Source of the DNA: an uncultured Solirubrobacteraceae bacterium
GTDB lineage: Bacteria; Actinomycetota; Thermoleophilia; Solirubrobacterales; Solirubrobacteraceae
Length of the DNA: 64,000 nucleotides
Assembly (NCBI GenBank): GCA_963721285.1
Contig: CAVRIN010000007.1
Location: 244,873 to 308,872, forward strand
Direction of reading: 5' to 3'
The notes beneath the pieces were generated by a model that saw only the letters and a program-made list of their open reading frames with translations, had not been told where the DNA came from and made no database searches. Made by a program: the position numbers and the translations under genes. Of the stretch, positions 1 through 64,000 are shown piece by piece (the first letter of the stretch is position 1; each line of letters starts with the position of its first letter).

Positions 1-610
1 AGAACTCGCTGTCGACCGCGCCCGCGACGACGTCGATCCGGCCGGGGTCGAGCTCGAGCCGAGCGCGCGTCAGCTCGGCGATGCTGCGGCTCGCCGCCAG
101 CACGCCGTCGGCTCGCTCGACCGAAGTGTCCTCCATGAACGTGCCGACGCGAAGCAGCGGGTCATCGGGTGGCGGCCAGCCGATCTGCTCGGAGAACATG
201 CCGAGCGAACCGTGCAGGTGCACGACGACGGCCGTCGCGTCGTCCTCTGCGCGGTCGAGCTGGTAGGCGAGCCCCTCGGCCGCGTAGTCGGGGAAGTCGA
301 CGAGGTCGAACGGCCGGCTCGCGCCGAGCGTGCGAAGGGCGGCACGGACGGCCCATGTGTAGCCCAGCCAGTAGGCCTCGGTGCTGTTCACGGGGAACTC
401 CGCGCCCGGCGGTCGAAGCGCGTGGACCGTCACGCCTTCGTCGTCTCGCGTCGCCAGCGGCGCTTGGGCGGGCATGGACTCCTCGCCCGCCGTGAGCACC
501 TCGACCGCGTGACCCTGTTCGCGCAGCCCGTGAGCCTTCACCCGCGTCTGTGTCCCGATGCCGCCGACGTAGCCCGGCGGGTACTCCTGCGAGACGAGGC
601 AGACCCGCAT
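1..610 (-). CDS. Glycosyltransferase family 4 (GT-B); N-terminal part, runs off window start
   Basis: Manual translation from ATG at 610: MRVCLVSQEYPPGYVGGIGTQTRVKAHGLREQGHAVEVLT...FDLVDFPDYAAEG...VVVHLHG, a typical GT4 N-terminus; TGATG overlap with upstream GT2; not in ORF track. Confidence 0.85.
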   Translation of the reverse strand, partial: MRVCLVSQEYPPGYVGGIGTQTRVKAHGLREQGHAVEVLTAGEESMPAQAPLATRDDEGVTVHALRPPGAEFPVNSTEAYWLGYTWAVRAALRTLGASRPFDLVDFPDYAAEGLAYQLDRAEDDATAVVVHLHGSLGMFSEQIGWPPPDDPLLRVGTFMEDTSVERADGVLAASRSIAELTRARLELDPGRIDVVAGAVDSEF

Positions 611-1758
611 CAGCCGCCGCCCCGCGGACCGACGAGGACGAGGTCGTCGTCGTCGATCAGCACGCGCCCGCCGGCGCGCAGCTCGCGCGCCAGCCCGGGG
701 TACTCCTCGAACCACCAGAACGCCGGCCAGGCGACGGCGAAGTAGGAGACCGCGGCGGCCCGCATCCGCGCCAGGGCGGCGAGCGCCTCCTCGTCGTCGG
801 CGGGGTTCCCGGCCCACTCGCCTTTCGTCTCCGGGAACGGGATCACCCTGCGCCCGCGCAGCTCCGGCTCGAAACCGAGCAGCATCTCGTCGATCACGGC
901 GATGCGCTCGCCCGCCGGCACGGCCTGCTCGATCGCGCCCACCGCCCGGGCCGTCCGCGGCCACCAGGCATGCCTGCGCCAGGAGCTCTCATCGGGCAAC
1001 ACCCCGTTGCGGCGCGCCGCCTCGCCACCCACTCGCACCATCGTCTCCCAATGCTCGCGCTGGAACGTGAGCTTCTTCTCGAACGGGCGCAGCAGCGAGG
1101 TGTTCCGGCCGTGGATCCGGTAGAGCGACTGCGGCTCGATGCGCGCGATCGGACCGAACGCCGGGGCCAGCCCGAACAGGTACTCATCCGGCGAGCGGAA
1201 GTAGACGGATTCGGGGATCGGCAGCACCGCCTCGAGGAACCAGCGCGGGTACGCGTTCCCCGAACCGGGCGGATTGGGCATCGTGCCGTCGCTGAGCGGC
1301 CCGTCCTGGAAGAAGGCACGGCGGAGGTCGCCCTCGGCCAGCTCCGGGTCCTGGATCTCGCCGGTGCGCCGCCCGGCGGCGTCGACGATCGGCATCGACC
1401 AGTGGACCTTGGCCGTCGCGGGGTCGCGCAGGGCGGCGCGGACCTTTTGGGCCGCGCCCGGCAGCAGCAGGTCGTCGGCGTCGAGGAAGAGCACCGACTC
1501 GCCGCTGCTGGCCGCGAAGCCGGTGTTCTGCGCGGCGGCCTGTCCGGCGTTGGCCGTGAAGATCGCCGTCACCCGATCGCCGAACGACTCGATCACCTCG
1601 CGCGAGCCGTCGGTCGAGCCGTCGTCGACGACGATCACCTCGGTCGGTGCGCCGGGCTGCTCGAGCCCGCTCGCGATCGCCTCGCCGACGTAGCGCTCGT
1701 AGTTGTGCGAGGTGATGATCACGCTGAGCGCGGGGTTTTCAGAGGGGGTCGAGCTCAT
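610..1758 (-). CDS. Glycosyltransferase family 2
   Basis: SVIITSHNYERYVGEAIAS, VIVVDDGSTDGS, LFLDADD (DxD) motifs. Confidence 0.9.
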   Translation of the reverse strand: MSSTPSENPALSVIITSHNYERYVGEAIASGLEQPGAPTEVIVVDDGSTDGSREVIESFGDRVTAIFTANAGQAAAQNTGFAASSGESVLFLDADDLLLPGAAQKVRAALRDPATAKVHWSMPIVDAAGRRTGEIQDPELAEGDLRRAFFQDGPLSDGTMPNPPGSGNAYPRWFLEAVLPIPESVYFRSPDEYLFGLAPAFGPIARIEPQSLYRIHGRNTSLLRPFEKKLTFQREHWETMVRVGGEAARRNGVLPDESSWRRHAWWPRTARAVGAIEQAVPAGERIAVIDEMLLGFEPELRGRRVIPFPETKGEWAGNPADDEEALAALARMRAAAVSYFAVAWPAFWWFEEYPGLARELRAGGRVLIDDDDLVLVGPRGGG

Positions 1759-1763
1759 CGCGG

Positions 1764-2759
1764 TCAGGGGTAGAGGAACCAGTTGGCGAGCCGCGTCACG
1801 CCGCTCGAGTCACGCAGCTTGTAGTCCTCCTCGCCCAGCCCGAAGTCGAACCGGCGGATGCCGGCCTCGAGCGCGTCGCGGATGACGTGGGCGCGGAGCA
1901 CGCGGCCGGGGGAGTACTCGCTGATCGAGGGATCGCGAGACACGAGCCAGGTGAGCTGCGTGGGTCCCCGGATCACGCTGATGTCGAGGGCGGCAGCCTG
2001 CCCCTGCCATTCGAGCACCGTCAGCCGCGCCCACCCGTCGCGGTCACCGGCGTGGACGACCGAGCGGACGAACTCGCGGGAGCCGGGCCGGTCGAAGCTC
2101 CGCTCGCCCGCCGGGCGCCAGCGCGCCGCATGCTGCTCGAAGAACTTCTCGACGAGGGCATCGAGCTCCTCGCTCCCGGCGATCCGCACCCGCAGCTCGT
2201 CGGCCCGGCGCATCCGCGCCTCCTCCTTGCGAACGCTCCGCCGCGCGGTCAGCCGCTCGACGAGCTCCCGGTCGGCGAGCTCGGCATACGGCCCCCCGGG
2301 TGCGTCCTCGCGGTGCAGCTCGAGCCCCAGCCGCGTGGCGAGACCGGGCAGCATCGCGGTCGTCGGCGAGTCGAGCGGCAGGTGGTAGAGCTCGATCCCG
2401 GAGAAATCCTCGGCGGCGTCACACGCGGCGCGTAGCATCGCCCCGAGGACGGCCTCATCCGGGCGGCCGATGAAGTCGAGGTAGTCGGAGTTGCCCGAGC
2501 CGAGCAGCGACACGCTCCCTTCCACGGCGAACAGGGGTGCGAGCGCGAGCTCCTGGCCGTCGCGCTCGGCGAGCACGATCAGCAGCTGCTCGTCGGCGAA
2601 CGCCCGCCACCACAGCCGCTGCCACTCGGCCGTGAGGAAGATGACATCGGTTGGCGAGCGCGCGAGCAGGGCATCCCAGCGTCCCGCGTCGAGGGCGGGC
2701 GCGGAGAAGTCCTCGTGCACGCTCACGCGCAAGCTGGTCGCAGCCGCCGCCCGGGTCAT
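1764..2759 (-). CDS. GNAT-family acyltransferase (CelD/BcsL-like)
   Basis: IFLTAEWQRLWW, SDYLDFI, YSPGRVL, RRFDFGLGEEDYK motifs. Confidence 0.8.
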   Translation of the reverse strand: MTRAAAATSLRVSVHEDFSAPALDAGRWDALLARSPTDVIFLTAEWQRLWWRAFADEQLLIVLAERDGQELALAPLFAVEGSVSLLGSGNSDYLDFIGRPDEAVLGAMLRAACDAAEDFSGIELYHLPLDSPTTAMLPGLATRLGLELHREDAPGGPYAELADRELVERLTARRSVRKEEARMRRADELRVRIAGSEELDALVEKFFEQHAARWRPAGERSFDRPGSREFVRSVVHAGDRDGWARLTVLEWQGQAAALDISVIRGPTQLTWLVSRDPSISEYSPGRVLRAHVIRDALEAGIRRFDFGLGEEDYKLRDSSGVTRLANWFLYP

Positions 2760-4621
2760 GTCGTCCCACCCGGGATCGCCGCCGGCAGCTCGTGCTCGAC
2801 GATCTCCATCTGGCGGCGGTACAGGGAGCTGTAGAGCCCTCCCGTCGCGACCAGTCGCTCGTGCGACCCGCGCTCGACGATCCGTCCCTCGTCGAGCACC
2901 AGGATCTCGTCGGCGCCGCGGATCGTCGAGAGCCGGTGCGCGATCACGAGGGTGATGCGGCCTTTCATCAGACGCTCGAGCGCGTCGAGCAGCAGGCCCT
3001 CGGTGCGCGCGTCAAGCGCGGAGGTGGGCTCGTCGAGGATCAGCAACGGAGCGTCCTTGACGAACGCGCGAGCGATCGAGAGCCGCTGCTTCTCGCCGCC
3101 GGAGAGGGTCGCGCCCCGCTCGCCGATGAGCGTGTCGTAGCCCTCGGGGAGGCGCTCGATGAAGGTGTGTGCGTTGGCTGCCTCGGCGGCGGCGACGATC
3201 TCCTCCCGTGGAGCGTCGGGCCTGCCCAGCGCGATGTTCTCGGCGATCGTGACCGGGAAGATGAACGGGTCCTGCAGGACCAGCGCGATCTGGCTGCGCA
3301 GCGAGTGCAACGTGAAGTCGCGGATGTCGGAGCCGCCGATCGTGACGCGCCCCTGCCACGGGTCGAAGAAGCGCACCAGAAGGCTGGCGAGCGTCGTCTT
3401 GCCGGCGCCCGTCGGTCCGACGATCGCGAGCACCTCCCCAGGGTCGGCGGCGAACGAGATCTCGTGCAGCACCGGCCGCCCCTCCACGTAGCCGAAGGTG
3501 ACGTCCTCGTAGCGGATCGAACCGGCGACCGGCCGGTCGCTCGCGCCGGGGCGGTCGGCGACCGCCGGCTCGATCTCCATGATCTCCATCACGCGGTCGG
3601 TCTCGGCCGCCGCGTTCTGGATCGTCTGCGCGGTATGCGACAGCGCTTCGATCGGGTCATACAGCGAGCCGACGTAGGAGACGAAGACGACGATCGTCCC
3701 GGCCGTCAGCACGCCTTCGAGCGCGAGCAGCCCGCCGACGTACAGCACTGCCGCCGTGCCGAGCGTGAGCACGAGGCCGGTCACGAACTGGAAGCCCATG
3801 CCGGTCAGGGCGCTGCGGGCATACGCGCGGACGGTCCGATCGGCGTGGTGGCGGAAGTGGCGCTCCTGGTAGTCCTCGCGCGTGAACGCCTGGACGGCCG
3901 GCATCGCGCCGAGCGTCTGCTCGACGACGGAGGCCATCTTGCCCTCGGAGTCGCGCTGCTCACGCGCCCGTTCGCGCATCGGGCGGCTGAAGAAGCGCGT
4001 GGCAAGGATGATCAGCGGCACGACGCTGATGGCCAGGAATGTGAGCTTCACGTCGAGGGCGAGCATCACGACCAACACCGAGACGAGCGTCGCGAGCGCC
4101 TGGATCACCGGCAGCACGGCGCCGGTCAGCAGCGTGTCGATCGAGTAGGAGTCCGTCGTGACGCGCTCGATCAGGTCTCCCGATTCGCGCTTCGTGTGGA
4201 ACAGCAGCGACAGGCGCTGCAGGTGGCGGAACAGGTCCCCGGCGAGCGACCACGTCATGTACTGCCCGAGCGTCAGCGAGGCGTAGCTCGTGACCATCGA
4301 GGCGAGGGTGCTCACCAGGAAGATGAGGACCTCGGCAACGACGACCCAGACGAGCAGGCCATGACGGCTGTCGGCGCCGGGGATGGCGCTCATCCAAGCC
4401 GGGATGGGCTTACCGTCGATCACCTGGTCGATCAGGATCTTCAGCGGCCAGGGGCGGGCAAGGTTCGCGCCGACGCCGCACAGGGCGGCGGTCACCATCC
4501 CGACGAACCCTCGCCAGTGCGGCTTGGCGTAGCGCAGCAGCTTCAGCTCGCGCCGCCACGCCTTCCGCGGTGCCGGCTCCTCGGCGGCGACTCCCGCCGG
4601 GGCTGCGCTCAACTCGTTCAT
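2756..4621 (-). CDS. ABC exporter, fused permease/ATPase (MsbA-like)
   Basis: TM domain, Walker A GPTGAGKT, signature LSGGEKQR, Walker B LLILDEPTSALD; start taken at MNELS (ORF extends to 4684). Confidence 0.92.
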   Translation of the reverse strand: MNELSAAPAGVAAEEPAPRKAWRRELKLLRYAKPHWRGFVGMVTAALCGVGANLARPWPLKILIDQVIDGKPIPAWMSAIPGADSRHGLLVWVVVAEVLIFLVSTLASMVTSYASLTLGQYMTWSLAGDLFRHLQRLSLLFHTKRESGDLIERVTTDSYSIDTLLTGAVLPVIQALATLVSVLVVMLALDVKLTFLAISVVPLIILATRFFSRPMRERAREQRDSEGKMASVVEQTLGAMPAVQAFTREDYQERHFRHHADRTVRAYARSALTGMGFQFVTGLVLTLGTAAVLYVGGLLALEGVLTAGTIVVFVSYVGSLYDPIEALSHTAQTIQNAAAETDRVMEIMEIEPAVADRPGASDRPVAGSIRYEDVTFGYVEGRPVLHEISFAADPGEVLAIVGPTGAGKTTLASLLVRFFDPWQGRVTIGGSDIRDFTLHSLRSQIALVLQDPFIFPVTIAENIALGRPDAPREEIVAAAEAANAHTFIERLPEGYDTLIGERGATLSGGEKQRLSIARAFVKDAPLLILDEPTSALDARTEGLLLDALERLMKGRITLVIAHRLSTIRGADEILVLDEGRIVERGSHERLVATGGLYSSLYRRQMEIVEHELPAAIPGGTT

Positions 4622-4650
4622 GACAACCTCAGCCTTGCGCACCGCCCGCG

Positions 4651-7269
4651 CTAGCGCTTCGCCGCCCGCTCGACCCCGAGGCACTCATCGCGCTCATCGC
4701 GCGACCGGCGCATCTGATCGGCGAGGTGGACGAGGTTCATCCGCGGTTGCTCGGGCTCGGGCGCGACCGCGAGCTCCGGATCGGCGATCGCATGCGCGAG
4801 AGGCGCACGCACCGTAGCGCACGCGACGCTGCACTCGTAGAGAACCCGTCCGAGCAGGAGGCCGGCAAAGGTGGCGAGCAGCAGCGACGCCGCCTCGGCA
4901 TCGCCGACGCCGGCGAGCAGCGCGAGCAATGCGAGCGCCGCGACGAGCACCATCGCCGCCCGTCCGGCCCGCGGCCACGAGCGCACCCGCACGAGCTGCC
5001 GGCCGGCGCCGTGCTCCTCGATGCCGAGCCGCAGGCGCGCGCCGCCCAGCAGGCCGCCGCGGACGTAGAGGTCCCAGCGATCCCAGTCGCCGCCCGACCC
5101 GACGACGGCGCCCTCCCCCTGGAGCGCCGCGGAGACGGCGCGCACACGTTCCTCGGTGCCCTGCCAGCGTTCCGACCAGAACGACGCCGTGCGCGCGAAC
5201 GGCAGGCCGAGCGTTCGCAGCCCGCGGCGGCGCCACGGCGTGAGCCCGTGGAGCAGCCTGCCCTGGAGCCTCGCCAGCGGCTGCAGGAGGTACAGGGCGC
5301 CGGTGAGCACTCGCATCCTGAGTACCCCCGTGCGCGATTCGAAGCGCGCGCGCGAGGCCCCCAGCCCCGCGTCGGCGAACAGGGCCGCGAACGCGACCCC
5401 CAGCAGCGGCAGCGCGATCAGCGCGGGCGACCAGACGATCCCGATCGCCGACAGCACGGCCAGCGCGGAGATCGCCAGATACCACTCCGGCATCAGCGGC
5501 AACGACTCGAGCAGCCCGTTTCGGGGACCGTAGAGCGGCTGGTAGAAGGCCGTTCCCCAGCCGCCGTAATAGACGTGCCAGCGCCATCCGCCGCGGTGCT
5601 GCGCGGAGCCGTTCCCGTACAGCCGCCCGTCCCAGGCGACGTGGCCCGCGGCGCTGTACTTCTCCGGGTGCTTGCGCTCGAGCATGGCCTCGGCCTTGCC
5701 GTATGCACGCTGCTGGCGCAGGTAGCCGCGCACCGTGCGGCGCCGGTGATGGCAGACGACCGCGCCCGGGCTGAAGCCGATCTGGCCGCCGGCGTCGAGC
5801 AGTCGCCAGCAGGCGTCGACGTCGTCGCCGGCCGCGCGGAACCGCGGGTCGAAGCCGCCGAGCTCCTGCAGCGCGCGCTTGCGGATCGCCATGTTGCAGC
5901 CCGGGATGTGCTCGGCATCGCGGTCGCCGATCAGGACATGCGTCGGACCGCCGGGAGCGTTGGCGACACACTGCGCGACGCGGCCCGAGCCGGGCGGCGG
6001 CACGTTGGGGCCGCCGACGGCGGCGTATGCGTCTGACTCGAACGCGACGGCGAGATGCGTCAGCCAGTCAGGATCGGGGATCGCGTCGTCGTCGATGTAG
6101 GCGACGATCTCGGCGGATGCCGCTTCCATCGCGGTGTTGCGCGCGGCAGAGAGGCCGCGCTGCGCGGTCTCGATCACGCGCACCCCGTCGAAGGACCGCG
6201 CGATCTGCGCCGAGTCGTCGGTGGATCCGTCGGAGACGACGATCACCTCGTAGTCGGGATAGCGCAGGGCGCTCACGCCCTCAAGGCATTCGCGCAGGGT
6301 CAGCGAGCCGTTGTACGTGCAGACCGCGACCGTCATCGCGGGCGGCTGCGTCGCGGGATCGATCGGCGGGGTCGCAAACGCCTCGCCGACGGCCGCGAGC
6401 GCGGGCTTCGGCGTGCGCTCGCGCGTCGTCAGGCCGAAATCCCAGTCGAGGATCTCATAGCCCCCGCGGTGCCACGAGTCGGTCCACGCGAACACGAACG
6501 CGCCGGCGCATCCGGCCTCGTTGCACGCCTCGAGCTGCCAGCGCAGCGAGCGCGCCTGCTCCTGCTCGCCGTTGCGGCGAGAATCGAGGCCGATCTCGGC
6601 CATCAGCAGGGGGCGTTCGTCAGCCAGGTTCTGCAGGCGGCCCAGGTAGCGCTCGAGCTCCTCGCGCCGCTCGAGGTACACGTTGAAGGACAGGAAGTCG
6701 AAGCAGGACAGCCGCAGGTACTCCGTCGGCGGGAAGTTCACGTAGGTCACCAGCGCGCCCGGGTCCTCCTCGCGTGCGGCGCGGCACAGCCTCGCGAGGA
6801 AGCGTTCGATCCGCTTGTGACCGTGCCAGCGGACGATCGACGCCGGGATCTCGTTGCCGATCGAGTAGCAGAGCAGCGCTGGGTGCGCCGCGAGCGGCCT
6901 GATCGCGTCGCGGACGGCCTGCTCGATGCCGTCAGCGGCACCCGTGTCGAGGAACGCGATGTGCTGCTCCCAGGGGATGCCGACCATCACGTGCAGGCCG
7001 TGGAGCTGGGCGAGGTCCAAGAGCCACCGCTCGGGCGCCGAGTACACGCGCACCGCGTTGATGCCGCAGGCTGCCATCTGGGCGAAATCGCGCTCGACGG
7101 TCCGCGCGTCGAAGCCGCCGGAGGGGTCGGAGCTGAACGGCCCGTAGGTCACGCCTCTGACCTGCAGCTTCTCGTCGCCGAGGTACAGGGACTTGCCGCG
7201 CACGCGCGGGCGACGGCCCGCGCCCGGCGCGCTGGGAAGCTGCTCTGTTTCGGTCGTGGTGTCTGCCAT
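4651..7269 (-). CDS. Fusion: clan-A-like glycoside hydrolase TIM barrel + GT2 + membrane domain
   Basis: RGVTYGPF, GINAVRVY, IGNEIP, MAEIGLDS followed by VCTYNG, VSDGSTD, YIDDDA, GDDVD, QQRAYG and C-terminal TM helices; start taken at MADTT. Confidence 0.85.
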   Translation of the reverse strand: MADTTTETEQLPSAPGAGRRPRVRGKSLYLGDEKLQVRGVTYGPFSSDPSGGFDARTVERDFAQMAACGINAVRVYSAPERWLLDLAQLHGLHVMVGIPWEQHIAFLDTGAADGIEQAVRDAIRPLAAHPALLCYSIGNEIPASIVRWHGHKRIERFLARLCRAAREEDPGALVTYVNFPPTEYLRLSCFDFLSFNVYLERREELERYLGRLQNLADERPLLMAEIGLDSRRNGEQEQARSLRWQLEACNEAGCAGAFVFAWTDSWHRGGYEILDWDFGLTTRERTPKPALAAVGEAFATPPIDPATQPPAMTVAVCTYNGSLTLRECLEGVSALRYPDYEVIVVSDGSTDDSAQIARSFDGVRVIETAQRGLSAARNTAMEAASAEIVAYIDDDAIPDPDWLTHLAVAFESDAYAAVGGPNVPPPGSGRVAQCVANAPGGPTHVLIGDRDAEHIPGCNMAIRKRALQELGGFDPRFRAAGDDVDACWRLLDAGGQIGFSPGAVVCHHRRRTVRGYLRQQRAYGKAEAMLERKHPEKYSAAGHVAWDGRLYGNGSAQHRGGWRWHVYYGGWGTAFYQPLYGPRNGLLESLPLMPEWYLAISALAVLSAIGIVWSPALIALPLLGVAFAALFADAGLGASRARFESRTGVLRMRVLTGALYLLQPLARLQGRLLHGLTPWRRRGLRTLGLPFARTASFWSERWQGTEERVRAVSAALQGEGAVVGSGGDWDRWDLYVRGGLLGGARLRLGIEEHGAGRQLVRVRSWPRAGRAAMVLVAALALLALLAGVGDAEAASLLLATFAGLLLGRVLYECSVACATVRAPLAHAIADPELAVAPEPEQPRMNLVHLADQMRRSRDERDECLGVERAAKR

Positions 7270-7477
7270 GTGGTTCGATCCGGGACGGCGCCGAGGCGTC
7301 GGACCCGGCCTTAAAACGCGACGGACTGTCCGAAGTTGGCACTGCGCGGCTGTCGCGGGGGCGGGCATTCCGCACGGGCTCCCCTGAACGGCGTAGCCTC
7401 AAACCGCGTTTCACCGCCCCTTCTCAACCGATTGCCGAGGCGAGCGTTTATGTCCTCGACGCGATGAGAGTCGTCTA

Positions 7478-8170
7478 ATGAGTGCTCGTTACCTGATCGT
7501 CAACGCCGATGACCTGGGCGCCAGCAAGGGCGTCAACCGCGGCATTCTCGAGGCGCATGGGCGCGGGATCGTCACGAGCGCGAGCCTCATGGTCGACATG
7601 CCGGCGAGCGAGCAGTTCGCCGCGGGGCAGGCACAGGCGAGCGGTCTGAGCGTCGGACTGCATGTCACGCTCACGAACGAGGACGCCGAGCTGCTGTTCG
7701 ACGTCGACGGCTGCCGCGCGGAGCTCGAGCGCCAGCTCGCGCGCTTCCAGCGGTTGCTCGGGCGGTCGCCCACGCATCTGGACTCCCACCACAACGTCCA
7801 CCTCGAGGAACCGCTGAGCGAGCTCTTCCAAGAGATCGCGCGCGAGCGCGAGCTGCCGTTGCGCGGCTTCTCGCCGGCGCGCTACTTCGCCGACTTCTAC
7901 GGGCAGTGGGACGGGGAGACGCATCTCGAGCAGGTCAGCGTCGAGTCGCTGAGCCAGATGCTGGAGAACGAGGTCGGGCCCGGCGTCACCGAGTTCGGCT
8001 TGCACCCGGGCTACGCCGGCGGCGGGTTTGAGTCCTCATACCTGTACGAGCGCGAGGCCGAGCTGCGGACGCTCTGCGATCCCGCGATCCGTGCGCGCGT
8101 CGACGAGCTCGGCATCCGGTTGATCGGGTTCACCGAGCTGCAGGGCGCCGCCGCGCAGGGGAGGGGCTGA
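7478..8170 (+). CDS. ChbG/YdjC-family carbohydrate deacetylase
   Basis: LIVNADDLG, GIVTSASLMV, VGLHVTL, PTHLDSHHNVH, HPGY, REAELRTL. Confidence 0.9.
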   Translation: MSARYLIVNADDLGASKGVNRGILEAHGRGIVTSASLMVDMPASEQFAAGQAQASGLSVGLHVTLTNEDAELLFDVDGCRAELERQLARFQRLLGRSPTHLDSHHNVHLEEPLSELFQEIARERELPLRGFSPARYFADFYGQWDGETHLEQVSVESLSQMLENEVGPGVTEFGLHPGYAGGGFESSYLYEREAELRTLCDPAIRARVDELGIRLIGFTELQGAAAQGRG

Positions 8171-8177
8171 GCGAGCG

Positions 8178-9350
8178 GTGGGGGCGACGGTCGTCCTGTC
8201 GGCTTACGACGTGCTCCAGTACCCGCAGGGGGGAGGGCACTTCTCCGCGTTCCTGCAGTACGTGTACGGGCTGCGCGGCAACGGCTGCGAGATCTGGTGG
8301 CTGGAGCGGCTCGCCGCATCGGGGGACCCGGTCGCCGACGCCCGCTCGGCGGCGGAGATGTCCGCGCGGCTGGACTCGGCCGGACTCGGGGACAGGCTGA
8401 TCGTCTACACCGGCGAGCGCGACGCGGAGCGCGCGTGGCTGACGCTCGGCGCCGCCGAGGCGGAGGCGGTGCTAGCCCGTGCCGATCTGCTTCTCAACTT
8501 CTTCTACGAGCTCGACCCCGAGATGCTCGCCCGCTTCCGCCGTACGGCGCTCGTCGACATCGACCCGGGTCTGCTGCAGATGTGGATCGCCGAAGGGGGC
8601 CTGGACGTGGCCGCCCACGACCTCTACTTCACGACCGGCGAGACGGTCGGCACGGCGGCCGCGAGGTTCCCCTCGGGCGGTGTCGAGTGGAACCACATCC
8701 GCCCGCCGGTCAGCGTCGAGCAATGGCCGGTCGCGGCCGACGCGCCCGAGCGGGGCTTCACGACCGTCTCGAGCTGGTGGAGCGACGAGTGGGCCTGCGA
8801 CGAGGGTGAGTGGTACGACAACAGCAAGCGCGCGAGCTTCATGGACTACCTGGACCTGCCGAGCGTCGTGCCCGTAGAGCTCGAGCTCGCGTTGAGTGTC
8901 GACGAGAGCGAGGGGGAAGACCTCGCGCGACTCGAGCGCCACGGCTGGAGCGTCCTGCGAGCGGGCGATGTCACGGCAACGCCCGCCGAGTACCGCGCCT
9001 ACGTGGAGGGCTCGGCCGGCGAGTTCAGCTGCGCGAAGCCATCCTGCATGCGGCTGCAGAACTCGTGGGTGAGCGATCGCACGATCTGCTACCTCGCGAG
9101 CGGCCGCCCGGCGGTCGTGCAGAACACCGGCCCCAGCGCATACCTCGACGGCGGCCAGGGGCTGCTGCGCTTCTCGACGATGGACGAGGCCGCGCAGGCG
9201 CTGATCGAGGTGCACGCCGACTACGCGGCCCACTGCGCCGCCGCACGTGAGCTGGCGGTCGCGCACTTCGACGCGCGCAAGGTGGTCGGCGAGATCCTCG
9301 ACGTCGCGCTCGGGGCGGGGGACCGCGCCGCGGGATCGGCTGCCGGGTAG
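8178..9350 (+). CDS. Putative glycosyltransferase-like protein
   Basis: GGGHFSAFLQYVYGL N-terminus; EFSCAK, SWVSDRTICYLASGRPAVVQNTG GT-B-like C-terminus; located in glycan cluster. Confidence 0.6.
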   Translation: MGATVVLSAYDVLQYPQGGGHFSAFLQYVYGLRGNGCEIWWLERLAASGDPVADARSAAEMSARLDSAGLGDRLIVYTGERDAERAWLTLGAAEAEAVLARADLLLNFFYELDPEMLARFRRTALVDIDPGLLQMWIAEGGLDVAAHDLYFTTGETVGTAAARFPSGGVEWNHIRPPVSVEQWPVAADAPERGFTTVSSWWSDEWACDEGEWYDNSKRASFMDYLDLPSVVPVELELALSVDESEGEDLARLERHGWSVLRAGDVTATPAEYRAYVEGSAGEFSCAKPSCMRLQNSWVSDRTICYLASGRPAVVQNTGPSAYLDGGQGLLRFSTMDEAAQALIEVHADYAAHCAAARELAVAHFDARKVVGEILDVALGAGDRAAGSAAG

Positions 9351-9419
9351 CCTCCGAAGCGGTCCGCGGCGCCGTAGCCGACAGGCCGCCCGGGGGTGGC
9401 GGGTAGTAGCGTTCCGCGC

Positions 9420-9827
9420 ATGGGGGTCGAGGTCGACGAGCTGAGGCAGGTCCACTTCCTCGAGCCGCTGAAGGACAGGGCGCTCAAGCGCCTGGCGGCG
9501 GGGATGACCGAGCGCTCAGCACCCGAGGGGGAGGAGCTCGTCAGGGAGGGCGAGTCCGGTGTCGCTTTCTTCGTCGTGCTGGACGGCGAGCTGTCGGTGC
9601 TCGTCGAGGGCAAGGAGGTGCGCCGCCTCGCCCCTGGCGACCACTTCGGCGAGATCGCGCTGATCGTGCCGGAAGCGAGCCGCACCGCGACGGTCCGCGC
9701 CTTGACCGGCGTCCGTGTCGGGTGCCTCAGCACGTGGAACTTCAAAGGGTTCCTCAGCGAACACCCCGAGACGCACTGGCCGCTGCTCGTGACGCTGGCG
9801 GGCCAGATCGTCGAAGCGCGCCGCTAG
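9420..9827 (+). CDS. Stand-alone cyclic-nucleotide-binding domain protein
   Basis: LVREGESG, FFVVLDG, GDHFGEIALI, RTATVRA phosphate-binding cassette. Confidence 0.85.
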   Translation: MGVEVDELRQVHFLEPLKDRALKRLAAGMTERSAPEGEELVREGESGVAFFVVLDGELSVLVEGKEVRRLAPGDHFGEIALIVPEASRTATVRALTGVRVGCLSTWNFKGFLSEHPETHWPLLVTLAGQIVEARR

Positions 9828-9950
9828 CGCGCCCGGTTGACGACGGGGGAGAAGCTCGAGCTCTCTCGCCGGCTGCTGCGCTCCGCTTAGCTCTACGCGG
9901 CGGTTTCCGGTCCGCGACCTTCGCGCCGCGCGCAGGGGATACTGGGTGCG

Positions 9951-11783
9951 ATGCCTCGCGCTCCGGACCTGGCGGGATCCGCGCTGGACGGCCGCTACGA
10001 GCTTCTCGAAGTGCTCGGAGAGGGCTCGTTCGGACGGGTCTATCGCGGCCGTGACCTGCGCCTCGGCCGCGTCGTCGCGGTCAAGGTGATCAAGCCCTGG
10101 TGGGCCGAGGACGAGGCCTGGGTAGAGCGCTTCGAGCGGGAGGCGCAGCTGCTGGCCCGTGTCAGCGACCCGGGCGTCGTGCGCATCTACGACATCGGCG
10201 AAGCCGACGAGGGTCCCTACTACGTCACCGAGCTCGTCGAGGGCGAGAGCCTCGCGGACCGCATCCAACGCGGCCCCCTGCCCGTCGAGGAGGCCCGTGG
10301 CATCGCCGAGCAGCTCTGCGCCGCGCTCGCCGGCGCCCACCGGGAGGGGGTCGTCCACTGCGACGTCAAGCCCGCCAACGTGCTGCTGGGCGAAGACGGC
10401 CGGGTCCGGGTCGGCGACTTCGGGGTGGCGCGACTTGCCGAGGGCACCTCGCAGCCGCTGTCCGCCACCGTCGCGGGAACGCCCCGTTACATGTCCCCCG
10501 AGCAGGCGCGCGGGCGGCCGACGAGCGCCGCCACCGACGTCTACAGCGCCGGGGTCGTGCTCTACGAGATGCTGACCGGCGAGCCGCCGTTCACCGACGG
10601 CTCCGTCGTCGAGCTGGGCCTGCGCCACCTCCAGGACCCTCCGCCGCCGCTGTCGGAGGGGGTGCCGGCGGAGCTGCGGGCGATCGTCGAGAAGGCGATG
10701 GCCAAGCGTCCCGCCGAGCGCTTCGCCGATGGCGGCGAGATGGAGCGCGCGCTGAGCGCCGCGCGCGGTGCGACGGCTGTGGCGGCAAAGGGGAAGCGCG
10801 CGACGCCAGCGCGGGCGCTCGTCCCGCGGGTTCCCGATCAGAGCGAGGAGACGGACGGCACGCGGCGACTCGATAGGGCTGCGCTGTCCACCCGCCCGCT
10901 CGACCGCGGCGCGCAGCGCACGCGCGTGCTCGGCGGGGCGCCGCCGGCTCCGCCGTCGATGGGTCCCCGCCGGCGCGGTGGCCCGAGTCGCCGCCGTGCG
11001 CTGATCGCGCTGGCCGTCGCCTTGGCGGGCGTCGTCGCCCTGGTGACGGTGCTGCTGATCACCTCCGGCGCCGCTCATACGACCGTCCCCGAACTGCGCA
11101 GGCTGCCCCGCGGGGGAGTGGAAGCGCGCGCCCGGCGGCTGCATGTGCGCCCGGTGTTCTCCGAGCGCCACTCCGAGGCCCCCGAGGGGATCGCGATCGC
11201 ACAGAGCCCGATCGCGGGCAGGCGCGTCGAGGAGGGCGCGACGGTGAGGGTCGTGCTCAGCTCGGGGCCGCCACCCGTGGCCGTTCCCGGCGTGGTGGGA
11301 AAGGCGGCCTCGACGGCGGAGGGCCTGATCGCGGACGCGGGCCTGCGTTACTCGCTCTCCCGGGTCCCCGCGCCGGGCTCGATGCCGGGCACGGTCATCA
11401 GGCAGTCGCCCGCGCCGCCGGCGAGCACACCACGCGGGTCGACCGTCGCGCTGTCCCTCGCTGAGACGCCCGAGTGGCGGACGCTTACGAGCTTCTCCGG
11501 GGAGGACGACGGGAGGTCAGTCCCCTTCCGCATCCTCGGCGATCGCTGGCGCGTCGTCTACGACATGAGCTTCAGCGGGACGTGCCTGCTGCTCGTGATC
11601 TGCGACGGCCCGAGCGCCGAGGCCCGCTCCCTGAGCGGCGGCGGCAGCGGGGGCAGCTTCGACCTCGGCGAGGGCGAAGGCCAGAGCCACGTCTTCACGA
11701 GCGGTCCCGGTCTGTACCGGCTCGAGGTCTCGGGCGGGCGGGACTCGGCACGCTGGAGGATGAGCGTGCAGGACTACTACTGA
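9951..11783 (+). CDS. Ser/Thr protein kinase with TM helix and two PASTA domains (PknB-like)
   Basis: LGEGSFGRVY, VAVK, HCDVKPANVL, GDFG, GTPRYMSPEQ; TM; VPELR/VPGVVG PASTA repeats; extra C-terminal beta domain. Confidence 0.92.
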   Translation: MPRAPDLAGSALDGRYELLEVLGEGSFGRVYRGRDLRLGRVVAVKVIKPWWAEDEAWVERFEREAQLLARVSDPGVVRIYDIGEADEGPYYVTELVEGESLADRIQRGPLPVEEARGIAEQLCAALAGAHREGVVHCDVKPANVLLGEDGRVRVGDFGVARLAEGTSQPLSATVAGTPRYMSPEQARGRPTSAATDVYSAGVVLYEMLTGEPPFTDGSVVELGLRHLQDPPPPLSEGVPAELRAIVEKAMAKRPAERFADGGEMERALSAARGATAVAAKGKRATPARALVPRVPDQSEETDGTRRLDRAALSTRPLDRGAQRTRVLGGAPPAPPSMGPRRRGGPSRRRALIALAVALAGVVALVTVLLITSGAAHTTVPELRRLPRGGVEARARRLHVRPVFSERHSEAPEGIAIAQSPIAGRRVEEGATVRVVLSSGPPPVAVPGVVGKAASTAEGLIADAGLRYSLSRVPAPGSMPGTVIRQSPAPPASTPRGSTVALSLAETPEWRTLTSFSGEDDGRSVPFRILGDRWRVVYDMSFSGTCLLLVICDGPSAEARSLSGGGSGGSFDLGEGEGQSHVFTSGPGLYRLEVSGGRDSARWRMSVQDYY

Positions 11784-11844
11784 GTTCGCTCAGTTGCGCT
11801 CAGTTACGGTCGAAATGCCCGGTTCGCTACCCACGGCGGGTACC
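11780..11844 (-). repeat. Cassette-end-like motif (GGTACC..GGTAGC repeat + CTGAG pentamers ~10 bp apart)
   Basis: + strand CTGAG 11780, CTCAG 11789 and 11799; GCTACC 11826 and GGTACC 11839; same layout as 17326-17381. Confidence 0.45.
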
Positions 11845-11849
11845 CGTCT

Positions 11850-12230
11850 CTAGCCGCCGGCCGCCGCGGCGGCCAGCTTGGTGAGCACCCCGGTCTGCCG
11901 CTCGAGCGTCTGCTGGTGGCCGTCGAGGGCATAGCGGTCGGCCAGCTCTCGGGGGTCGAGGTAGCCGACATGCGTCCCCTCGGGGTCCTGCCAGATCAGC
12001 ACTCGCAGCGGCAACTCGACGCCGACGCGGGGGTCGGCCTGCATCAGGGGGGTGCCGACGCCCGGGTTGCCGAAGATCAGCAGGACGTTGGCTTCCAGCT
12101 CGACATCGGCTTTGCGGGCGCCGGCCGCATGGTCGATGCGCGCGAACAGCTGGAGGCCGTGCGCGTCAAGTGCCTCGCGCAGCCGTGCCTCGACTTCGTC
12201 GGCATCGCCGCTGGCGGTCAACTCGACCAT
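11850..12230 (-). CDS. DUF302-family protein
   Basis: FARIDHAAGA, LLIFGNP, GTPLMQ, ELPLRVLIW. Confidence 0.88.
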   Translation of the reverse strand: MVELTASGDADEVEARLREALDAHGLQLFARIDHAAGARKADVELEANVLLIFGNPGVGTPLMQADPRVGVELPLRVLIWQDPEGTHVGYLDPRELADRYALDGHQQTLERQTGVLTKLAAAAAGG

Positions 12231-12298
12231 GTGCGTGTTTTATCCGGTCGGGGACCTGTTCGGGACCTTTTTCCTCCTGGTGGAACCCCGACAGCGCG

Positions 12299-12324
12299 GA
12301 AACCCCCGGCGCGGCAGGGCTTTC
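12299..12324 (-). terminator. Putative intrinsic terminator after tRNA-Cys
   Basis: Minus strand gaaagccctgcc-gcgc-cgggggtttcc imperfect hairpin directly 3' of the tRNA. Confidence 0.45.
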
Positions 12325-12329
12325 GTAAG

Positions 12330-12400
12330 AGGCGACGACCGGAATCGAACCGGTGTAGACGGCTTTGCAGGCCGCTGCGTAGCCACTCCGCCACGTCGCC
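12330..12400 (-). tRNA. tRNA-Cys(GCA)
   Basis: Reverse complement GGCGACG..GGCGGAGTGGCTACGC..GCGGC-CTGCAAA-GCCGT..CCGG-TTCGATT-CCGG-TCGTCGCC-T folds as a cloverleaf; CCA not encoded. Confidence 0.95.
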
Positions 12401-12529
12401 GGGTTGGGCCATAAGCGTATCGGGAGGCTCTTCGCGACCCGGCGGCCGGCGGCCCAGAGGAGCCCATCGCCGTGCGCGTAGCGGGGCGGCTCGACCGCGA
12501 ACGGGCCGGTCCGGATTCAGACCGTTGGA

Positions 12530-12558
12530 TTGACAGCGGGGGCCCGCACCGTTACCTT
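12530..12558 (+). promoter_or_regulatory. Sigma70/SigA-type promoter
   Basis: TTGACA (12530-35), 17-bp spacer, TACCTT (12553-58) upstream of secreted-protein gene. Confidence 0.6.
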
Positions 12559-12701
12559 CCGCACCGCAGAGGGGCTGGTTCGGAGGCGGCGTATCGCGCT
12601 TGCGCGGGGTGCATCCCTGGGCGGCTCCTGATGACCATGACCCTGGAGGGGGTCGCGGCCGGGTGGATGCCCGGCTGCAACGACAAGGAATGGAGTCAGA
12701 T

Positions 12702-13478
12702 ATGGATGCAAAGCCCCGGAGGGCGATCGGCGCTGTCTTCGCGCTGCTGGCCGTCACGGCACTCACGGCGATCGGCGCAGGCACGGCCGGCGCCGAAACC
12801 GTCTACAACAACGTCCCGAGCATGCTGCCGGGCAACTTCGCCTCGATCGGCCTCGCGGCGACCTCGTCGACCGAATTCGGCGGTGAGATCGAACTGGCCG
12901 GGACGGCGCGCTCGCAGCCGACGGTCACCGTCGTCATGAGCAGCTGGGCGTGTGAAACGGGCGGCGTGTACGAAGGCACGTGTAAAACCGCGAAGCCGAT
13001 GAAGGGCTTCAAGGTCCCGGTTACCGTTCGGGTCTACTCGGTCGGTGAACTCGAAGAGGGCCCGATCGCCGAAAAGACCAAGACCGTGAAGATGTTCTAT
13101 AGGCCGTCGTCGAACCCTGAAAAATGCGACACGACGACGTGGTACGACGCCGCGGACGCAGCCTGCTACCACGGGTTTGCGTTCCCGATCGCGATCAAGC
13201 TCGGCAAGCTCAAGAAAATGCCGAAGCGTTCGGTGATCACGGTCGCCTACCCGCACTCGAGCGGTCCGGCGCAGTCGCTGAACGTCGCGACCAGCGAACC
13301 GTCTGAAGGGACGCTGTCGCTCGGCGCCCAGCCGGTCGAAGAATGGTTCGTCAACTCGACCTGGTCCGGCATGTACTGCACGGGGACCGTCGGCACCCTC
13401 GGCCCCGAGGGGGGTAGCTGCTCGACGGAGTCCGAAGGAACCAACTACCAGCCGGTGTTCGCCGTCAGCGCCAACTAG
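12702..13478 (+). CDS. Secreted hypothetical protein with paired cysteines
   Basis: RBS upstream; signal peptide MDAKPRRAIGAVFALLAVTALTAIGAGTAGA-E; six Cys in the mature part. Confidence 0.75.
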   Translation: MDAKPRRAIGAVFALLAVTALTAIGAGTAGAETVYNNVPSMLPGNFASIGLAATSSTEFGGEIELAGTARSQPTVTVVMSSWACETGGVYEGTCKTAKPMKGFKVPVTVRVYSVGELEEGPIAEKTKTVKMFYRPSSNPEKCDTTTWYDAADAACYHGFAFPIAIKLGKLKKMPKRSVITVAYPHSSGPAQSLNVATSEPSEGTLSLGAQPVEEWFVNSTWSGMYCTGTVGTLGPEGGSCSTESEGTNYQPVFAVSAN

Positions 13479-13510
13479 GCGCCCAAGGCGGCTCCCGCAG
13501 AGGGGTAGCG

Positions 13511-13542
13511 AAGGCCCCGTCCCACGCGTGGGACGGGGCCTT
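13511..13542. terminator. Perfect 32-bp palindrome, probable terminator
   Basis: aaggccccgtccca-cgcg-tgggacggggcctt downstream of 13478 stop. Confidence 0.7.
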
Positions 13543-13580
13543 CTATCGTCTGCGGCGTCCCTCGCGGGTAGGGGTTACAT

Positions 13581-15110
13581 GTGGATGAGCAGGTCCAAGC
13601 CGATCGGGTCGGCGGTACAGGCGGTGGTTTGACGTCGGCGCTAGCCCGCGTGGACGGCTGGGTGGGAGGCGCAGTCGAGGCCGGCGTTCGCGCGCGTCAT
13701 GGCCGCCGGCTTGCCCGCCTGGGCCGCTGCGCGCAGCTCGATCCCCCGGATGACGGGTCGCTGTGGGCGGCCGGCGAGCCGCCGCCCAGACAGCGGTCCG
13801 AGCTGGAGCTGCTGATCGACGGCGAGCAGGCTCTCGCACGGATCGCGGCGGCGCTCGAATCGGCGCGCTCGCAGGTCCACATCGCCGGCTGGCACATCAC
13901 GCCGGACTTCGGCTTGCGGCGCGACCCGGAGACGATACGGCTGCGCGAGCTGCTCGGCGATCTCGCCGAGCGGCTCGAGGTCAAGGTGCTGCTCTGGGCG
14001 GGCGCGCCGATGCGCATGTTCACGCCGAACCGCGCGCAGGTGCGCGAGGCCCGAAGCAAGCTGATCCAGGGCACCGCAATCCGATGTGCGCTCGACTCCC
14101 ACGAGCGGCCGATGCATTGCCACCACGAGAAGCTCGTGATCGTCGACGACGAGGTCGCGTTCGTCGGCGGCATCGACCTGACGACGCTCGGGGGCGATCG
14201 CCTCGACACCCCCCAGCACCCGATGCGTTCGCGGCTCGGCTGGCACGACGCGGCTGCGCGGCTGCGCGGGCCGGCGGTGGGCGACGTCGCCGCCCACTTC
14301 GCCGAGCGGTGGCGGGAAGCCGCAGGGGAGGAGGTGCCGTCGCCGGCGGCGGGCGCTGGGCCTCGCGCCGTGCCCGCCGCGGAATCCAGTGCGGCCGGGG
14401 CGCACGTCGTTCAGGTCGCCCGAACGGTGCCCGAGCGCATCTACGACTTCGCGCCGCGGGGCGAGTTCCGGATCCTCGAGGCCTACCGGCGTGCGCTGCG
14501 CTCCGCGCGGCGACTGATCTACATCGAGAACCAGTTCCTGTGGTCGCCGCACATCGTGGAGATCCTCGCTGAGAAGCTGCGTCACCCACCCGACGAGCGC
14601 TTCCGCCTGCTCGTGCTCCTGCCGGCCAAACCGAACAACGGGGCCGACTCGACTCGCGGTCAGCTCGGCGTCCTCGCCGACGCCGACGCGGATGGGCACC
14701 GCTTCCTGGCGGCGACGGTCTCCGCCCGCACGGGCGGCTTGACGTCGCCGCTTTACGTCCACGCCAAGATCGCGATCGTCGACGACAGATGGCTGACGGT
14801 CGGCTCGGCCAACCTAAACGACCATTCGCTGTTCAACGACACCGAGATGAACGTGGTCTGCTGCGATGAGGAGCTCGCCCGTGAGGCGCGGCTGCGGCTG
14901 TGGTCCGAGCACCTCGAGCTCCCGCGCGAGGAGGTCGGCGGAGACCCGGCAGACGTGATCGACCAGGTGTGGCGGCCGCTTGCCAAGGAGGAGCTGGAGC
15001 GCCGCCGGCGCCGCGAGCCGGCGCAGCGGCGGCTCGTCGAGCTGCCCGGCGTGTCCCGGCGTTCGAAGGCCTTGCTCGGCCCGCTCGACGCGCTCGTGGT
15101 CGACGGCTGA
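13581..15110 (+). CDS. Phospholipase D family protein
   Basis: Two HKD motifs HHEKLVIVDD...GGIDL and YVHAKIAIVDD...GSANLN; IYIENQF. Confidence 0.92.
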   Translation: MDEQVQADRVGGTGGGLTSALARVDGWVGGAVEAGVRARHGRRLARLGRCAQLDPPDDGSLWAAGEPPPRQRSELELLIDGEQALARIAAALESARSQVHIAGWHITPDFGLRRDPETIRLRELLGDLAERLEVKVLLWAGAPMRMFTPNRAQVREARSKLIQGTAIRCALDSHERPMHCHHEKLVIVDDEVAFVGGIDLTTLGGDRLDTPQHPMRSRLGWHDAAARLRGPAVGDVAAHFAERWREAAGEEVPSPAAGAGPRAVPAAESSAAGAHVVQVARTVPERIYDFAPRGEFRILEAYRRALRSARRLIYIENQFLWSPHIVEILAEKLRHPPDERFRLLVLLPAKPNNGADSTRGQLGVLADADADGHRFLAATVSARTGGLTSPLYVHAKIAIVDDRWLTVGSANLNDHSLFNDTEMNVVCCDEELAREARLRLWSEHLELPREEVGGDPADVIDQVWRPLAKEELERRRRREPAQRRLVELPGVSRRSKALLGPLDALVVDG

Positions 15111-15147
15111 CCCCCATCGTCCCGTTGATACCCTTGGCTCCTTCCCG

Positions 15148-15220
15148 GGGCGATTAGCTCAGCTGGGAGAGCGCCGCCTCGACAAGGCGGAGGTCACTGG
15201 TTCGAGCCCAGTATCGCCCA
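15148..15220 (+). tRNA. tRNA-Val(GAC)
   Basis: GGGCGAT-TA-GCTC-AGCTGGGA-GAGC-G-CCGCC-TCGACAA-GGCGG-AGGTC-ACTGG-TTCGAGC-CCAGT-ATCGCCC-A cloverleaf. Confidence 0.93.
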
Positions 15221-15422
15221 CTACAGAAGCCCCCCGTGTCCGCAACGGGCAGATCGCGCACTCCGATGCCCAGGCTTGATTCGACGTGGCGCCCGGGGCC
15301 AACGGCGTGGCCGAATTCGCGCGCACTTCGGTGTGGCAGACTTCGCGCTCGCTCATGAGCTCCCCGTCGGTCCCATCCCACCCGGCGACCTCGCCGATTC
15401 CCCGCTCCGGCCGGTTTCGGCC

Positions 15423-17096
15423 GTGGTGACCGCGGAGGAGATCGCGGCGGTCCAGATCCTGGGGGCTCTCGAGGAGGAGGAGCGCGAGCGCCTCTCCCGT
15501 TCGGCGGCGGACATCCACCTCGTGCCGGGCGAGTTCGCCGTCAACGAAGGAGACGAACGGGCACTGTTCGCGGTCCTCGACGGGCACATCGAGGTCGTCA
15601 GGGTCATCGACGGCATCGAGCGCGTGATCGGAAAGCGCCGCCCGGGCGACGTCTTCGGCGAGGTCCCGATCACGCTCGGGACCGGGTTCCCCGGCGCGTA
15701 CCGGGCTGTCGAGCCGACGCGGGTGATGCGGATCGACGTGCACAGCTACAACGCGGCCGTCGCCTCCTCGCCCGACGTCGGCGTCGAGATCGCGAGGCTC
15801 GCGCGGACGCGGATCGGAGGGCTCCAGGGGCTCGCCGCCGACCCGCCGCCGCCCCGCGCGATCGTCGTGGGTCACAAGTGGGATCCCGCCACCACGGCCC
15901 TGCGCCAGTTCCTCGACCGCAACCAGGTCAGCTTCAGCTGGCTGGTGCCGGACGATCCCGAGGCCGAGCAGGAGTGGGGCGGGCCGCTGCCCGCCGGCGA
16001 CGATTGTCCGACGGTCCGCGTCGTGGACGGCAAGACGGTCGTTCGGCCGCAGCTCAGGCGCGTGGCCGAACTGCTCGGCCTACCCACGGAGGCGGCGCAC
16101 GCCGAGTACGACGTGGTGATCGTCGGCGCGGGGCCTGCGGGCCTGGCCGCGGCGGTCTACGGCGCGTCGGAGGGGCTGCGAACGATCGTCATCGAGCGCG
16201 AGGCCCCGGGCGGGCAGGCCGGGACCTCGTCGCGGATCGAGAATTATCTCGGCTTCCCGTCTGGCGTCTCGGGCGACGAGCTCGCGGGGCGAGCTCTACA
16301 GCAGGCACGGCGGCTCGGCGCGGAGATACTCGTCACCCGCTCGATCACAAGGATCGACACGGCCACGCATCAGGTCCACCTAGACGAAGGCGACATCCTG
16401 AAGGCGCAGGCGATCATCCTCGCGTGCGGCGTCTCCTGGCGGCGGCTGCCGATCGATGGCTTCGACCGGCTGACCGGCAAGGGCGTCTCCTACGGCGCCG
16501 CCCGAAGCGAAGCCTCGAACACCCACGGGCTCGACATCCACATCGTCGGAGCCGGCAACTCGGCGGGGCAGGCCGCGCTGTTCTTCTCGACCCACGCGCG
16601 CAGCGTGACGATCCTCTGCCGCGGCGAGTCGCTTGAGAAGAGCATGTCGAGCTACCTGGTCGAGCAGCTCGCGACGCGGGCGAACATCGAGGTGATGTTC
16701 CAAACCGAGGTGGCCGCCGTGCACGGAGAGCAGACCCTCGAGGCGGTCGCGGTCCGGAGCTCCGCGACCGGGGAGAGCGCACTGCTCGAGTCTGGCGGGC
16801 TGTTCATCTTCATCGGCGCCGACGCTGAGACGGGGTGGCTGCCGCCCGAGATCGCCCTCGACGAGAAGGGGTTCGTGCTGACGGGGCCCGACGTGCGCGC
16901 CGCCGGGCGCTGGAGCTCAGACCGCGACCCGTACCTGCTGGAGACCAACGCTACGGGCGTCTTCGCCTGCGGCGACGTGCGGCATGGCCCCGTGAAGCGA
17001 GTCGCCGCAGCTGTCGGCGAGGGGAGCATGGCGATCGCCTTCGTTCATCAATACCTGCGGGAAGCGAGCCCTCAGCTCGACGGACACCTGTCCTGA
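15423..17096 (+). CDS. cNMP-binding domain + thioredoxin-reductase-like FAD oxidoreductase
   Basis: N-terminal GDVFGEV cNMP domain; [55 protein letters not shown]; no CxxC (GVSYGAA). Confidence 0.88.
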
Positions 17097-17325
17097 CGGA
17101 GCCGCGCGCCCGAGCGCGATCACAGCGATCTCCCGTTGCTGAAAGCCCCGCTCTACACCGGCCGCAGCTCGCCGGCCGTCAGCCGGTCGCGCAGCACGAA
17201 CTTCTGGAACACGCGCAACGCGATCTCTTGGTCGCGTGGCAACAGCCGACCAATCTCAGGCGCGACGACCGACACCGCACACCCCCCTCACAAGGACTAG
17301 CGCGCACTGAGCCGGCAACCCTGGT

Positions 17326-17449
17326 GGTACTACGCGGGGTACCAGCTTGAGCGAGTCTCAGGTGATCTCAGAGCACCTCAGAGCAGCCACCACGGTCGTG
17401 CGAGTCTGAGCTGAACGCCAGGTCCGGCTTCGAGCCCAGTATCGCCCAC
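17326..17449 (+). repeat. att-like copy 1 of tRNA-Val 3' end with upstream accessory repeats
   Basis: TTCGAGCCCAGTATCGCCCAC at 17429-17449 is identical to 15201-15221; GGTAC at 17326/17338; TTGAG/CTCAG at 17347, 17357, 17367, 17377. Confidence 0.85.
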
Positions 17450-17770
17450 CTCACAAGACCCCTGCTGTACGCGAGCGTCACCTTGAGGCGTGTCGGCGCT
17501 TCTTCATCGCCGCCCAGGAATTGTAATTTCAGCGGCTGCTTGACGGCCTGCTGCTGCACGACACATCGGCTCCGCCTATGGCACGACAGAAATCGATATG
17601 CGAGTTACGGTCAATTCGCTTGACCCCTATTAGGTCAGGTGGTTTGATCGACATCACCGTCGGGGCCTCCGACGGCGATGGGTAATGCAGACTCTTGGGC
17701 GGGGGGGCACCGGCGGGTTGAACGCCGAGGATGTGGCGTCCCGCGGCCTGGAACGAACGGAGGGGAAGCA

Positions 17771-18190
17771 ATGACTGGAAGGATTCCTGCCAGAGCCGCG
17801 AGGTTGGCTGTCGCGCTACTCGCGTCAATCGCATTGGTGGCAGTCGCGGCCGGCACGGCAAGCGCAGCCGGGACAAAAACGCCATTTGAAGCAAGCTATG
17901 AATTCACGGGTCTTACGGGAGGCGGCTTCGGCGCAGTTCACTGCGTAGGGACGCGTCAGGTCAACCCGAACTTCGCCAAAAAAGGCTGGCCGACCGCAAC
18001 TCGGGACGTCCAGCGATGCACGAGCACCGACCCCTCCGGCAAACTCATCGCTTTGACAGGCGGCGAAACCGGCACGTGGTTCCCCGGTGCGAACGGCTGG
18101 AACTCTGACTACGACGCTGCCGCTGCCGTCAGCGCGGCGTACAAGGTGTCGGGTAGCGACAAGAAGTTCAAGATCGTCGCCTATTACTAA
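17771..18190 (+). CDS. Small secreted hypothetical protein
   Basis: GGAGGGG RBS; signal peptide ...LAVALLASIALVAVAAGTASA-A; lower GC; two Cys. Confidence 0.75.
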   Translation: MTGRIPARAARLAVALLASIALVAVAAGTASAAGTKTPFEASYEFTGLTGGGFGAVHCVGTRQVNPNFAKKGWPTATRDVQRCTSTDPSGKLIALTGGETGTWFPGANGWNSDYDAAAAVSAAYKVSGSDKKFKIVAYY

Positions 18191-18426
18191 GCCGGTCTGA
18201 TCGTCGGCTGACTCTATTTCGGCCGCAAGAGGCTGTGGGGCGCACCGTGCGAGGGCACCCCACAGCCTCACCTTTCACATCTGCGACACTCGCCCGCGTA
18301 TAGGGGGGCGAAGGTCGGGATCGAGGAGTCACGCCAGATGCCGATCTTGACGGTTACCTGCGCTCGCACCCAAGGACGCGGGCGGACACCCGGGCACGAA
18401 GCGCCCGTTCGTTGACGCGGGCGAAA

Positions 18427-18530
18427 GTCACAATCCGGGTCACATCCTGAGTGAAGCTGCGACCACCTGAGGGCACTCAGGGTGCCGGGGAGCACCGTGC
18501 CTACGCGAGTTCGAGCCGCGTATCGCCTAC
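18427..18530 (+). repeat. att-like copy 2 of tRNA-Val 3' end with upstream accessory repeats
   Basis: GTTCGAGCCGCGTATCGCCTAC 18509-18530; GTCACA at 18427/18439; CTGAG/CTGCG/CTGAG/CTCAG at 18447, 18457, 18467, 18476; followed by CTCACAAAACCCCTGCT like copy 1. Confidence 0.75.
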
Positions 18531-18535
18531 CTCAC

Positions 18536-18562
18536 AAAACCCCTGCTAACGCGGGGGTTTTT
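18536..18562 (+). terminator. Intrinsic terminator after att-like copy 2
   Basis: aaaacccctgc-taac-gcgggggttttt hairpin with T tract. Confidence 0.7.
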
Positions 18563-18804
18563 GTTTGCGGGCTCCCGGATAGAGCGGGGGAGGGAGTTGG
18601 CCCGCCGCTGCGGCACGGAGGCTTGGGCTGGCGCCGACGTGCACACCCGGCCGCTTGGGCGTCCGCGGCACCGCGGTCCCCCTGCGCGGACGCATCACCG
18701 GCTGCGACCTTCGGAGGCGACACTCAAGCAAGTGCGACGGACGCGTCGGGGTGTCGCGTAGACTGCGCGGCCGAGGAGGGGCACATGGAGTGGAGCATCA
18801 AGGA

Positions 18805-21800
18805 GTGAGCGCGCTCGCGGAGCGGGCGACAGAGCCTGCGCCGGAACGGCCGATCAAGCGGCGCGTGTCCTCGCCGCGGGCGGTGCTGGCCGTCGCGGTG
18901 CTGGGCACCTTCATGGCGTTCGTCGACGCGACGATCGTCAACATCGCGATCCCCGACATCGCGCGGGACCTCGGCGCGACGAGCCTCAGCAGCGTCTCGT
19001 GGGTGCTCAACGCCTACAACATCGTGTTCGCCGCCTTCCTCGTCGGTGGCGGGCAGCTGGCCGACCTACTCGGCCGCCGGCGCGTGTTCATTCTGGCCCT
19101 CGTCACCTTCACGGCGGCGTCGGCGCTGTGCGCCGTCGCGCCGACGCTGGGCCTGCTGGTCGCTGCGCGCGTCGCGCAGGCGGCAGGCGCGGCGATGCTC
19201 GTGCCGAGTTCGCTGGCGATCGTGCTCGACGCGAACGGTGACGACGAGCGCATGCACGCGGTGGCGATGTGGGCCGCCGTCGCCGCGCTCGCCGCCGGCA
19301 TCGGCCCGCCGCTGGGCGGGCTGCTGATCACCGCCTCGAGTTGGCGGCTGGTATTCCTCGTGAACATCCCGGTCGGGCTGGTCGCGCTCGTACTGGCCAA
19401 ACGCGTGCTCGTCGAGAGCAGGGCTCCGGGCCGCCGCCGCGTTCCGGATCTGCTCGGCGGCCCGCTGCTAGCCGCCACGATCGCGACGCTCGTGCTGGGC
19501 ATCGTCAAGGGCCCCGAATGGGGATGGGCCAGCGTTCAGGTGCTCGCCTCCTTCGCCGCCGCCGCTCTCCTCGGTGCCTGGTTCGTCGTGCGGACGAGCC
19601 GCCACCGCACACCGGTGGTCGACCTCGCGCTGCTGCGCGTCAGGTCGTTCGCGCGTCAGCAACGGCGTGACCATCGTGATGGCCGCCGGCTTCTACGCCT
19701 ACACGCTCTGCAACGTCCTGTTCCTGACTGGCGTGTGGCGCTACTCGATCCTTCATGCGGGCCTCGCGCTCACGCCCGGCCCGCTGACGGCGATAGCCGT
19801 TGCGCCTTCGGCGAGCCGCGCTGTCGGCCGCTACGGCCACCGGCGTGGTGGTCGTCCCGGGCGCGCTCGTGTGGGCCGGCGGGATGGCCTTCCTGGTGTC
19901 GCGCGCCGGCGTGCACCCCGACTTCCTGGGCACGTGGCTGCCGGCACTCGTGATTCTCGGCGTCGGTGCAGGGCTCACCTTCCCGACGCTCAGCGGCGCG
20001 GCAGTCGCGTCGGTGCCCGGGACGGGCTTCGCGCTGGCGACCGCGCTGAACTCCGTGGCCCGGCAGGTCGGCGCGGCGCTCGGCGTGGCCGTCCTGATCG
20101 CGATCCTCGGCACGCCCGAGGTGCTCGACCCGCTCCCCGCTTTCCGCCATGGATGGGGCTTCGCAGGCGGCTGCTTCCTCGTCGGCGCGGTGCTCTGTAC
20201 GGCGCTCGTCGTGCGCCGTACCGCCCAGACGCCCGCGGCATCCGCCGGTAACGGGCGCGCGGCTGGCGCGGACCTCGATGAGCTCGCCGGCGAGCACGCA
20301 CTACCCAGCCTCGACGAGTCCGAGGGGCACTACGCACACGTCGAACCGCAGACGACCGCCGAGTTCCTGCGCGGCGCCGAGGTCTTCGCGGGCCTGCCGT
20401 CGACGCTGCTCGAGGAGCTCGCGACGCTCGCGCAGCCGGTGGAGCTGCGGCGGGGCGAGTGGCTGTTCCGCGAAGGCGAAGAGCCCGACGGCGTGTATGT
20501 CGTGCGCGTCGGGCACGTCGAGGTCCTCAAGGAGGACACAGGGTCGCCGAGCAGAATCAACTCGCTGACCCGCGGGGCGGTGCTGGGCGAGCTGGCGCTG
20601 CTCAGCGGCACCCCCCGCAGCGCCTCTGTGCGGGCGCTGCGCGACAGCGAGCTGCTGGCGATCGAGCGGGAGGGGTTCCAGGCGCTGCTCGGCTCGAGCC
20701 CGCAGCTGGCGCTCGGCCTCACGAGGGTGCTGAGCGGCCAGCTGCAGGCCTCTCGCGGGGCGCCACCCGAGCGCCGCGCGCGCCCGGTGACGATCGCGCT
20801 TCGCGCGCTCTCGCCCGGGCTGCCGCTGCTCGAGGTCGCGGACGAGCTCAGCTGGACGATGTGCCACTGGGGTCGAGTCGCTGTTCTCTACGCCTCACAG
20901 GAGGATCGCGGAAACGGCGAGGCGCGGTCCGACGCCGTGGCGCGCTTCGCGCCGCTCGTCGAGCGCTGCGAGGAGGAGCACGAGCAGGTGCTCCTCCTGT
21001 GCGGAGGTGGCGACGCCTGGGAGGAGTTCTGCCTCGCGCGGGCCGACCGCGTTGTGGCTGTCGTCGACGCCGAGGGCGACGCCGCGGCGGCCGCCGATCG
21101 CGACCCCGAGGGCTCGCGGCGACTCGCCGGCGCCGACCTGCTGGGGCTCGGCGTGCGCGCCGGAACCGGCGCGCTGTCGGCTTGGGTCGATCTGCTCGAC
21201 CCGCCGGCGGTGCACGCGATCGCGGCCGAGACACGCGCCCAGGACGTGGCGCGCACCGGCCGCCGGCTGACGGGCCGGGCGGTCGGTGTCGTGCTCGCCG
21301 GCGGCGGTGCGCGAGCCTTTGCGCACCTGGGCGCGCTCGAGGTGCTTCTCGACGCCGGCCTACGTGTCGACCGCGTGGGCGGTGTGAGCATGGGCTCGTT
21401 CATCGGCGCGATGCTGGCGGCCGGGCGCGAGGTCCCCGCGATAGACGCGTGTTGCTACGAGGAGTGGGTACGTCGCAGCCCGATCAACGACTACACGGTG
21501 CCCCGCCACGCGCTCATCAGGGGCCGCAAGGCCGAAGCGATGCTCGAGCGGGTTTTCGGCCACGCCCGTGTCGAGGAGCTGCCGCTTCCCTACTACTGTG
21601 CGAGCGTGAACCTGCGCGGCGCGACGCTCGAGATCGAGAGCCGCGGACCCCTGATGGAGGCGGTCGGTGCGAGCATGTCGCTACCGCTGATCGCGCCGCC
21701 CATGCGCCGCGAGGAGCGTTTTCTGATCGACGGCTCGCTGCTCGACAATCTGCCGCTCGAGCCGATGAGCCAGAGCGGCGAAGGTCCGGTGCTGGCGATC

Positions 21801-22160
21801 GACATCAAGGGGGGCGAGGCGCGCCCTCGACACCGCCCCGCTGCGTCGGCCGACGGGTCGCCACCTCACCCGCCCCGCCGCCGCCCGCCGCCGAAGCTGC
21901 CCGAGACGATGGCGCGGATCGCGCTCCTCAGCAGCGCCAACACCGACGAGGCCGCCCGCCGGCACGCCGACCTGACGCTGAGCATCCGCGTCGAAGGCGT
22001 CGGGCTCCTCGAGTTCCACCAGATCGACGCGGCCCGCGAGGCCGGACGACAGGCCGCGCACGGCGCGCTCGCAAACGGTCAGCCGGACTGGCTGACGGGT
22101 CTTTCGCCGCTGGGCGGCGACATCGCGTCCCGGCGCACCGTGCTGCGCGTTCGGGGATGA
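18805..22160 (+). CDS. MFS (DHA2) - cNMP-binding - patatin fusion, paralog 1; two frameshifts near 19650 and 19845
   Basis: DATIVNIAIP, WVLNAYNIVFAAFL, DLLGRRR; LGELALL..PRSASVRA; VLAGGGARAFAHLG, GGVSMG, DGSLLDN; collinear with intact paralog at 33968-37303. Confidence 0.85.
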
Positions 22161-22161
22161 C

Positions 22162-22188
22162 ACGCGGCGGTACCAGTATCCGCCCACT
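22162..22188 (+). repeat. att-like copy 3 (collapsed)
   Basis: ACGCGGCGGTACCAG resembles 17332-17345 ACGCGGGGTACCAG and is fused through CCAG to TATC(C)GCCCACT, the tRNA 3' end. Confidence 0.6.
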
Positions 22189-22325
22189 CGTTGTCGTCAG
22201 CACAACGATCCTGCCGCAAAGCACCCGCCGGTTGCCGCTTGAGCGCCGGCAGCGAGTCCTGTAAGGTGCGCCGGCGCTGGAGACTACAGGTCCAGCTTAA
22301 GAGGGAGAATCTCAAGGAGGGGTAC

Positions 22326-22871
22326 ATGCGTCGTATTGCAGTTATTGCTGTATTGGTCCTAACGGCCGCGCTCGCGTTCGGAGCGAACGCGTGGGGTGCT
22401 GGCATGCGGGCGACCCAGCACTTCGGGCCGTACGCGAGCAACTCGCCTGACGAAGGTACGTGCGGCAACACCTGGGCGAACGATGTGTTCAACCGCGTCT
22501 ACACCGTCAAAACGGCGCCCAACGCGGACGGGACCTACAGCGTCGTTGAGAAGTTCAAGAAGGGCACGTTTACGACGATCGCCGGCGCAAGCCCGGGTGC
22601 GTGTGACACGAACCCCGGCGGGACGCTGAGCGGCACCGTCAGCGGCAAGATGCAGGGCTCGTTCACGATCGTGGTGAGTGCCGGGGCCTACAACTCCAGC
22701 GCGACCTGCGCACTTCCGTGCTACACGGCGGACTTCGTGGCCGCGGTCTTCGGCGCCGGCGCAACCTACAGTGTGCCGTCATACGACATCCACTACAACG
22801 CCAAACGCCACGGCCAATGGAAGAACGCCTCCGCTGACATGGGTGGCAACTCCGGCGACATCACCGGCTAA
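22326..22871 (+). CDS. Secreted hypothetical protein
   Basis: AAGGAGGGG RBS; signal peptide MRRIAVIAVLVLTAALAFGANAWG; four Cys. Confidence 0.78.
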   Translation: MRRIAVIAVLVLTAALAFGANAWGAGMRATQHFGPYASNSPDEGTCGNTWANDVFNRVYTVKTAPNADGTYSVVEKFKKGTFTTIAGASPGACDTNPGGTLSGTVSGKMQGSFTIVVSAGAYNSSATCALPCYTADFVAAVFGAGATYSVPSYDIHYNAKRHGQWKNASADMGGNSGDITG

Positions 22872-22950
22872 GCGGCGCCAGTCTCGGGCGGAAGCCGACC
22901 GGTGAGCTGCCGGCGTCCCGCTGTGACTGCAACGCCAGACCGACTGTGAC

Positions 22951-22979
22951 AAAGGGGCGACACATAGTCGCCCCTTTTT
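22951..22979 (+). terminator. Intrinsic terminator
   Basis: aaaggggcgac-acata-gtcgccccttttt. Confidence 0.75.
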
Positions 22980-23013
22980 CACACTGGCCCGGTCGATCGT
23001 AACGGTAGGGCCG

Positions 23014-23040
23014 ACGCGAGTTCGAGCCCGGTATCCCCCA
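23014..23040 (+). repeat. att-like copy 4 of tRNA-Val 3' end
   Basis: ACGCGAGTTCGAGCCCGGTATCCCCCA; shares ACGCGAGTTCGAGCC with copy 2 (18503-18517). Confidence 0.7.
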
Positions 23041-23043
23041 TCG

Positions 23044-23496
23044 TCACGCGGCGGGAACGTCCGTGAGGTCGTGTTCCTTAGCGGTCACCGCAGTTACCGG
23101 AACCCCCAGTGCGCGAACCTTCCTCGGCAGGTCGAGATGGAACCACCGGGACAGCCGTGCCGGCAACATGGAGACGATGACCTCGTCGAAGCCGAGCAGG
23201 TTGAGCGCGTCCTGGATGGCTGCGAGCGGCTCGTGCGAGCCGACGATTCCGTCGACGCTCTCGCCGGCGGCGTAGGAGAGGATCGGAAGTGCCGCGGCGA
23301 GGCGCGTTTCGGCGGCCGCCACGCCGTGATCCTCGGGATCTACGACCCTATGCAGCCCGCGGGGACGGGTCGGCACCAGCAGCGCAAAGGTGCAGGACCC
23401 GATGGCTGCACGCTGCCTGACGACGGCGGCGAGCTCCGCGCTGTCGGCCGTCTGGTGCGCGACGATGAGGACGCGGGCTGGGCTGAGGGCATGCAT
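23044..23496 (-). CDS. Hypothetical protein, USP-like fold
   Basis: RVLIVAHQTADS, FALLVP, GSHEPLAAIQDAL, FDEVIVSMLP, SRWFHLDLP. Confidence 0.7.
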   Translation of the reverse strand: MHALSPARVLIVAHQTADSAELAAVVRQRAAIGSCTFALLVPTRPRGLHRVVDPEDHGVAAAETRLAAALPILSYAAGESVDGIVGSHEPLAAIQDALNLLGFDEVIVSMLPARLSRWFHLDLPRKVRALGVPVTAVTAKEHDLTDVPAA

Positions 23497-23633
23497 CGGT
23501 GCCGTCCTTTCGGGTCTTCTTGCTCCTCCTGACAAGCAGGACTCCGGGCCTCGGTGGTTGCTTCCCGAGACGCCGCGTTCCGTGGCCTCTCGAGGAACTG
23601 CTCGAGACGCTGCCGGCGCCGATGCGCGAGCCG

Positions 23634-25934
23634 TCAGCTAGCGCCGTGTCGCCCGCTGCGCGCCCACGACGGAGGAAGAGCGGCAAGCGCCCGCGCCCTG
23701 GCAGCGATTCCCCGCGAGGGAGCCAGCGCGCGCCGCAGCTGCGCGCGCCCGGCCGGTCTCGCATCGGCGCGCCCGGACTCGAAGCGTCGTTCGCGAATCG
23801 CGCGCACGTAGCCTGCCGCCTCCGCTTGCCCGTCACGGGCGAGCCGGCGCTCGAGCTGCGCGAGCGTCAGCCCGGGCTCGGCTCGCCCCAGCCGCACGAG
23901 CGCCCGCCGCAGCTCGGCGACCGCGCCGTCGGCGTTGCCGGAGAACGCGCGCCGTAGCCGCGCCCGCCCGCGCCCGGCCGTGAACGCGGCGAGCGCGAGC
24001 AGCGCGCCGAAGGCGAGGCCGAGCACCGCCACGGGCCAGCGCGAGCCTTGCTCCCGGGCCGGTCCCCCACGCCCCCCGCGGCGGCCGAGCGGCACGCCGC
24101 GCCCGTGTACGCCGGCCTGCCCCCCGAATACGACCGAGCGCGAGAGGGCTGCGGACCCGGCCTGCGTCGCCGGCGCCGCGGTCGGAGGGGTGGGGTCGAA
24201 GGCAACCCATCCGATTCCGCTGAGGAACACTTCCACCCAGGCATGGGCGTCGGCCGCGCGGACGTTCCACGTACCGTCCCGCCCACCGCGGGCAGCCGGC
24301 CGGAACCCGACGCCCACGCGGGCTGGGATGCCGTCCATCCGCAGCATCAGCGCCATCGCCCCGGAGAACTGCTGACAGTAGCCGCGACGCTGGCTGAAAA
24401 GGAACGCCTCCAGCGGATACCGGGTCAACGGGACTCGCCGGTCGTAGGCGTAGCTGTCGCGTAGGTGTCGGGCGATCCGAGCAGCAACGTCGTAGTTGGA
24501 CGGGGCGCCCGCCGCCAGCTTGCGCGCGAGCGCGAACATCGACGCGTACGGCGAAGCCTCGATCAACGCGGCGGTGACAGGATTCGATCCGGGCCTGCGG
24601 CCCGGGGTGCTCGGTCCGACCAGCCGAGCTGCCGCCGGCGGGCGCCACGCCTCGACGGAGAGGTCCGGCCGGGCGAGGGCCGTGGCGCTGGCGGCCGGCA
24701 GCTCGAACTCGGCGTAGGGGAGATAGGCGCGCGGGAACGTGCGGGGCGCCCGCCGGGCGGCTGCGGCGGAGGGGCGCGGATCGTAGGAGACCACCTCGTA
24801 CGCGGACCCCCTCGCCGCGGTCGCGGCGGTTGCGGTGGTGCCGTCGGGCTCGCGCGCCGGCGGCGGCTCGAGATCGTCGAGCCAGCGCGAGTGAATGAGC
24901 AGTCCGCCGGCACTCGCCAGCGCCGAAGAGCGCAGGCCCTCGACTTCCACCCTCGCGCGCTCGGTCCAGCGGGACATCTTCCCAGCGGGGAGATCGAACC
25001 GCGGAGACCCGGGCGGGTCGACGGAGCGCAGGAAGCGCAGACCGTCGAAGCGGTCCAGCGACGTGATGCGCAGGAGCGTCGGATGGGCCTCTGCGACGGT
25101 GAGCATCGTCGCCTGCGAGCGCGGCCAGCGGTCCGGTCCGTAGAGCTGGTCCCACTGGAACGTGGCGCTCGTCGCGGCGGCCGCTGAAGGGTCGCGGTAG
25201 TGGATCCAGGGAGCAGCCGAGCGCAGGGCTGACTGCACGGCCAGGGCCGCGGCGGCGCACACGGCCAGCCAGCAGAGGGCCCGGCCCGCCTCCCGGGCGG
25301 AGGGCAACGGCAGCAGCAGCGCGGCTGCGAGGAGCCCCATCAGCACGACGCCGTCGAATGCCGGCACCGACGCGGACGCGTTCGCCGTGCCCGTCAGGAA
25401 GATCGCCAGCAGAGCTCCCAGCGCCGCTGCGCGGCGGGTTGCGAGCATCGACGGCGATGGCCAGAACCATGCGCACCCAGCCGCAAGAAGCACGGCGGGG
25501 AGGGGCAGCAGGACGGCCGCCTGCGCCCAACGGTCGCCGCCCCGGTAGGGCCAGAGCCAGTCGCCGATCTCCCCGACCCCGCCGGAGAGCTTGTGCGCGA
25601 GGTGACTCCATTCGCCGGGCGCGAGCAGATGCGCCGGTATCCGCAGGGCGAGCAGCGAGATCGCGAACGTGCCGAGTACGAGCAGGGCCCGGACGAGCGT
25701 GACGGCCGGGCCACGACGACCGAGCCGGCCGCTCGCGGCGAGCAGCCCGCACCCGACCGTCACGCACGCCGCCACGATCACGACCCGGCCCGCCGGTGGC
25801 GTCGCGATCAGGCTCGCATAGCGCACGGCGGCGAACGCCGCGAGGCCGAAGAACGCCAGCAGCCGCAACGCGAGCTGCTCGCGCGCGGCGGGCGCCGGGA
25901 GCGGTGCTGCCCGATCGGCCGCGGCGGCGCTCAT
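23634..25934 (-). CDS. Membrane transglutaminase-like protein (TgpA-like)
   Basis: N-terminal TM helices; GYCQQFSGAMALMLR, HAWVEVF, WVAFDPTP catalytic triad motifs. Confidence 0.88.
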   Translation of the reverse strand: MSAAAADRAAPLPAPAAREQLALRLLAFFGLAAFAAVRYASLIATPPAGRVVIVAACVTVGCGLLAASGRLGRRGPAVTLVRALLVLGTFAISLLALRIPAHLLAPGEWSHLAHKLSGGVGEIGDWLWPYRGGDRWAQAAVLLPLPAVLLAAGCAWFWPSPSMLATRRAAALGALLAIFLTGTANASASVPAFDGVVLMGLLAAALLLPLPSAREAGRALCWLAVCAAAALAVQSALRSAAPWIHYRDPSAAAATSATFQWDQLYGPDRWPRSQATMLTVAEAHPTLLRITSLDRFDGLRFLRSVDPPGSPRFDLPAGKMSRWTERARVEVEGLRSSALASAGGLLIHSRWLDDLEPPPAREPDGTTATAATAARGSAYEVVSYDPRPSAAAARRAPRTFPRAYLPYAEFELPAASATALARPDLSVEAWRPPAAARLVGPSTPGRRPGSNPVTAALIEASPYASMFALARKLAAGAPSNYDVAARIARHLRDSYAYDRRVPLTRYPLEAFLFSQRRGYCQQFSGAMALMLRMDGIPARVGVGFRPAARGGRDGTWNVRAADAHAWVEVFLSGIGWVAFDPTPPTAAPATQAGSAALSRSVVFGGQAGVHGRGVPLGRRGGRGGPAREQGSRWPVAVLGLAFGALLALAAFTAGRGRARLRRAFSGNADGAVAELRRALVRLGRAEPGLTLAQLERRLARDGQAEAAGYVRAIRERRFESGRADARPAGRAQLRRALAPSRGIAARARALAALPPSWARSGRHGAS

Positions 25935-26977
25935 GCCGCTCGCTCCGCACCCGCGCTCGCGGCGGGTTGCACGGCGCAGCCGGCGACGTTGAACAGCACG
26001 CCCGCGCGAGGGTCCGGTAACGGCGATACCGAGGCGCAGACGCTGATCCCGGGCGGCACCTGCGGCGGACGCGCCTGCACGAGCACCAGCCGCCGGCTCT
26101 CGCGCGCCAGCTCCCACCGGGGCGCGCCGCCATGGATGAGCGCGAGCAGCTCATGCAGGTGCGCCCATCCCTCGAGGCCCGGCCCGAGGGTCTCGATGCC
26201 AGGCCGGCCGGGCAGCAGAACCGAGCAGCCCCCTGCCTTCGCCAGGCCGGCGCACAGCGACGCGGCGGCCCTCACGGCCATGTCGAGCGCGTCGTCTGAC
26301 GTCGCGGCGCGGGCATCCAGGACGACGGTGACTGGCCAGCGACCCGTGTCCTCGCAGAAGCCCCGTTCCATCGGGGTGCCCGTTCGGGCGACCGTCAGCC
26401 AGTGGATCCGCGACGCCGGCGATCCCGGGCGATAGGGCCGCAGTCCATCGGGCTCGAGGCCCGCAGTGAACGAGCGTCGGGCGTCGGGGAGGGAGAGGAT
26501 CCGCTCCAGATGATCTCGGCGAAGCGCCTGCACCCGCGGGAGCACCAGCAGCTCGCGCGTCGTGCTCACGCGCTCGCGGGAGCAGATCTGGAAAGGGTCG
26601 GCCCAGCGTGCAGATGCCGGGCCGATGCTCACCCGCCCGCGACGGACCGGCCGCACTCGCTGCGCCGCCGAGCGGGCGCGCCAACCGAGCGCCGTAGGTG
26701 CCGCGTCTGGAAGCAGACGCAGCGCGCCGCGGCAACTCCCGGCGAGGCCGCCGACGACGCGCGCGCGCACCGTCACCGGATCGCCCTCCTCGACCCGCTC
26801 GGCCGTGAGGTCGAGCTCGACGCGGGCGCCGCGCGCCGCCGCCGACACCGACGCTGCTGCGGCTAGCGCCACGAGCACGAGGGTCACGCCCGGGACGTAG
26901 AGGGCCGGGACCGCGAAGGCGCCTGCGAGCAGGAACATCCCGCCACCGAGGACCGCGAGCTGAAGGCTCCGGCTCAC
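25931..26977 (-). CDS. DUF58 domain protein
   Basis: DPFQI, LLVLPR, LRPYRPGSPASRIHW; standard position between MoxR and transglutaminase. Confidence 0.85.
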   Translation of the reverse strand: MSRSLQLAVLGGGMFLLAGAFAVPALYVPGVTLVLVALAAAASVSAAARGARVELDLTAERVEEGDPVTVRARVVGGLAGSCRGALRLLPDAAPTALGWRARSAAQRVRPVRRGRVSIGPASARWADPFQICSRERVSTTRELLVLPRVQALRRDHLERILSLPDARRSFTAGLEPDGLRPYRPGSPASRIHWLTVARTGTPMERGFCEDTGRWPVTVVLDARAATSDDALDMAVRAAASLCAGLAKAGGCSVLLPGRPGIETLGPGLEGWAHLHELLALIHGGAPRWELARESRRLVLVQARPPQVPPGISVCASVSPLPDPRAGVLFNVAGCAVQPAASAGAERAA

Positions 26978-27924
26978 AGCGCCGGCACCGAGGCGAGGGC
27001 GTCGTCGACGATCTCGCGTCGTGCCCCCTCCGCGACGCCGGGGGTGAGCAGCAGGCGGTGGCCGAGCACCGTGTGCGCGAGCCCCTGCACGTCGTCAGGG
27101 AGCACGTGGTCGCGCCCCTCCAAAGCAGCCCGCACGGTCGCGGCCTGCAGCAGCATCAGCCCGGCGCGCGGACTCGCTCCGAGCTGCGCGCGAGGGTCGC
27201 GCCGGGTGGCGTCGGCCAGGGCGACGACGTACCGGCGCAGCGGCTCGCTGGCATGCAGCCCGGCCAGCACCGTCTGAGCGGCGACGACCTCGGCGATCGT
27301 GCTGACCGGAGCCAGTCCGAGCACGCGGTCGCCCGCCGCGTGGTCGGCCAGCATGGCGGACTCCTCGGCGGCGGAGGGGTAGCCGAGCGACACGCGCACC
27401 ATGAAACGGTCGAGCTGGGCCTGGGGCAGAGCGTAGGTGCCCTCGAACTCGATCGGGTTCTGGGTTGCGATCACCACGAACGGCCGCGCGAGCTCGTGTG
27501 TGGAGCCGTCCACCGTCACACGTCGCTCCTGCATGCACTCGAGCAACCCGGACTGCGTCTTGGGAGAGGCACGGTTGATCTCGTCGACGACCACGATGTT
27601 GGCGAACACGGGGCCGGGCCGGAACTCGAAGCGCTCGTCGCGCTGGACGTAGACATTGGCGCCGACGAGATCGGACGGGAGCATGTCGGCGGTGCATTGA
27701 ACCCGCGCGCAATCGGCGTGGATCGACGCGGCGAGCGCCCGCGCAAGCGCCGTCTTGCCGACCCCCGGATAGTCCTCGATCAGGACGTGGCCTCCCGCCA
27801 GCAGGGCGATCAGCATGGCCTGTACGGCTTCGGGCCGCACCCGCACGGCGCTCACCACGTTGGCAGCTACCCGCGTTCCCAATGCGGCGACGTCTGCAGG
27901 CCCGCGCTGGCCGACCACATCCAT
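26974..27924 (-). CDS. moxR: MoxR-family AAA+ ATPase
   Basis: HVLIEDYPGVGKT, DEINRASPKTQSGLLECMQE, ATQNPIEFEGTYALPQAQLDRF. Confidence 0.93.
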   Translation of the reverse strand: MDVVGQRGPADVAALGTRVAANVVSAVRVRPEAVQAMLIALLAGGHVLIEDYPGVGKTALARALAASIHADCARVQCTADMLPSDLVGANVYVQRDERFEFRPGPVFANIVVVDEINRASPKTQSGLLECMQERRVTVDGSTHELARPFVVIATQNPIEFEGTYALPQAQLDRFMVRVSLGYPSAAEESAMLADHAAGDRVLGLAPVSTIAEVVAAQTVLAGLHASEPLRRYVVALADATRRDPRAQLGASPRAGLMLLQAATVRAALEGRDHVLPDDVQGLAHTVLGHRLLLTPGVAEGARREIVDDALASVPAL

Positions 27925-28069
27925 GCCAACGGCAATCGTATCTCCGCTGCAGCCGGCGCAATGCACCAGTTTGCGAGCGATCGGTGCGGGTGAGATGCGC
28001 CCGTCGTGAACTCGTCAACGGGTAGCCTCATGCGCGACGGCGTGATGCTTGCGAGAAGGAGGCCGAGCG

Positions 28070-28525
28070 GTGACCAAGCCGGTGTTGTTCTGCTACGACG
28101 GATCCGACGGCTCAAAGACGGCGCTGGGTGCAGCAGTCGAGCTGATCAAGCCTGCCGATGCCGTGGTCCTGGTTGTGTGGACGCCGGCAGCAGTGGAGTT
28201 GGCGCGATCCGGCTCGTTCGTAGTCGCCGTGCCGAACGAGGGCGAAATCGACGAGCAGGAGGCCGCTGCCGCGCTTCAAATCGCGGAGGAAGGCGCCGCT
28301 GGTGCCCGCACCCGTGGCTACAACGCCTCGGCGCGAATCGCACAAGCCAACGAGTCAGTGGCCAGGACGATCAATGAGGTCGCGGAGGAGATCGACGCCG
28401 GCCTGGTTGTCTGCGGCCAACGGGGCCGGGGCGCCATCGGCAGCGCTCTCCTCGGCAGCGTCTCCCACGCACTCGCGTCACATACCAAGCGGCCGGTGCT
28501 CATCGCCCCCCAGCACCCGTCGTAG
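28070..28525 (+). CDS. Universal stress protein
   Basis: VLFCYDGSDGS, LVVCGQRGRG, LLGSVS, RPVLI. Confidence 0.9.
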   Translation: MTKPVLFCYDGSDGSKTALGAAVELIKPADAVVLVVWTPAAVELARSGSFVVAVPNEGEIDEQEAAAALQIAEEGAAGARTRGYNASARIAQANESVARTINEVAEEIDAGLVVCGQRGRGAIGSALLGSVSHALASHTKRPVLIAPQHPS

Positions 28526-30044
28526 CGCCAGGCACATGCCGGGCTCCATCCGCGGCCTCGAAGTGGTGGCAGTTGCCGATCGCGTAACGGGCGAGCGCAG
28601 ACCTGAAGGTGGGCACGCGAGGCCTGGACCGGCCGGGCAGGATGATGATCGCGAGAAGGAAGGCGACGGCGAAGATACCGACCGACCACCAGAACGCAGT
28701 GGTGTAGCCGTGAACTGCCGCGGCGTCAGCCAGGCCGGGGGTGTGTAGGTGCGCGACCGTGTAGCTGGCGACCGCGCTGGCGAAGATCGTGCTCAGAAGG
28801 GAGGTGCCGACCGAGCCGCCGACCTGCTGGGAGGTGTTGACCATCGCCGAGGCGACCCCGGCCTCGCGTCCCTCCACGCCCAAAGTCGCCGTCGAGAACG
28901 CCGGGGCGAAGATGCATCCCATCCCGACGCCCAGGACGAGAAGACCGGGAAGGACACCGCTGGCATAGCTCGAGTCGGGCGTCAGGCGCGTGAACAGGAA
29001 CATCGCGATCGCCCCGAGCGTCGTACCGGCGAGTACCAGCGGCTTGACTCCGGTGTGTTCGATCACGCGGGTCTGCACGGTGGTCGAGGTGACAACCAGA
29101 ACGCCGGTCAAGGGGAGGAACGCCAGTCCGGTGGTGAGCGGCGACAGTCCGAGCTGCTGCTGCAGGAAGAAGGTGAGAAACAGAAAGACGGCAAAGATGC
29201 CCGCGCTGGCCAACGCGAGCGTCGTGTACGCGCCGCCGCGCGCCCGGTCCCAGATGATGTGCAGGGGGAGCAACGGAAACTTGGCTCGGCGCTCGATCAG
29301 CACGAAAGCGGTCAGGAGCACGGGGCTGGCGACGAGCGCGACGATCGTGGCCGTGGCACCCCAGGAGTGGGTCTCGGCGTTGGAGAACCCGTAGACCAGC
29401 GCGAACAGGCCCAGCGCTGAGGTGAGAACGCCGGGTATGTCGATCGGATCCCGCTCCGGAGCCCTGTGATTGACCAGCAGGCGCAACGCCACGATCGTCG
29501 TCGGCACGGCGATCACAAGGTTGACGTACAGGCACCAGCGCCAGGACAAGACTTGGGTGAGCGCGCCGCCGAGTATCAACCCGAGCGAGGCGCCACCGCC
29601 GGCGATTGCACCGAAGATCCCGAACGCCGTGTTCCGGTCGGGAGACCCCTCGAAGGTCACCGTCAACAACCCCAGTGCCGACGGTGCGAGCAGCGCGCCG
29701 AATGCCCCCTGCAGCGTCCGGGCAGCCACCAGCACGCCGAAGGACTGTGCCAGCCCGCCGATCGCCGAGGCGATCGCGAACCCGACCAGGCCGGCGATCA
29801 GGGTCCACTTTCGCCCGAACAGATCACCGAGCTTGCCACCCAGCAGCAGGAGGCTGCCGAACGCCAGCGCGTAGGCGGTGATGATCCACTGCCGGCTCTC
29901 GGTTGAGAAATGCAGCGATTCCTGGGCCGAAGGGATCGCGATGGTCACGATCGTCGCGTCCAGCACGACCATCAGCTGCGCGACGCTGAGGAGCGCCAGG
30001 ACCGCCCATCGATTCGGTTCACGATCCGTCGCGGCCACCGACAT
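28500..30044 (-). CDS. MFS efflux transporter, DHA2 (EmrB/QacA) family
   Basis: QLMVVLDATIV, WIITAYAL, GKLGDLFGRK, WRWCLYVN; about 14 TM. Confidence 0.92.
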   Translation of the reverse strand: MSVAATDREPNRWAVLALLSVAQLMVVLDATIVTIAIPSAQESLHFSTESRQWIITAYALAFGSLLLLGGKLGDLFGRKWTLIAGLVGFAIASAIGGLAQSFGVLVAARTLQGAFGALLAPSALGLLTVTFEGSPDRNTAFGIFGAIAGGGASLGLILGGALTQVLSWRWCLYVNLVIAVPTTIVALRLLVNHRAPERDPIDIPGVLTSALGLFALVYGFSNAETHSWGATATIVALVASPVLLTAFVLIERRAKFPLLPLHIIWDRARGGAYTTLALASAGIFAVFLFLTFFLQQQLGLSPLTTGLAFLPLTGVLVVTSTTVQTRVIEHTGVKPLVLAGTTLGAIAMFLFTRLTPDSSYASGVLPGLLVLGVGMGCIFAPAFSTATLGVEGREAGVASAMVNTSQQVGGSVGTSLLSTIFASAVASYTVAHLHTPGLADAAAVHGYTTAFWWSVGIFAVAFLLAIIILPGRSRPRVPTFRSALARYAIGNCHHFEAADGARHVPGATTGAGGR

Positions 30045-30211
30045 CAGCTGGGTCGCATTGCGTCGAACGCCGTGGCGGTCTTCGCCGGCAGGCGGACAGT
30101 GAGCTCGACCAGGCCGGCGGGCGTTTCCGGCCGAATGGCCTCGAGCATCTCCTCCTGGTAGTCGATCAGCACAGGGGCTCGGTCCTTATTGTCTGTCCCC
30201 GTCACGGGCAT
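30044..30211 (-). pseudogene. Truncated isochorismatase/YcaC-like hydrolase fragment (55 aa)
   Basis: MPVTGTDNKDRAPVLIDYQEEMLEAIRPETPAGLVELTVRLPAKTATAFDAMRPS*; VLIDYQ motif; TGATG overlap with MFS start. Confidence 0.5.
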
Positions 30212-30425
30212 CGCCCGTCGGAGTAGTCAGGAACGCCGACTGGCAGGCGCCGTCCGTGATCGGTAGAGAATGCCACTCGACGCGACCGGCCGTGGATGAG
30301 CGGCGTCGACTGCTCCTTCAGAAAGCCGCGGAAGCCCGAGTTCGGCCGTCCTCGGTCGCCTCGAGACCGGCTCGGGCATCACAAGATCGGACCGGGAATC
30401 GCCCGCCCAGGCCCGCGGCGCCGAT

Positions 30426-31190
30426 CTACGGGAGGGTTTCGAATTCGCTGGTGGCTTTGAGCCCTTTACCGCCGAAGATCGCTGCGTATTCCGCGGCGGC
30501 GTTGTTTTCTTTGCCGCCACCGACCCACGATGACCCGCGGGAAGCTTTGTTTTGCGCGCCCCCGCTGACCGATGCGATGAAGCCGGCTTCGTTGAGCTGC
30601 CCGCCGCTGATCGATGAGTTGAAGCCGCTGGCTCGGTTGCGCTGACCCCCGCCGGCCCAGGAGCCTTCGCCGCTGGCGACGTTTTCAAAACCGCCGGTGA
30701 CCGAGGCGAACGGGCCGCTGATCGTGCTCGCCCGGCCGGCGAGAATGCCCGCGAAGCTGGTGAACGTCTGTTCTTCGCCGAGGATCAGGTCGTGGGAGCC
30801 GGTCTGCGCATGACTGCCGGGGTTCTCGTCGTAGCCGATTACGAGATTCCCCTCCCCGTTGATCGCGCCGCTGGTCGAGCCGGAGCCGGAGACGATCTGG
30901 ACGTTCACGCCCGAGAACTGGAGCGTTGGCCCGCCGCCGATGCCGCTTTCGACGAAGCTCATGTGGGGCGCGATCTTCGTCAGCATTTCGAGCCCGGACG
31001 GCCCGGGCAGGCTCAAAGCGCTGTACGTGATCGATTTCGTGTTTTTGCACGTACCAGCGTCGCCGGCGACGATCGGCTTGCCGACCTTGCTCGGTATGCA
31101 GAGGGTCGTAGTGGATTCCGCCCCGGCAATGCCGTCGATCATCAGGAACGCCGCGAGCAGTGCGGCAAACCAGAGACTCAACCCCTTCAT
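30426..31190 (-). CDS. Secreted protein with ~14-residue S-x-x-GG-x-x-N-x-A repeats
   Basis: Signal peptide; ASVTGGFENVASG/SWAGGGQRNRASG/SSISGGQLNEAG/ASVSGGAQNKAS/SWVGGGKENNAA. Confidence 0.75.
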   Translation of the reverse strand: MKGLSLWFAALLAAFLMIDGIAGAESTTTLCIPSKVGKPIVAGDAGTCKNTKSITYSALSLPGPSGLEMLTKIAPHMSFVESGIGGGPTLQFSGVNVQIVSGSGSTSGAINGEGNLVIGYDENPGSHAQTGSHDLILGEEQTFTSFAGILAGRASTISGPFASVTGGFENVASGEGSWAGGGQRNRASGFNSSISGGQLNEAGFIASVSGGAQNKASRGSSWVGGGKENNAAAEYAAIFGGKGLKATSEFETLP

Positions 31191-31461
31191 CGCTAGCTCC
31201 GATCCATTGTGTGGCGAGACGCCACGCGGCCCTCGCGCTCAGCCCCGCCGCCCAATGAGCGGCCGGCGTCAATTTGTGTTCTTTGAGGCAATGAATTACA
31301 GACGCCTGTCACCCTCGCCCGCGAGTCGCGACGGACGCATGTATTAGCCAAATGTCAACAGCGCGGCGGTTCCCATGGTCCGTGTGCGAGCGGAGCGCAG
31401 ATCACGTCGGTCAATCCTTCGACCTTGCCGCCCACGGAAGGGGACGGGCGGTGGCTGACGC

Positions 31462-31866
31462 CTACTCGAGCCCGACGGCGTTGAGGGCCTTCGGCTTGTC
31501 GGTGAAGGCGTCGACGCGAGTCGCCTTCCTGTTCGGGCCTACGGTGATCAGCCACGCCCAGTCCGCAGTGATCTCCGTCGTCGTGACATGGTCGCTGTGT
31601 GTGATCGAGCGGACGACCGCGATGACGCGGTGCTCATCGACGTCGATCACCTCGAGGGGTTCCGTGCGCACATCGCCGAAGACTTCGGCAAGCCGACCGA
31701 GGTAGTCGCGCACGCCGGCGTGGCCGCGGTAGATGCCGGGCTCCATCGACTCGCTCGGGGGGTGCCACTCGACATCGGCGTCGAGGTATTCGATGAGGGC
31801 ATCCGCTCCGCCGTCGTTCCACGCCCGCGTCGCCTGCCAGGCGAGCTTCACGTTGTCCTCCGACAT
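31462..31866 (-). CDS. SnoaL/NTF2-like protein
   Basis: MSEDNVKL..AWN, LDADVEW, YRGHAGVRDYL, C-terminal ALNAVGLE. Confidence 0.82.
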   Translation of the reverse strand: MSEDNVKLAWQATRAWNDGGADALIEYLDADVEWHPPSESMEPGIYRGHAGVRDYLGRLAEVFGDVRTEPLEVIDVDEHRVIAVVRSITHSDHVTTTEITADWAWLITVGPNRKATRVDAFTDKPKALNAVGLE

Positions 31867-31869
31867 CGC

Positions 31870-32049
31870 CTACTCCGCCACCGACGCGGCTTTGAGAGCC
31901 TCGTCGTGATCGAGATAGGTGCGGAGGCGCGAGATTCTGCCGCCGCGAAGCTCCGCGAGCATCCCAAGGGCTGGGTTCACCTGGACGCCGTCGAGCCGGT
32001 TGTAGGCGTCGACGCCCCGCTTGGCGATCTCTACGTTCTCCTGCGACAT
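31870..32049 (-). pseudogene. Internally deleted SnoaL/NTF2-like gene (59 aa)
   Basis: MSQENVEIAKRGVDAYNR joined in frame to GVQVNPALGMLAELRGGRISRLRTYLDHDEALKAASVAE*; core absent. Confidence 0.65.
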
Positions 32050-32097
32050 CTCCTGCGCCGAGTATCCCCCTCACCGGCAGGCTCGCGCGGGAAGCCC

Positions 32098-33963
32098 TCA
32101 GCCCCCGACGCGAGCCGTCGAGTCCGAGTCGCCTGGCTGCGGCTCGCTGCTCGGCTCCTGCCCGCTCGCGCCGCGCGTCCCGCGGGCGCCGTCGGGCCAG
32201 ACCGTCCACACCGCGAGCTTCCCTGTCCGGCCGCGAACCTCGAACTCCCCGACCCACGAGAGATCCTTGTTGGGTCCGCGCATCCGCTCGCGCGTCGATT
32301 CCGCGATGAACAGCATCGCGCCGCTGTCCTTGGTCATCCCCTCGAGGCGCGAGGCCGTGTTGGTCGTGTCGCCGATCGCCGTGTACTCGACGCGCTGCTC
32401 GGAGCCGACGTTGCCGGCCATCACCAGGCCGCTGTTCAGTCCCACGCCCATCACGAAGCGGTGCTCGAAGCCCTGCTCGGCGATCCACGTGTTGAACGCC
32501 TCCAGTCGCGGCCCGATCATCTCTCGCGCGGCGCGCACCGCTCGGTCGGCATGGTCCTCCTGGGCGAGCGGCGCGCCGAAGACCGCCATGATCCCGTCGC
32601 CCATGTAGGAGACCAGCGTGCCTCCCGCCGCCAGGATCGCCTCGGTCATCTCGTTGAGGTAATGGTTGACGACGTCGATCACCAGCGCGGCGGGCTGCGA
32701 CTCGGAGAAGCTGGTGAAGCCGCGCAGGTCGGAGAACAGGACGGTGCAGTCGCGCTCGACGCCGCCCAGCCGCAGGTTCTCGTCGGTGCTCGCGAGCACC
32801 TCGTCGACGACGCCGGCCGGCACGAACCGGGAGAACATGTCACGCACGCGCTGGCGCTCGATCGCCTCGCCCATGTAGAGCACCGCGAGGGTGCCCAGCG
32901 TGCCGATCGCGAGCGCGAGCAGGGGATAGACGAAGGCGACGATCACCCCGCTGTTGAACGCGATCTGAACCGCGATCGTAAAGACGACCGCCAGCGCGAG
33001 CGCGTCGAACAGCGAGCGCCACCCGCGCAGCCGCAGGCTGCCGAGCGGGACGGCGATCCCCATGAGCACGATCAGCAGCACGTCGACCCAGCCGGCCGCG
33101 TCCGTCAGCGGGACTCCGCGGAGCAGGGTGCTCGCCGCGTTGGCCCAGATTTCCGGCCCTGCCATCTGGCCGCCGTTGGTCGTCGGGGTCGCGTGGATGT
33201 CACCGAGGATCGGAGCGGTGTCGCCGACGATCACGATCTTCCCGGCGAAGGCTCCCGGCGCGAACTTGCCGTCGAGCACCTTCGAGTAGGAGATGGACTT
33301 GAACGTTTCGGGCGGGCCGACGTAGTCGATCGGAAGCGTGCCGTGGTCGAACAACGAGGCTGCGACCTTCCGGCCCGTGAAGACTTCCGCGGTCACGACC
33401 GGGAAGCTGTGAAGGCCGTTGTAGGAGTAGCCGAGCCGCCGCGTGACGCCGTCTGTGTCGATCTCCTGGTCTTTGCGCAGCCTGACCTCGGCGGCGCGCG
33501 CCCCCAGTTCGCGCAGCAGGCTCGGGCCTCCGAGAACGTCGGTGCGCCCGTGCGGCGGTTCCACTTCGGTTGCCGCCAGCACCACCTTCCCGTGCGCGCG
33601 GCCGATCGCTTCGATCAGCGCGTTGTCGTCGGCGGGGTCGGTTTCCTGCGTGAACTCGAGATCGATCGCGATCGCCTTCGCCCCCGCGCGACGCAGGCGG
33701 TCGATCACGCGCGCGTCGTAGCGGCGCGGGAAGGGGGGCTGGCCGCGCTTCGAGTTGCGAAACGCCTGCAACGTCGCGTTGTCGATCGGCACGAGCACCA
33801 CGTCCGAGGGCACCTGCTGCTTGCCCCGGATCGAATAGCGCGCATCGACAGTCTGCAGCTCGCTGCGCCGCAGCAGGTTCGTCGCGTAGACGAGCACGCC
33901 GACCCCGGCGGCGAGTACCGCGACGACCACCAGTGCTCGGGCTCGTTGCCGGCGCGCGCGCAT
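32098..33963 (-). CDS. CHASE2-domain membrane class III nucleotide cyclase
   Basis: VVLVPID, AIAIDLEF, DTDGVTRR, GKIVIVG, GPEIWAN (CHASE2); 3 TM; LFSDLRGFT, YMGDG, EYTAIGDTTNTASRLE. Confidence 0.92.
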   Translation of the reverse strand: MRARRQRARALVVVAVLAAGVGVLVYATNLLRRSELQTVDARYSIRGKQQVPSDVVLVPIDNATLQAFRNSKRGQPPFPRRYDARVIDRLRRAGAKAIAIDLEFTQETDPADDNALIEAIGRAHGKVVLAATEVEPPHGRTDVLGGPSLLRELGARAAEVRLRKDQEIDTDGVTRRLGYSYNGLHSFPVVTAEVFTGRKVAASLFDHGTLPIDYVGPPETFKSISYSKVLDGKFAPGAFAGKIVIVGDTAPILGDIHATPTTNGGQMAGPEIWANAASTLLRGVPLTDAAGWVDVLLIVLMGIAVPLGSLRLRGWRSLFDALALAVVFTIAVQIAFNSGVIVAFVYPLLALAIGTLGTLAVLYMGEAIERQRVRDMFSRFVPAGVVDEVLASTDENLRLGGVERDCTVLFSDLRGFTSFSESQPAALVIDVVNHYLNEMTEAILAAGGTLVSYMGDGIMAVFGAPLAQEDHADRAVRAAREMIGPRLEAFNTWIAEQGFEHRFVMGVGLNSGLVMAGNVGSEQRVEYTAIGDTTNTASRLEGMTKDSGAMLFIAESTRERMRGPNKDLSWVGEFEVRGRTGKLAVWTVWPDGARGTRGASGQEPSSEPQPGDSDSTARVGG

Positions 33964-33967
33964 CTGC

Positions 33968-36900
33968 TCACACCCTGACGGCCGTGCGCCGGCCCGTCAG
34001 CTCTGCCGGCCCCGTGCCGGCGCCGAACAGCCACTCCGGAGCGTCCTCCAGGGCCGCCGCCGCTGCCCTGCGCCCGTCCTCGCGCGCCTGGTCGATCTGG
34101 TGGAACTCGAGCAGCCCGACGCCCGGGACCGGGACCCTGATCGTCATGTCGGCGTGCCGCCGCGCCGACTCGTCGGTGTTCGCGCTGCTCAGCAGAGCGA
34201 TGCGAGCCATCGTGTCGGTCAGCGGCGGAAGTCGCCGGCGCGAGCCGTGGTCGGCGTGCGCCTCGCCGCCGTCAGGGCTCTCGCCCGGATCGGCCCCGGC
34301 CTCGCCGCCCTTGATGTCAATCGCGAGCACCGGGCCCTCGCCGGCTGAGCTCATCGGTGCGAGCGGCAGGTTGTCGAGCAGCGAGCCGTCGACGAGCAGA
34401 CCCTCCTCGCGGCGGGCGGGCGGAGCGATCAGCGGCAGCGTGATGCTCGACGCGACTGCTGTGGCGAGCGGGCCGTGGCGGTCGATCACGAGGCGGCTCC
34501 CGCGCAGGTCGACGCTCGCGCAGTAGAACGAGCGTGAGAGCTCCTCGATCCGCGCCTCGCCGAAGACGCGGTCGAGCATCGCGCGCGCCTTCTGGCCCTT
34601 GATCAGCGAGGAGCGCGGAATCGTGTAGTCGTTGATCGGGTTGCGCCGCACCCACTCCTCGTAACAGCAGGCGTCGATCGCAGCGATGTCGTGTCCCTGC
34701 GCGAGCAGCCCGCCGACGAACGCGCCGATGCTCACTCCTCCGACGCGGTCGACGGTCACCCCGGCGTCCAGCAGCACCTCGAGCGCCCCGAGGTGCGCGA
34801 ACGCGCGCGCGCCGGCGCCGCCGAGCACGACGCCGAGGGCGTTGCCGGTGAGCCGCCGCGCCATCAGCGCGATGTCGGAGCGGTGCTCGCCGCCGGCACC
34901 GATCGCGAAGGTCGCGACCGGCGCGATCGCATCGACCCAACCGGCGAGCTCACCCGAGGCGAGCTCGACCTCCCAGCCGACGAGGTCCGCGCCGTGCAGC
35001 CGCGCAATCCGATCCCGTTCGCCGGTCGCGGGGTCCGGCAAGACCGGCTCGGCGACGACCGCGAGCACCCGGTCGGCGCGGGCGAGGCAGAACTCGTCCC
35101 AGGCGCTCGGGTCCGTCGCGCTGTCGCACACCATCAGCACCTGGTCGTGGTCGCGCTCGCAGCGCTCGATCAGCGGCCCGAAGTGCGACGCGGCGTCCAC
35201 CCGCGAGCTCACGGCCTCGCCCGACAGCCCGGCGCTGCGGAGCACGGCCACCTTCCCGAACAGGCACATCGCGCGGCTGAGCTCGTCGGCGAGGTCGAGC
35301 AGCGGGACACCCGGACCCGCGGCGCAGAGCGCAATCGTGACCGGCCGCGGGCGCTTTGCCACCGGGATCGCGCGGCTCGCCTGTAGCTGGGCGCTCAGCA
35401 CGCGCGTCAGGCTCAGGGCGAGCTCGGGCTCGGAGCGCAGCAGCGCGTCGAAGTGCGGCTTGTCGATCTTGAGCACCTCGGTGTCGCGGAGCGCACGGAT
35501 CGAGGCGCTGCGCGGCGATCCGTTCAGCATCGCCAGCTCGCCGAGTACGGCGCCGCGGGTCAGCGTGTTGATCGTCTGGGTCTCGGCTCCCTCTTGGACG
35601 ACCCCGAGGTGCCCGACCCGGACGACGTACACGCCGTCGGCGGGATCGCCCTGGCGGAACAGCCACTCGCCGCGCCGCAGGCTCACGTCGACGGCGAGCT
35701 GCGCGATCTGCTCGAGGAGGTCCGCGGAGAGCCCCGCGAACACCTGGATGTTGCGAAGGAATGCGGCGGCGCTCTGGGGCGCCACGGCCGCGTGCTCGTC
35801 CTCTGATGTGGCAAGGCTCGGCAGCGCCGCGAGCTTCGCCCACAGCTCCTCGTCGCCGCCGGGCCGCGCGATCGTGGCGGCGCCGGTCGCCCCCTCGTCC
35901 TCGTCGTGGGTGAGGACCAGGGCGAGGCAGGCGACCGCGCCCGCCACGAAGCAGCCGCCGGCGAACAGCCAGCCGCGCTCGAACCCGGCCAGGGGAGCTG
36001 ACTCGCCGAGGATCGCGATCAGGATCGCGACGCCGAGCGCCGCGCCGATCTGCGTGGCGACGGAGTTGAGCGAGGTGGCGAGCGCAAACCTCGGACCAGG
36101 GACGGTCCCGACGGCGATACCGCTCAGCGTCGGGAACGTCAGCCCCGAACCGATGCCGAGGAGCGCCATTCCGGGCAGCCAGCCGCCGACGAAGTCGGGC
36201 TCCGATCCGAGCGCGAACGCGAAGTAGGCCATGCCGGCGGCCCAGATCAGCGCCCCGGCCACCAGCACGGGCCGATGACCCACGCGGTGCACGAGCTGGA
36301 TCGTCGGGGTCGCGAGCGCCATTGCCACGAACGGCTCCGGGGTCAGCGCGAGCCCGGCCTGGAGGATCGAGTAGTGCCACACCTCGGTGAGGAACAGGAC
36401 GTTGCACAGGGCGTAGGCGAAGAACCCGCCGGCCATCACGAGCGTCGCCCCGTTCGAGAGCTCGAAGGCGCGGATGCGCAGCAGCGACGGATCGATCACA
36501 GGCGTGCGCTCGCGCGTCGTGCGCAGCGCGAAGTAGCCGGCCAACAGCAGCGCCGAGGCGAACGCCGCGAGCACGCGCGCGTTGGCCCAGCCCCATTCCG
36601 CGCCCTTCAGGATCGCGAGCACCAGCGAGGCGATCGCGAGCGCCAGGACGAGCCCGCCGAGCAGGTCCGGGACGCGCCTGCGGCCCGGCGCGCGGCTCTC
36701 GACGAGGACCCGCCTGGCGAGAACGAACGCGACGACGCCCGCGACGACGTTGACGACGAAGATCAGACGCCAACTCGAGGCGGTGATCAGCAGACCCCCG
36801 ACGGGAGGGCCCAGGCCGGCCGCGAGCGCAGCGACGGCGGAGCCGAGCGCGACCGCGTGCATGCGCTCTCCTCGCTGATGCGCCTCGAGCACGATCGCGA

Positions 36901-37303
36901 GCGAGGCAGGCACGACCATCGCCGCGCCGGCCGCCTCGATGACCCGCGCGGCGACGAGCAGGCCGAGCGTCGGCGCCAGCGCGCACAGCGCCGAGGCGGC
37001 CGTGAAGAGGAACAGGCCGAACGACAAGACCCGGCGGCGGCCGAGGAGGTCCGCGAGCTGCCCGCCGCCGACGAGGAAGGCGGCGAACACGATGTTGTAG
37101 GCGTTCAGGACCCAGGAGACGTTCGAGAGGTCGGCCGATGGGAACGTCTCGCCGATGTTCGGAATCGCGATGTTGACGCTGCTGCTGTCGGCGAACGCCA
37201 TCGCGCTGCCGAGCACCGCGACGACGAGCACGGCCCGGGGCGTCGAGATCCGCCGCGTGCGCTGCAGCAGCGCACCGTGGTGTGGCCGCGTCTCGGTCGC
37301 CAT
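33968..37303 (-). CDS. MFS (DHA2) - cNMP-binding - patatin fusion, paralog 2 (intact)
   Basis: MFS motifs; WLFRQGD, LGELAML..PRSASIRA; VLGGAGARAFAHLG, GGVSIG, DGSLLDN; start MATET overlaps DUF3307 stop. Confidence 0.9.
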   Translation of the reverse strand: MATETRPHHGALLQRTRRISTPRAVLVVAVLGSAMAFADSSSVNIAIPNIGETFPSADLSNVSWVLNAYNIVFAAFLVGGGQLADLLGRRRVLSFGLFLFTAASALCALAPTLGLLVAARVIEAAGAAMVVPASLAIVLEAHQRGERMHAVALGSAVAALAAGLGPPVGGLLITASSWRLIFVVNVVAGVVAFVLARRVLVESRAPGRRRVPDLLGGLVLALAIASLVLAILKGAEWGWANARVLAAFASALLLAGYFALRTTRERTPVIDPSLLRIRAFELSNGATLVMAGGFFAYALCNVLFLTEVWHYSILQAGLALTPEPFVAMALATPTIQLVHRVGHRPVLVAGALIWAAGMAYFAFALGSEPDFVGGWLPGMALLGIGSGLTFPTLSGIAVGTVPGPRFALATSLNSVATQIGAALGVAILIAILGESAPLAGFERGWLFAGGCFVAGAVACLALVLTHDEDEGATGAATIARPGGDEELWAKLAALPSLATSEDEHAAVAPQSAAAFLRNIQVFAGLSADLLEQIAQLAVDVSLRRGEWLFRQGDPADGVYVVRVGHLGVVQEGAETQTINTLTRGAVLGELAMLNGSPRSASIRALRDTEVLKIDKPHFDALLRSEPELALSLTRVLSAQLQASRAIPVAKRPRPVTIALCAAGPGVPLLDLADELSRAMCLFGKVAVLRSAGLSGEAVSSRVDAASHFGPLIERCERDHDQVLMVCDSATDPSAWDEFCLARADRVLAVVAEPVLPDPATGERDRIARLHGADLVGWEVELASGELAGWVDAIAPVATFAIGAGGEHRSDIALMARRLTGNALGVVLGGAGARAFAHLGALEVLLDAGVTVDRVGGVSIGAFVGGLLAQGHDIAAIDACCYEEWVRRNPINDYTIPRSSLIKGQKARAMLDRVFGEARIEELSRSFYCASVDLRGSRLVIDRHGPLATAVASSITLPLIAPPARREEGLLVDGSLLDNLPLAPMSSAGEGPVLAIDIKGGEAGADPGESPDGGEAHADHGSRRRLPPLTDTMARIALLSSANTDESARRHADMTIRVPVPGVGLLEFHQIDQAREDGRRAAAAALEDAPEWLFGAGTGPAELTGRRTAVRV

Positions 37304-37698
37304 CAGCCCGTTACCAGATAGGCGACCAGCGCCAGCGCGAGCACGTGTGAGGACTGGTCCACGCCCAGCCGCACGACGGTGCTCGGCACTCCGTGTACGT
37401 GCTTGACGCGCCGGATCCACAGTGCGACCAGGCTGCCGTCGTCGACGAGCACGTGGGGGAGCCCGACTGCCGCGGCGACGGCGATCGCCGCGAGCGCGCC
37501 GGAGTCATCCGCCACCCAGATCAGCGCGGGTACGAACGCGAGCGTGTACACGAGCCCGTGCATCGCCAGCGCGCGCCGTTTGACCGGACCGCCGCGCAGC
37601 CCGTGTTCCTTTTCGCTCGCCTGCCAGTCGGTCTGGAGCAGGAAGTCGCCGACCAGGTGCGAGAGCAGGAACACGCCGAAGAGCGCGGCCCACGTCAC
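37303..37698 (-). CDS. DUF3307-family membrane protein
   Basis: SHLVGDFLLQT, MHGLVY, PHVLVD, DQSSH conserved His/Asp pattern. Confidence 0.8.
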   Translation of the reverse strand: MTWAALFGVFLLSHLVGDFLLQTDWQASEKEHGLRGGPVKRRALAMHGLVYTLAFVPALIWVADDSGALAAIAVAAAVGLPHVLVDDGSLVALWIRRVKHVHGVPSTVVRLGVDQSSHVLALALVAYLVTG

Positions 37699-38052
37699 CG
37701 TGGCGGTCTCTCTCGGGCGCCGCTGCGGCGCTGCTGCCCATATCAGGTTGCCCCCCAAGATCAGATCGGCGAGTGTATGGCAAGCCCCGCCCCGGCCGGC
37801 CATTGACGGATGCTCTCGCTTTCCGGTCTCGCGCGCCGCCGCCTGCTGTCCAGTTCGGAGCCGGGGCTCTTCCGACACACGTCTATACCGAATTGTCTAC
37901 CCTTTGGTGAAGCTGCGCTAGGAGCACCAGCTCCAAGCCCGCGAATATCTCGGTGCGCGACCCCCGGTGAGGTGTGGTTGACGCCATGAGGGGGGGTCGA
38001 ATAGCCGTTGCCAACAGGTTCCCGGCGCCGACAAAGCGCCGGTAGACAGGTC

Positions 38053-40276
38053 GTGCGGGAGCGTGCCGAGCCGCCGGTCGCACGGCGGCGCGCGTCGCTG
38101 GCGCTCGCGCCGCTGGTGCTCCTGTGCGCGTGTCTGTGGGCGAGCGCCGGCGAGGCCTCCGCCGCGCTCCCGCTGGCGGCCAGCCCTTTCACGGAAGTCG
38201 GCGGCCCGCTGCTCGCGGCAGACGAGGCGGGTGGCGGGCGCCTCGGGACGAGCGTCGCCGTCTCCGCCGACGGGCGCACCGCGTTGGTCGGGGCGCCGAG
38301 CGACGGCGGGCTGGTCGGGGCGGCATTCGTGTTCACCCGGACCGGCTCGGTATGGACCCAGCAGGGACCGAAGCTGACCGTGCCCGAGACCGAAGAAGAA
38401 GCCGAAGACCCGCTCTGCGTGCAGGAACCGGGCGAATGCGGGTTCGGGGCCGCCGTCGCGCTGTCCGCCGACGGCAACACGGCTCTGATCGGCGCCCCGC
38501 ACCAGAGCGGCAAAGCCGGGGCCGCCTGGGTCTTCACGCGTTCGGCCAGTACATGGACCGTCCGCGAACACCTCACCGCGGGCGCCGACGCGGAAGGCAG
38601 CGGGCGCTTCGGTCGCGCCGTCGCCCTGTCGGCGGACGGCGATGAGGCGCTTGTCGGCGCTCCGAAGGACCACGGCAACCGCGGCGCGGCCTGGGCGTTC
38701 AAGCGCACCAATGGCAGCCTCGCGGTCGAGGGACCGAAGCTGCTCGGGCCGCAGCAGCCCGGAGAAAGCTATTTCGGTCGCAGCGTGGCCCTGTCGGCGG
38801 ACGGCGTCACCGCGCTGATCGGCGCTCCCAACGACGACGGCCATGCGGGCTCGGCGTGGGCGTTCGAAGACGCCGGAGAAGGGTGGACCCAGCAGGGCGG
38901 AAAGCTTGCGGGCGCCGGAGAGAGCGGCCCGGCCCGCTTCGGCTTCAGCGTCGCGCTGTCCGGCGACGGGAGCACGGCCCTGGTCGGGGGGCGCCTTGAC
39001 GAAGGCGGAGCGGGGGCAGCCTGGGCGTTCGCGCGCGGGGAATCGGGATGGACTCAGCAGGGGCCGAAGCTCACCGCCGAAGATGGCGCCGGCGCCGGTA
39101 ACTTCGGCTACAGCACCGCGCTGTCGGCCAACGGCAACCTCGCGTTGATCGGCGGCCCGCACGACGGGGCGCCGCTCGGGGCGGCGTGGACGTTCGCCCG
39201 CGAAGGCAGTGCGTGGTCCCAGCAGGGTTCGAAGCTCGCACCCGAAGAACCCGGTGCCGGCAAGTCCTTCGGCTGGGCGGTCGCCCTCGCGGCGAACAAC
39301 GCCGCCGCGCTCGCCGGGGCGCCCCGCCACGAAGCCAACGCCGGCACGGCGTTGTCGTTCCTCGGCACGCCCCTGCCGGCGCCCGCGATCACGAAGATCA
39401 CGCCGAGCTCCGGACCGATCGAGGGCGGCACGCCGGTGACGATCGAAGGCAGCGGCTTCCTGGCGGGTGGGACGCTCCAGATCGGCGGGGAGGCGAGTTC
39501 GGTGAAGGTGCTCTCGGAAACGAAGATCACGGCGCTCACGCCCGCCCACGCGGCGGGAAGCCAGGAAGTGGTGGTGAGCGACCTCTACGGCAGCTCGAGC
39601 GGCTCGCCTGCCTTCACCTACGAACCGCCCGTCGAACCGCCCGCGCGAACAGCCCGACGAAGGCGACGCTCCGCACACCGCGCTCAATGCGCTCGTCGGC
39701 GTCCTGCCCAGCATCACCTCCGTGCTCGCACCGCCGAAATTCGGCGTGGCGGGGAACCTGCTCCCGGTCTCAGGGCTCGTGCGCATCAAAACGCCGGGCT
39801 CGCCGCAGTTCGTCGTGGTCGGCTCGAACATCCAGGTTCCGTTCGGGACGATCGTCGACGCGACGCTCGGCAAGGTGTCGATCACGACCGCCGACCCCAG
39901 CGGCGGGACGCAGATCGTGACGTTCTACTCGGGTGCGTTCAAGCTGACCCAGGGGAAGAAGGGCAGCGCCCTCGCGACGCTCCAGGGCGGGAGCTTCGCC
40001 TCGTGCCCGAAGGCGAAGCACCACCGACATGGCCGGAGGGCGAGCACGGCCCGCAGGAAACCGGCGCGCAAGCTCTGGGCGGAAGGCCACGGCAAATACT
40101 CCACCAAGGGCAACTACGCGACCGGCGCGGCGCTCGGCACGAGGTGGGTCACCGAAGACTTCTGCGAAGGCACGCTGATCCATGTGGTCCTGCACCGCGT
40201 GTTCGTCACCGATCTCGTCACGCACCGCCACCTGACCGTCAAGGCCGGACACAGCTACTTCGCCAAAGCGCCCTGA
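38053..40276 (+). CDS. Secreted FG-GAP repeat + IPT/TIG + C-terminal FecR-like beta domain; frameshift near 39650
   Basis: About seven FG.SVALS.DG..AL.GAP repeats; PAITKITPSSGPIEGGTPVTIEGSGF (IPT); continues in ORF 39722-40276 (GTIVDATLGKV...GTRWVTEDFCEGT). Confidence 0.75.
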
Positions 40277-40325
40277 GGAGCCACCGTCGCCACCGCGCGG
40301 CGCTCCGCGGCCTGCCGGGTGCGCG

Positions 40326-41024
40326 GTGCTCGACCCGGTGCGTCGCGTGGCTCCCGACGATGGTTACAAGATTCGCCGGCGCCGGGTTGCGAACGATCGC
40401 TCCCGGCGCCTGGCCGACCTGCTCGCCGTCGCACAGCCCGCCCGCCCGGAGGGCGAGGCCCGCGGCCGGACACGCGAAAGCGACGGCACGCTCTCGCTGC
40501 TCGACGAGTTCGTCGCCGGCGATCTGATCGCGCAGGTGCCCGCTGGGCGGATCCTCGCGAGCGTGCTCTTCACTGACATCGTCGAATCGACGGCACGGGC
40601 GGCGGCGCTCGGCGACGGCGTCTGGTCGCAGGTCCTCGACCGCCACGACGCGATCGCCCGCAGCGCGATCGAGAGCTACGGCGGGCACTTCGTCAAGGAG
40701 ACCGGGGACGGCGTGCTCGCCGTCTTCAACGCTCCCGCTCGCGGGATCGAATGCGCCAAACGGCTTCGCTCGGCGCTCTCACACGCCGGCATCGCGATCA
40801 GGGCCGGCATCCACACGGGCGAAATCGAACTGCGCGGCGAGGACGTCTCCGGTATCGGCGTGCACATCGCGGCGCGCGTCACGGCCCTGGCGGGGGCGGG
40901 CGAGCTGCTGGTATCGAGGACCGTCAAGGACCTCGTCGCAGGGTCCGAGTACGCGTTCGCCAGCCGCGGCACCCACCGCCTGCGCGGAATCCCGGAACGC
41001 TGGGAGCTGCTCAGCGTCCGTTGA
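40326..41024 (+). CDS. Class III adenylate/guanylate cyclase domain protein (LipJ/Rv1900c-type); start uncertain
   Basis: LFTDIVEST, VKETGDG, RAGIHTGE, DVSGIGVHIAARV, LLVSRTV, LRGIP. Confidence 0.82.
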   Translation: MLDPVRRVAPDDGYKIRRRRVANDRSRRLADLLAVAQPARPEGEARGRTRESDGTLSLLDEFVAGDLIAQVPAGRILASVLFTDIVESTARAAALGDGVWSQVLDRHDAIARSAIESYGGHFVKETGDGVLAVFNAPARGIECAKRLRSALSHAGIAIRAGIHTGEIELRGEDVSGIGVHIAARVTALAGAGELLVSRTVKDLVAGSEYAFASRGTHRLRGIPERWELLSVR

Positions 41025-41104
41025 TTTGGGTGGTGCCGCGCGCCGCGGTGTCAGGCGCGTGGGCGGCGCTGCAATCGGTCCGGCCGGGCTCTCTCGGCGA
41101 GGGG

Positions 41105-41824
41105 CTAGTCGACCTTGGCGCCCAGTGTCCGCGCGGTCGGCGAGCGCGGCACCGTCCGCTTGTCGGGGTTGGTCCCGAGCACACGGTCGCCGAGGTTCGA
41201 GCTGACGCCCATCCAGTAGTCCTCGTGCTTGAAGTGGTGGAGCCGGTGGTTGCGCCAGATCGTCCGGTACCAGCGCGTTCGCGGCACGTAGGGCGTGTGG
41301 ATCAGGAAGTGCGACCACTCGTATCGGAACAGCCCGAGGTAGGCGAACACCACGCCCGTGAGCGCGAGCGGGAGCACGTTCAGGCCCAGCGGCAGCGCCG
41401 CGGCGAGCGTCAGCAGCGCGATCACGATCGCGATCTGCACGATGAAGCTTGCGATCTCGACCGGCTTCAGCAGGATCCGGTCGAGATCGGAGGGCGACAG
41501 GTGGTGGTTGCGGTGCTGGATCGAGCCGTATAGCTCGACCTTGCGCCCGCGCAGCTCGAACGGCGGCAGGTGCAGCAGGTATTTGTGGATCACCCACTCG
41601 ACGAACGGCTGCGCCGCCAGCAGCACCAGCACGGGGACGAGGTCGCGCCACGACCATTGACCGACGTACACGCGGGCGGTGAGGGCGAGCGCCGTCGCGC
41701 CGATCACCGCGCGCGGGGAGACGTGCGTCAGGAACTCGCGCCAGCATGCTCCGAGCCGGTCGAGGTCGGCGCGCTTGGAGGTGAGCGAGCGGTCGTAGGC
41801 CGCCGGCATCCGCTCGGCGCTCAT
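41105..41824 (-). CDS. Fatty acid hydroxylase / sterol desaturase family
   Basis: His boxes EWVIHKYLLH, HRNHH, YEWSHFLIH, HRLHH. Confidence 0.88.
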   Translation of the reverse strand: MSAERMPAAYDRSLTSKRADLDRLGACWREFLTHVSPRAVIGATALALTARVYVGQWSWRDLVPVLVLLAAQPFVEWVIHKYLLHLPPFELRGRKVELYGSIQHRNHHLSPSDLDRILLKPVEIASFIVQIAIVIALLTLAAALPLGLNVLPLALTGVVFAYLGLFRYEWSHFLIHTPYVPRTRWYRTIWRNHRLHHFKHEDYWMGVSSNLGDRVLGTNPDKRTVPRSPTARTLGAKVD

Positions 41825-42552
41825 GTCCGCTCCCGGCCTCGCTTCGCGCCTGCGCGGGAGCGGCGCGGAGGGATCGTGATCAGCCCCGCGCGAGCCGCCT
41901 CGCCGGCCCGGCCCGCGTCGCCCGCGGCGATCGCTTCGGCGATCGGGACTCGGTGGCCGCTCTGCTTGAGCTCTCGTTCGAGCACCGGGAGGCTCAGCTC
42001 GCGCCGGGCATGGACCGCGCGAATCAGGCTGTTGAACGCGAGCTGGTAGGCGAGGTTGCCGGCGCCGTCGACGATCACCTGCCAGAAGCGCTGGTCGAGC
42101 TCGAGCAGCTCCTCGCCGCTCGACGCAGCGCCGAGACGGGCGGCGATCTCGAGCAGCTCCGCCCCGACCTTCGCGCCGCTGCGCTCGGCGCAGAGCCGCG
42201 CCAGGTCGGCGCCGATCCCGGCGCGCATCTCCAGGGCAGAGGTCAGCAGCGGCGTGAGGCCCGCGACGGGCTCGACGTGCTCGGCGACGATCGCCAGCAG
42301 GTCCAGCCCGGCCGTCCGCCGGTAGTCGAGCACCGTCGTGCGCCCGCCCTGGGCCACCCGGACGAGGCCGACCTGCTCGAGGCGCTTGATCGCCTCCCTG
42401 ACGACGTGGCGATTCACCTGCAGCGCCTCGCTCAGCTCACGCTCCGAGGGGATCGCGGCGCCCGCGGGATAGCCGCCGCCGACGATCTCCGCCGTCAGCT
42501 GCTCGAAGACCCTGTCGGGAAGGGATCGCCTGTCGAGCGCCTTCAAAGCCAT
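41821..42552 (-). CDS. GntR (FadR subfamily) transcriptional regulator
   Basis: IPSERELSEALQVNRHVVREAIKRLEQVGLV wHTH plus FCD-like C-terminal domain. Confidence 0.9.
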   Translation of the reverse strand: MALKALDRRSLPDRVFEQLTAEIVGGGYPAGAAIPSERELSEALQVNRHVVREAIKRLEQVGLVRVAQGGRTTVLDYRRTAGLDLLAIVAEHVEPVAGLTPLLTSALEMRAGIGADLARLCAERSGAKVGAELLEIAARLGAASSGEELLELDQRFWQVIVDGAGNLAYQLAFNSLIRAVHARRELSLPVLERELKQSGHRVPIAEAIAAGDAGRAGEAARAGLITIPPRRSRAGAKRGRERT

Positions 42553-42570
42553 CGCGCTCAGCAGCTTAGC

Positions 42571-42587
42571 AAGTGGTTGGACCAGTT
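42571..42587. promoter_or_regulatory. FadR-type operator palindrome
   Basis: AAGTGGTTGGACCAGTT (TGGT-N3-ACCA) 19 bp upstream of the regulator start. Confidence 0.6.
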
Positions 42588-42688
42588 GTCGGATGACTCG
42601 CACTTCGGCCTGAAAGCCCTGGTTTGACGCCGCGGCCAGGCGGGTAGGACCACCCCGCCGGAGGGGACAAACGGCTGTGGAGGACCAC

Positions 42689-45562
42689 ATGCATTCAGGG
42701 GGCGGGGCTTTCGGCATCGGGCGGCTTCTTGCGCGCGGCCCAGGGGAGATCGGAGCGCGCCGCGCCCGCACCGCGCGGCGTGCATGGACGCGAGCTGCCG
42801 TGGGCATCGCGTCCGCGATCGCAGCGCTGGCACTCGCCCTCCCCGCGGCGGCCGCCGCGGCGCCGTCGCCCGAACCGTACGGCTCGGGCGACGCCGGCGG
42901 CTTTCGCAACGTGCTGCCCTCCGGCGAGAACGGCACTCGACAACGCCGCGCAGCTGGCCGAATTCGAGCTGAACGGGACCTACGCCGCCCCACTTCGCCG
43001 ACCAGCTGCCGCTGTACGCGAACCTGCTCCACGGCTCGCCCACGCTGACCCACGAACAGATCGGCGAACTACTTCAAGGACGCGACCTTCGGCGTGAAGG
43101 AAGGCGACGTCGAATCGACGGACAGCCCGCGCTCGGACGTGACGATCGAGCGCGACAAAGGCTTCGGCGTGCCGCACGTCTACGGCAGCACCCGCGCCGG
43201 CGTGATGTTCGGCGCCGGCTACGCGGCCGCCGCAGGACCGCCTGTTCCTGATGGACGTGCTGCGGCACACGGGCCGCGCCGAACTCTCCTCCTTCGCGGG
43301 CGGCTCGGCCGGCGACCGCGCGATGGACCGCACGCAGTGGATGATCGCCCCCTACACCGAAGCCGACCTCGAATCGCAGATCGCCAACGCGCCCGAGCTG
43401 TACGGCGCGAAGGGCGAACAGGTCGTCGACGACGTCGACGAATTCGTCGCCGGCATCAACGCCTACATCCAGCGAAGCGCTGATCGACCCGACGAAGCTG
43501 CCGGCCGAGTACGCCGCGCTGGGAAAGCTGCCGACGCTGAATGGAAGCCGACCGACGTGATCGCCGAGGCGTCGCTGATCGGCGGCATCTTCGGCAAGGG
43601 CGGCGGCGCCGAGGTGCGCTCGGCGCTGACGGCTGGAGGCGTTCGAAGCACCGCTTCGGCCGCAAGGCCGGAAGGAAGGCGTGGGAAGACTTCCGCGAGC
43701 AGAACGACCCCGAGGCGCCGACGACCGTCTCCAAGCGCTTCGCCTACGAGACCGGCAACGCCATTCGCCAAAACCGGACTTGCGATGCCCGACCCGGGCA
43801 CGCGTCAGCTTCCTCTCCGACGGCTCCTCCGGAAACGCCGCGTCGAGCGGCGCCGCGAACACCGACACGCCCTCGCCGCAGCCGATCCCGGACGACGGCT
43901 CGATCGGCTCGCAGCTGCTGACGCGCCGCGCTGCAGGGCCCGGCGCTGTCCTCGAACTGGGAGCTCGTCAACAAGTCACTGTCGACGCGACGGCCACTCG
44001 ATCGCCGTGATGGGGCCGCAGGTCGGCTACTACAACCCGCAGATCCTGATGGAGGAGGACCTGCACGGGCCGGGCATCGACGCCCGCGGCGCCGCCTTCC
44101 CCGGCGTCAACCTGTACGTCGAGCTCGGCCACGGCCGCGACTACGCGTGGAGCGCGACGACGGCGACCGCCGACAACGTCGACACGTTCGCCGAGGTCCT
44201 CTGCCAGGACGAATTGCACTACCTCTACAAGGGCCAGTGCGTGCCGATGGAAAAGCTCGAACGGACGAACAGCTGGACGCCGACGGCGCTCGAACCCGAA
44301 ACGCCTCCCGGCTCGGAAACGCTGACCGTCTACCGCACCGTGCACGGGATCGTCTACGCGCGCGGCACGGTCGCGCGGCAAAGACGGTCGCGTTCGCCAG
44401 CGCCCGCACGACCTACTTCCACGAGGCCGACTCGGCGGTCGGCTTCTCCGAGCTCAACGAACCCGGCTTCGTGACGGGCCCGAAGCAGTTCCAGCAGGCG
44501 GCCTCGAACATCAACTTCCTGTTCAACTGGGCCTACGTCGACGCCGACCACATCGCCTACTACATGTCCGGGGCGCTGCCCGCAGCGCGCCAACGAAAAC
44601 CTCGCCGGACTTCCCGATCCTCGGCACCGGCGAATACGACTGGCAGGGCTTCGACCCGCAGCTGCACACGATGACGACGGCTCCCGTTCAAGAAGCACCC
44701 GCAGCGCGATCGACCCGCCGTTCCTCGTCTCGTGGAACAACAAGCAGGCGCCGGGCTTCGCCGCGGCCGACGACAAGTACGCCTTCGGGCCGATCTACCG
44801 CATGCAGCTGATCCGCAACTTCATCGAAGCGGACATCGCCGGCGGCAACAAGATGGGCGTCGAACAGCTCATCAGCGCGATGGACGAGGCCGCCACGCAG
44901 GACATCCGCATGGTCGAGCTGTGGCCGATCCTGCAAGCAAGGCGCTCGGCAGCCCGAGCGACCCGCAGCTGCAGGAAGCGATCGCGAAGCTCGAATCGTG
45001 GTACGCGGCCGGCGGCCACCGCCGCGACCTCACCAACACGAGCATCGACGAACCCGGCAGCTACGAACACAACGACGCGATCACGATCATGGACGCCTGG
45101 TGGCCGAAACTGCTCGAAGCCGAGTTCAAGCCGGCGCTCGGGGACGAAGCGTTCGCCGCGCTGCGCGGCATGCTCGAATTCGGCGCGCCCGAACCGGGCG
45201 CGGAACCCGCGGCCCCCGACTTCGCCGACGGCTGGTACGGCTACGCCAGCAAGGACCTGCGCGACGTGCTCGCCGGCGGCGGGGAAGAAACGGCCCCCAG
45301 CGCGCCCTATTCGCGGCTCTACTGCGGGGGCGGCTCGCTCAGCGCGTGCCGCAGCGCGCTGCAGGGCTCCCTGCTCCAGGCGCTGTCGGTGACGCCCGCC
45401 GAGATCTACGGCCACGGCGCTTGCGCCGAAGACCCGCAGGCGAGCTGCTTCGACATGAACCGGTTCGTGAGCGCGAGCGGCATCTCGCTGGCGCCGTTCC
45501 CGTTCCAGAACCGGCCGACCTTCCAGCAGGTCGTCGAGTTGACCCGCACGCTGCCCCGCTGA
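42689..45562 (+). pseudogene. Secreted penicillin acylase family (Ntn-hydrolase) gene with many frameshifts
   Basis: Pieces in different frames: signal peptide, RNVLPSGENG, FGVPHVYG, DRLFLMD, SSNWELV (catalytic Ser), GPQVGY, GAAFPG, SWNNKQAPG, QNRPTFQQ. Confidence 0.82.
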
Positions 45563-45712
45563 GCCCCCGCGCCAACCTTTGCGGCCCAACGACGTTGTGT
45601 ATCACGGAGCTTCTGCGGCCGCGCACGTCCCGGATGACAAGCGGCCCGATGGCTCCTACAATCACTCGGCTTGGACGAGAGAGACATCGATGAGGGACGA
45701 GGTGAACGCAGG

Positions 45713-46976
45713 ATGGCACGACGCCTGACTTTGGTTGCGCTGCTGGCCGCCGCCGCGCTGGCGCTCGCCGCAGCGGCCGCCCAGGCCGTGATCGTCACGC
45801 CGGGCAAAGGCCGGGTCAGCCTGGAACTGCTCCACCCCGGGGGCGCCCCCGGCGCCGCGCAGCCGAACGCGCGCTCGAACGCCAAACCGCTGGCCAAAAA
45901 AAACCTCGAAAACCACGGCGGCCCCGTGATGTCCTCGAACACCAACTACACGATCTACTGGGACCCCGCCGGCGGCGCCTCGTTCCCGGCCGGCTACCAG
46001 GCCGGCATCGACAAGTACTTCGAAGACGTCGCCCATGACAGCGGCGGGCTGCTCAACAGCGACTCGATCCTGACGCAGTACGGCGCCAACTACGACTCGC
46101 ACTTCGGCGGCTCCTTCGTCGACACCAACGCCTACCCGGCCAACGGCTGCTCCTCAGCGCCGAAATGCCTGACCAGAGGGCAGCTCGAAGCCGAGCTGAA
46201 AAGCTTCGTGCAGTCCCATTCGCTGCCGACGGACCTCAAACACGCCTACTTCCTGCTGACGCCCAAAGGCGTCGAAAGCTGCACCGAACCGGTCGGCCAC
46301 GAATGCTCCGCCGGCGCCTCGCACAGGGTCTACTGCGCCTTCCACTCCGACATCCCGCTCGGAGCAGGCGCCTTCCTGGTCTACGCCAGCAACCCCTACG
46401 TGAGCGGCCTCGAATGCGGCGACGAAGCCAACAAACCGAACGGCAACCCCGCGGACGAAACGATCTCCGGCGGGCTCGCCCACGAGCATTCCGAGATCGT
46501 CACCGACCCGCTGCTGAACGCCTGGTACGACTCCAAGAAAGAAGAGGTCGCCGACAAGTGCCGCACGTTCAAGGAAGCGACCGAATTCGGGACGCCGCTC
46601 GGTAAAGCTGCGAACGGCTCGAACTACAACGAGCTGATCAACGGCACCAAGTACTGGTATCAGATGGTGTGGAGCAACGAAACGGGCGCCTGCCAGCAGC
46701 GTCAGCTCGAACCGCCGTCGATCACGAAGATGAAACCGAAAAGCCGGCTCGCCGACCGGAGGCACCAGCGTGACGATCACGGGCGCCTACTTCACGGCCT
46801 CAGCGACGGTCACGTTCGGCGAAGTGCCGGCCGCGTCGGTCGAATTCGTGAACGCGAAGACGCTCGTCGCCGTCTCGCCTCCGGGCAGCCCGGGGCTCGT
46901 CGACGTCAGGGTGACGACCGCGGGCGGAACGAGCACGATCGTCAAGAAGGACCACTTCAAGTACAAGTCCAAATAG
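45713..46976 (+). CDS. Secreted protein (Phi-1/EXORDIUM-like domain) + IPT/TIG; frameshift near 46750
   Basis: Signal peptide; NHGGPVM, YCAFHS, HEHSEIVTDP, EVADKC; then GGTSVTITGAYF...VDVRVTT IPT domain. Confidence 0.7.
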
Positions 46977-47078
46977 CGCCCGGGACCGCCCGGGTCCGCG
47001 TCGCGGCTCAGGGCAGTGCGGGGGAGAGGCCGCGGCTCGGCCGCGGGCGCGCGGCGGGCGATCAAGCAGAGGTTCGCG

Positions 47079-47141
47079 ATGGCCGCCGGGATCGTCGATC
47101 ACATTTGGACGGCACGCGAGATCGCTGCTCTTGCCGAGTAG
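47079..47141 (+). mobile_element. Remnant of the C-terminus of an IS1-like transposase
   Basis: Translates MAAGIVDHIWTAREIAALAE*, resembling the terminal PAMAAGLTDHVWS..E motif. Confidence 0.45.
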
Positions 47142-47144
47142 GGC

Positions 47145-47324
47145 CTAGACGCGGTCCGCGATCTCACGCAGCAGTTCCGCCGCCTTCTCGTCGGGCAGAC
47201 CGGGCGGGTCGAAGCTGAGGTCCCAGGCGAATGCGGACGCTGCGCCGCTCGTCGCCACGAACGGCTCCGGCAGCAGTCTCCACTCGATGGTGATCCGACC
47301 TTCCTTCAGGGGCGGGTCGCTCAT
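47145..47324 (-). CDS. Small hypothetical protein (59 aa)
   Basis: MSDPPLKEGRITIEWRLLPEPF...AWDLSFDPPGLPDEKAAELLREIADRV*; normal codon pattern. Confidence 0.45.
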   Translation of the reverse strand: MSDPPLKEGRITIEWRLLPEPFVATSGAASAFAWDLSFDPPGLPDEKAAELLREIADRV

Positions 47325-47436
47325 GGCCGCCAGGGTGTCCCGTGAGACTCCAACTGGGACACCGCCCGCGCCTCAGGGGGCAGGGGGCGCTTCTTCCTGA
47401 GGTATTCAGGTCTCGGTTCGGCGGGGGCGACGCGCC

Positions 47437-49086
47437 TCAGGGGGCAGGCGGCGCGGCTTCCCGTTCTTCGCGTTCGCGTTCTTCGCGTTCATGCTGGTGG
47501 CGTTCTTCGATCTTGCGCATGTGACGTTCGTGTCGTTCGGCGATTTCCTCGGGCGTTTTCGGCGCGCGCGAGTGGCCCGAGGGGCCTTCTTCTTCGCGTT
47601 CAAGTTTCCGGAGTTTCTTTTTTTCCGCGCGTTCCTGTTCGGTCGGCGGCGAGCCGCCCCTCTGTTTCGGTTCTTCGCGGCGCACGCGGCGCGCTTCGGC
47701 CGTGCGCTGCTTGATTTCACGTTTCAGCTGCTGCTGTTCGAAATTGCCGCCGTGTCCGCCGGCGCCGCCGCCGGACGACCCGCCCCCGTGGGTCTTCGTC
47801 GCGGTGCCTCCCGAGGAGCCGTCGTCATGCCCCGGCTTGCCCGACACCTGGGAGTCGGCGGTTTTCGGGCCGCCGCCGGAGGCACCCCCGCCGCCGTTTT
47901 CAAGCACGGGCAGGCCCCCGTCGGTCGTCCCGTGCCGTCGTGAGGGCGAGCCGCCCTGGGCTTCCCCGCCGCTATCGAAGGCCGGCAGCGTCGGGTTCCA
48001 GCCGGCGGATCCGCCGGGTCCGGTCACGGACGCGACGAGCGCGCCGGTGCTCTGGGTGGACGTCGTCCGGGCAGGCGATTCCGATGGTGCCTCGAGCGCC
48101 GAGACGCCGACGCTGGCTCCGGCTCCGAGGCACACCATCCCCGCAGCGATCTTGCAGACGAGCACCTTGATGCCGCCTCCGGCGATGTCGGCGGCCGTTC
48201 CGGCGACCGAGGCGCCGACGGCCGCGCCCCCGGCGACGGTGGCGGACTCGGCGGCACCGAAGTTGAGCGCTTCCTCGAGCGCGCGGTACTTGAGCGCAAG
48301 CGGCGGCACGATCGGCAGCAGCGCGCCGAGCTGGCGGCGCTGGCGAGCGACACCGTCGGCGTAGAGCTTGCAGTCGGGGCAGGAGCGCACGTGGCGGCGC
48401 AGCCGGCCGCGCAGGAGCGCCGCTCCGCGCGCGCTGGCCAGCTCTTCGCGGATCTCATCGCAGTCGGCGTCGCGTGCGCGCCGGTCGGAGATCAGCTTCG
48501 AGCGGGCCTGGTAGACGTAGGCCTTGACCTGGTCGGAGCGCACGCCGAGCACGCGGCCGACCTCCTGTTGGCTGAGCCCGTGCACCTCCGCGAGAACCAG
48601 CGCGGCGCGCTGGTTCTCGGGCAGCTCGCGCAGGCCCTCGAAGACCTTGCGGACCTCCTCGCGCACCTCCAGTTCGGTGACCGGGTCGGGCCCCGGCGCG
48701 ACCTCGCCGTTCAGCTCGACGACGGGGCGACGGCGGCGCAGGATCGACAGGCAGTCGTTGCGGGCGATCGTGAACAACCACGGCCGCAGCGTGACCGGCC
48801 GGCTGTCGGCCCGCAGCGCGCGGTATGCCGAGGCGAACGTCGCCTGCACGGCGTCCTCCGCATCGTGTCGCGAGCCGAGCATGTAGACGCAGAAGCCCAG
48901 CAGCTCGCGGACGTGACGGTCATAGAGCGCTTCGAACGCCGCGGTGTCCCCGCGCCGCACGCACGCGACCAGCCACTCGTCCGAGGCGAGCGCCAATCGC
49001 ACCTTCGAACCCGCCCTTAAAACTGGACCGCCGTTGTACAACGATCGTCTCCCTCGCTCGTCCGAAGCGGACTCGCCACGTAACAA
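47437..49086 (-). CDS. ECF sigma factor with fused ZAS zinc finger, TM and low-complexity tail (start probably near 49002)
   Basis: SDEWLV, AFEALYDRH, DAEDAVQATF, WLFTIARN, LPENQRAAL; HVRSCPDC (HxxxCxxC). Confidence 0.85.
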   Translation of the reverse strand: MLRGESASDERGRRSLYNGGPVLRAGSKVRLALASDEWLVACVRRGDTAAFEALYDRHVRELLGFCVYMLGSRHDAEDAVQATFASAYRALRADSRPVTLRPWLFTIARNDCLSILRRRRPVVELNGEVAPGPDPVTELEVREEVRKVFEGLRELPENQRAALVLAEVHGLSQQEVGRVLGVRSDQVKAYVYQARSKLISDRRARDADCDEIREELASARGAALLRGRLRRHVRSCPDCKLYADGVARQRRQLGALLPIVPPLALKYRALEEALNFGAAESATVAGGAAVGASVAGTAADIAGGGIKVLVCKIAAGMVCLGAGASVGVSALEAPSESPARTTSTQSTGALVASVTGPGGSAGWNPTLPAFDSGGEAQGGSPSRRHGTTDGGLPVLENGGGGASGGGPKTADSQVSGKPGHDDGSSGGTATKTHGGGSSGGGAGGHGGNFEQQQLKREIKQRTAEARRVRREEPKQRGGSPPTEQERAEKKKLRKLEREEEGPSGHSRAPKTPEEIAERHERHMRKIEERHQHEREEREREEREAAPPAP

Positions 49087-49266
49087 AAGCTACTCATCTA
49101 TACCCGCTGACGCAATGGTACGTTCGCGGGACCTCGGGTCCACCTCCTCCAGGGCGCAACAACCCGCGATTGCAACGCGCGAGCACCCCGAAGGTTGGCG
49201 GGGAAGCACAAAATTTTCTTTCGCTCATGGACGCCTCGTCGGTCTAGTACCCGGACGGGCGGGCGC

Positions 49267-49692
49267 CTAGCCCGGCGGGAGGTTTTCCGGCAGCGGCACC
49301 TCCTGCGGAGGCCGTCCCGGGCCCGGCTCGTCCCAGCCGCTCCACGCGCTGCCGTCTCGCCCGACGTGCTCGCCGGCGCTCCCGAGCGCGAGCAGCACCA
49401 GCGGCTGGGTCCCGGCGTTCACGAGCTGCCGGCGCACGCCGGGCGCGACCCGCGCGAGGCGGTCGCGGCCGAGGACGGTGGGCTCGCGCTCGACCAGCAG
49501 CGTGAGCTCTCCGTCGAGGACGAGGTAGACCTCCTCCTGGCGCTCGTGTGAGTGGATGCGCCCGCGCTCACCCGGCGCCAGCACGATCAGGTTGATGCCG
49601 AAGCTCGTGACGCCGAGCTCCCGGCGCAGCGTCTGAAAGCGCTCGCCGCCCGCGCGGTCGAGCGTCGCGAAGGCGACGCCCGACTCGGTCAC
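49267..49692 (-). CDS. Cupin domain protein
   Basis: LGVTSFGINLIVLAPG, HSHERQEEVYLVLDGEL, PGVRRQLVN; GTG start overlaps upstream stop. Confidence 0.85.
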   Translation of the reverse strand: MTESGVAFATLDRAGGERFQTLRRELGVTSFGINLIVLAPGERGRIHSHERQEEVYLVLDGELTLLVEREPTVLGRDRLARVAPGVRRQLVNAGTQPLVLLALGSAGEHVGRDGSAWSGWDEPGPGRPPQEVPLPENLPPG

Positions 49693-50580
49693 GACCCCGG
49701 GGCGCGGGCGGTGACGATCCAGGTCGAGGACATCGCGTACACGCCGTCGGGCCGGGCCATGTCGGCCATGCCCTCGCGCAGCCCCTCGTCGACCTGTCCG
49801 TGCAGGTGCGCGGCGCGATCCCCGGCCAGGCGCAGGATCTCGCCGGCGGGCCCGAGCGCGGTGACGATGTCGATCGCCTCGTCGAGGTCGGCGCCGATCC
49901 GCATCGGCAGATCGCAGCGCAGCAGGGCGACGTCCTCGAAGCCGGCGCGCTGCATCACGTCGCTGGTCGTGTCGGCGCCGGCCATCGAGAACGGCCCCGG
50001 CCCGCAGGTCGGCTCGTCGTACTCCTCGGGCCGGCTGACGATCTGCTCGACGATCGTCTGGGCGCGGTAGAGCCACTCGTTGTCCTCGCGCCGCCGCCAC
50101 ACCGCCATCGCGAGCCGCCCACCGGGGACGAGCGCCTCGCGGACGTTTCGCATCGCGGCGACCGGGTTGGCGAAGAACATCGTGCCGAAGCGCGAGAAGG
50201 CGAGGTCGAACGGCTCGGCCGGGCTCCATCGACTGGACGTCGGCGACGACGTACTCGGCGTTCGCGATCCCCTTTCGCGCCGCCGCCTCGCGCGCATGCT
50301 CGATGAAGCGCGGCGCCGCGTCGACGCCGACGGCTCGTCCGCCCGGGGCGATCAGTCCGGCGAGCCGCTCGGTCTCATCGCCGAAGCCGCAGCCGATGTC
50401 CAGCGCCCGCTCGCCCGGCTGCGGCGCGAGCAGCTCGATCGTTGCCTGGCCGTGCCTGGCGAAGCTGCCTTCGATCAGGTGCTGGAAGCGCAGGAAGCGG
50501 TCGAACAGCGGCCCGTCCCAGGCCCGAATCGCCTCCTCGTTGGCCGCGTCGATCGCCGTCTGCTGCTGGATGCCCGCCAT
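49689..50580 (-). CDS. SAM-dependent methyltransferase; frameshift near 50225
   Basis: ALDIGCGFG, GVDAA, VADVQ, then FDLAFSRFGTMFF, ALVPGGRL, GPFSMA in the other frame. Confidence 0.85.
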
Positions 50581-50770
50581 CTGCTTGCCCCCGCTCTGAA
50601 CCGGATCCGCCCGGTGCGCCCCACCCGCTGGGCGCGCTGCGCCGGGCCTTTCGCGTCCAAGGTAGCGTGCTCGCTGTCGGGTGGCGGCGAGGTCACCTCT
50701 GCAGGTGTCCAAACGGCCCCGCTCGTTGCTGGCCAGCGGGCCCTGGCGGCAGAGCGCCGCCGCGCTGATC

Positions 50771-51100
50771 ATGCTCGCGATGGCACTTGGTCAGCTGACT
50801 ACCAGCGCTGAGCCGCGCATCATCGGCGGCCCGACGTTGATCCCGGCGCCGCGCGAGGGGGAGACCTACCGCTGGAAGGTCCAGCACGGCCCCGCGGAAA
50901 AGCACGTCTACGTGCAGATCGCCGCGGCGCTGCGCCCCGAGGCGTTCGAGGAGCCGCTGCGCAGCGCGATCGAGACGAAGGGCGAGTCGGTGCTGTCGAG
51001 CCTGCTGGACCGCGGCAACGTGCCGACCAGGATCAAGGTCACCTCCGCAGGGCTCACCGAAGTCGGCATCGACCGGCGCGCGCGCCCCTGCGTCGTCTGA
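50771..51100 (+). CDS. Hypothetical protein
   Basis: Open frame with host-like codon usage; no motif recognised. Confidence 0.5.
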   Translation: MLAMALGQLTTSAEPRIIGGPTLIPAPREGETYRWKVQHGPAEKHVYVQIAAALRPEAFEEPLRSAIETKGESVLSSLLDRGNVPTRIKVTSAGLTEVGIDRRARPCVV

Positions 51101-51404
51101 GCGGGCGCCGGCGCTCGGCGCGGCTCGGACGCGCAGGCACCGAGAGAGAAATGCCAGCGCGCCCGATCAGCCGCGACGGGAGGACGGAGGCTGTCCCCCG
51201 CCTCGCCTCGGACCCGACCGGGCCCTCTCGAGAAAAGTCCGGCCACTGCGTCCAAGCAGGAAGACGTTTGCGTCCGAAGCTGAGTGTCTTCGTGCGGCCG
51301 CCGCCAGTCCAATAGGGATTCCGGGCCGAGACATACGCGCGCCTTATCTCAGTCGCTCCGACCTTCGTTATCGTTCTCCGCCACCGCTGCCCATAGGAGG
51401 AGCG

Positions 51405-52343
51405 ATGACCTTCAGACGAGGACACCTCGAGTACTTCGTCGCCGTCGCCGAGGAGGGGCAGATCACGAGCGCCGCGCGCCGGCTGGGAGTCGCGCAGCCG
51501 GCGCTGTCGCAGGCGATCGCGCAGCTGGAGTCCGAAACCGGGTTGACGCTCTTGGAGCGGCAAGCCCGCGGCGTGCAGATGACGCCTGCCGGCGAATCCT
51601 TCTACGCGAAGGCGCGGCTCGCGGTCGCCGCGACCGGCGAGGCGCTGAACACGGCGCGTTCCCTGGCGCGCGCGCAGCAGGGCAGGATCGAGTTCGGGTT
51701 CCTCGGCGCCCCGCCGAGCATCGAGGGCCGGATCGAGATGGAAGGCTTCGCGATGGCCTATCCGGAAATCGAGGTTCACTATCGGGACATGGCGTTCCCG
51801 ACCAGCCCGACCTCGGCGTGGCTGGGCGACGTCGACGTCGCCGCGTGCCACCTGCCGCCGCCCGACGAAGCGGTCTGGAGCAAAGTCGTGCGCCACGAGC
51901 CGCGGATCGCACTGATTCCGCCCGGGCATCCGCTTGCCGCTCGCGAGCACCTGCACGTCGCCGAGCTGCTCGACGAGATCTACATCGGCTTCGCGCCGTC
52001 GGTCGACCCGGAGTGGGCCGGCTTCTGGAGTCTCGATGACCACCGCGGCGGCCCGCCGCAGCGCGTCAAAGCCGATCGCGCCACGAATCCCCAGGAGGTG
52101 CTGGCGGCGCTCGGCGCGGGCGGAGCGATCACGATCGTGCCGCTGGCCGCCGCCAGGGTGCTCTCGAACGTGCTCGCGAGCACGCGGGCGATCCCCGTGC
52201 GCGACGCGGCGCCTTCCCAGATCGCCCTCGTCGGCCACCGCGACAGGCGCAACCCGCTCGTGGCGACGCTGGTCTCGTACTCAGACGTCGTCGCGGCGGC
52301 AGGGCTCGCCGAACGCGACGGAGGCGCCGCCGCCGGGCGCTGA
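51405..52343 (+). CDS. LysR-family transcriptional regulator
   Basis: LEYFVAVAEEGQITSAARRLGVAQPALSQAIAQLE, TPAG; GGAGG RBS. Confidence 0.92.
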   Translation: MTFRRGHLEYFVAVAEEGQITSAARRLGVAQPALSQAIAQLESETGLTLLERQARGVQMTPAGESFYAKARLAVAATGEALNTARSLARAQQGRIEFGFLGAPPSIEGRIEMEGFAMAYPEIEVHYRDMAFPTSPTSAWLGDVDVAACHLPPPDEAVWSKVVRHEPRIALIPPGHPLAAREHLHVAELLDEIYIGFAPSVDPEWAGFWSLDDHRGGPPQRVKADRATNPQEVLAALGAGGAITIVPLAAARVLSNVLASTRAIPVRDAAPSQIALVGHRDRRNPLVATLVSYSDVVAAAGLAERDGGAAAGR

Positions 52344-52370
52344 ACGTTCGCGCTCCGGGTCGGGCCCGAG

Positions 52371-52943
52371 CTATTCGCCTGCGACTGGTGCGACGCAGGA
52401 CGGCGCGGCGCCCTCGATCACGAGCCCGCGCAGAGCGACGAAGCCGGGACGCAGTTCGTTCGCCGAGAGCAACAGCGTGTCGCCGTGTGGGATCGCCGAC
52501 GGATCGATCCGCAGGCTCACGCCGCCCGGTCCGCCGAGCGTTTCATAGAGCGCTCGCGTCTGTTCGGGCGGAAGGTGCACGAATGGCAGCTGCCGGCGGG
52601 AGACCGGGCACCCGTCTTGCACCGGCGCGATGCGCACCGGCAGCCCGAGCTCTGTCAGCCGCTCGTTCGCCGGCCCGACGCCGACCAGTTCGGAGACCGT
52701 GACGGTGACCGTGCCGTCGGGGTTCGTCACGACGGCATAGGCGCTCGAGCCGCCGTTCGCGCTGAGCCCGATCACAAGCGCCGCCAGGCCCGCGACGAGC
52801 GCCAGCCCGAGCGCCGCGAGCGGGCCGCGGCGCACGCGGCCGCGCCGGCGCGCCGGCGAATGGATCTGCGCGGGCGGCTCGGCGAGCAGCGCGCCGTGCT
52901 GCTCGACGAGTTCGTTCCAGAGACGGTCTTCGAACCTAGCCAC
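52371..52943 (-). CDS. Putative membrane anti-sigma factor
   Basis: FEDRLWNEL N-terminus, RRR followed by TM, AYAVVTNPDGTVTVTV; overlaps stop of upstream ECF sigma. Confidence 0.65.
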   Translation of the reverse strand: MARFEDRLWNELVEQHGALLAEPPAQIHSPARRRGRVRRGPLAALGLALVAGLAALVIGLSANGGSSAYAVVTNPDGTVTVTVSELVGVGPANERLTELGLPVRIAPVQDGCPVSRRQLPFVHLPPEQTRALYETLGGPGGVSLRIDPSAIPHGDTLLLSANELRPGFVALRGLVIEGAAPSCVAPVAGE

Positions 52944-53556
52944 GACCGCCTCCTTCCCGTTTCAGTCGCGCCCGCGTTCGCGACAGCCGCACGCGCAGCG
53001 CGCCCGTCGACACGCCGAGCTCGCGCGCGGCCTCGCCGTGGCTCAGACCGCAGAGGTCGACGAGCTCGAGGGCTTCGCGATCAAGCGCCGACATCGGTGC
53101 GAGCCGTTCCATCAGCTCGCGGCTCGATCGCTCGACGTCGATCCACCACGTCAGCTCCTTGGTCTCGGCACGGTCGAGCAGCCGCCGTGCCGAGCTGCGA
53201 CGCCCCGGCCCCTGCTCACGGGGATCGGACTCGCGGAAGCGCGCGTAGACGCGCCGGGCGATGCCGATCGTCCATGCTCGGGTGCCGGTCCGTCGCGGGT
53301 CGTACTCGGCGAAGGAGCGGATCGCGGCGACGAAGGCGTCGGCCGTGAGGTCCGCGACGAGCTGCGGGTCCTGGCAGCGGCGAGCGAAGTACCCGGCGAC
53401 GGCGCCGAACTCGGCGCGGTAGAGACGCTCGAACTCCGCGAGCCGCGGCGAGAGCTGCCCGCGACCTTCCGGTCGTGGTTCTTCCGCCGCAGAATCATTC
53501 AAACTGTCTGAATGCAGGTCATCGTCGTCACCGGGACGGAGAGGGTCTCGTTGCAT
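52936..53556 (-). CDS. ECF sigma factor
   Basis: FERLYR, ADLTADAFVAA, WTIGIARR, DREALEL, EAARELGVS..ALRVRLSRTRARL. Confidence 0.88.
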   Translation of the reverse strand: MQRDPLRPGDDDDLHSDSLNDSAAEEPRPEGRGQLSPRLAEFERLYRAEFGAVAGYFARRCQDPQLVADLTADAFVAAIRSFAEYDPRRTGTRAWTIGIARRVYARFRESDPREQGPGRRSSARRLLDRAETKELTWWIDVERSSRELMERLAPMSALDREALELVDLCGLSHGEAARELGVSTGALRVRLSRTRARLKREGGGRG

Positions 53557-53691
53557 TGCCTCAGGCCACCGGCGCGCCCGATTTTACATTCAAAGATCCG
53601 GAACTCATCCGATCGGTAAGTGTCGCGCTGAGTCCCACGATCCGAAATGTTCGAAACCGACGTTTCATCCGAGCCTACATAGAAAGGACCG

Positions 53692-54336
53692 ATGAGAATG
53701 GGAACGAACGGACGTCCCTCGCGGTTCCGACCGCGGTGGAGAACCCTCGGGGCCGCGCTGCCGCCGGCGGCGGCAGGGCTGGGGGCTGCGCTGATCGCCG
53801 GAAGCGGCTCGGCGCCCGCCGCGCCGGCTCCCGCGCCGAGCTACGCGGCGCTCTCCGGCGGCGAAACGGGCGGGCTGGTGATCTCCGACTCGCCGACGCC
53901 GCGCGGGGCGGCACCGCGTCCCACGTGGCCCGCGCACGCGCCCGAAGGGTCCGGCGACCGGCCGGCGGCGTCATCGATCCGCCGCGTTCGGTCGACGGTC
54001 CCGGGCCTCTCCGCGTGGATCGCGCGCTCGGCCGCCGGCGGGGTGTGCGTGCTGCTCTACGACGGTCAGCCAGTCGACGGCGTCGCCGCCGTCTACGCCA
54101 GCTGCTCGACGCCGGAGCGGTTCGGCGCCGGAGCCACCGTGCAGGTCTCCGAAATCCCGAACATGCCGGGTCGCGTGATCGAAGCGGGGGTGGTCCCGGA
54201 CGGGGTCGAGGCGGTCAGCACGCGGCTCGCCGACGGCAGCAGCGCCACGTCGCAGGTCAGCGACAACGCCTGGGCGCGCAGCGGCGGGGAGCCGCCGGCA
54301 CCGGGTGCCGAACCCACTGCGATCACCGGAGGTTGA
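53692..54336 (+). CDS. Secreted/membrane hypothetical protein
   Basis: N-terminal hydrophobic stretch; GGVC...SC pair and GVVPDGVEAV motif. Confidence 0.65.
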   Translation: MRMGTNGRPSRFRPRWRTLGAALPPAAAGLGAALIAGSGSAPAAPAPAPSYAALSGGETGGLVISDSPTPRGAAPRPTWPAHAPEGSGDRPAASSIRRVRSTVPGLSAWIARSAAGGVCVLLYDGQPVDGVAAVYASCSTPERFGAGATVQVSEIPNMPGRVIEAGVVPDGVEAVSTRLADGSSATSQVSDNAWARSGGEPPAPGAEPTAITGG

Positions 54337-54338
54337 GG

Positions 54339-54671
54339 ATGCGAAAGTCACACATCGCGTCGCTGCTGGCGACGGTTGCATGTCTCTCGACGTTCGCGAC
54401 GGCGAGCGCCGGAGCCGTCGAATGGACGCACCACGTCGGGATCCCCAGCGGCGGCAACGCGTTCGGGCCGTTCGTGTCGCTGCGGGTCTCGGAAACCTTC
54501 GGCTGGGGCGCCGGGTTGGGCTGCGCCGGCATCCGGGGGGTCTCGGGCGTCGTATGCGAGACGACGGCGGGCGAACGCGTATCGGTCACGTTGAGCAACT
54601 TCGTGGGATCCGAACCGTACATCCACAACCACTCGACGTTCGGCAGCTACTTCGCCGGGTTCTACTCCTGA
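54339..54671 (+). CDS. Small secreted hypothetical protein (110 aa)
   Basis: GGAGG RBS; signal peptide MRKSHIASLLATVACLSTFATASAGA; two Cys in the mature part. Confidence 0.7.
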   Translation: MRKSHIASLLATVACLSTFATASAGAVEWTHHVGIPSGGNAFGPFVSLRVSETFGWGAGLGCAGIRGVSGVVCETTAGERVSVTLSNFVGSEPYIHNHSTFGSYFAGFYS

Positions 54672-55072
54672 GCTGCGGGCCCAGGCGCTGCCGCTTCCTG
54701 CGGGCCGGGACCGGGTCGCGGGAGCCGGTAGCGGCGGCTGCGCGGGCAGCGCTCGAGCAGGCCGAGCTCGAGCAGCGTCAGGACGTAGCGATGCGTCGTG
54801 CTGGCGCTCAGGCCGAGCTCGCGCGCCAGCTCCAGGATCCCGCGCTCCGGGCGCTCGACCGTGAAGCAGGCGAGGATCGCGAGCCCCCGCAGCAGCGAGC
54901 GCGACAGGCGCCGGTCGCAGATGTCGAGCGCGGGCTGGGCGGGCGCGGAGAGCGCAGCGGCGATCAGGGCGGCGAGCGAGGAGGCACGGCTGCGCGAGGC
55001 GGAGCGCAGCACGTCTTCCACCTGGTCGGGAGACAGCGTGATCGCGATCGACAGGTTGCGCCGGGGCGGCAC
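54662..55072 (-). CDS. IclR-type HTH-only regulator
   Basis: SRSLLRGLAIL..F, ELARELGLSASTTHRYVLTLLELGLLE..RRYRL; no effector domain. Confidence 0.75.
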   Translation of the reverse strand: MPPRRNLSIAITLSPDQVEDVLRSASRSRASSLAALIAAALSAPAQPALDICDRRLSRSLLRGLAILACFTVERPERGILELARELGLSASTTHRYVLTLLELGLLERCPRSRRYRLPRPGPGPQEAAAPGPAAQE

Positions 55073-55202
55073 GGAGCGATCCTGCCAGCAGCAGACAGCT
55101 GTCCGCAAGGCGTGTTTCTGGCGACGGGGGGAACAGCCAATCGGTCGGTGACCTTCCGCCGTCACCCGGCCGGCGAGCGGCACCGGTACCCTCCAGCGCG
55201 CG

Positions 55203-57191
55203 ATGGCGCTGACGGTGACACTGCCCGACGGGACCGAGCTCGAGCTGCCCGATGGCGCGACCGGGGCGGACGCGGCGGCGGCGATCGGGCCTGGGCTCGC
55301 GAAGGCGGCGCTCGCGGTCGAGGTCAGCGAGCCGGGCGAGCAGCCGGCGCTGCGCGACCTCGCGCGCCCGCTGCCCGGGGGCGCGCGGATCTCGATCCTC
55401 ACCGAGCGCAGCGGCGAGCAGGCGCTCGAGCTGATCCGCCACGATGCCGCGCACGTGCTCGCGACGGCGGTGCTCGAGCTCTACGACGGGGTCAAGATCT
55501 CGATCGGGCCGCCGATCGAGGACGGCTTTTACTACGACTTCGAGTTTCCTGAGGGAACGGCCGTCTCCGAGGCCGACTTCCCGCGGATCGAAGAGCGGAT
55601 GCGAGAGCACGTCAAGGCGGCCGAGCCGTTCGTCCGCGAGGACGTGCCGGTCCCCGCCGCCCGCGAGCGCTTCCTGGCCGAGCGCCAGGACTACAAGGTC
55701 GAGCTGATCGACGACCTGCTGAGCTCCGCGCAGGCCTCGCACCGGCCGCTCGAGACGGTCTCGCTGTACACGAACGGGCCCTTCACGGATCTGTGCCGGG
55801 GCCCGCACGCCCCGAGCACGGGGAGCGTGAAGGCGTTCAAGCTGAACTCGGTCGCCGGCGCGTACTGGCGCGGGGACTCCGCGCGCACGATGTTGACGCG
55901 GATCTACGGCACCGCGTTCTTCTCCAAGCAGGCGCTCGAGGAGCACGTCGAGCGGCTCGAGCAGGCGAAGGCGCGCGACCACCGCAAGCTCGGCCGCGAG
56001 CTCGGCCTGTTCGCCTTCTCGGAGGTCTCGCCGGGTGCCGCGTTCTGGCTGCCGGCGGGCACCAGCGTCTTCAACTCGCTGGTCGCGCTGTCGCGGCGGA
56101 TGGGCGCGGAACGCGGGTACAGCGAGGTGAAGACGCCGCAGATCTTCGACTCGGAGCTGTGGAAGACCTCGGGCCACTGGGGCAAGTTCCGCGAGAACAT
56201 GTTCACGCTGACGGTCGAGGAGCACGAGATGGCGGTCAAGCCGATGAACTGCCCGGGCCACTGCCAGCTGTACTCGATGACGCGGCACTCCTATCGCGAC
56301 CTGCCGCTGCGCTACTCGGAGCCGGGACTGCTGCACCGCAACGAGGCCTCGGGAGTGCTGCACGGCCTGCTGCGGCTGCGGCATTTCGCTCAGGACGACG
56401 GCCACATCTTCTGTACGGAGGAGCAGGTACAGGACGAGGTGCGGGGCGCTCTGGAGATGGCCTTCGCGACGTATGAGCTGTTCGACTTCGACATGCGCCT
56501 CGAGCTCTCGACGCGCCCGGAGAACCGGATCGGCGACGACGAGCTCTGGGACCGGGCGGAGCTGAAGCTCACACAGGCGCTCGAGGAACTTGGCCTCGAG
56601 TACGAGCTGAACCCCGGCGACGGGGCGTTCTACGGGCCCAAGATCGACGTCCACATGACGGACTCGCTCGGGCGCTCCTGGCAGACCGGGACGGTTCAGC
56701 TGGACTACTCGATGCCGGCCCGCTTCGGACTCAGCTACACCGGCGCGGACAACGCCGAGCACACGCCGGTGATGATCCACCGCGCGATGTTCGGCTCCTA
56801 CGAGCGCTTCATCGGCATCCTGATCGAGCACTACGCGGGGGAGCTGCCGCTGTGGCTCGCGCCGCTGCAGGCGCTCGTGCTGCCCGTCTCCGACCCCTTC
56901 AACGACTACGCGCGCGAGGTAGCCGACGAGCTCCGTGCCGCGGACATCCGCGTCGAGATCGACGAGCGCTCGGAGTCGGTCGGGCGCAAGATCCGCGAGG
57001 CGGAGCTGCGGAAGGTCCCCTTCATGCTGATCGTGGGGGAGCGCGAGCAGGACTCGCAGACGGTCTCCGTTCGCTCGCATCGCGACGGCGACCTCGGGGC
57101 GAGCACGGTCTCGGACTTTGCCGAGGGCCTCAGGGGCCAGCTATACTCCGGCGTGTTGACGCCTCGCAAAACCTCAGAGCGCCACTCATAG
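55203..57191 (+). CDS. thrS: Threonine--tRNA ligase
   Basis: TGS domain, IRHDAAHVLA, DLCRGPH, DHRKLG, KPMNCPGH, GAFYGPKID, IHRA. Confidence 0.98.
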   Translation: MALTVTLPDGTELELPDGATGADAAAAIGPGLAKAALAVEVSEPGEQPALRDLARPLPGGARISILTERSGEQALELIRHDAAHVLATAVLELYDGVKISIGPPIEDGFYYDFEFPEGTAVSEADFPRIEERMREHVKAAEPFVREDVPVPAARERFLAERQDYKVELIDDLLSSAQASHRPLETVSLYTNGPFTDLCRGPHAPSTGSVKAFKLNSVAGAYWRGDSARTMLTRIYGTAFFSKQALEEHVERLEQAKARDHRKLGRELGLFAFSEVSPGAAFWLPAGTSVFNSLVALSRRMGAERGYSEVKTPQIFDSELWKTSGHWGKFRENMFTLTVEEHEMAVKPMNCPGHCQLYSMTRHSYRDLPLRYSEPGLLHRNEASGVLHGLLRLRHFAQDDGHIFCTEEQVQDEVRGALEMAFATYELFDFDMRLELSTRPENRIGDDELWDRAELKLTQALEELGLEYELNPGDGAFYGPKIDVHMTDSLGRSWQTGTVQLDYSMPARFGLSYTGADNAEHTPVMIHRAMFGSYERFIGILIEHYAGELPLWLAPLQALVLPVSDPFNDYAREVADELRAADIRVEIDERSESVGRKIREAELRKVPFMLIVGEREQDSQTVSVRSHRDGDLGASTVSDFAEGLRGQLYSGVLTPRKTSERHS

Positions 57192-57221
57192 CTTCCGCTT
57201 GAAGCGCGGTCACGACAGCTA

Positions 57222-57953
57222 GTGCCGGTCCCCCGAAGGTTCGACCGGCGCCCGCCGGAGCGGGACACGACGAGGATCAACGAGCGCATACGCGTGCCCG
57301 AGGTGCGCGTGATCGACGAGGAGGGCAAGCAGATCGGCGTGATGAAGACGCCCGACGCCCTCGAGTTCGCGCAGGAACGCGACCTCGATCTGGTCGAGGT
57401 CGCCCCCGAGGCGCGCCCGCCCGTCACGCGCGTGCTCGACTACTCCAAGTACAAGTACGAGCAGGCCCAGAAGGTCAAGCAGGCGCGCAAGCACCAGCAG
57501 CAGATCACCGTGCGCGAGATCAAGTTCCGCCCGAAGATCGCCGAGCACGACTACGACACCAAGAAGCACCACGTCGAGCGCTTCCTGCGCCACAAGGACA
57601 AGGTCAAGGTCACGATCATGTTCCGCGGCCGCGAGGTCACGCACCCGGAGCGCGGCACGGCGATCCTCGACAGGCTCGCCGAGGAACTGCAGGAGCTCGG
57701 CGTCGTCGAGCAGCGCCCGATGCAGGAAGGGCGCAACATGACGATGATGATGGCTCCCTCCAAGGCCCTGCTCGCGGGGCGCGTCGGCGCCTCCGAGGGC
57801 GCCGAGGAGCCGGCCGGCGAGGCCGCGGAGGCGAGCGCGCCGGCAGAGCAGGAGGCGGCCGGCGGCGGGGCCGAGGCTCAGCCCACCGGCGGCGATGACG
57901 CCGCGTCGGAGCCCGCGGAGTCGCCCAACGGCGAGGCCGCCTCGGCCGCCTAG
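57222..57953 (+). CDS. infC: Translation initiation factor IF-3
   Basis: RINERIR, LDLVEVAP, DYSKYKYE, EIKFRPKI, FRGRE; acidic Ala-rich tail. Confidence 0.96.
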   Translation: MPVPRRFDRRPPERDTTRINERIRVPEVRVIDEEGKQIGVMKTPDALEFAQERDLDLVEVAPEARPPVTRVLDYSKYKYEQAQKVKQARKHQQQITVREIKFRPKIAEHDYDTKKHHVERFLRHKDKVKVTIMFRGREVTHPERGTAILDRLAEELQELGVVEQRPMQEGRNMTMMMAPSKALLAGRVGASEGAEEPAGEAAEASAPAEQEAAGGGAEAQPTGGDDAASEPAESPNGEAASAA

Positions 57954-58040
57954 CGGCTGGGTCCGCGGCGGCCCTCTCATCGGGCCGAGTCGTTCAGCAC
58001 CGGCAGATGCGCCGCCCCGTGCCATAATCATCGGCTCGCG

Positions 58041-58241
58041 ATGCCGAAGATGAAGACACATTCGGGCGCCAAGAAGCGCTTCAAAGTGACCGCGACCGGG
58101 AAGGTCCGCGGCCGCCATGCCTTCACGAGCCACATCCTCGAGAAGAAGTCGCCGAAACACAAGCGCGCCCTGGGGCGGCCCGTGATCCTCTCCGATCACG
58201 ACGCGCCGCGCGTGAAGAAGCTGCTCGGGGCCGGCAAATGA
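58041..58241 (+). CDS. rpmI: 50S ribosomal protein L35
   Basis: [19 protein letters not shown]. Confidence 0.97.
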
Positions 58242-58597
58242 CCCGCGTGAAGCGCTCCGTCGGCGCGCGCAAGAAGCGCCGCGCCACGCTGGAGAGGACG
58301 AAGGGGTTCCGCGGCGAGGCCCATTCGAACTACAAGCGCGCCAAGGAGGCGCTGCTGAAGGCCGACGCGTATGCCTACCGCGACCGCCGCAACCGCAAGC
58401 GCGACTTTCGCCGCCTGTGGATCACCCGTATCAACGCGGCCGCTCGCCAGAACGGCATGAGCTACTCCCAGCTGATGCACGGCCTGAAGCTGGCCGGGGT
58501 GGAGCTCGACCGCAAGGTCCTCGCCGACATCGCCGTCCGCGACGCCGACGCGTTCCGACGTTTTGCCGAGCTCGCCCGGGAGGCGTCGGCTGCCTGA
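58238..58597 (+). CDS. rplT: 50S ribosomal protein L20
   Basis: [36 protein letters not shown]. Confidence 0.98.
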
Positions 58598-58629
58598 GCT
58601 CGAATCGGCAACCGACCCGGCAGCCTCTC

Positions 58630-58665
58630 GGGCGTCGCTCCTCTGACAGGGACGGCGCCCTTTTT
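58630..58665 (+). terminator. Intrinsic terminator after rplT
   Basis: gggcgtcg...cggcgccc followed by ttttt. Confidence 0.65.
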
Positions 58666-58708
58666 GTTGGCCGCTAGCCACACGAGAGAGAACCGAACAG
58701 ACCGACCC

Positions 58709-59440
58709 ATGACCCAAATCAAATCCCTCCAGAACCCGCGCCTGAAGGCGCTGCGCAAGCTCCACACGAAGCGGGGCCGGGGCGCCGCCTCTGCCTTCCT
58801 CGCGGAGGGCGAGGACCTGATCGACGCCGCCCGCCGCGCCGGGCGCGAGCCGCTCGAGGGCTACCGACTCGCGGGCAGCGGGCTCGGCGGCTCGGGCTTT
58901 CACGATGTCGCGCCGGAGGCGCTCGCTGCCGTCTCGGCCCTCGGCTCGGGCAGCCGCGTGATCGGCGTCTTCGAGCAGCGCTGGGGAGAGCCGCGCGGGC
59001 CGCTGTGCGTGTACCTGCACGGCGTCGGCGACCCCGGCAACGTCGGCACGGTGCTGCGCTCGGCGCAGGCCTTCGGAGCCTCGAGCGTCGTGCTCGGCCC
59101 CGGCTGCGCGGACCCGCACTCGCCGAAGGCGGTGCGGGCGAGCATGGGCGCGATCTTCGCGGTCCAGATCGCGCGCGGCGCGGGCGTGGCGGCGCTGCCT
59201 GGACAGCGGATCGCGTTGACCGCGGGCGCCCCGGAGGTGCTCGCGGGACCGCCGCCCGCCGGCGGCGACGGCGTGACGCTCGTGATCGGGGCCGAGCGCG
59301 ACGGGTTGCCGGCGGAGCTCGTCGCGGCCTGCGAGCTGCACGCCCGCATCCCGATCGCCTCCGAGTCGCTGAACGCCGCGATGGCGGCGACCGTGGCGCT
59401 CTACGAGATGACCCGCCGAGCATCTAGGGTCCCGGGCTGA
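58709..59440 (+). CDS. TrmH/SpoU-family RNA methyltransferase
   Basis: DPGNVGTVLRSA, KAVRASMG, IGAERDGL, SESLNAAMA. Confidence 0.9.
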   Translation: MTQIKSLQNPRLKALRKLHTKRGRGAASAFLAEGEDLIDAARRAGREPLEGYRLAGSGLGGSGFHDVAPEALAAVSALGSGSRVIGVFEQRWGEPRGPLCVYLHGVGDPGNVGTVLRSAQAFGASSVVLGPGCADPHSPKAVRASMGAIFAVQIARGAGVAALPGQRIALTAGAPEVLAGPPPAGGDGVTLVIGAERDGLPAELVAACELHARIPIASESLNAAMAATVALYEMTRRASRVPG

Positions 59441-60525
59441 TGAGCGACCGCATCCAGGAGCTTCGCGAAGAGGCCGAGGCCGCGATCGGCGCGGCCGCCT
59501 CGAGCGCCGAGCTCGAGGAGCTGCGGGTGCGCTACCTCGGGCGCAAGGCCGAGCTGCCGCAGATGCTGCGCGAGGTCGCAAAGCTCGAGCCCGACCGGCG
59601 GGCGGCCGTCGGCAAAGCCGCCAACCAGGCTCGCCAGGCGCTCGAGGCGCTGATCGACGCGCGCGCGTCCGAGCTCGCCGGTACGGAGCTCACCTCCCAG
59701 CTCGCGGAGGACCGCGTCGACGTCACGCTCCCAGGCGCGCCGCCCCAGGCGCTCGGGCGGCTGCACGTGCTGAGCGCGACCCGCCGCGAGCTCGAGGACA
59801 TCTTCCTCGGCCTGGGCTTCACGGTCATGGAAGGCCCCGAGATCGAGACCGTCCACTACAACTTCGACGCGCTCAATCACAGCCCGACGCACCCCGCGCG
59901 GGCGCGCACGGCCGACGACGTTCTTATGTACGCGGGCCGGGATGGCCGCGAAGTCGTGCTGAGGACGCACACCTCGCCGATGCAGGTGCGCGCCATGGAG
60001 CAGCACCCGCCGCCGCTCTACATCGTGGTGCCCGGCCGGGTCTACCGGCGCGACCTCGACGCCACGCACACGCCCCAGTTTCACCAGATCGAGGGCCTCG
60101 CCGTCGACGAGGACATCACGCTCGCCGATCTGAAGGGGACGCTGCTGCACTTCGCGCGCGCCTTCTTCGGCGACGCCAGGGAGGTGCGCCTGCGCCCGCA
60201 CTTCTTCCCCTTCACCGAGCCGTCGGTCGAGGTCGACGTCTCCTGCTTCAACTGCGACGGCAAGGGCTTCCTGGCCGACGGCTCGCGCTGCCACCTCTGC
60301 AAGGGCGAGGGCTGGCTCGAGATCCTCGGCGCGGGCGAGGTCGACCCGAACGTCTACGCGCACGTTGCCACCACGGAGGCGAACGCGCCCGGATACGACC
60401 CGGAGAAGGTGCAGGGCTTCGCGTGGGGACTGGGCGTCGAGCGGATGGCGATGCTCAAGCACGGCCTGCCAGACCTGCGCCTGATGTACGAGAACGACCT
60501 GCGGCTGCTGGAGCAGTTCGGATGA
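59440..60525 (+). CDS. pheS: Phenylalanine--tRNA ligase alpha subunit
   Basis: NFDALN, LRTHTSP, HTPQFHQIEG, FPFTEPS, GFAWGLGVER. Confidence 0.98.
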   Translation: MSDRIQELREEAEAAIGAAASSAELEELRVRYLGRKAELPQMLREVAKLEPDRRAAVGKAANQARQALEALIDARASELAGTELTSQLAEDRVDVTLPGAPPQALGRLHVLSATRRELEDIFLGLGFTVMEGPEIETVHYNFDALNHSPTHPARARTADDVLMYAGRDGREVVLRTHTSPMQVRAMEQHPPPLYIVVPGRVYRRDLDATHTPQFHQIEGLAVDEDITLADLKGTLLHFARAFFGDAREVRLRPHFFPFTEPSVEVDVSCFNCDGKGFLADGSRCHLCKGEGWLEILGAGEVDPNVYAHVATTEANAPGYDPEKVQGFAWGLGVERMAMLKHGLPDLRLMYENDLRLLEQFG

Positions 60526-62984
60526 GGGTCCCGCTCCCCTGGCTGCGCGAATACTGCGACCCGCCGCTCGACACGACCGGGGTCGAGGAGCGCCTGACGA
60601 TGACCGGCACGAAGGTCGAGGCGATCCACCGCGTCGGGCCGCCGGCGCCAGACGGCTTCGTCGTGGGGCGCGTGCTGAGCGCCGAGCAGCATCCGGATGC
60701 CGACCGGCTGAAGGTCTGCACCGTGGACCTCGGCGACGGGCAGCCGGCGACGATCGTCTGTGGCGCCTCGAACGTCGACGGCGGGCAGACGGTCGCGGTC
60801 GCGCGGCCGGGCGCCGTGATGCCGGACGGGACGAAGCTCGGCAGGGCCAAGCTGCGCGGGGTCGTCTCCGAAGGGATGATCCTCGCCGCCTCCGAGCTCG
60901 AGCTCGAGCCCTCGGGCGAGCGCAGCGCGGGGATCCTGGTGCTGGACGAGCTCGACGCCGAGTTCGCGCCCGGCACACCGCTGAGCGAAGTGCTCCCGGT
61001 CGCGACCGAGGTACTGGAGCTCGAGATCACGCCGAACCGGCCGGACTGCCTCGGCGTCTACGGCGTCGCGCGAGAGCTGCACGCAGCGAGCGGCGCGGCG
61101 CTCGCTCCCGCTCCGTGGGCGCAGGATGCCGGCTTTCCCGGCGAGCTGGCCGCCGCGCGCGTGGAGGTCCTGTCCCCGGACCTCTGCCCGCGCTTCACGG
61201 CACGGGTCTTCGAGGACGTCACGATCGGTCCCTCCCCGGTGTGGCTGCGCGCGCGGCTGACGGCGGCGGGACAGCGACCGATCAACAACGTCGTCGACAT
61301 CACCAACTACGCGATGCTGCTGAGCGGCCAGCCGCTGCACGCCTTCGATCTGGACCGCGTCGCGGGCGCGCACCTGACGGTGCGCCGCGCGCGCGACGGC
61401 GAGCAGGTGCAGACGCTCGACGGCCAGACCCGCGAGCTCGACGGCGAGATGGTCCTGATCGAGGACGAGCAGGGCCCGACGTCGATCGCCGGGATCATGG
61501 GCGGCGCCCGCTCGGAGGTCGCCCTCGACACGAGCCGCGTCCTGCTCGAGGTCGCGACGTGGAACGGGCCGAACATCCACCGCACCTCCTGGGCGCTCGG
61601 CCTGCGCAGCGAGGCCTCCGCGCGCTTCGAGAAGGGGCTTCAGCCCGAGCAGACCATGCACGCGCAGGCGATCGCCTCGGCGCTGATGGTCGAGCTCTGC
61701 GGCGCGACGCTCCTGCCGGGGACGATCGACGTCGGCGGCGACGGGCCGCCGCCGCAGACGATTCAGCTGCGCGAGCGCCGCGTCGAGGCGATCCTCGGCG
61801 TGCCCGTGGCGGTGTCCCGCCAGAAGGAGATCCTGACCGCGCTCGACTTCGCGGCCGAGCCGACGGAGGACGGGCTGGCGGTCACGGCGCCGCCGCTACG
61901 CCGCGATGACGTCACGCGCGAGGTCGACCTGATCGAGGAGGTCGCGCGCATAGACGGGCTCGAGCGCCTGCCCGCGACGCTGCCGGCGCGGCGCGGCGCC
62001 GCCGGGCGGCTCGACCACGGCCAGCGCGTGCGCAGGGCGGCCGAGGACGCGATGACCGGCCGCGGCCTTCACGAGATCGCCGGCTGGAGCTTCGCCGATC
62101 CGGGCCTGCTCGACCGCCTGCGGCTGCCCGCCGGCCATCCGCTGCGCGCCGTCGTCACGATCGAGAACCCGCTCTCGGAGGATCTCTCGATCATGCGCCC
62201 GACGATCCTCGGGTCGCTGCTCGACGCGGCCCGCCACAACGTCTCGCGCGGCGCCCAGGAGATCGCGATCTTCGAGTCCGGCACCGTCTACCGCGCCGCG
62301 CCCGGCGGCGGGCCGTACGGGACCGGCGCCGATGAGCACCACGCCCTCGGCGCTCTGCTCGCCGGGCCGCTCACGCCACGCTCGTGGCGCGGGGAGCGCG
62401 CCGAGGCCGACTTCTTCGCCGTCAAGGCGCTGCTCGAAGCGCTGCTCGCGCGCATGCACGTGGACTGGTCCGTCGCGGCGGCGGAACCCGAGCGCTGGCC
62501 GTTCCTGCACCCGGGCCGCAGCGCGGCGATCACCGCGAGAAGCGCCGCCGCCGACGGCGAGCCGTTCACGCTCGGCTTTCTCGGCGAGCTGCACCCGCTG
62601 ATCGCGGGCGCCTGGGACGTGCCCCGCAGCGCTGCGTTCGCGATCGACCTCGGCAAGCTCGCCGCCGCCGCCCCGGAGACCGTGGGCTTCAAACCGTTCG
62701 GTGCCTATCCGGTGCTGCGCCAGGACCTGGCCGTGACGCTGCCTGACACCGTCGCCGCCGCCCAGCTGCTCCTGTCGGTCCGCATCGCCGGCGGCGAGGC
62801 GCTCGCCGACGCACAGATCTTCGATGTCTACAGCGGCGAGCAGGTCGGGGCGGGACGGCGCTCGCTGGCGCTTGCGCTGAGCTTCCGCTCGCTCCAGGGC
62901 ACCCTGACCGACGAGGACGTGGCGCCGCTGCGCGAGCGGATCGTCGCGGCGATCGGCGATCTGGGAGGCGAGCTCCGTGGCTGA
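60522..62984 (+). CDS. pheT: Phenylalanine--tRNA ligase beta subunit
   Basis: HPDADRL, IVCGA, LRGVVSEGMI, ITPNRPD, INNVVDITNY, GQPLHAFD, DLIEEVAR. Confidence 0.98.
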   Translation: MRVPLPWLREYCDPPLDTTGVEERLTMTGTKVEAIHRVGPPAPDGFVVGRVLSAEQHPDADRLKVCTVDLGDGQPATIVCGASNVDGGQTVAVARPGAVMPDGTKLGRAKLRGVVSEGMILAASELELEPSGERSAGILVLDELDAEFAPGTPLSEVLPVATEVLELEITPNRPDCLGVYGVARELHAASGAALAPAPWAQDAGFPGELAAARVEVLSPDLCPRFTARVFEDVTIGPSPVWLRARLTAAGQRPINNVVDITNYAMLLSGQPLHAFDLDRVAGAHLTVRRARDGEQVQTLDGQTRELDGEMVLIEDEQGPTSIAGIMGGARSEVALDTSRVLLEVATWNGPNIHRTSWALGLRSEASARFEKGLQPEQTMHAQAIASALMVELCGATLLPGTIDVGGDGPPPQTIQLRERRVEAILGVPVAVSRQKEILTALDFAAEPTEDGLAVTAPPLRRDDVTREVDLIEEVARIDGLERLPATLPARRGAAGRLDHGQRVRRAAEDAMTGRGLHEIAGWSFADPGLLDRLRLPAGHPLRAVVTIENPLSEDLSIMRPTILGSLLDAARHNVSRGAQEIAIFESGTVYRAAPGGGPYGTGADEHHALGALLAGPLTPRSWRGERAEADFFAVKALLEALLARMHVDWSVAAAEPERWPFLHPGRSAAITARSAAADGEPFTLGFLGELHPLIAGAWDVPRSAAFAIDLGKLAAAAPETVGFKPFGAYPVLRQDLAVTLPDTVAAAQLLLSVRIAGGEALADAQIFDVYSGEQVGAGRRSLALALSFRSLQGTLTDEDVAPLRERIVAAIGDLGGELRG

Positions 62985-64000
62985 GCGCGAGGCCCAGCCC
63001 GGTGCCGGTGCGGGGGCGCCGCGGGTGATCGTCGCCGGCGCGACGGGGTTCGCGGGCGCGCTCGCCGCGCAGCTCCTCTGGCGCCACCCGGGCTTCGAGC
63101 TGACCGCCGTCACGGGCCGCTCCGAGCTCGGCCGCCCGCTCGCGGAGCTCTACCCGCGCTACCGCGTCCCGCTCGCCGTCGAGGAGCTCGACCTCGGCCT
63201 GTTCGGGAGTCCCGCCCACCCGATCGACGCGGCGATCGTCGCCTACCCGCACGCGGCGGCCGCGCCAACCGTCGCGGCGCTGCGCGAGTCCGGCGCAAGG
63301 GTGGTCGACCTGAGCGCGGACTTCCGGCTCGCCTCGCTCGGGACATACGAGCGCTGGTACGGCCCGCACCCGCAGCCCGAGCTGCTCGAGCAGGCCGTCT
63401 ATGGGCTCACCGAGCTGCACCGCGAGGCGATCGCCCGCGCGGCGATCGTCGCCAACCCCGGCTGCTATCCGACCGCAAGCGTGCTGGCGCTCGCACCGCT
63501 CGCGCGCGCCGGGCTGATCGCCGACGTCGTGATCGACGCGAAGCAGGGCATCTCGGGCGCCGGGCGCGCCTTCGACGAGCAGACACACCTGTCGCTGGCC
63601 GGCGAGAACATCCTTCCCTACAAGGTCGCCGCGCACCGCCATACGCCCGAGATCGAGGAGCAGCTCGCGCTGTTGATGCCCACCCATCCCGACCTGCGTG
63701 TCCAGTTCCAGGCCTCGCTCGTCCCGCTCGACCAGGGCGAGCTCGCCAGCTGCTACGTCACCCCGACGCGTCCCGTCGGCCCCGAGGAGCTGCACGACCT
63801 GTTCGCCGACGCATACGCCGAGGAGATGTTCGTCGAGGTCGTCTCCGAGCCGCCCGGCACGCGCGAGGTGCTCGCCACCAACTTCTGCCGCATCTTCGCC
63901 GCCGCCGACCAGCACACCGGCAAGGTGCTCGTCTTCGCCTCGATCGACAACCTCTGGAAGGGCACGTCCTCGCAGGCGGTCCAGAACCTGAACGTGATGT
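62977..64000 (+). CDS. argC: N-acetyl-gamma-glutamyl-phosphate reductase (3'-partial)
   Basis: GATGFAG, DLSADFRL, AVYGLTEL, ANPGCYPT, SGAGR, HRHTPEI, IDNLWKGTSSQAVQNLN. Confidence 0.95.
   Translation, partial: MAEREAQPGAGAGAPRVIVAGATGFAGALAAQLLWRHPGFELTAVTGRSELGRPLAELYPRYRVPLAVEELDLGLFGSPAHPIDAAIVAYPHAAAAPTVAALRESGARVVDLSADFRLASLGTYERWYGPHPQPELLEQAVYGLTELHREAIARAAIVANPGCYPTASVLALAPLARAGLIADVVIDAKQGISGAGRAFDEQTHLSLAGENILPYKVAAHRHTPEIEEQLALLMPTHPDLRVQFQASLVPLDQGELASCYVTPTRPVGPEELHDLFADAYAEEMFVEVVSEPPGTREVLATNFCRIFAAADQHTGKVLVFASIDNLWKGTSSQAVQNLNVM

Follow-up and report, generated by a model that had tools for sequence, protein, structure and literature searches.

The 3' end of a tRNA-Val(GAC) gene heads a tandem series of attachment-site scars in the window (the whole 64-kb stretch of DNA analyzed), and we consider it probable (roughly 80%) that small integrative mobilizable elements accreted here in tandem and then decayed into CIME-like remnants without an integrase. 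The array is a clear example, though not an unusual one, of a tRNA hotspot at which elements insert repeatedly and decay.

The tRNA-Val(GAC) gene occupies positions 15148–15221 on the forward strand (ARAGORN; Rfam, 64 bits). Its last 21 nt, from the T-loop to the 3' end (15201–15221, TTCGAGCCCAGTATCGCCCAC), are the recombination core, present attL, and are repeated downstream. At up to three mismatches, TTCGAGCCCAGTATCGCCCAC has four same-strand matches, the tRNA itself at 15201 and copies at 17429 (0 mismatches), 18510 (3), and 23021 (3), and none is expected from shuffling (100 shuffles). Together with a collapsed copy at 22162–22187, the downstream copies are direct repeats in one orientation behind the intact tRNA gene, and their core becomes more degenerate the farther they lie from it (0 and 3 mismatches, a collapsed copy, and 3 mismatches, in that order). 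An earlier reading made from the sequence alone (the sequence-only reading) had described this recurrence, with the copy nearest the tRNA best conserved, and both observations hold, as do most of its coordinates; two copies had each been placed one base off, the correct starts being 18510 and 23021. The shared flanks that it pointed out are likewise present, with CTCACAA(G/A)ACCCCTGCT found 3' of both 17449 and 18530 and ACGCGAG found 5' of both 18510 and 23021. The genome-wide scan that it suggested (3.2 Mb) gave a single match to the 21-mer beyond the tRNA-Val locus, at the 3' end of a tRNA-Ile on contig C2, and the degenerate copies at 18510 and 23021 stand above background. The array is not misassembled, because contigs of four metagenome runs span copies 2 (17429), 3 (18510), and 5 (23021).

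The copies are associated with attR modules, all on the forward strand. Module 2 (17324–17449) has a complete P arm of about 105 nt and the exact 21-nt core (17429–17449). The arm consists of two 12-bp-spaced repeats (GGTAC at about 17326 and 17338) followed by three 10-bp-phased CTSAG pentamers (over 17347–17381), and the sequence 3' of the core (17450–17466) is the terminator flank of the tRNA, as seen after copy 3, in decayed form. We found 69 to 76% in-register similarity between this arm and attR arms from 12 or more further genomes of the genus (tRNA-Val attR arms of G011, G081, G058, G212, G015, G017, G194, G002, G045, and others). Some of the elements sharing this type of arm still encode a tyrosine integrase, and one also encodes a TrwC relaxase. 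To our knowledge, a 105-nt arm with 12-bp-spaced repeats and 10-bp-phased CTSAG pentamers is undescribed. Only two loci in the whole genome have the pentamer triplet; a second module with the repeat pattern of module 2 sits behind a single gene beside tRNA-Cys.

Module 3 (18425–18530) has a core with three mismatches (18510–18530) and a diverged, shortened P arm (GTCACA repeats, CTGAG pentamers) that shares 79% identity, across 52 nt, with the arm of a 10.2-kb integrase-bearing element in G146. It is followed by a tRNA trailer and intrinsic terminator hairpin (CTCACAAAACCCCTGCTAACGCGGGGGTTTTTGTTTGC, 18531–18570), which was displaced along with the old tRNA 3' end; the identical sequence directly follows the intact tRNA-Val in G004, and it also lies 3' of the last attR in G016 and G146. 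Module 4 (22162–22187) is collapsed: a deletion of about 95 bp has brought the start of the P arm (ACGCGG-GGTACCAG) up against the end of the core (CCAGTATC-GCCCAC), and the two meet at a CCAG common to both. We regard it as a real att site because it matches the start of the copy 2 arm (17332–17345) fused to the core end at 24 of 24 bases, with two 1-nt insertions, and is the only such match in the window; metagenome contigs have one letter fewer at 22178–22180. The copy that the sequence-only reading placed at 22173–22188 thus stands as this collapsed site but not in the form proposed, which is a 14-mer with one inserted base whose pattern has five matches in the genome compared to two for a reversed control. 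Copy 5 (23013–23041), the oldest of the array, has a core with three mismatches (23021–23041), GACGCGAG directly before it, and no recognizable arm, although its 8 nt 5' of the core match those that end the arms in the G002 and G194 elements. For copies 2 and 3, the arms can be aligned with those of integrase-bearing elements (in G002, G212, and G146; integrases confirmed by Pfam PF00589); copies 4 and 5 keep fragments only. Judged by these sequence features, the copies of the tRNA end are genuine attR sites.

The four segments between these sites each carry one cargo gene, as the sequence-only reading had stated. Segment E2 (15222–17428, 2.2 kb), next to the tRNA, has no integrase and contains a cNMP-binding/thioredoxin-reductase-like gene (cNMP-TrxB; ORF 15276–17096, with homology support spanning 15417–17065; Pfam Pyr_redox_2 and cNMP_binding). 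Orthologs with 82 to 83% nucleotide identity lie elsewhere in G146 and in G091, where the gene is the tRNA-proximal one of an att-bounded, integrase-less segment at tRNA-Arg(CCT). Segment E1 (17450–18509, 1.06 kb), also without an integrase and low in G+C (about 0.61–0.64), encodes a 139-aa signal-peptide protein (17771–18190) with no Pfam match; a paralog at G000:C2:55950-56518 is 88% identical at the nucleotide level, with differences mostly at third codon positions and similarity limited to the gene and about 70 nt upstream. The third segment encodes an MFS transporter/cNMP-binding/patatin phospholipase fusion (18655–22160; Pfam). Relative to an intact 1150-aa paralog (33968–37420, reverse strand), it shows two +1 frameshifts, such that tblastn requires three reading frames. 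These frameshifts look like assembly errors, because exactly the two extra letters responsible (at about 19655 and 19844) are missing from independent soil metagenome contigs. The fourth segment encodes a 181-aa signal-peptide protein, identified by translation (22326–22871; terminator at about 22942–22976), with no Pfam match and no known family; a homolog with 82% nucleotide identity lies 1.2 kb downstream of tRNA-Val in G004. All four genes are on the forward strand, co-oriented with the tRNA, single, and apparently intact, with long upstream regions and their own terminators. We note that this uniformity is less well predicted by random erosion.

A Pfam search of the window showed that the segments encode cargo only, with no integration, relaxase, or transfer genes. 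There is no PF00589 match in the window, consistent with the earlier statement that the array lacks an integrase; the contig has its nearest such match about 160 kb away, and tblastn detected no significant integrase remnant in the four segments (best E-value 0.15). The sequence-only reading had proposed looking for a matching tyrosine integrase elsewhere in the genome, and none emerged: the best match is 30% identical. No cognate integrase is present in the assembly, although, as the genome is 88.8% complete, it could be absent from the assembly alone. Because the assembly contains no cognate integrase, the array is probably immobile unless an incoming element brings one.

Comparison across the genus indicates where such segments come from. 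A 20-mer of the tRNA end is held by 176 of 200 genus genomes, and roughly 95 (about half, counted by hand from the table of the 200) have at least two same-strand copies. As the sequence-only reading had anticipated, content at the locus is variable: of the 20 relatives compared first, nearly all have other content 3' of tRNA-Val, and in G004, which lacks E2 and E1, the tRNA is joined straight to the CTCACAAAACCCCTGCTAACGCGGGGGTTTTTGTTTGC terminator flank. Because the locus differs from most relatives on both flanks, the ancestral empty site can be placed only tentatively. Segments in the sampled arrays range from 0.7 to 11.3 kb, with integrases intact, split, or absent. The integrases of related elements at tRNA-Val form one family (51–68% identical mutually), and the element in G002 combines a tyrosine integrase with a TrwC relaxase. 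In two cases the short form is a direct deletion derivative of a longer one: a 2.4-kb segment in G047 equals a 5.3-kb element in G053 minus its integrase region, and a 0.69-kb segment in G017 equals the right end of a 10.4-kb element in G212. The short segments of relatives are mixed in gene number and in gene orientation (40 ORFs on the forward strand and 36 on the reverse).

We propose the following history. The 3' end of tRNA-Val(GAC) would serve as attB for a genus-wide family of small (4–11 kb) integrative mobilizable elements, whose tyrosine integrase would cross over in the T-loop. With each insertion, the 3' end carried by the element would complete the tRNA anew, and the previous 3' end would be displaced downstream, to persist as an attR scar. 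At least four elements could in this way have piled up through successive insertions at the intact tRNA, with the newest (E2) beside it. Internal deletions would then have taken the integrase and transfer genes and left the cargo and the right-hand att module, so that the window now contains four integrase-less, CIME-like remnants whose att sites are more degenerate farther from the tRNA. The scar series, its homology with elements that bear an integrase, and the decay of relatives' segments by deletion are all observed; the order of insertion and the loss of integrases from these four segments are reconstructed from them. The deletion origin of the window segments is argued by analogy, because a longer, integrase-bearing counterpart of any of them is absent among the arrays sampled. 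The mechanism itself (integration, decay, and accretion) is textbook, and integration followed by decay to a CIME and accretion is an established model for ICEs and IMEs (PMC5704250). The option of heavily eroded tandem islands, one of two offered by the sequence-only reading, is therefore well supported by a hotspot in the genus, arms common to integrase-bearing elements, and every stage of decay in relatives.

An alternative that we think unlikely is that the short segments still function as non-autonomous mini-elements made of cargo and a 126-nt att module. With integrases that resident or incoming elements provide in trans, they would be routinely excised, transferred, and reinserted at tRNA-Val, as an integron-like or CIME-like exchange of cassettes. 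There are two hints of continuing mobility. First, a 1.5-kb integrase-less unit (a RibD_C-like gene, a 156-aa ORF, a P arm, and a core) is 97.7 to 99% identical between G020 and G011, which are two species, while the upstream flank is just 70% identical and the similarity ends exactly after the core. Second, in four of four soil metagenomes a contig joins 15221 to 18536, the flank of copy 3, without E2 and E1, at a depth similar to that of array-form contigs; it has a variant C at 18544 that also occurs in some array-form contigs. The shorter side of this joint is only 26 letters, however, and the joint may stem from a co-occurring relative such as a G004-like organism; the joints listed include none for E2 or E1 by itself. 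The att module of copy 2 (that of E2) is complete and the tRNA-Cys module shows the same pattern behind one gene, but modules 3 to 5 are degenerate, and at their left ends E2 and E1 have none of the GTGGTMCY arm repeats present at the left ends of integrase-bearing relatives. The single, tRNA-co-oriented genes of the window fit cassettes, whereas the short segments of relatives are mixed and several are plain deletion products; the 30% identical integrase is not a cognate one. We therefore doubt that integrase-less units of one or two genes form a circulating cassette pool moved by the integrases of passing IMEs at tRNA-Val, and possibly at tRNA-Cys and tRNA-Arg. If they do, this would be a tRNA-anchored gene-exchange system paralleling integrons, with arm-dependent tyrosine integrases acting in trans; movement of integrase-less units in trans is already known for cis-mobilizable elements, or CIMEs (PMC5704250). 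That the copies are instead chance matches, local tRNA-fragment duplications unrelated to mobile elements, or an assembly artifact is effectively refuted, despite the three mismatches in each of copies 3 and 5 and the partial copy 4, by the shuffling result and the lone tRNA-Ile match, by arms conserved in register with integrase-bearing elements elsewhere, by the unique composite match of copy 4, and by the independent metagenome contigs spanning copies 2, 3, and 5.

These findings show that tRNA-Val(GAC) is a major site of gene flux in a soil lineage that is abundant and uncultured. For a family of small mobilizable elements not described before, the att structure is now defined as a 21-nt core and an arm with 12-bp and 10-bp phased repeats, which permits exact mapping of islands and scars in hundreds of metagenome-assembled genomes, and the cNMP-regulated redox and phospholipase genes and small secreted proteins are flagged as horizontally acquired accessory genes. 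The value lies mainly in annotation and cross-genome comparison, unless trans-mobilization of mini-units proves frequent.

The array invites comparison with four known systems. Like integrons, it consists of polar short units that each end in a recombination site, with the newest by the attachment site, and within the window every unit is one co-oriented gene. Integrons, however, have intI beside attI, whereas no intI-type tyrosine recombinase was found next to the attachment site in the 64-kb window. Integron attC sites are folded hairpins; the array's are double-strand att sites with arm-type direct repeats, which fold no better than shuffled sequence and show no attC-like folding on either strand (DNA folding z-scores –0.29 to –1.71). 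Integron cassettes are mostly promoterless behind a common promoter, while the array genes have their own upstream regions and terminators, and the relatives' units include multi-gene ones and are of mixed orientation. The absence of an adjacent integrase, sites that are not attC-like, and mixed orientation in relatives rule out integron identity, and the integron-like gene-capture platform of the sequence-only reading finds no support as a class assignment.

The related elements resemble AICEs in being small (about 10 kb), in having high-GC Gram-positive hosts, and in integrating at tRNA 3' ends by a tyrosine integrase, but the G002 element, the one related element inspected for transfer genes, looks like an IME rather than an AICE, because it has a TrwC relaxase and not an FtsK-like Tra protein with Rep; the window segments carry no mobility genes. 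With tRNA-integrated islands the array shares a 3' tRNA fragment duplicated as attR (such fragments are discussed in PMC9897764), and differs in having several nested scars and no integrase. Its relatives also use two integrase families at two sublocations of one tRNA, the T-loop (type A) and the anticodon loop (type B, with a 45-nt repeat), a relationship between integrase subfamilies and tRNA sublocations treated by Williams 2002 (NAR 30:866).

The closest likeness is to CIMEs. CIMEs and tandem accretion of ICEs and IMEs are reviewed in PMC5704250 for ICESt1-related elements of Streptococcus thermophilus and tRNA-Lys composite islands of S. agalactiae, with Pavlovic 2004 and Bellanger 2011 cited in that review. 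The array differs in its host (an uncultured high-GC soil bacterium), its target (the T-loop to 3' end of tRNA-Val(GAC)), its very small remnants (1.1–4.5 kb, one gene each) in at least four layers, and its lack of a functional partner element. Like CIMEs, it is made of integrase-less, att-bounded segments stacked head to tail at one site, with integrase-bearing relatives at that site in other genomes, and a history of integration, decay, and accretion fits.

The tRNA-Val(GAC) gene (15148-15221; ARAGORN and Rfam) is followed by copies of its own 3' end. Counting the tRNA as copy 1, same-strand repeats of its last 21 nt (the core) occur at 17429 (copy 2, exact), 18510 (copy 3, 3 mismatches), and 23021 (copy 5, 3 mismatches), against an expectation of 0 such matches from shuffled sequences. 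A scan of the 3.2-Mb genome gave a single further match, the end of tRNA-Ile, and an Rfam scan of 11000-24000 returned two tRNAs and nothing more. The sequence-only reading, which described these copies as bounding a cassette array, had also placed one at 22173; an att site does lie there, but as described it amounted to just a 14-mer with one inserted base. We found instead that 22162-22187 joins the first 14 nt of the arm preceding copy 2 to the core's final 10 nt at a shared CCAG. Because this composite match (24/24 bases, with two 1-nt insertions) had no second occurrence in a search of the window, we regard copy 4 as a collapsed att site rather than noise. The flanking strings quoted for the copies are present in the sequence, and the best-conserved copy is indeed nearest the tRNA: going outward, the copies show 0 mismatches, 3 mismatches, a collapsed site, and 3 mismatches. 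Copies 2, 3, and 5 are also spanned in contigs of four independent soil metagenome runs, and the array is therefore not an assembly artefact. The copies are a confirmed observation.

The segment nearest the tRNA (E2, 15222-17428) carries a cNMP-binding/pyridine-nucleotide-disulphide oxidoreductase gene (cNMP-TrxB, 15276-17096), the next (E1, 17450-18509) a 139-aa signal-peptide protein (17771-18190), the third (18531-22161) an MFS-cNMP-patatin fusion (18655-22160), and the fourth (22188-23020) a 181-aa signal-peptide protein (22326-22871). Atlas look-ups of the two secreted proteins returned only unnamed Actinomycetota clusters (scores 0.80-0.90). The 139-aa gene has a paralog on contig C2 of the same genome (G000:C2:55950-56518, 88% nucleotide identity), about 2.8 kb downstream of tRNA-Gln(TTG); most differences fall at third codon positions, and with no att repeats of the tRNA-Gln end nearby it is a plain gene paralog. 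Relative to an intact 1150-aa paralog (33968-37420), the MFS-cNMP-patatin gene spans three reading frames. The surplus bases at 19655 and 19844 are exactly the two missing from the metagenome contigs, which makes assembly errors the most likely cause of the frameshifts. Further single-base length differences from these contigs occur at 16982/16985, 17110, 17701, and 22178-22180; the non-coding sequence around copy 2 (17175-17940) differs from them by about 2% (11-15 differences per 600-900 nt), while over most of the remaining array such differences are almost absent.

The attR sites are of two types. In type B, the repeat spans the tRNA's 3' half (45 nt), which places the putative crossover in the anticodon loop. 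In type A, the repeat is limited to the 21 nt that run from T-loop to 3' end, and ahead of it stands a conserved arm (about 105-125 nt) comprising two GTGGTMCY-like repeats 12 bp apart, three CTSAG pentamers with a 10-bp period, and a spacer of about 55 nt before the core (alignment A1). Copy 2 is a complete type-A module, in register with at least 12 modules of other genomes. Copy 3 is a shortened and diverged module, nearest to that of an integrase-bearing 10.2-kb element in the same-genus genome G146, and copy 5 retains only the core and 8 nt. The integrases of segments with type-A ends form a single family (51-68% identical to each other; 464 aa in the G212 element, 407 aa in the G002 element), whereas those beside type-B sites are only 27-34% identical to it. 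An 8-kb element in G002 encodes a TrwC relaxase, and the element family thus resembles integrative mobilizable elements. A similar arm was seen on the minus strand at 11780-12400, where a terminator comes after tRNA-Cys, then one DUF302-like gene (12230-11850), and finally a module with GGGTACC/GGGTAGC 12 bp apart and three phased CTGAG/CTCAG pentamers. In the genome the pentamer triplet is confined to two loci, this module and copy 2's arm, with controls giving 0. After a further 54 nt, at the expected core spacing, comes a T-loop-like TCGAGCCGGT, but the 3' end of tRNA-Cys is not clearly duplicated.

We compared the tRNA-Val(GAC) loci of 20 same-genus genomes and 25 further arrays. Content is variable, with the genes downstream of the tRNA differing in almost every one of the 20 genomes. 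Downstream sequence again contains exact repeats of the tRNA 3' end, and several relatives carry tyrosine integrases within a few kb of the tRNA. A 20-mer of this end is present in 176/200 genus genomes, roughly 95 of which have at least two same-strand copies (our own count from the table); in some arrays the copies number up to five. Both sides of tRNA-Val are unlike those of most relatives, so that synteny does not define an ancestral flank. Upstream (12600-15110), a PLD-family gene stands where 15/20 relatives have a trypsin-like protease gene, and the locus has therefore been rearranged on this side too; G008 and G014 have their PLD homologs on other contigs.

No tyrosine recombinase domain was found across the window (PF00589 search), in agreement with the claim that the array lacks an integrase. 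All five matches in the genome lie outside it, the nearest about 160 kb away. Five type-A integrases (C-terminal 220 aa) served as tblastn queries against the non-coding right ends of the four segments and revealed no significant remnant (best E-value 0.15), an initial unfiltered search having returned only arginine-rich low-complexity noise. An F-H-x-L-R-H-like string at 18267-18292 was rejected as a remnant, requiring a frameshift and not being significant.

Deletion-driven decay is documented in the relatives. Their segment lengths form a continuous range of 0.7-11.3 kb in a sample biased to short-spaced arrays, and in this same biased sample integrases are intact in 3.9-11-kb segments, split or fragmentary in several, and absent under 2.7 kb. 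A 2.4-kb segment in G047 equals a 5.3-kb element of G053 minus its integrase region, and a 0.69-kb segment in G017 is the right end of a 10.4-kb element of G212; no longer counterparts of E2 or E1 were found in 45 fetched arrays. Upon integration at a tRNA 3' end, an element provides the new 3' end and shifts the old one to its far side; newcomers integrate at the intact tRNA and push older elements outward. The rise in core degeneracy with distance from the tRNA fits this displacement. So do the sequences behind the copies: copy 3 is followed by a tRNA trailer and intrinsic terminator that lie directly behind the intact tRNA in G004 and behind the last attR in G016 and G146, and a decayed version of this terminator follows copy 2. 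In G146 (locus L055), a further degenerate core (2 mismatches) lies 112 nt past the last attR, directly behind the shared terminator flank, which points to a still older scar in G146. We conclude, with a probability of roughly 80%, that the array grew by accretion in several layers and is made up of decayed remnants, devoid of integrases, from a new family of small mobilizable elements targeting tRNA-Val.

The closest cNMP-TrxB homologs (82-83% nucleotide identity) are located away from tRNA-Val. In G091 (contig C17, locus L073), a homolog is the first gene after tRNA-Arg(CCT) (18598-18669), within an integrase-less segment of 5.3 kb that includes a frameshifted sulfatase as well and closes with a 45-nt tRNA-Arg repeat (2 mismatches). 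This locus is another accretion array, at a different tRNA. The cargo, too, thus behaves as mobile. A second tRNA-Arg repeat lies 13 kb further on.

The segments could also be active mini-unit cassettes mobilised in trans, which we consider unlikely. In favor of such units, a 1.5-kb integrase-less segment including arm and core is 97.7-99% identical between two species, G020 (L022/L075) and G011 (L027), although the upstream gene is just 70% identical and similarity stops right after the core. (This unit comprises a 156-aa ORF along with a RibD_C-like gene; in G011 it has since been separated from the tRNA by insertion of a 7.9-kb type-B island.) However, a cognate integrase was not found in the assembly of this 88.8% complete genome (best match 30% identical), and the arm repeats that integrase-bearing relatives carry at their left ends are missing from those of E2 and E1. 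Also in favor, a contig in 4/4 metagenomes joins 15221 to 18536, at a depth similar to the array form's and with a variant in common with some array-form contigs, but the shorter side of this joint is only 26 letters and a co-occurring G004-like soil relative would give the same signal; it is no more than a hint of such mobilisation. Among the joints listed, none skips E2 alone or E1 alone, which is neutral either way because contigs cannot show rare forms. Of the two alternatives offered by the sequence-only reading, eroded tandem islands stands, while an integron-like platform did not hold up for any feature examined: the attachment site has no integrase next to it, direct repeats make up the modules and these fold in attC-like fashion no better than shuffled sequence does, and the relatives' short segments carry several ORFs in both orientations.

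The mechanism of an accretion array is already known; what is new here is the family of elements, the structure of its att sites, and how widely the hotspot extends in the genus. Integrase subfamily goes with tRNA sublocation (Williams 2002, as cited in PMC9897764), and the split between type-A and type-B integrases agrees with this link. The pathway described for ICEs and IMEs, from integration through decay to a cis-mobilizable element (CIME) to accretion (PMC5704250), matches the history proposed for this array.
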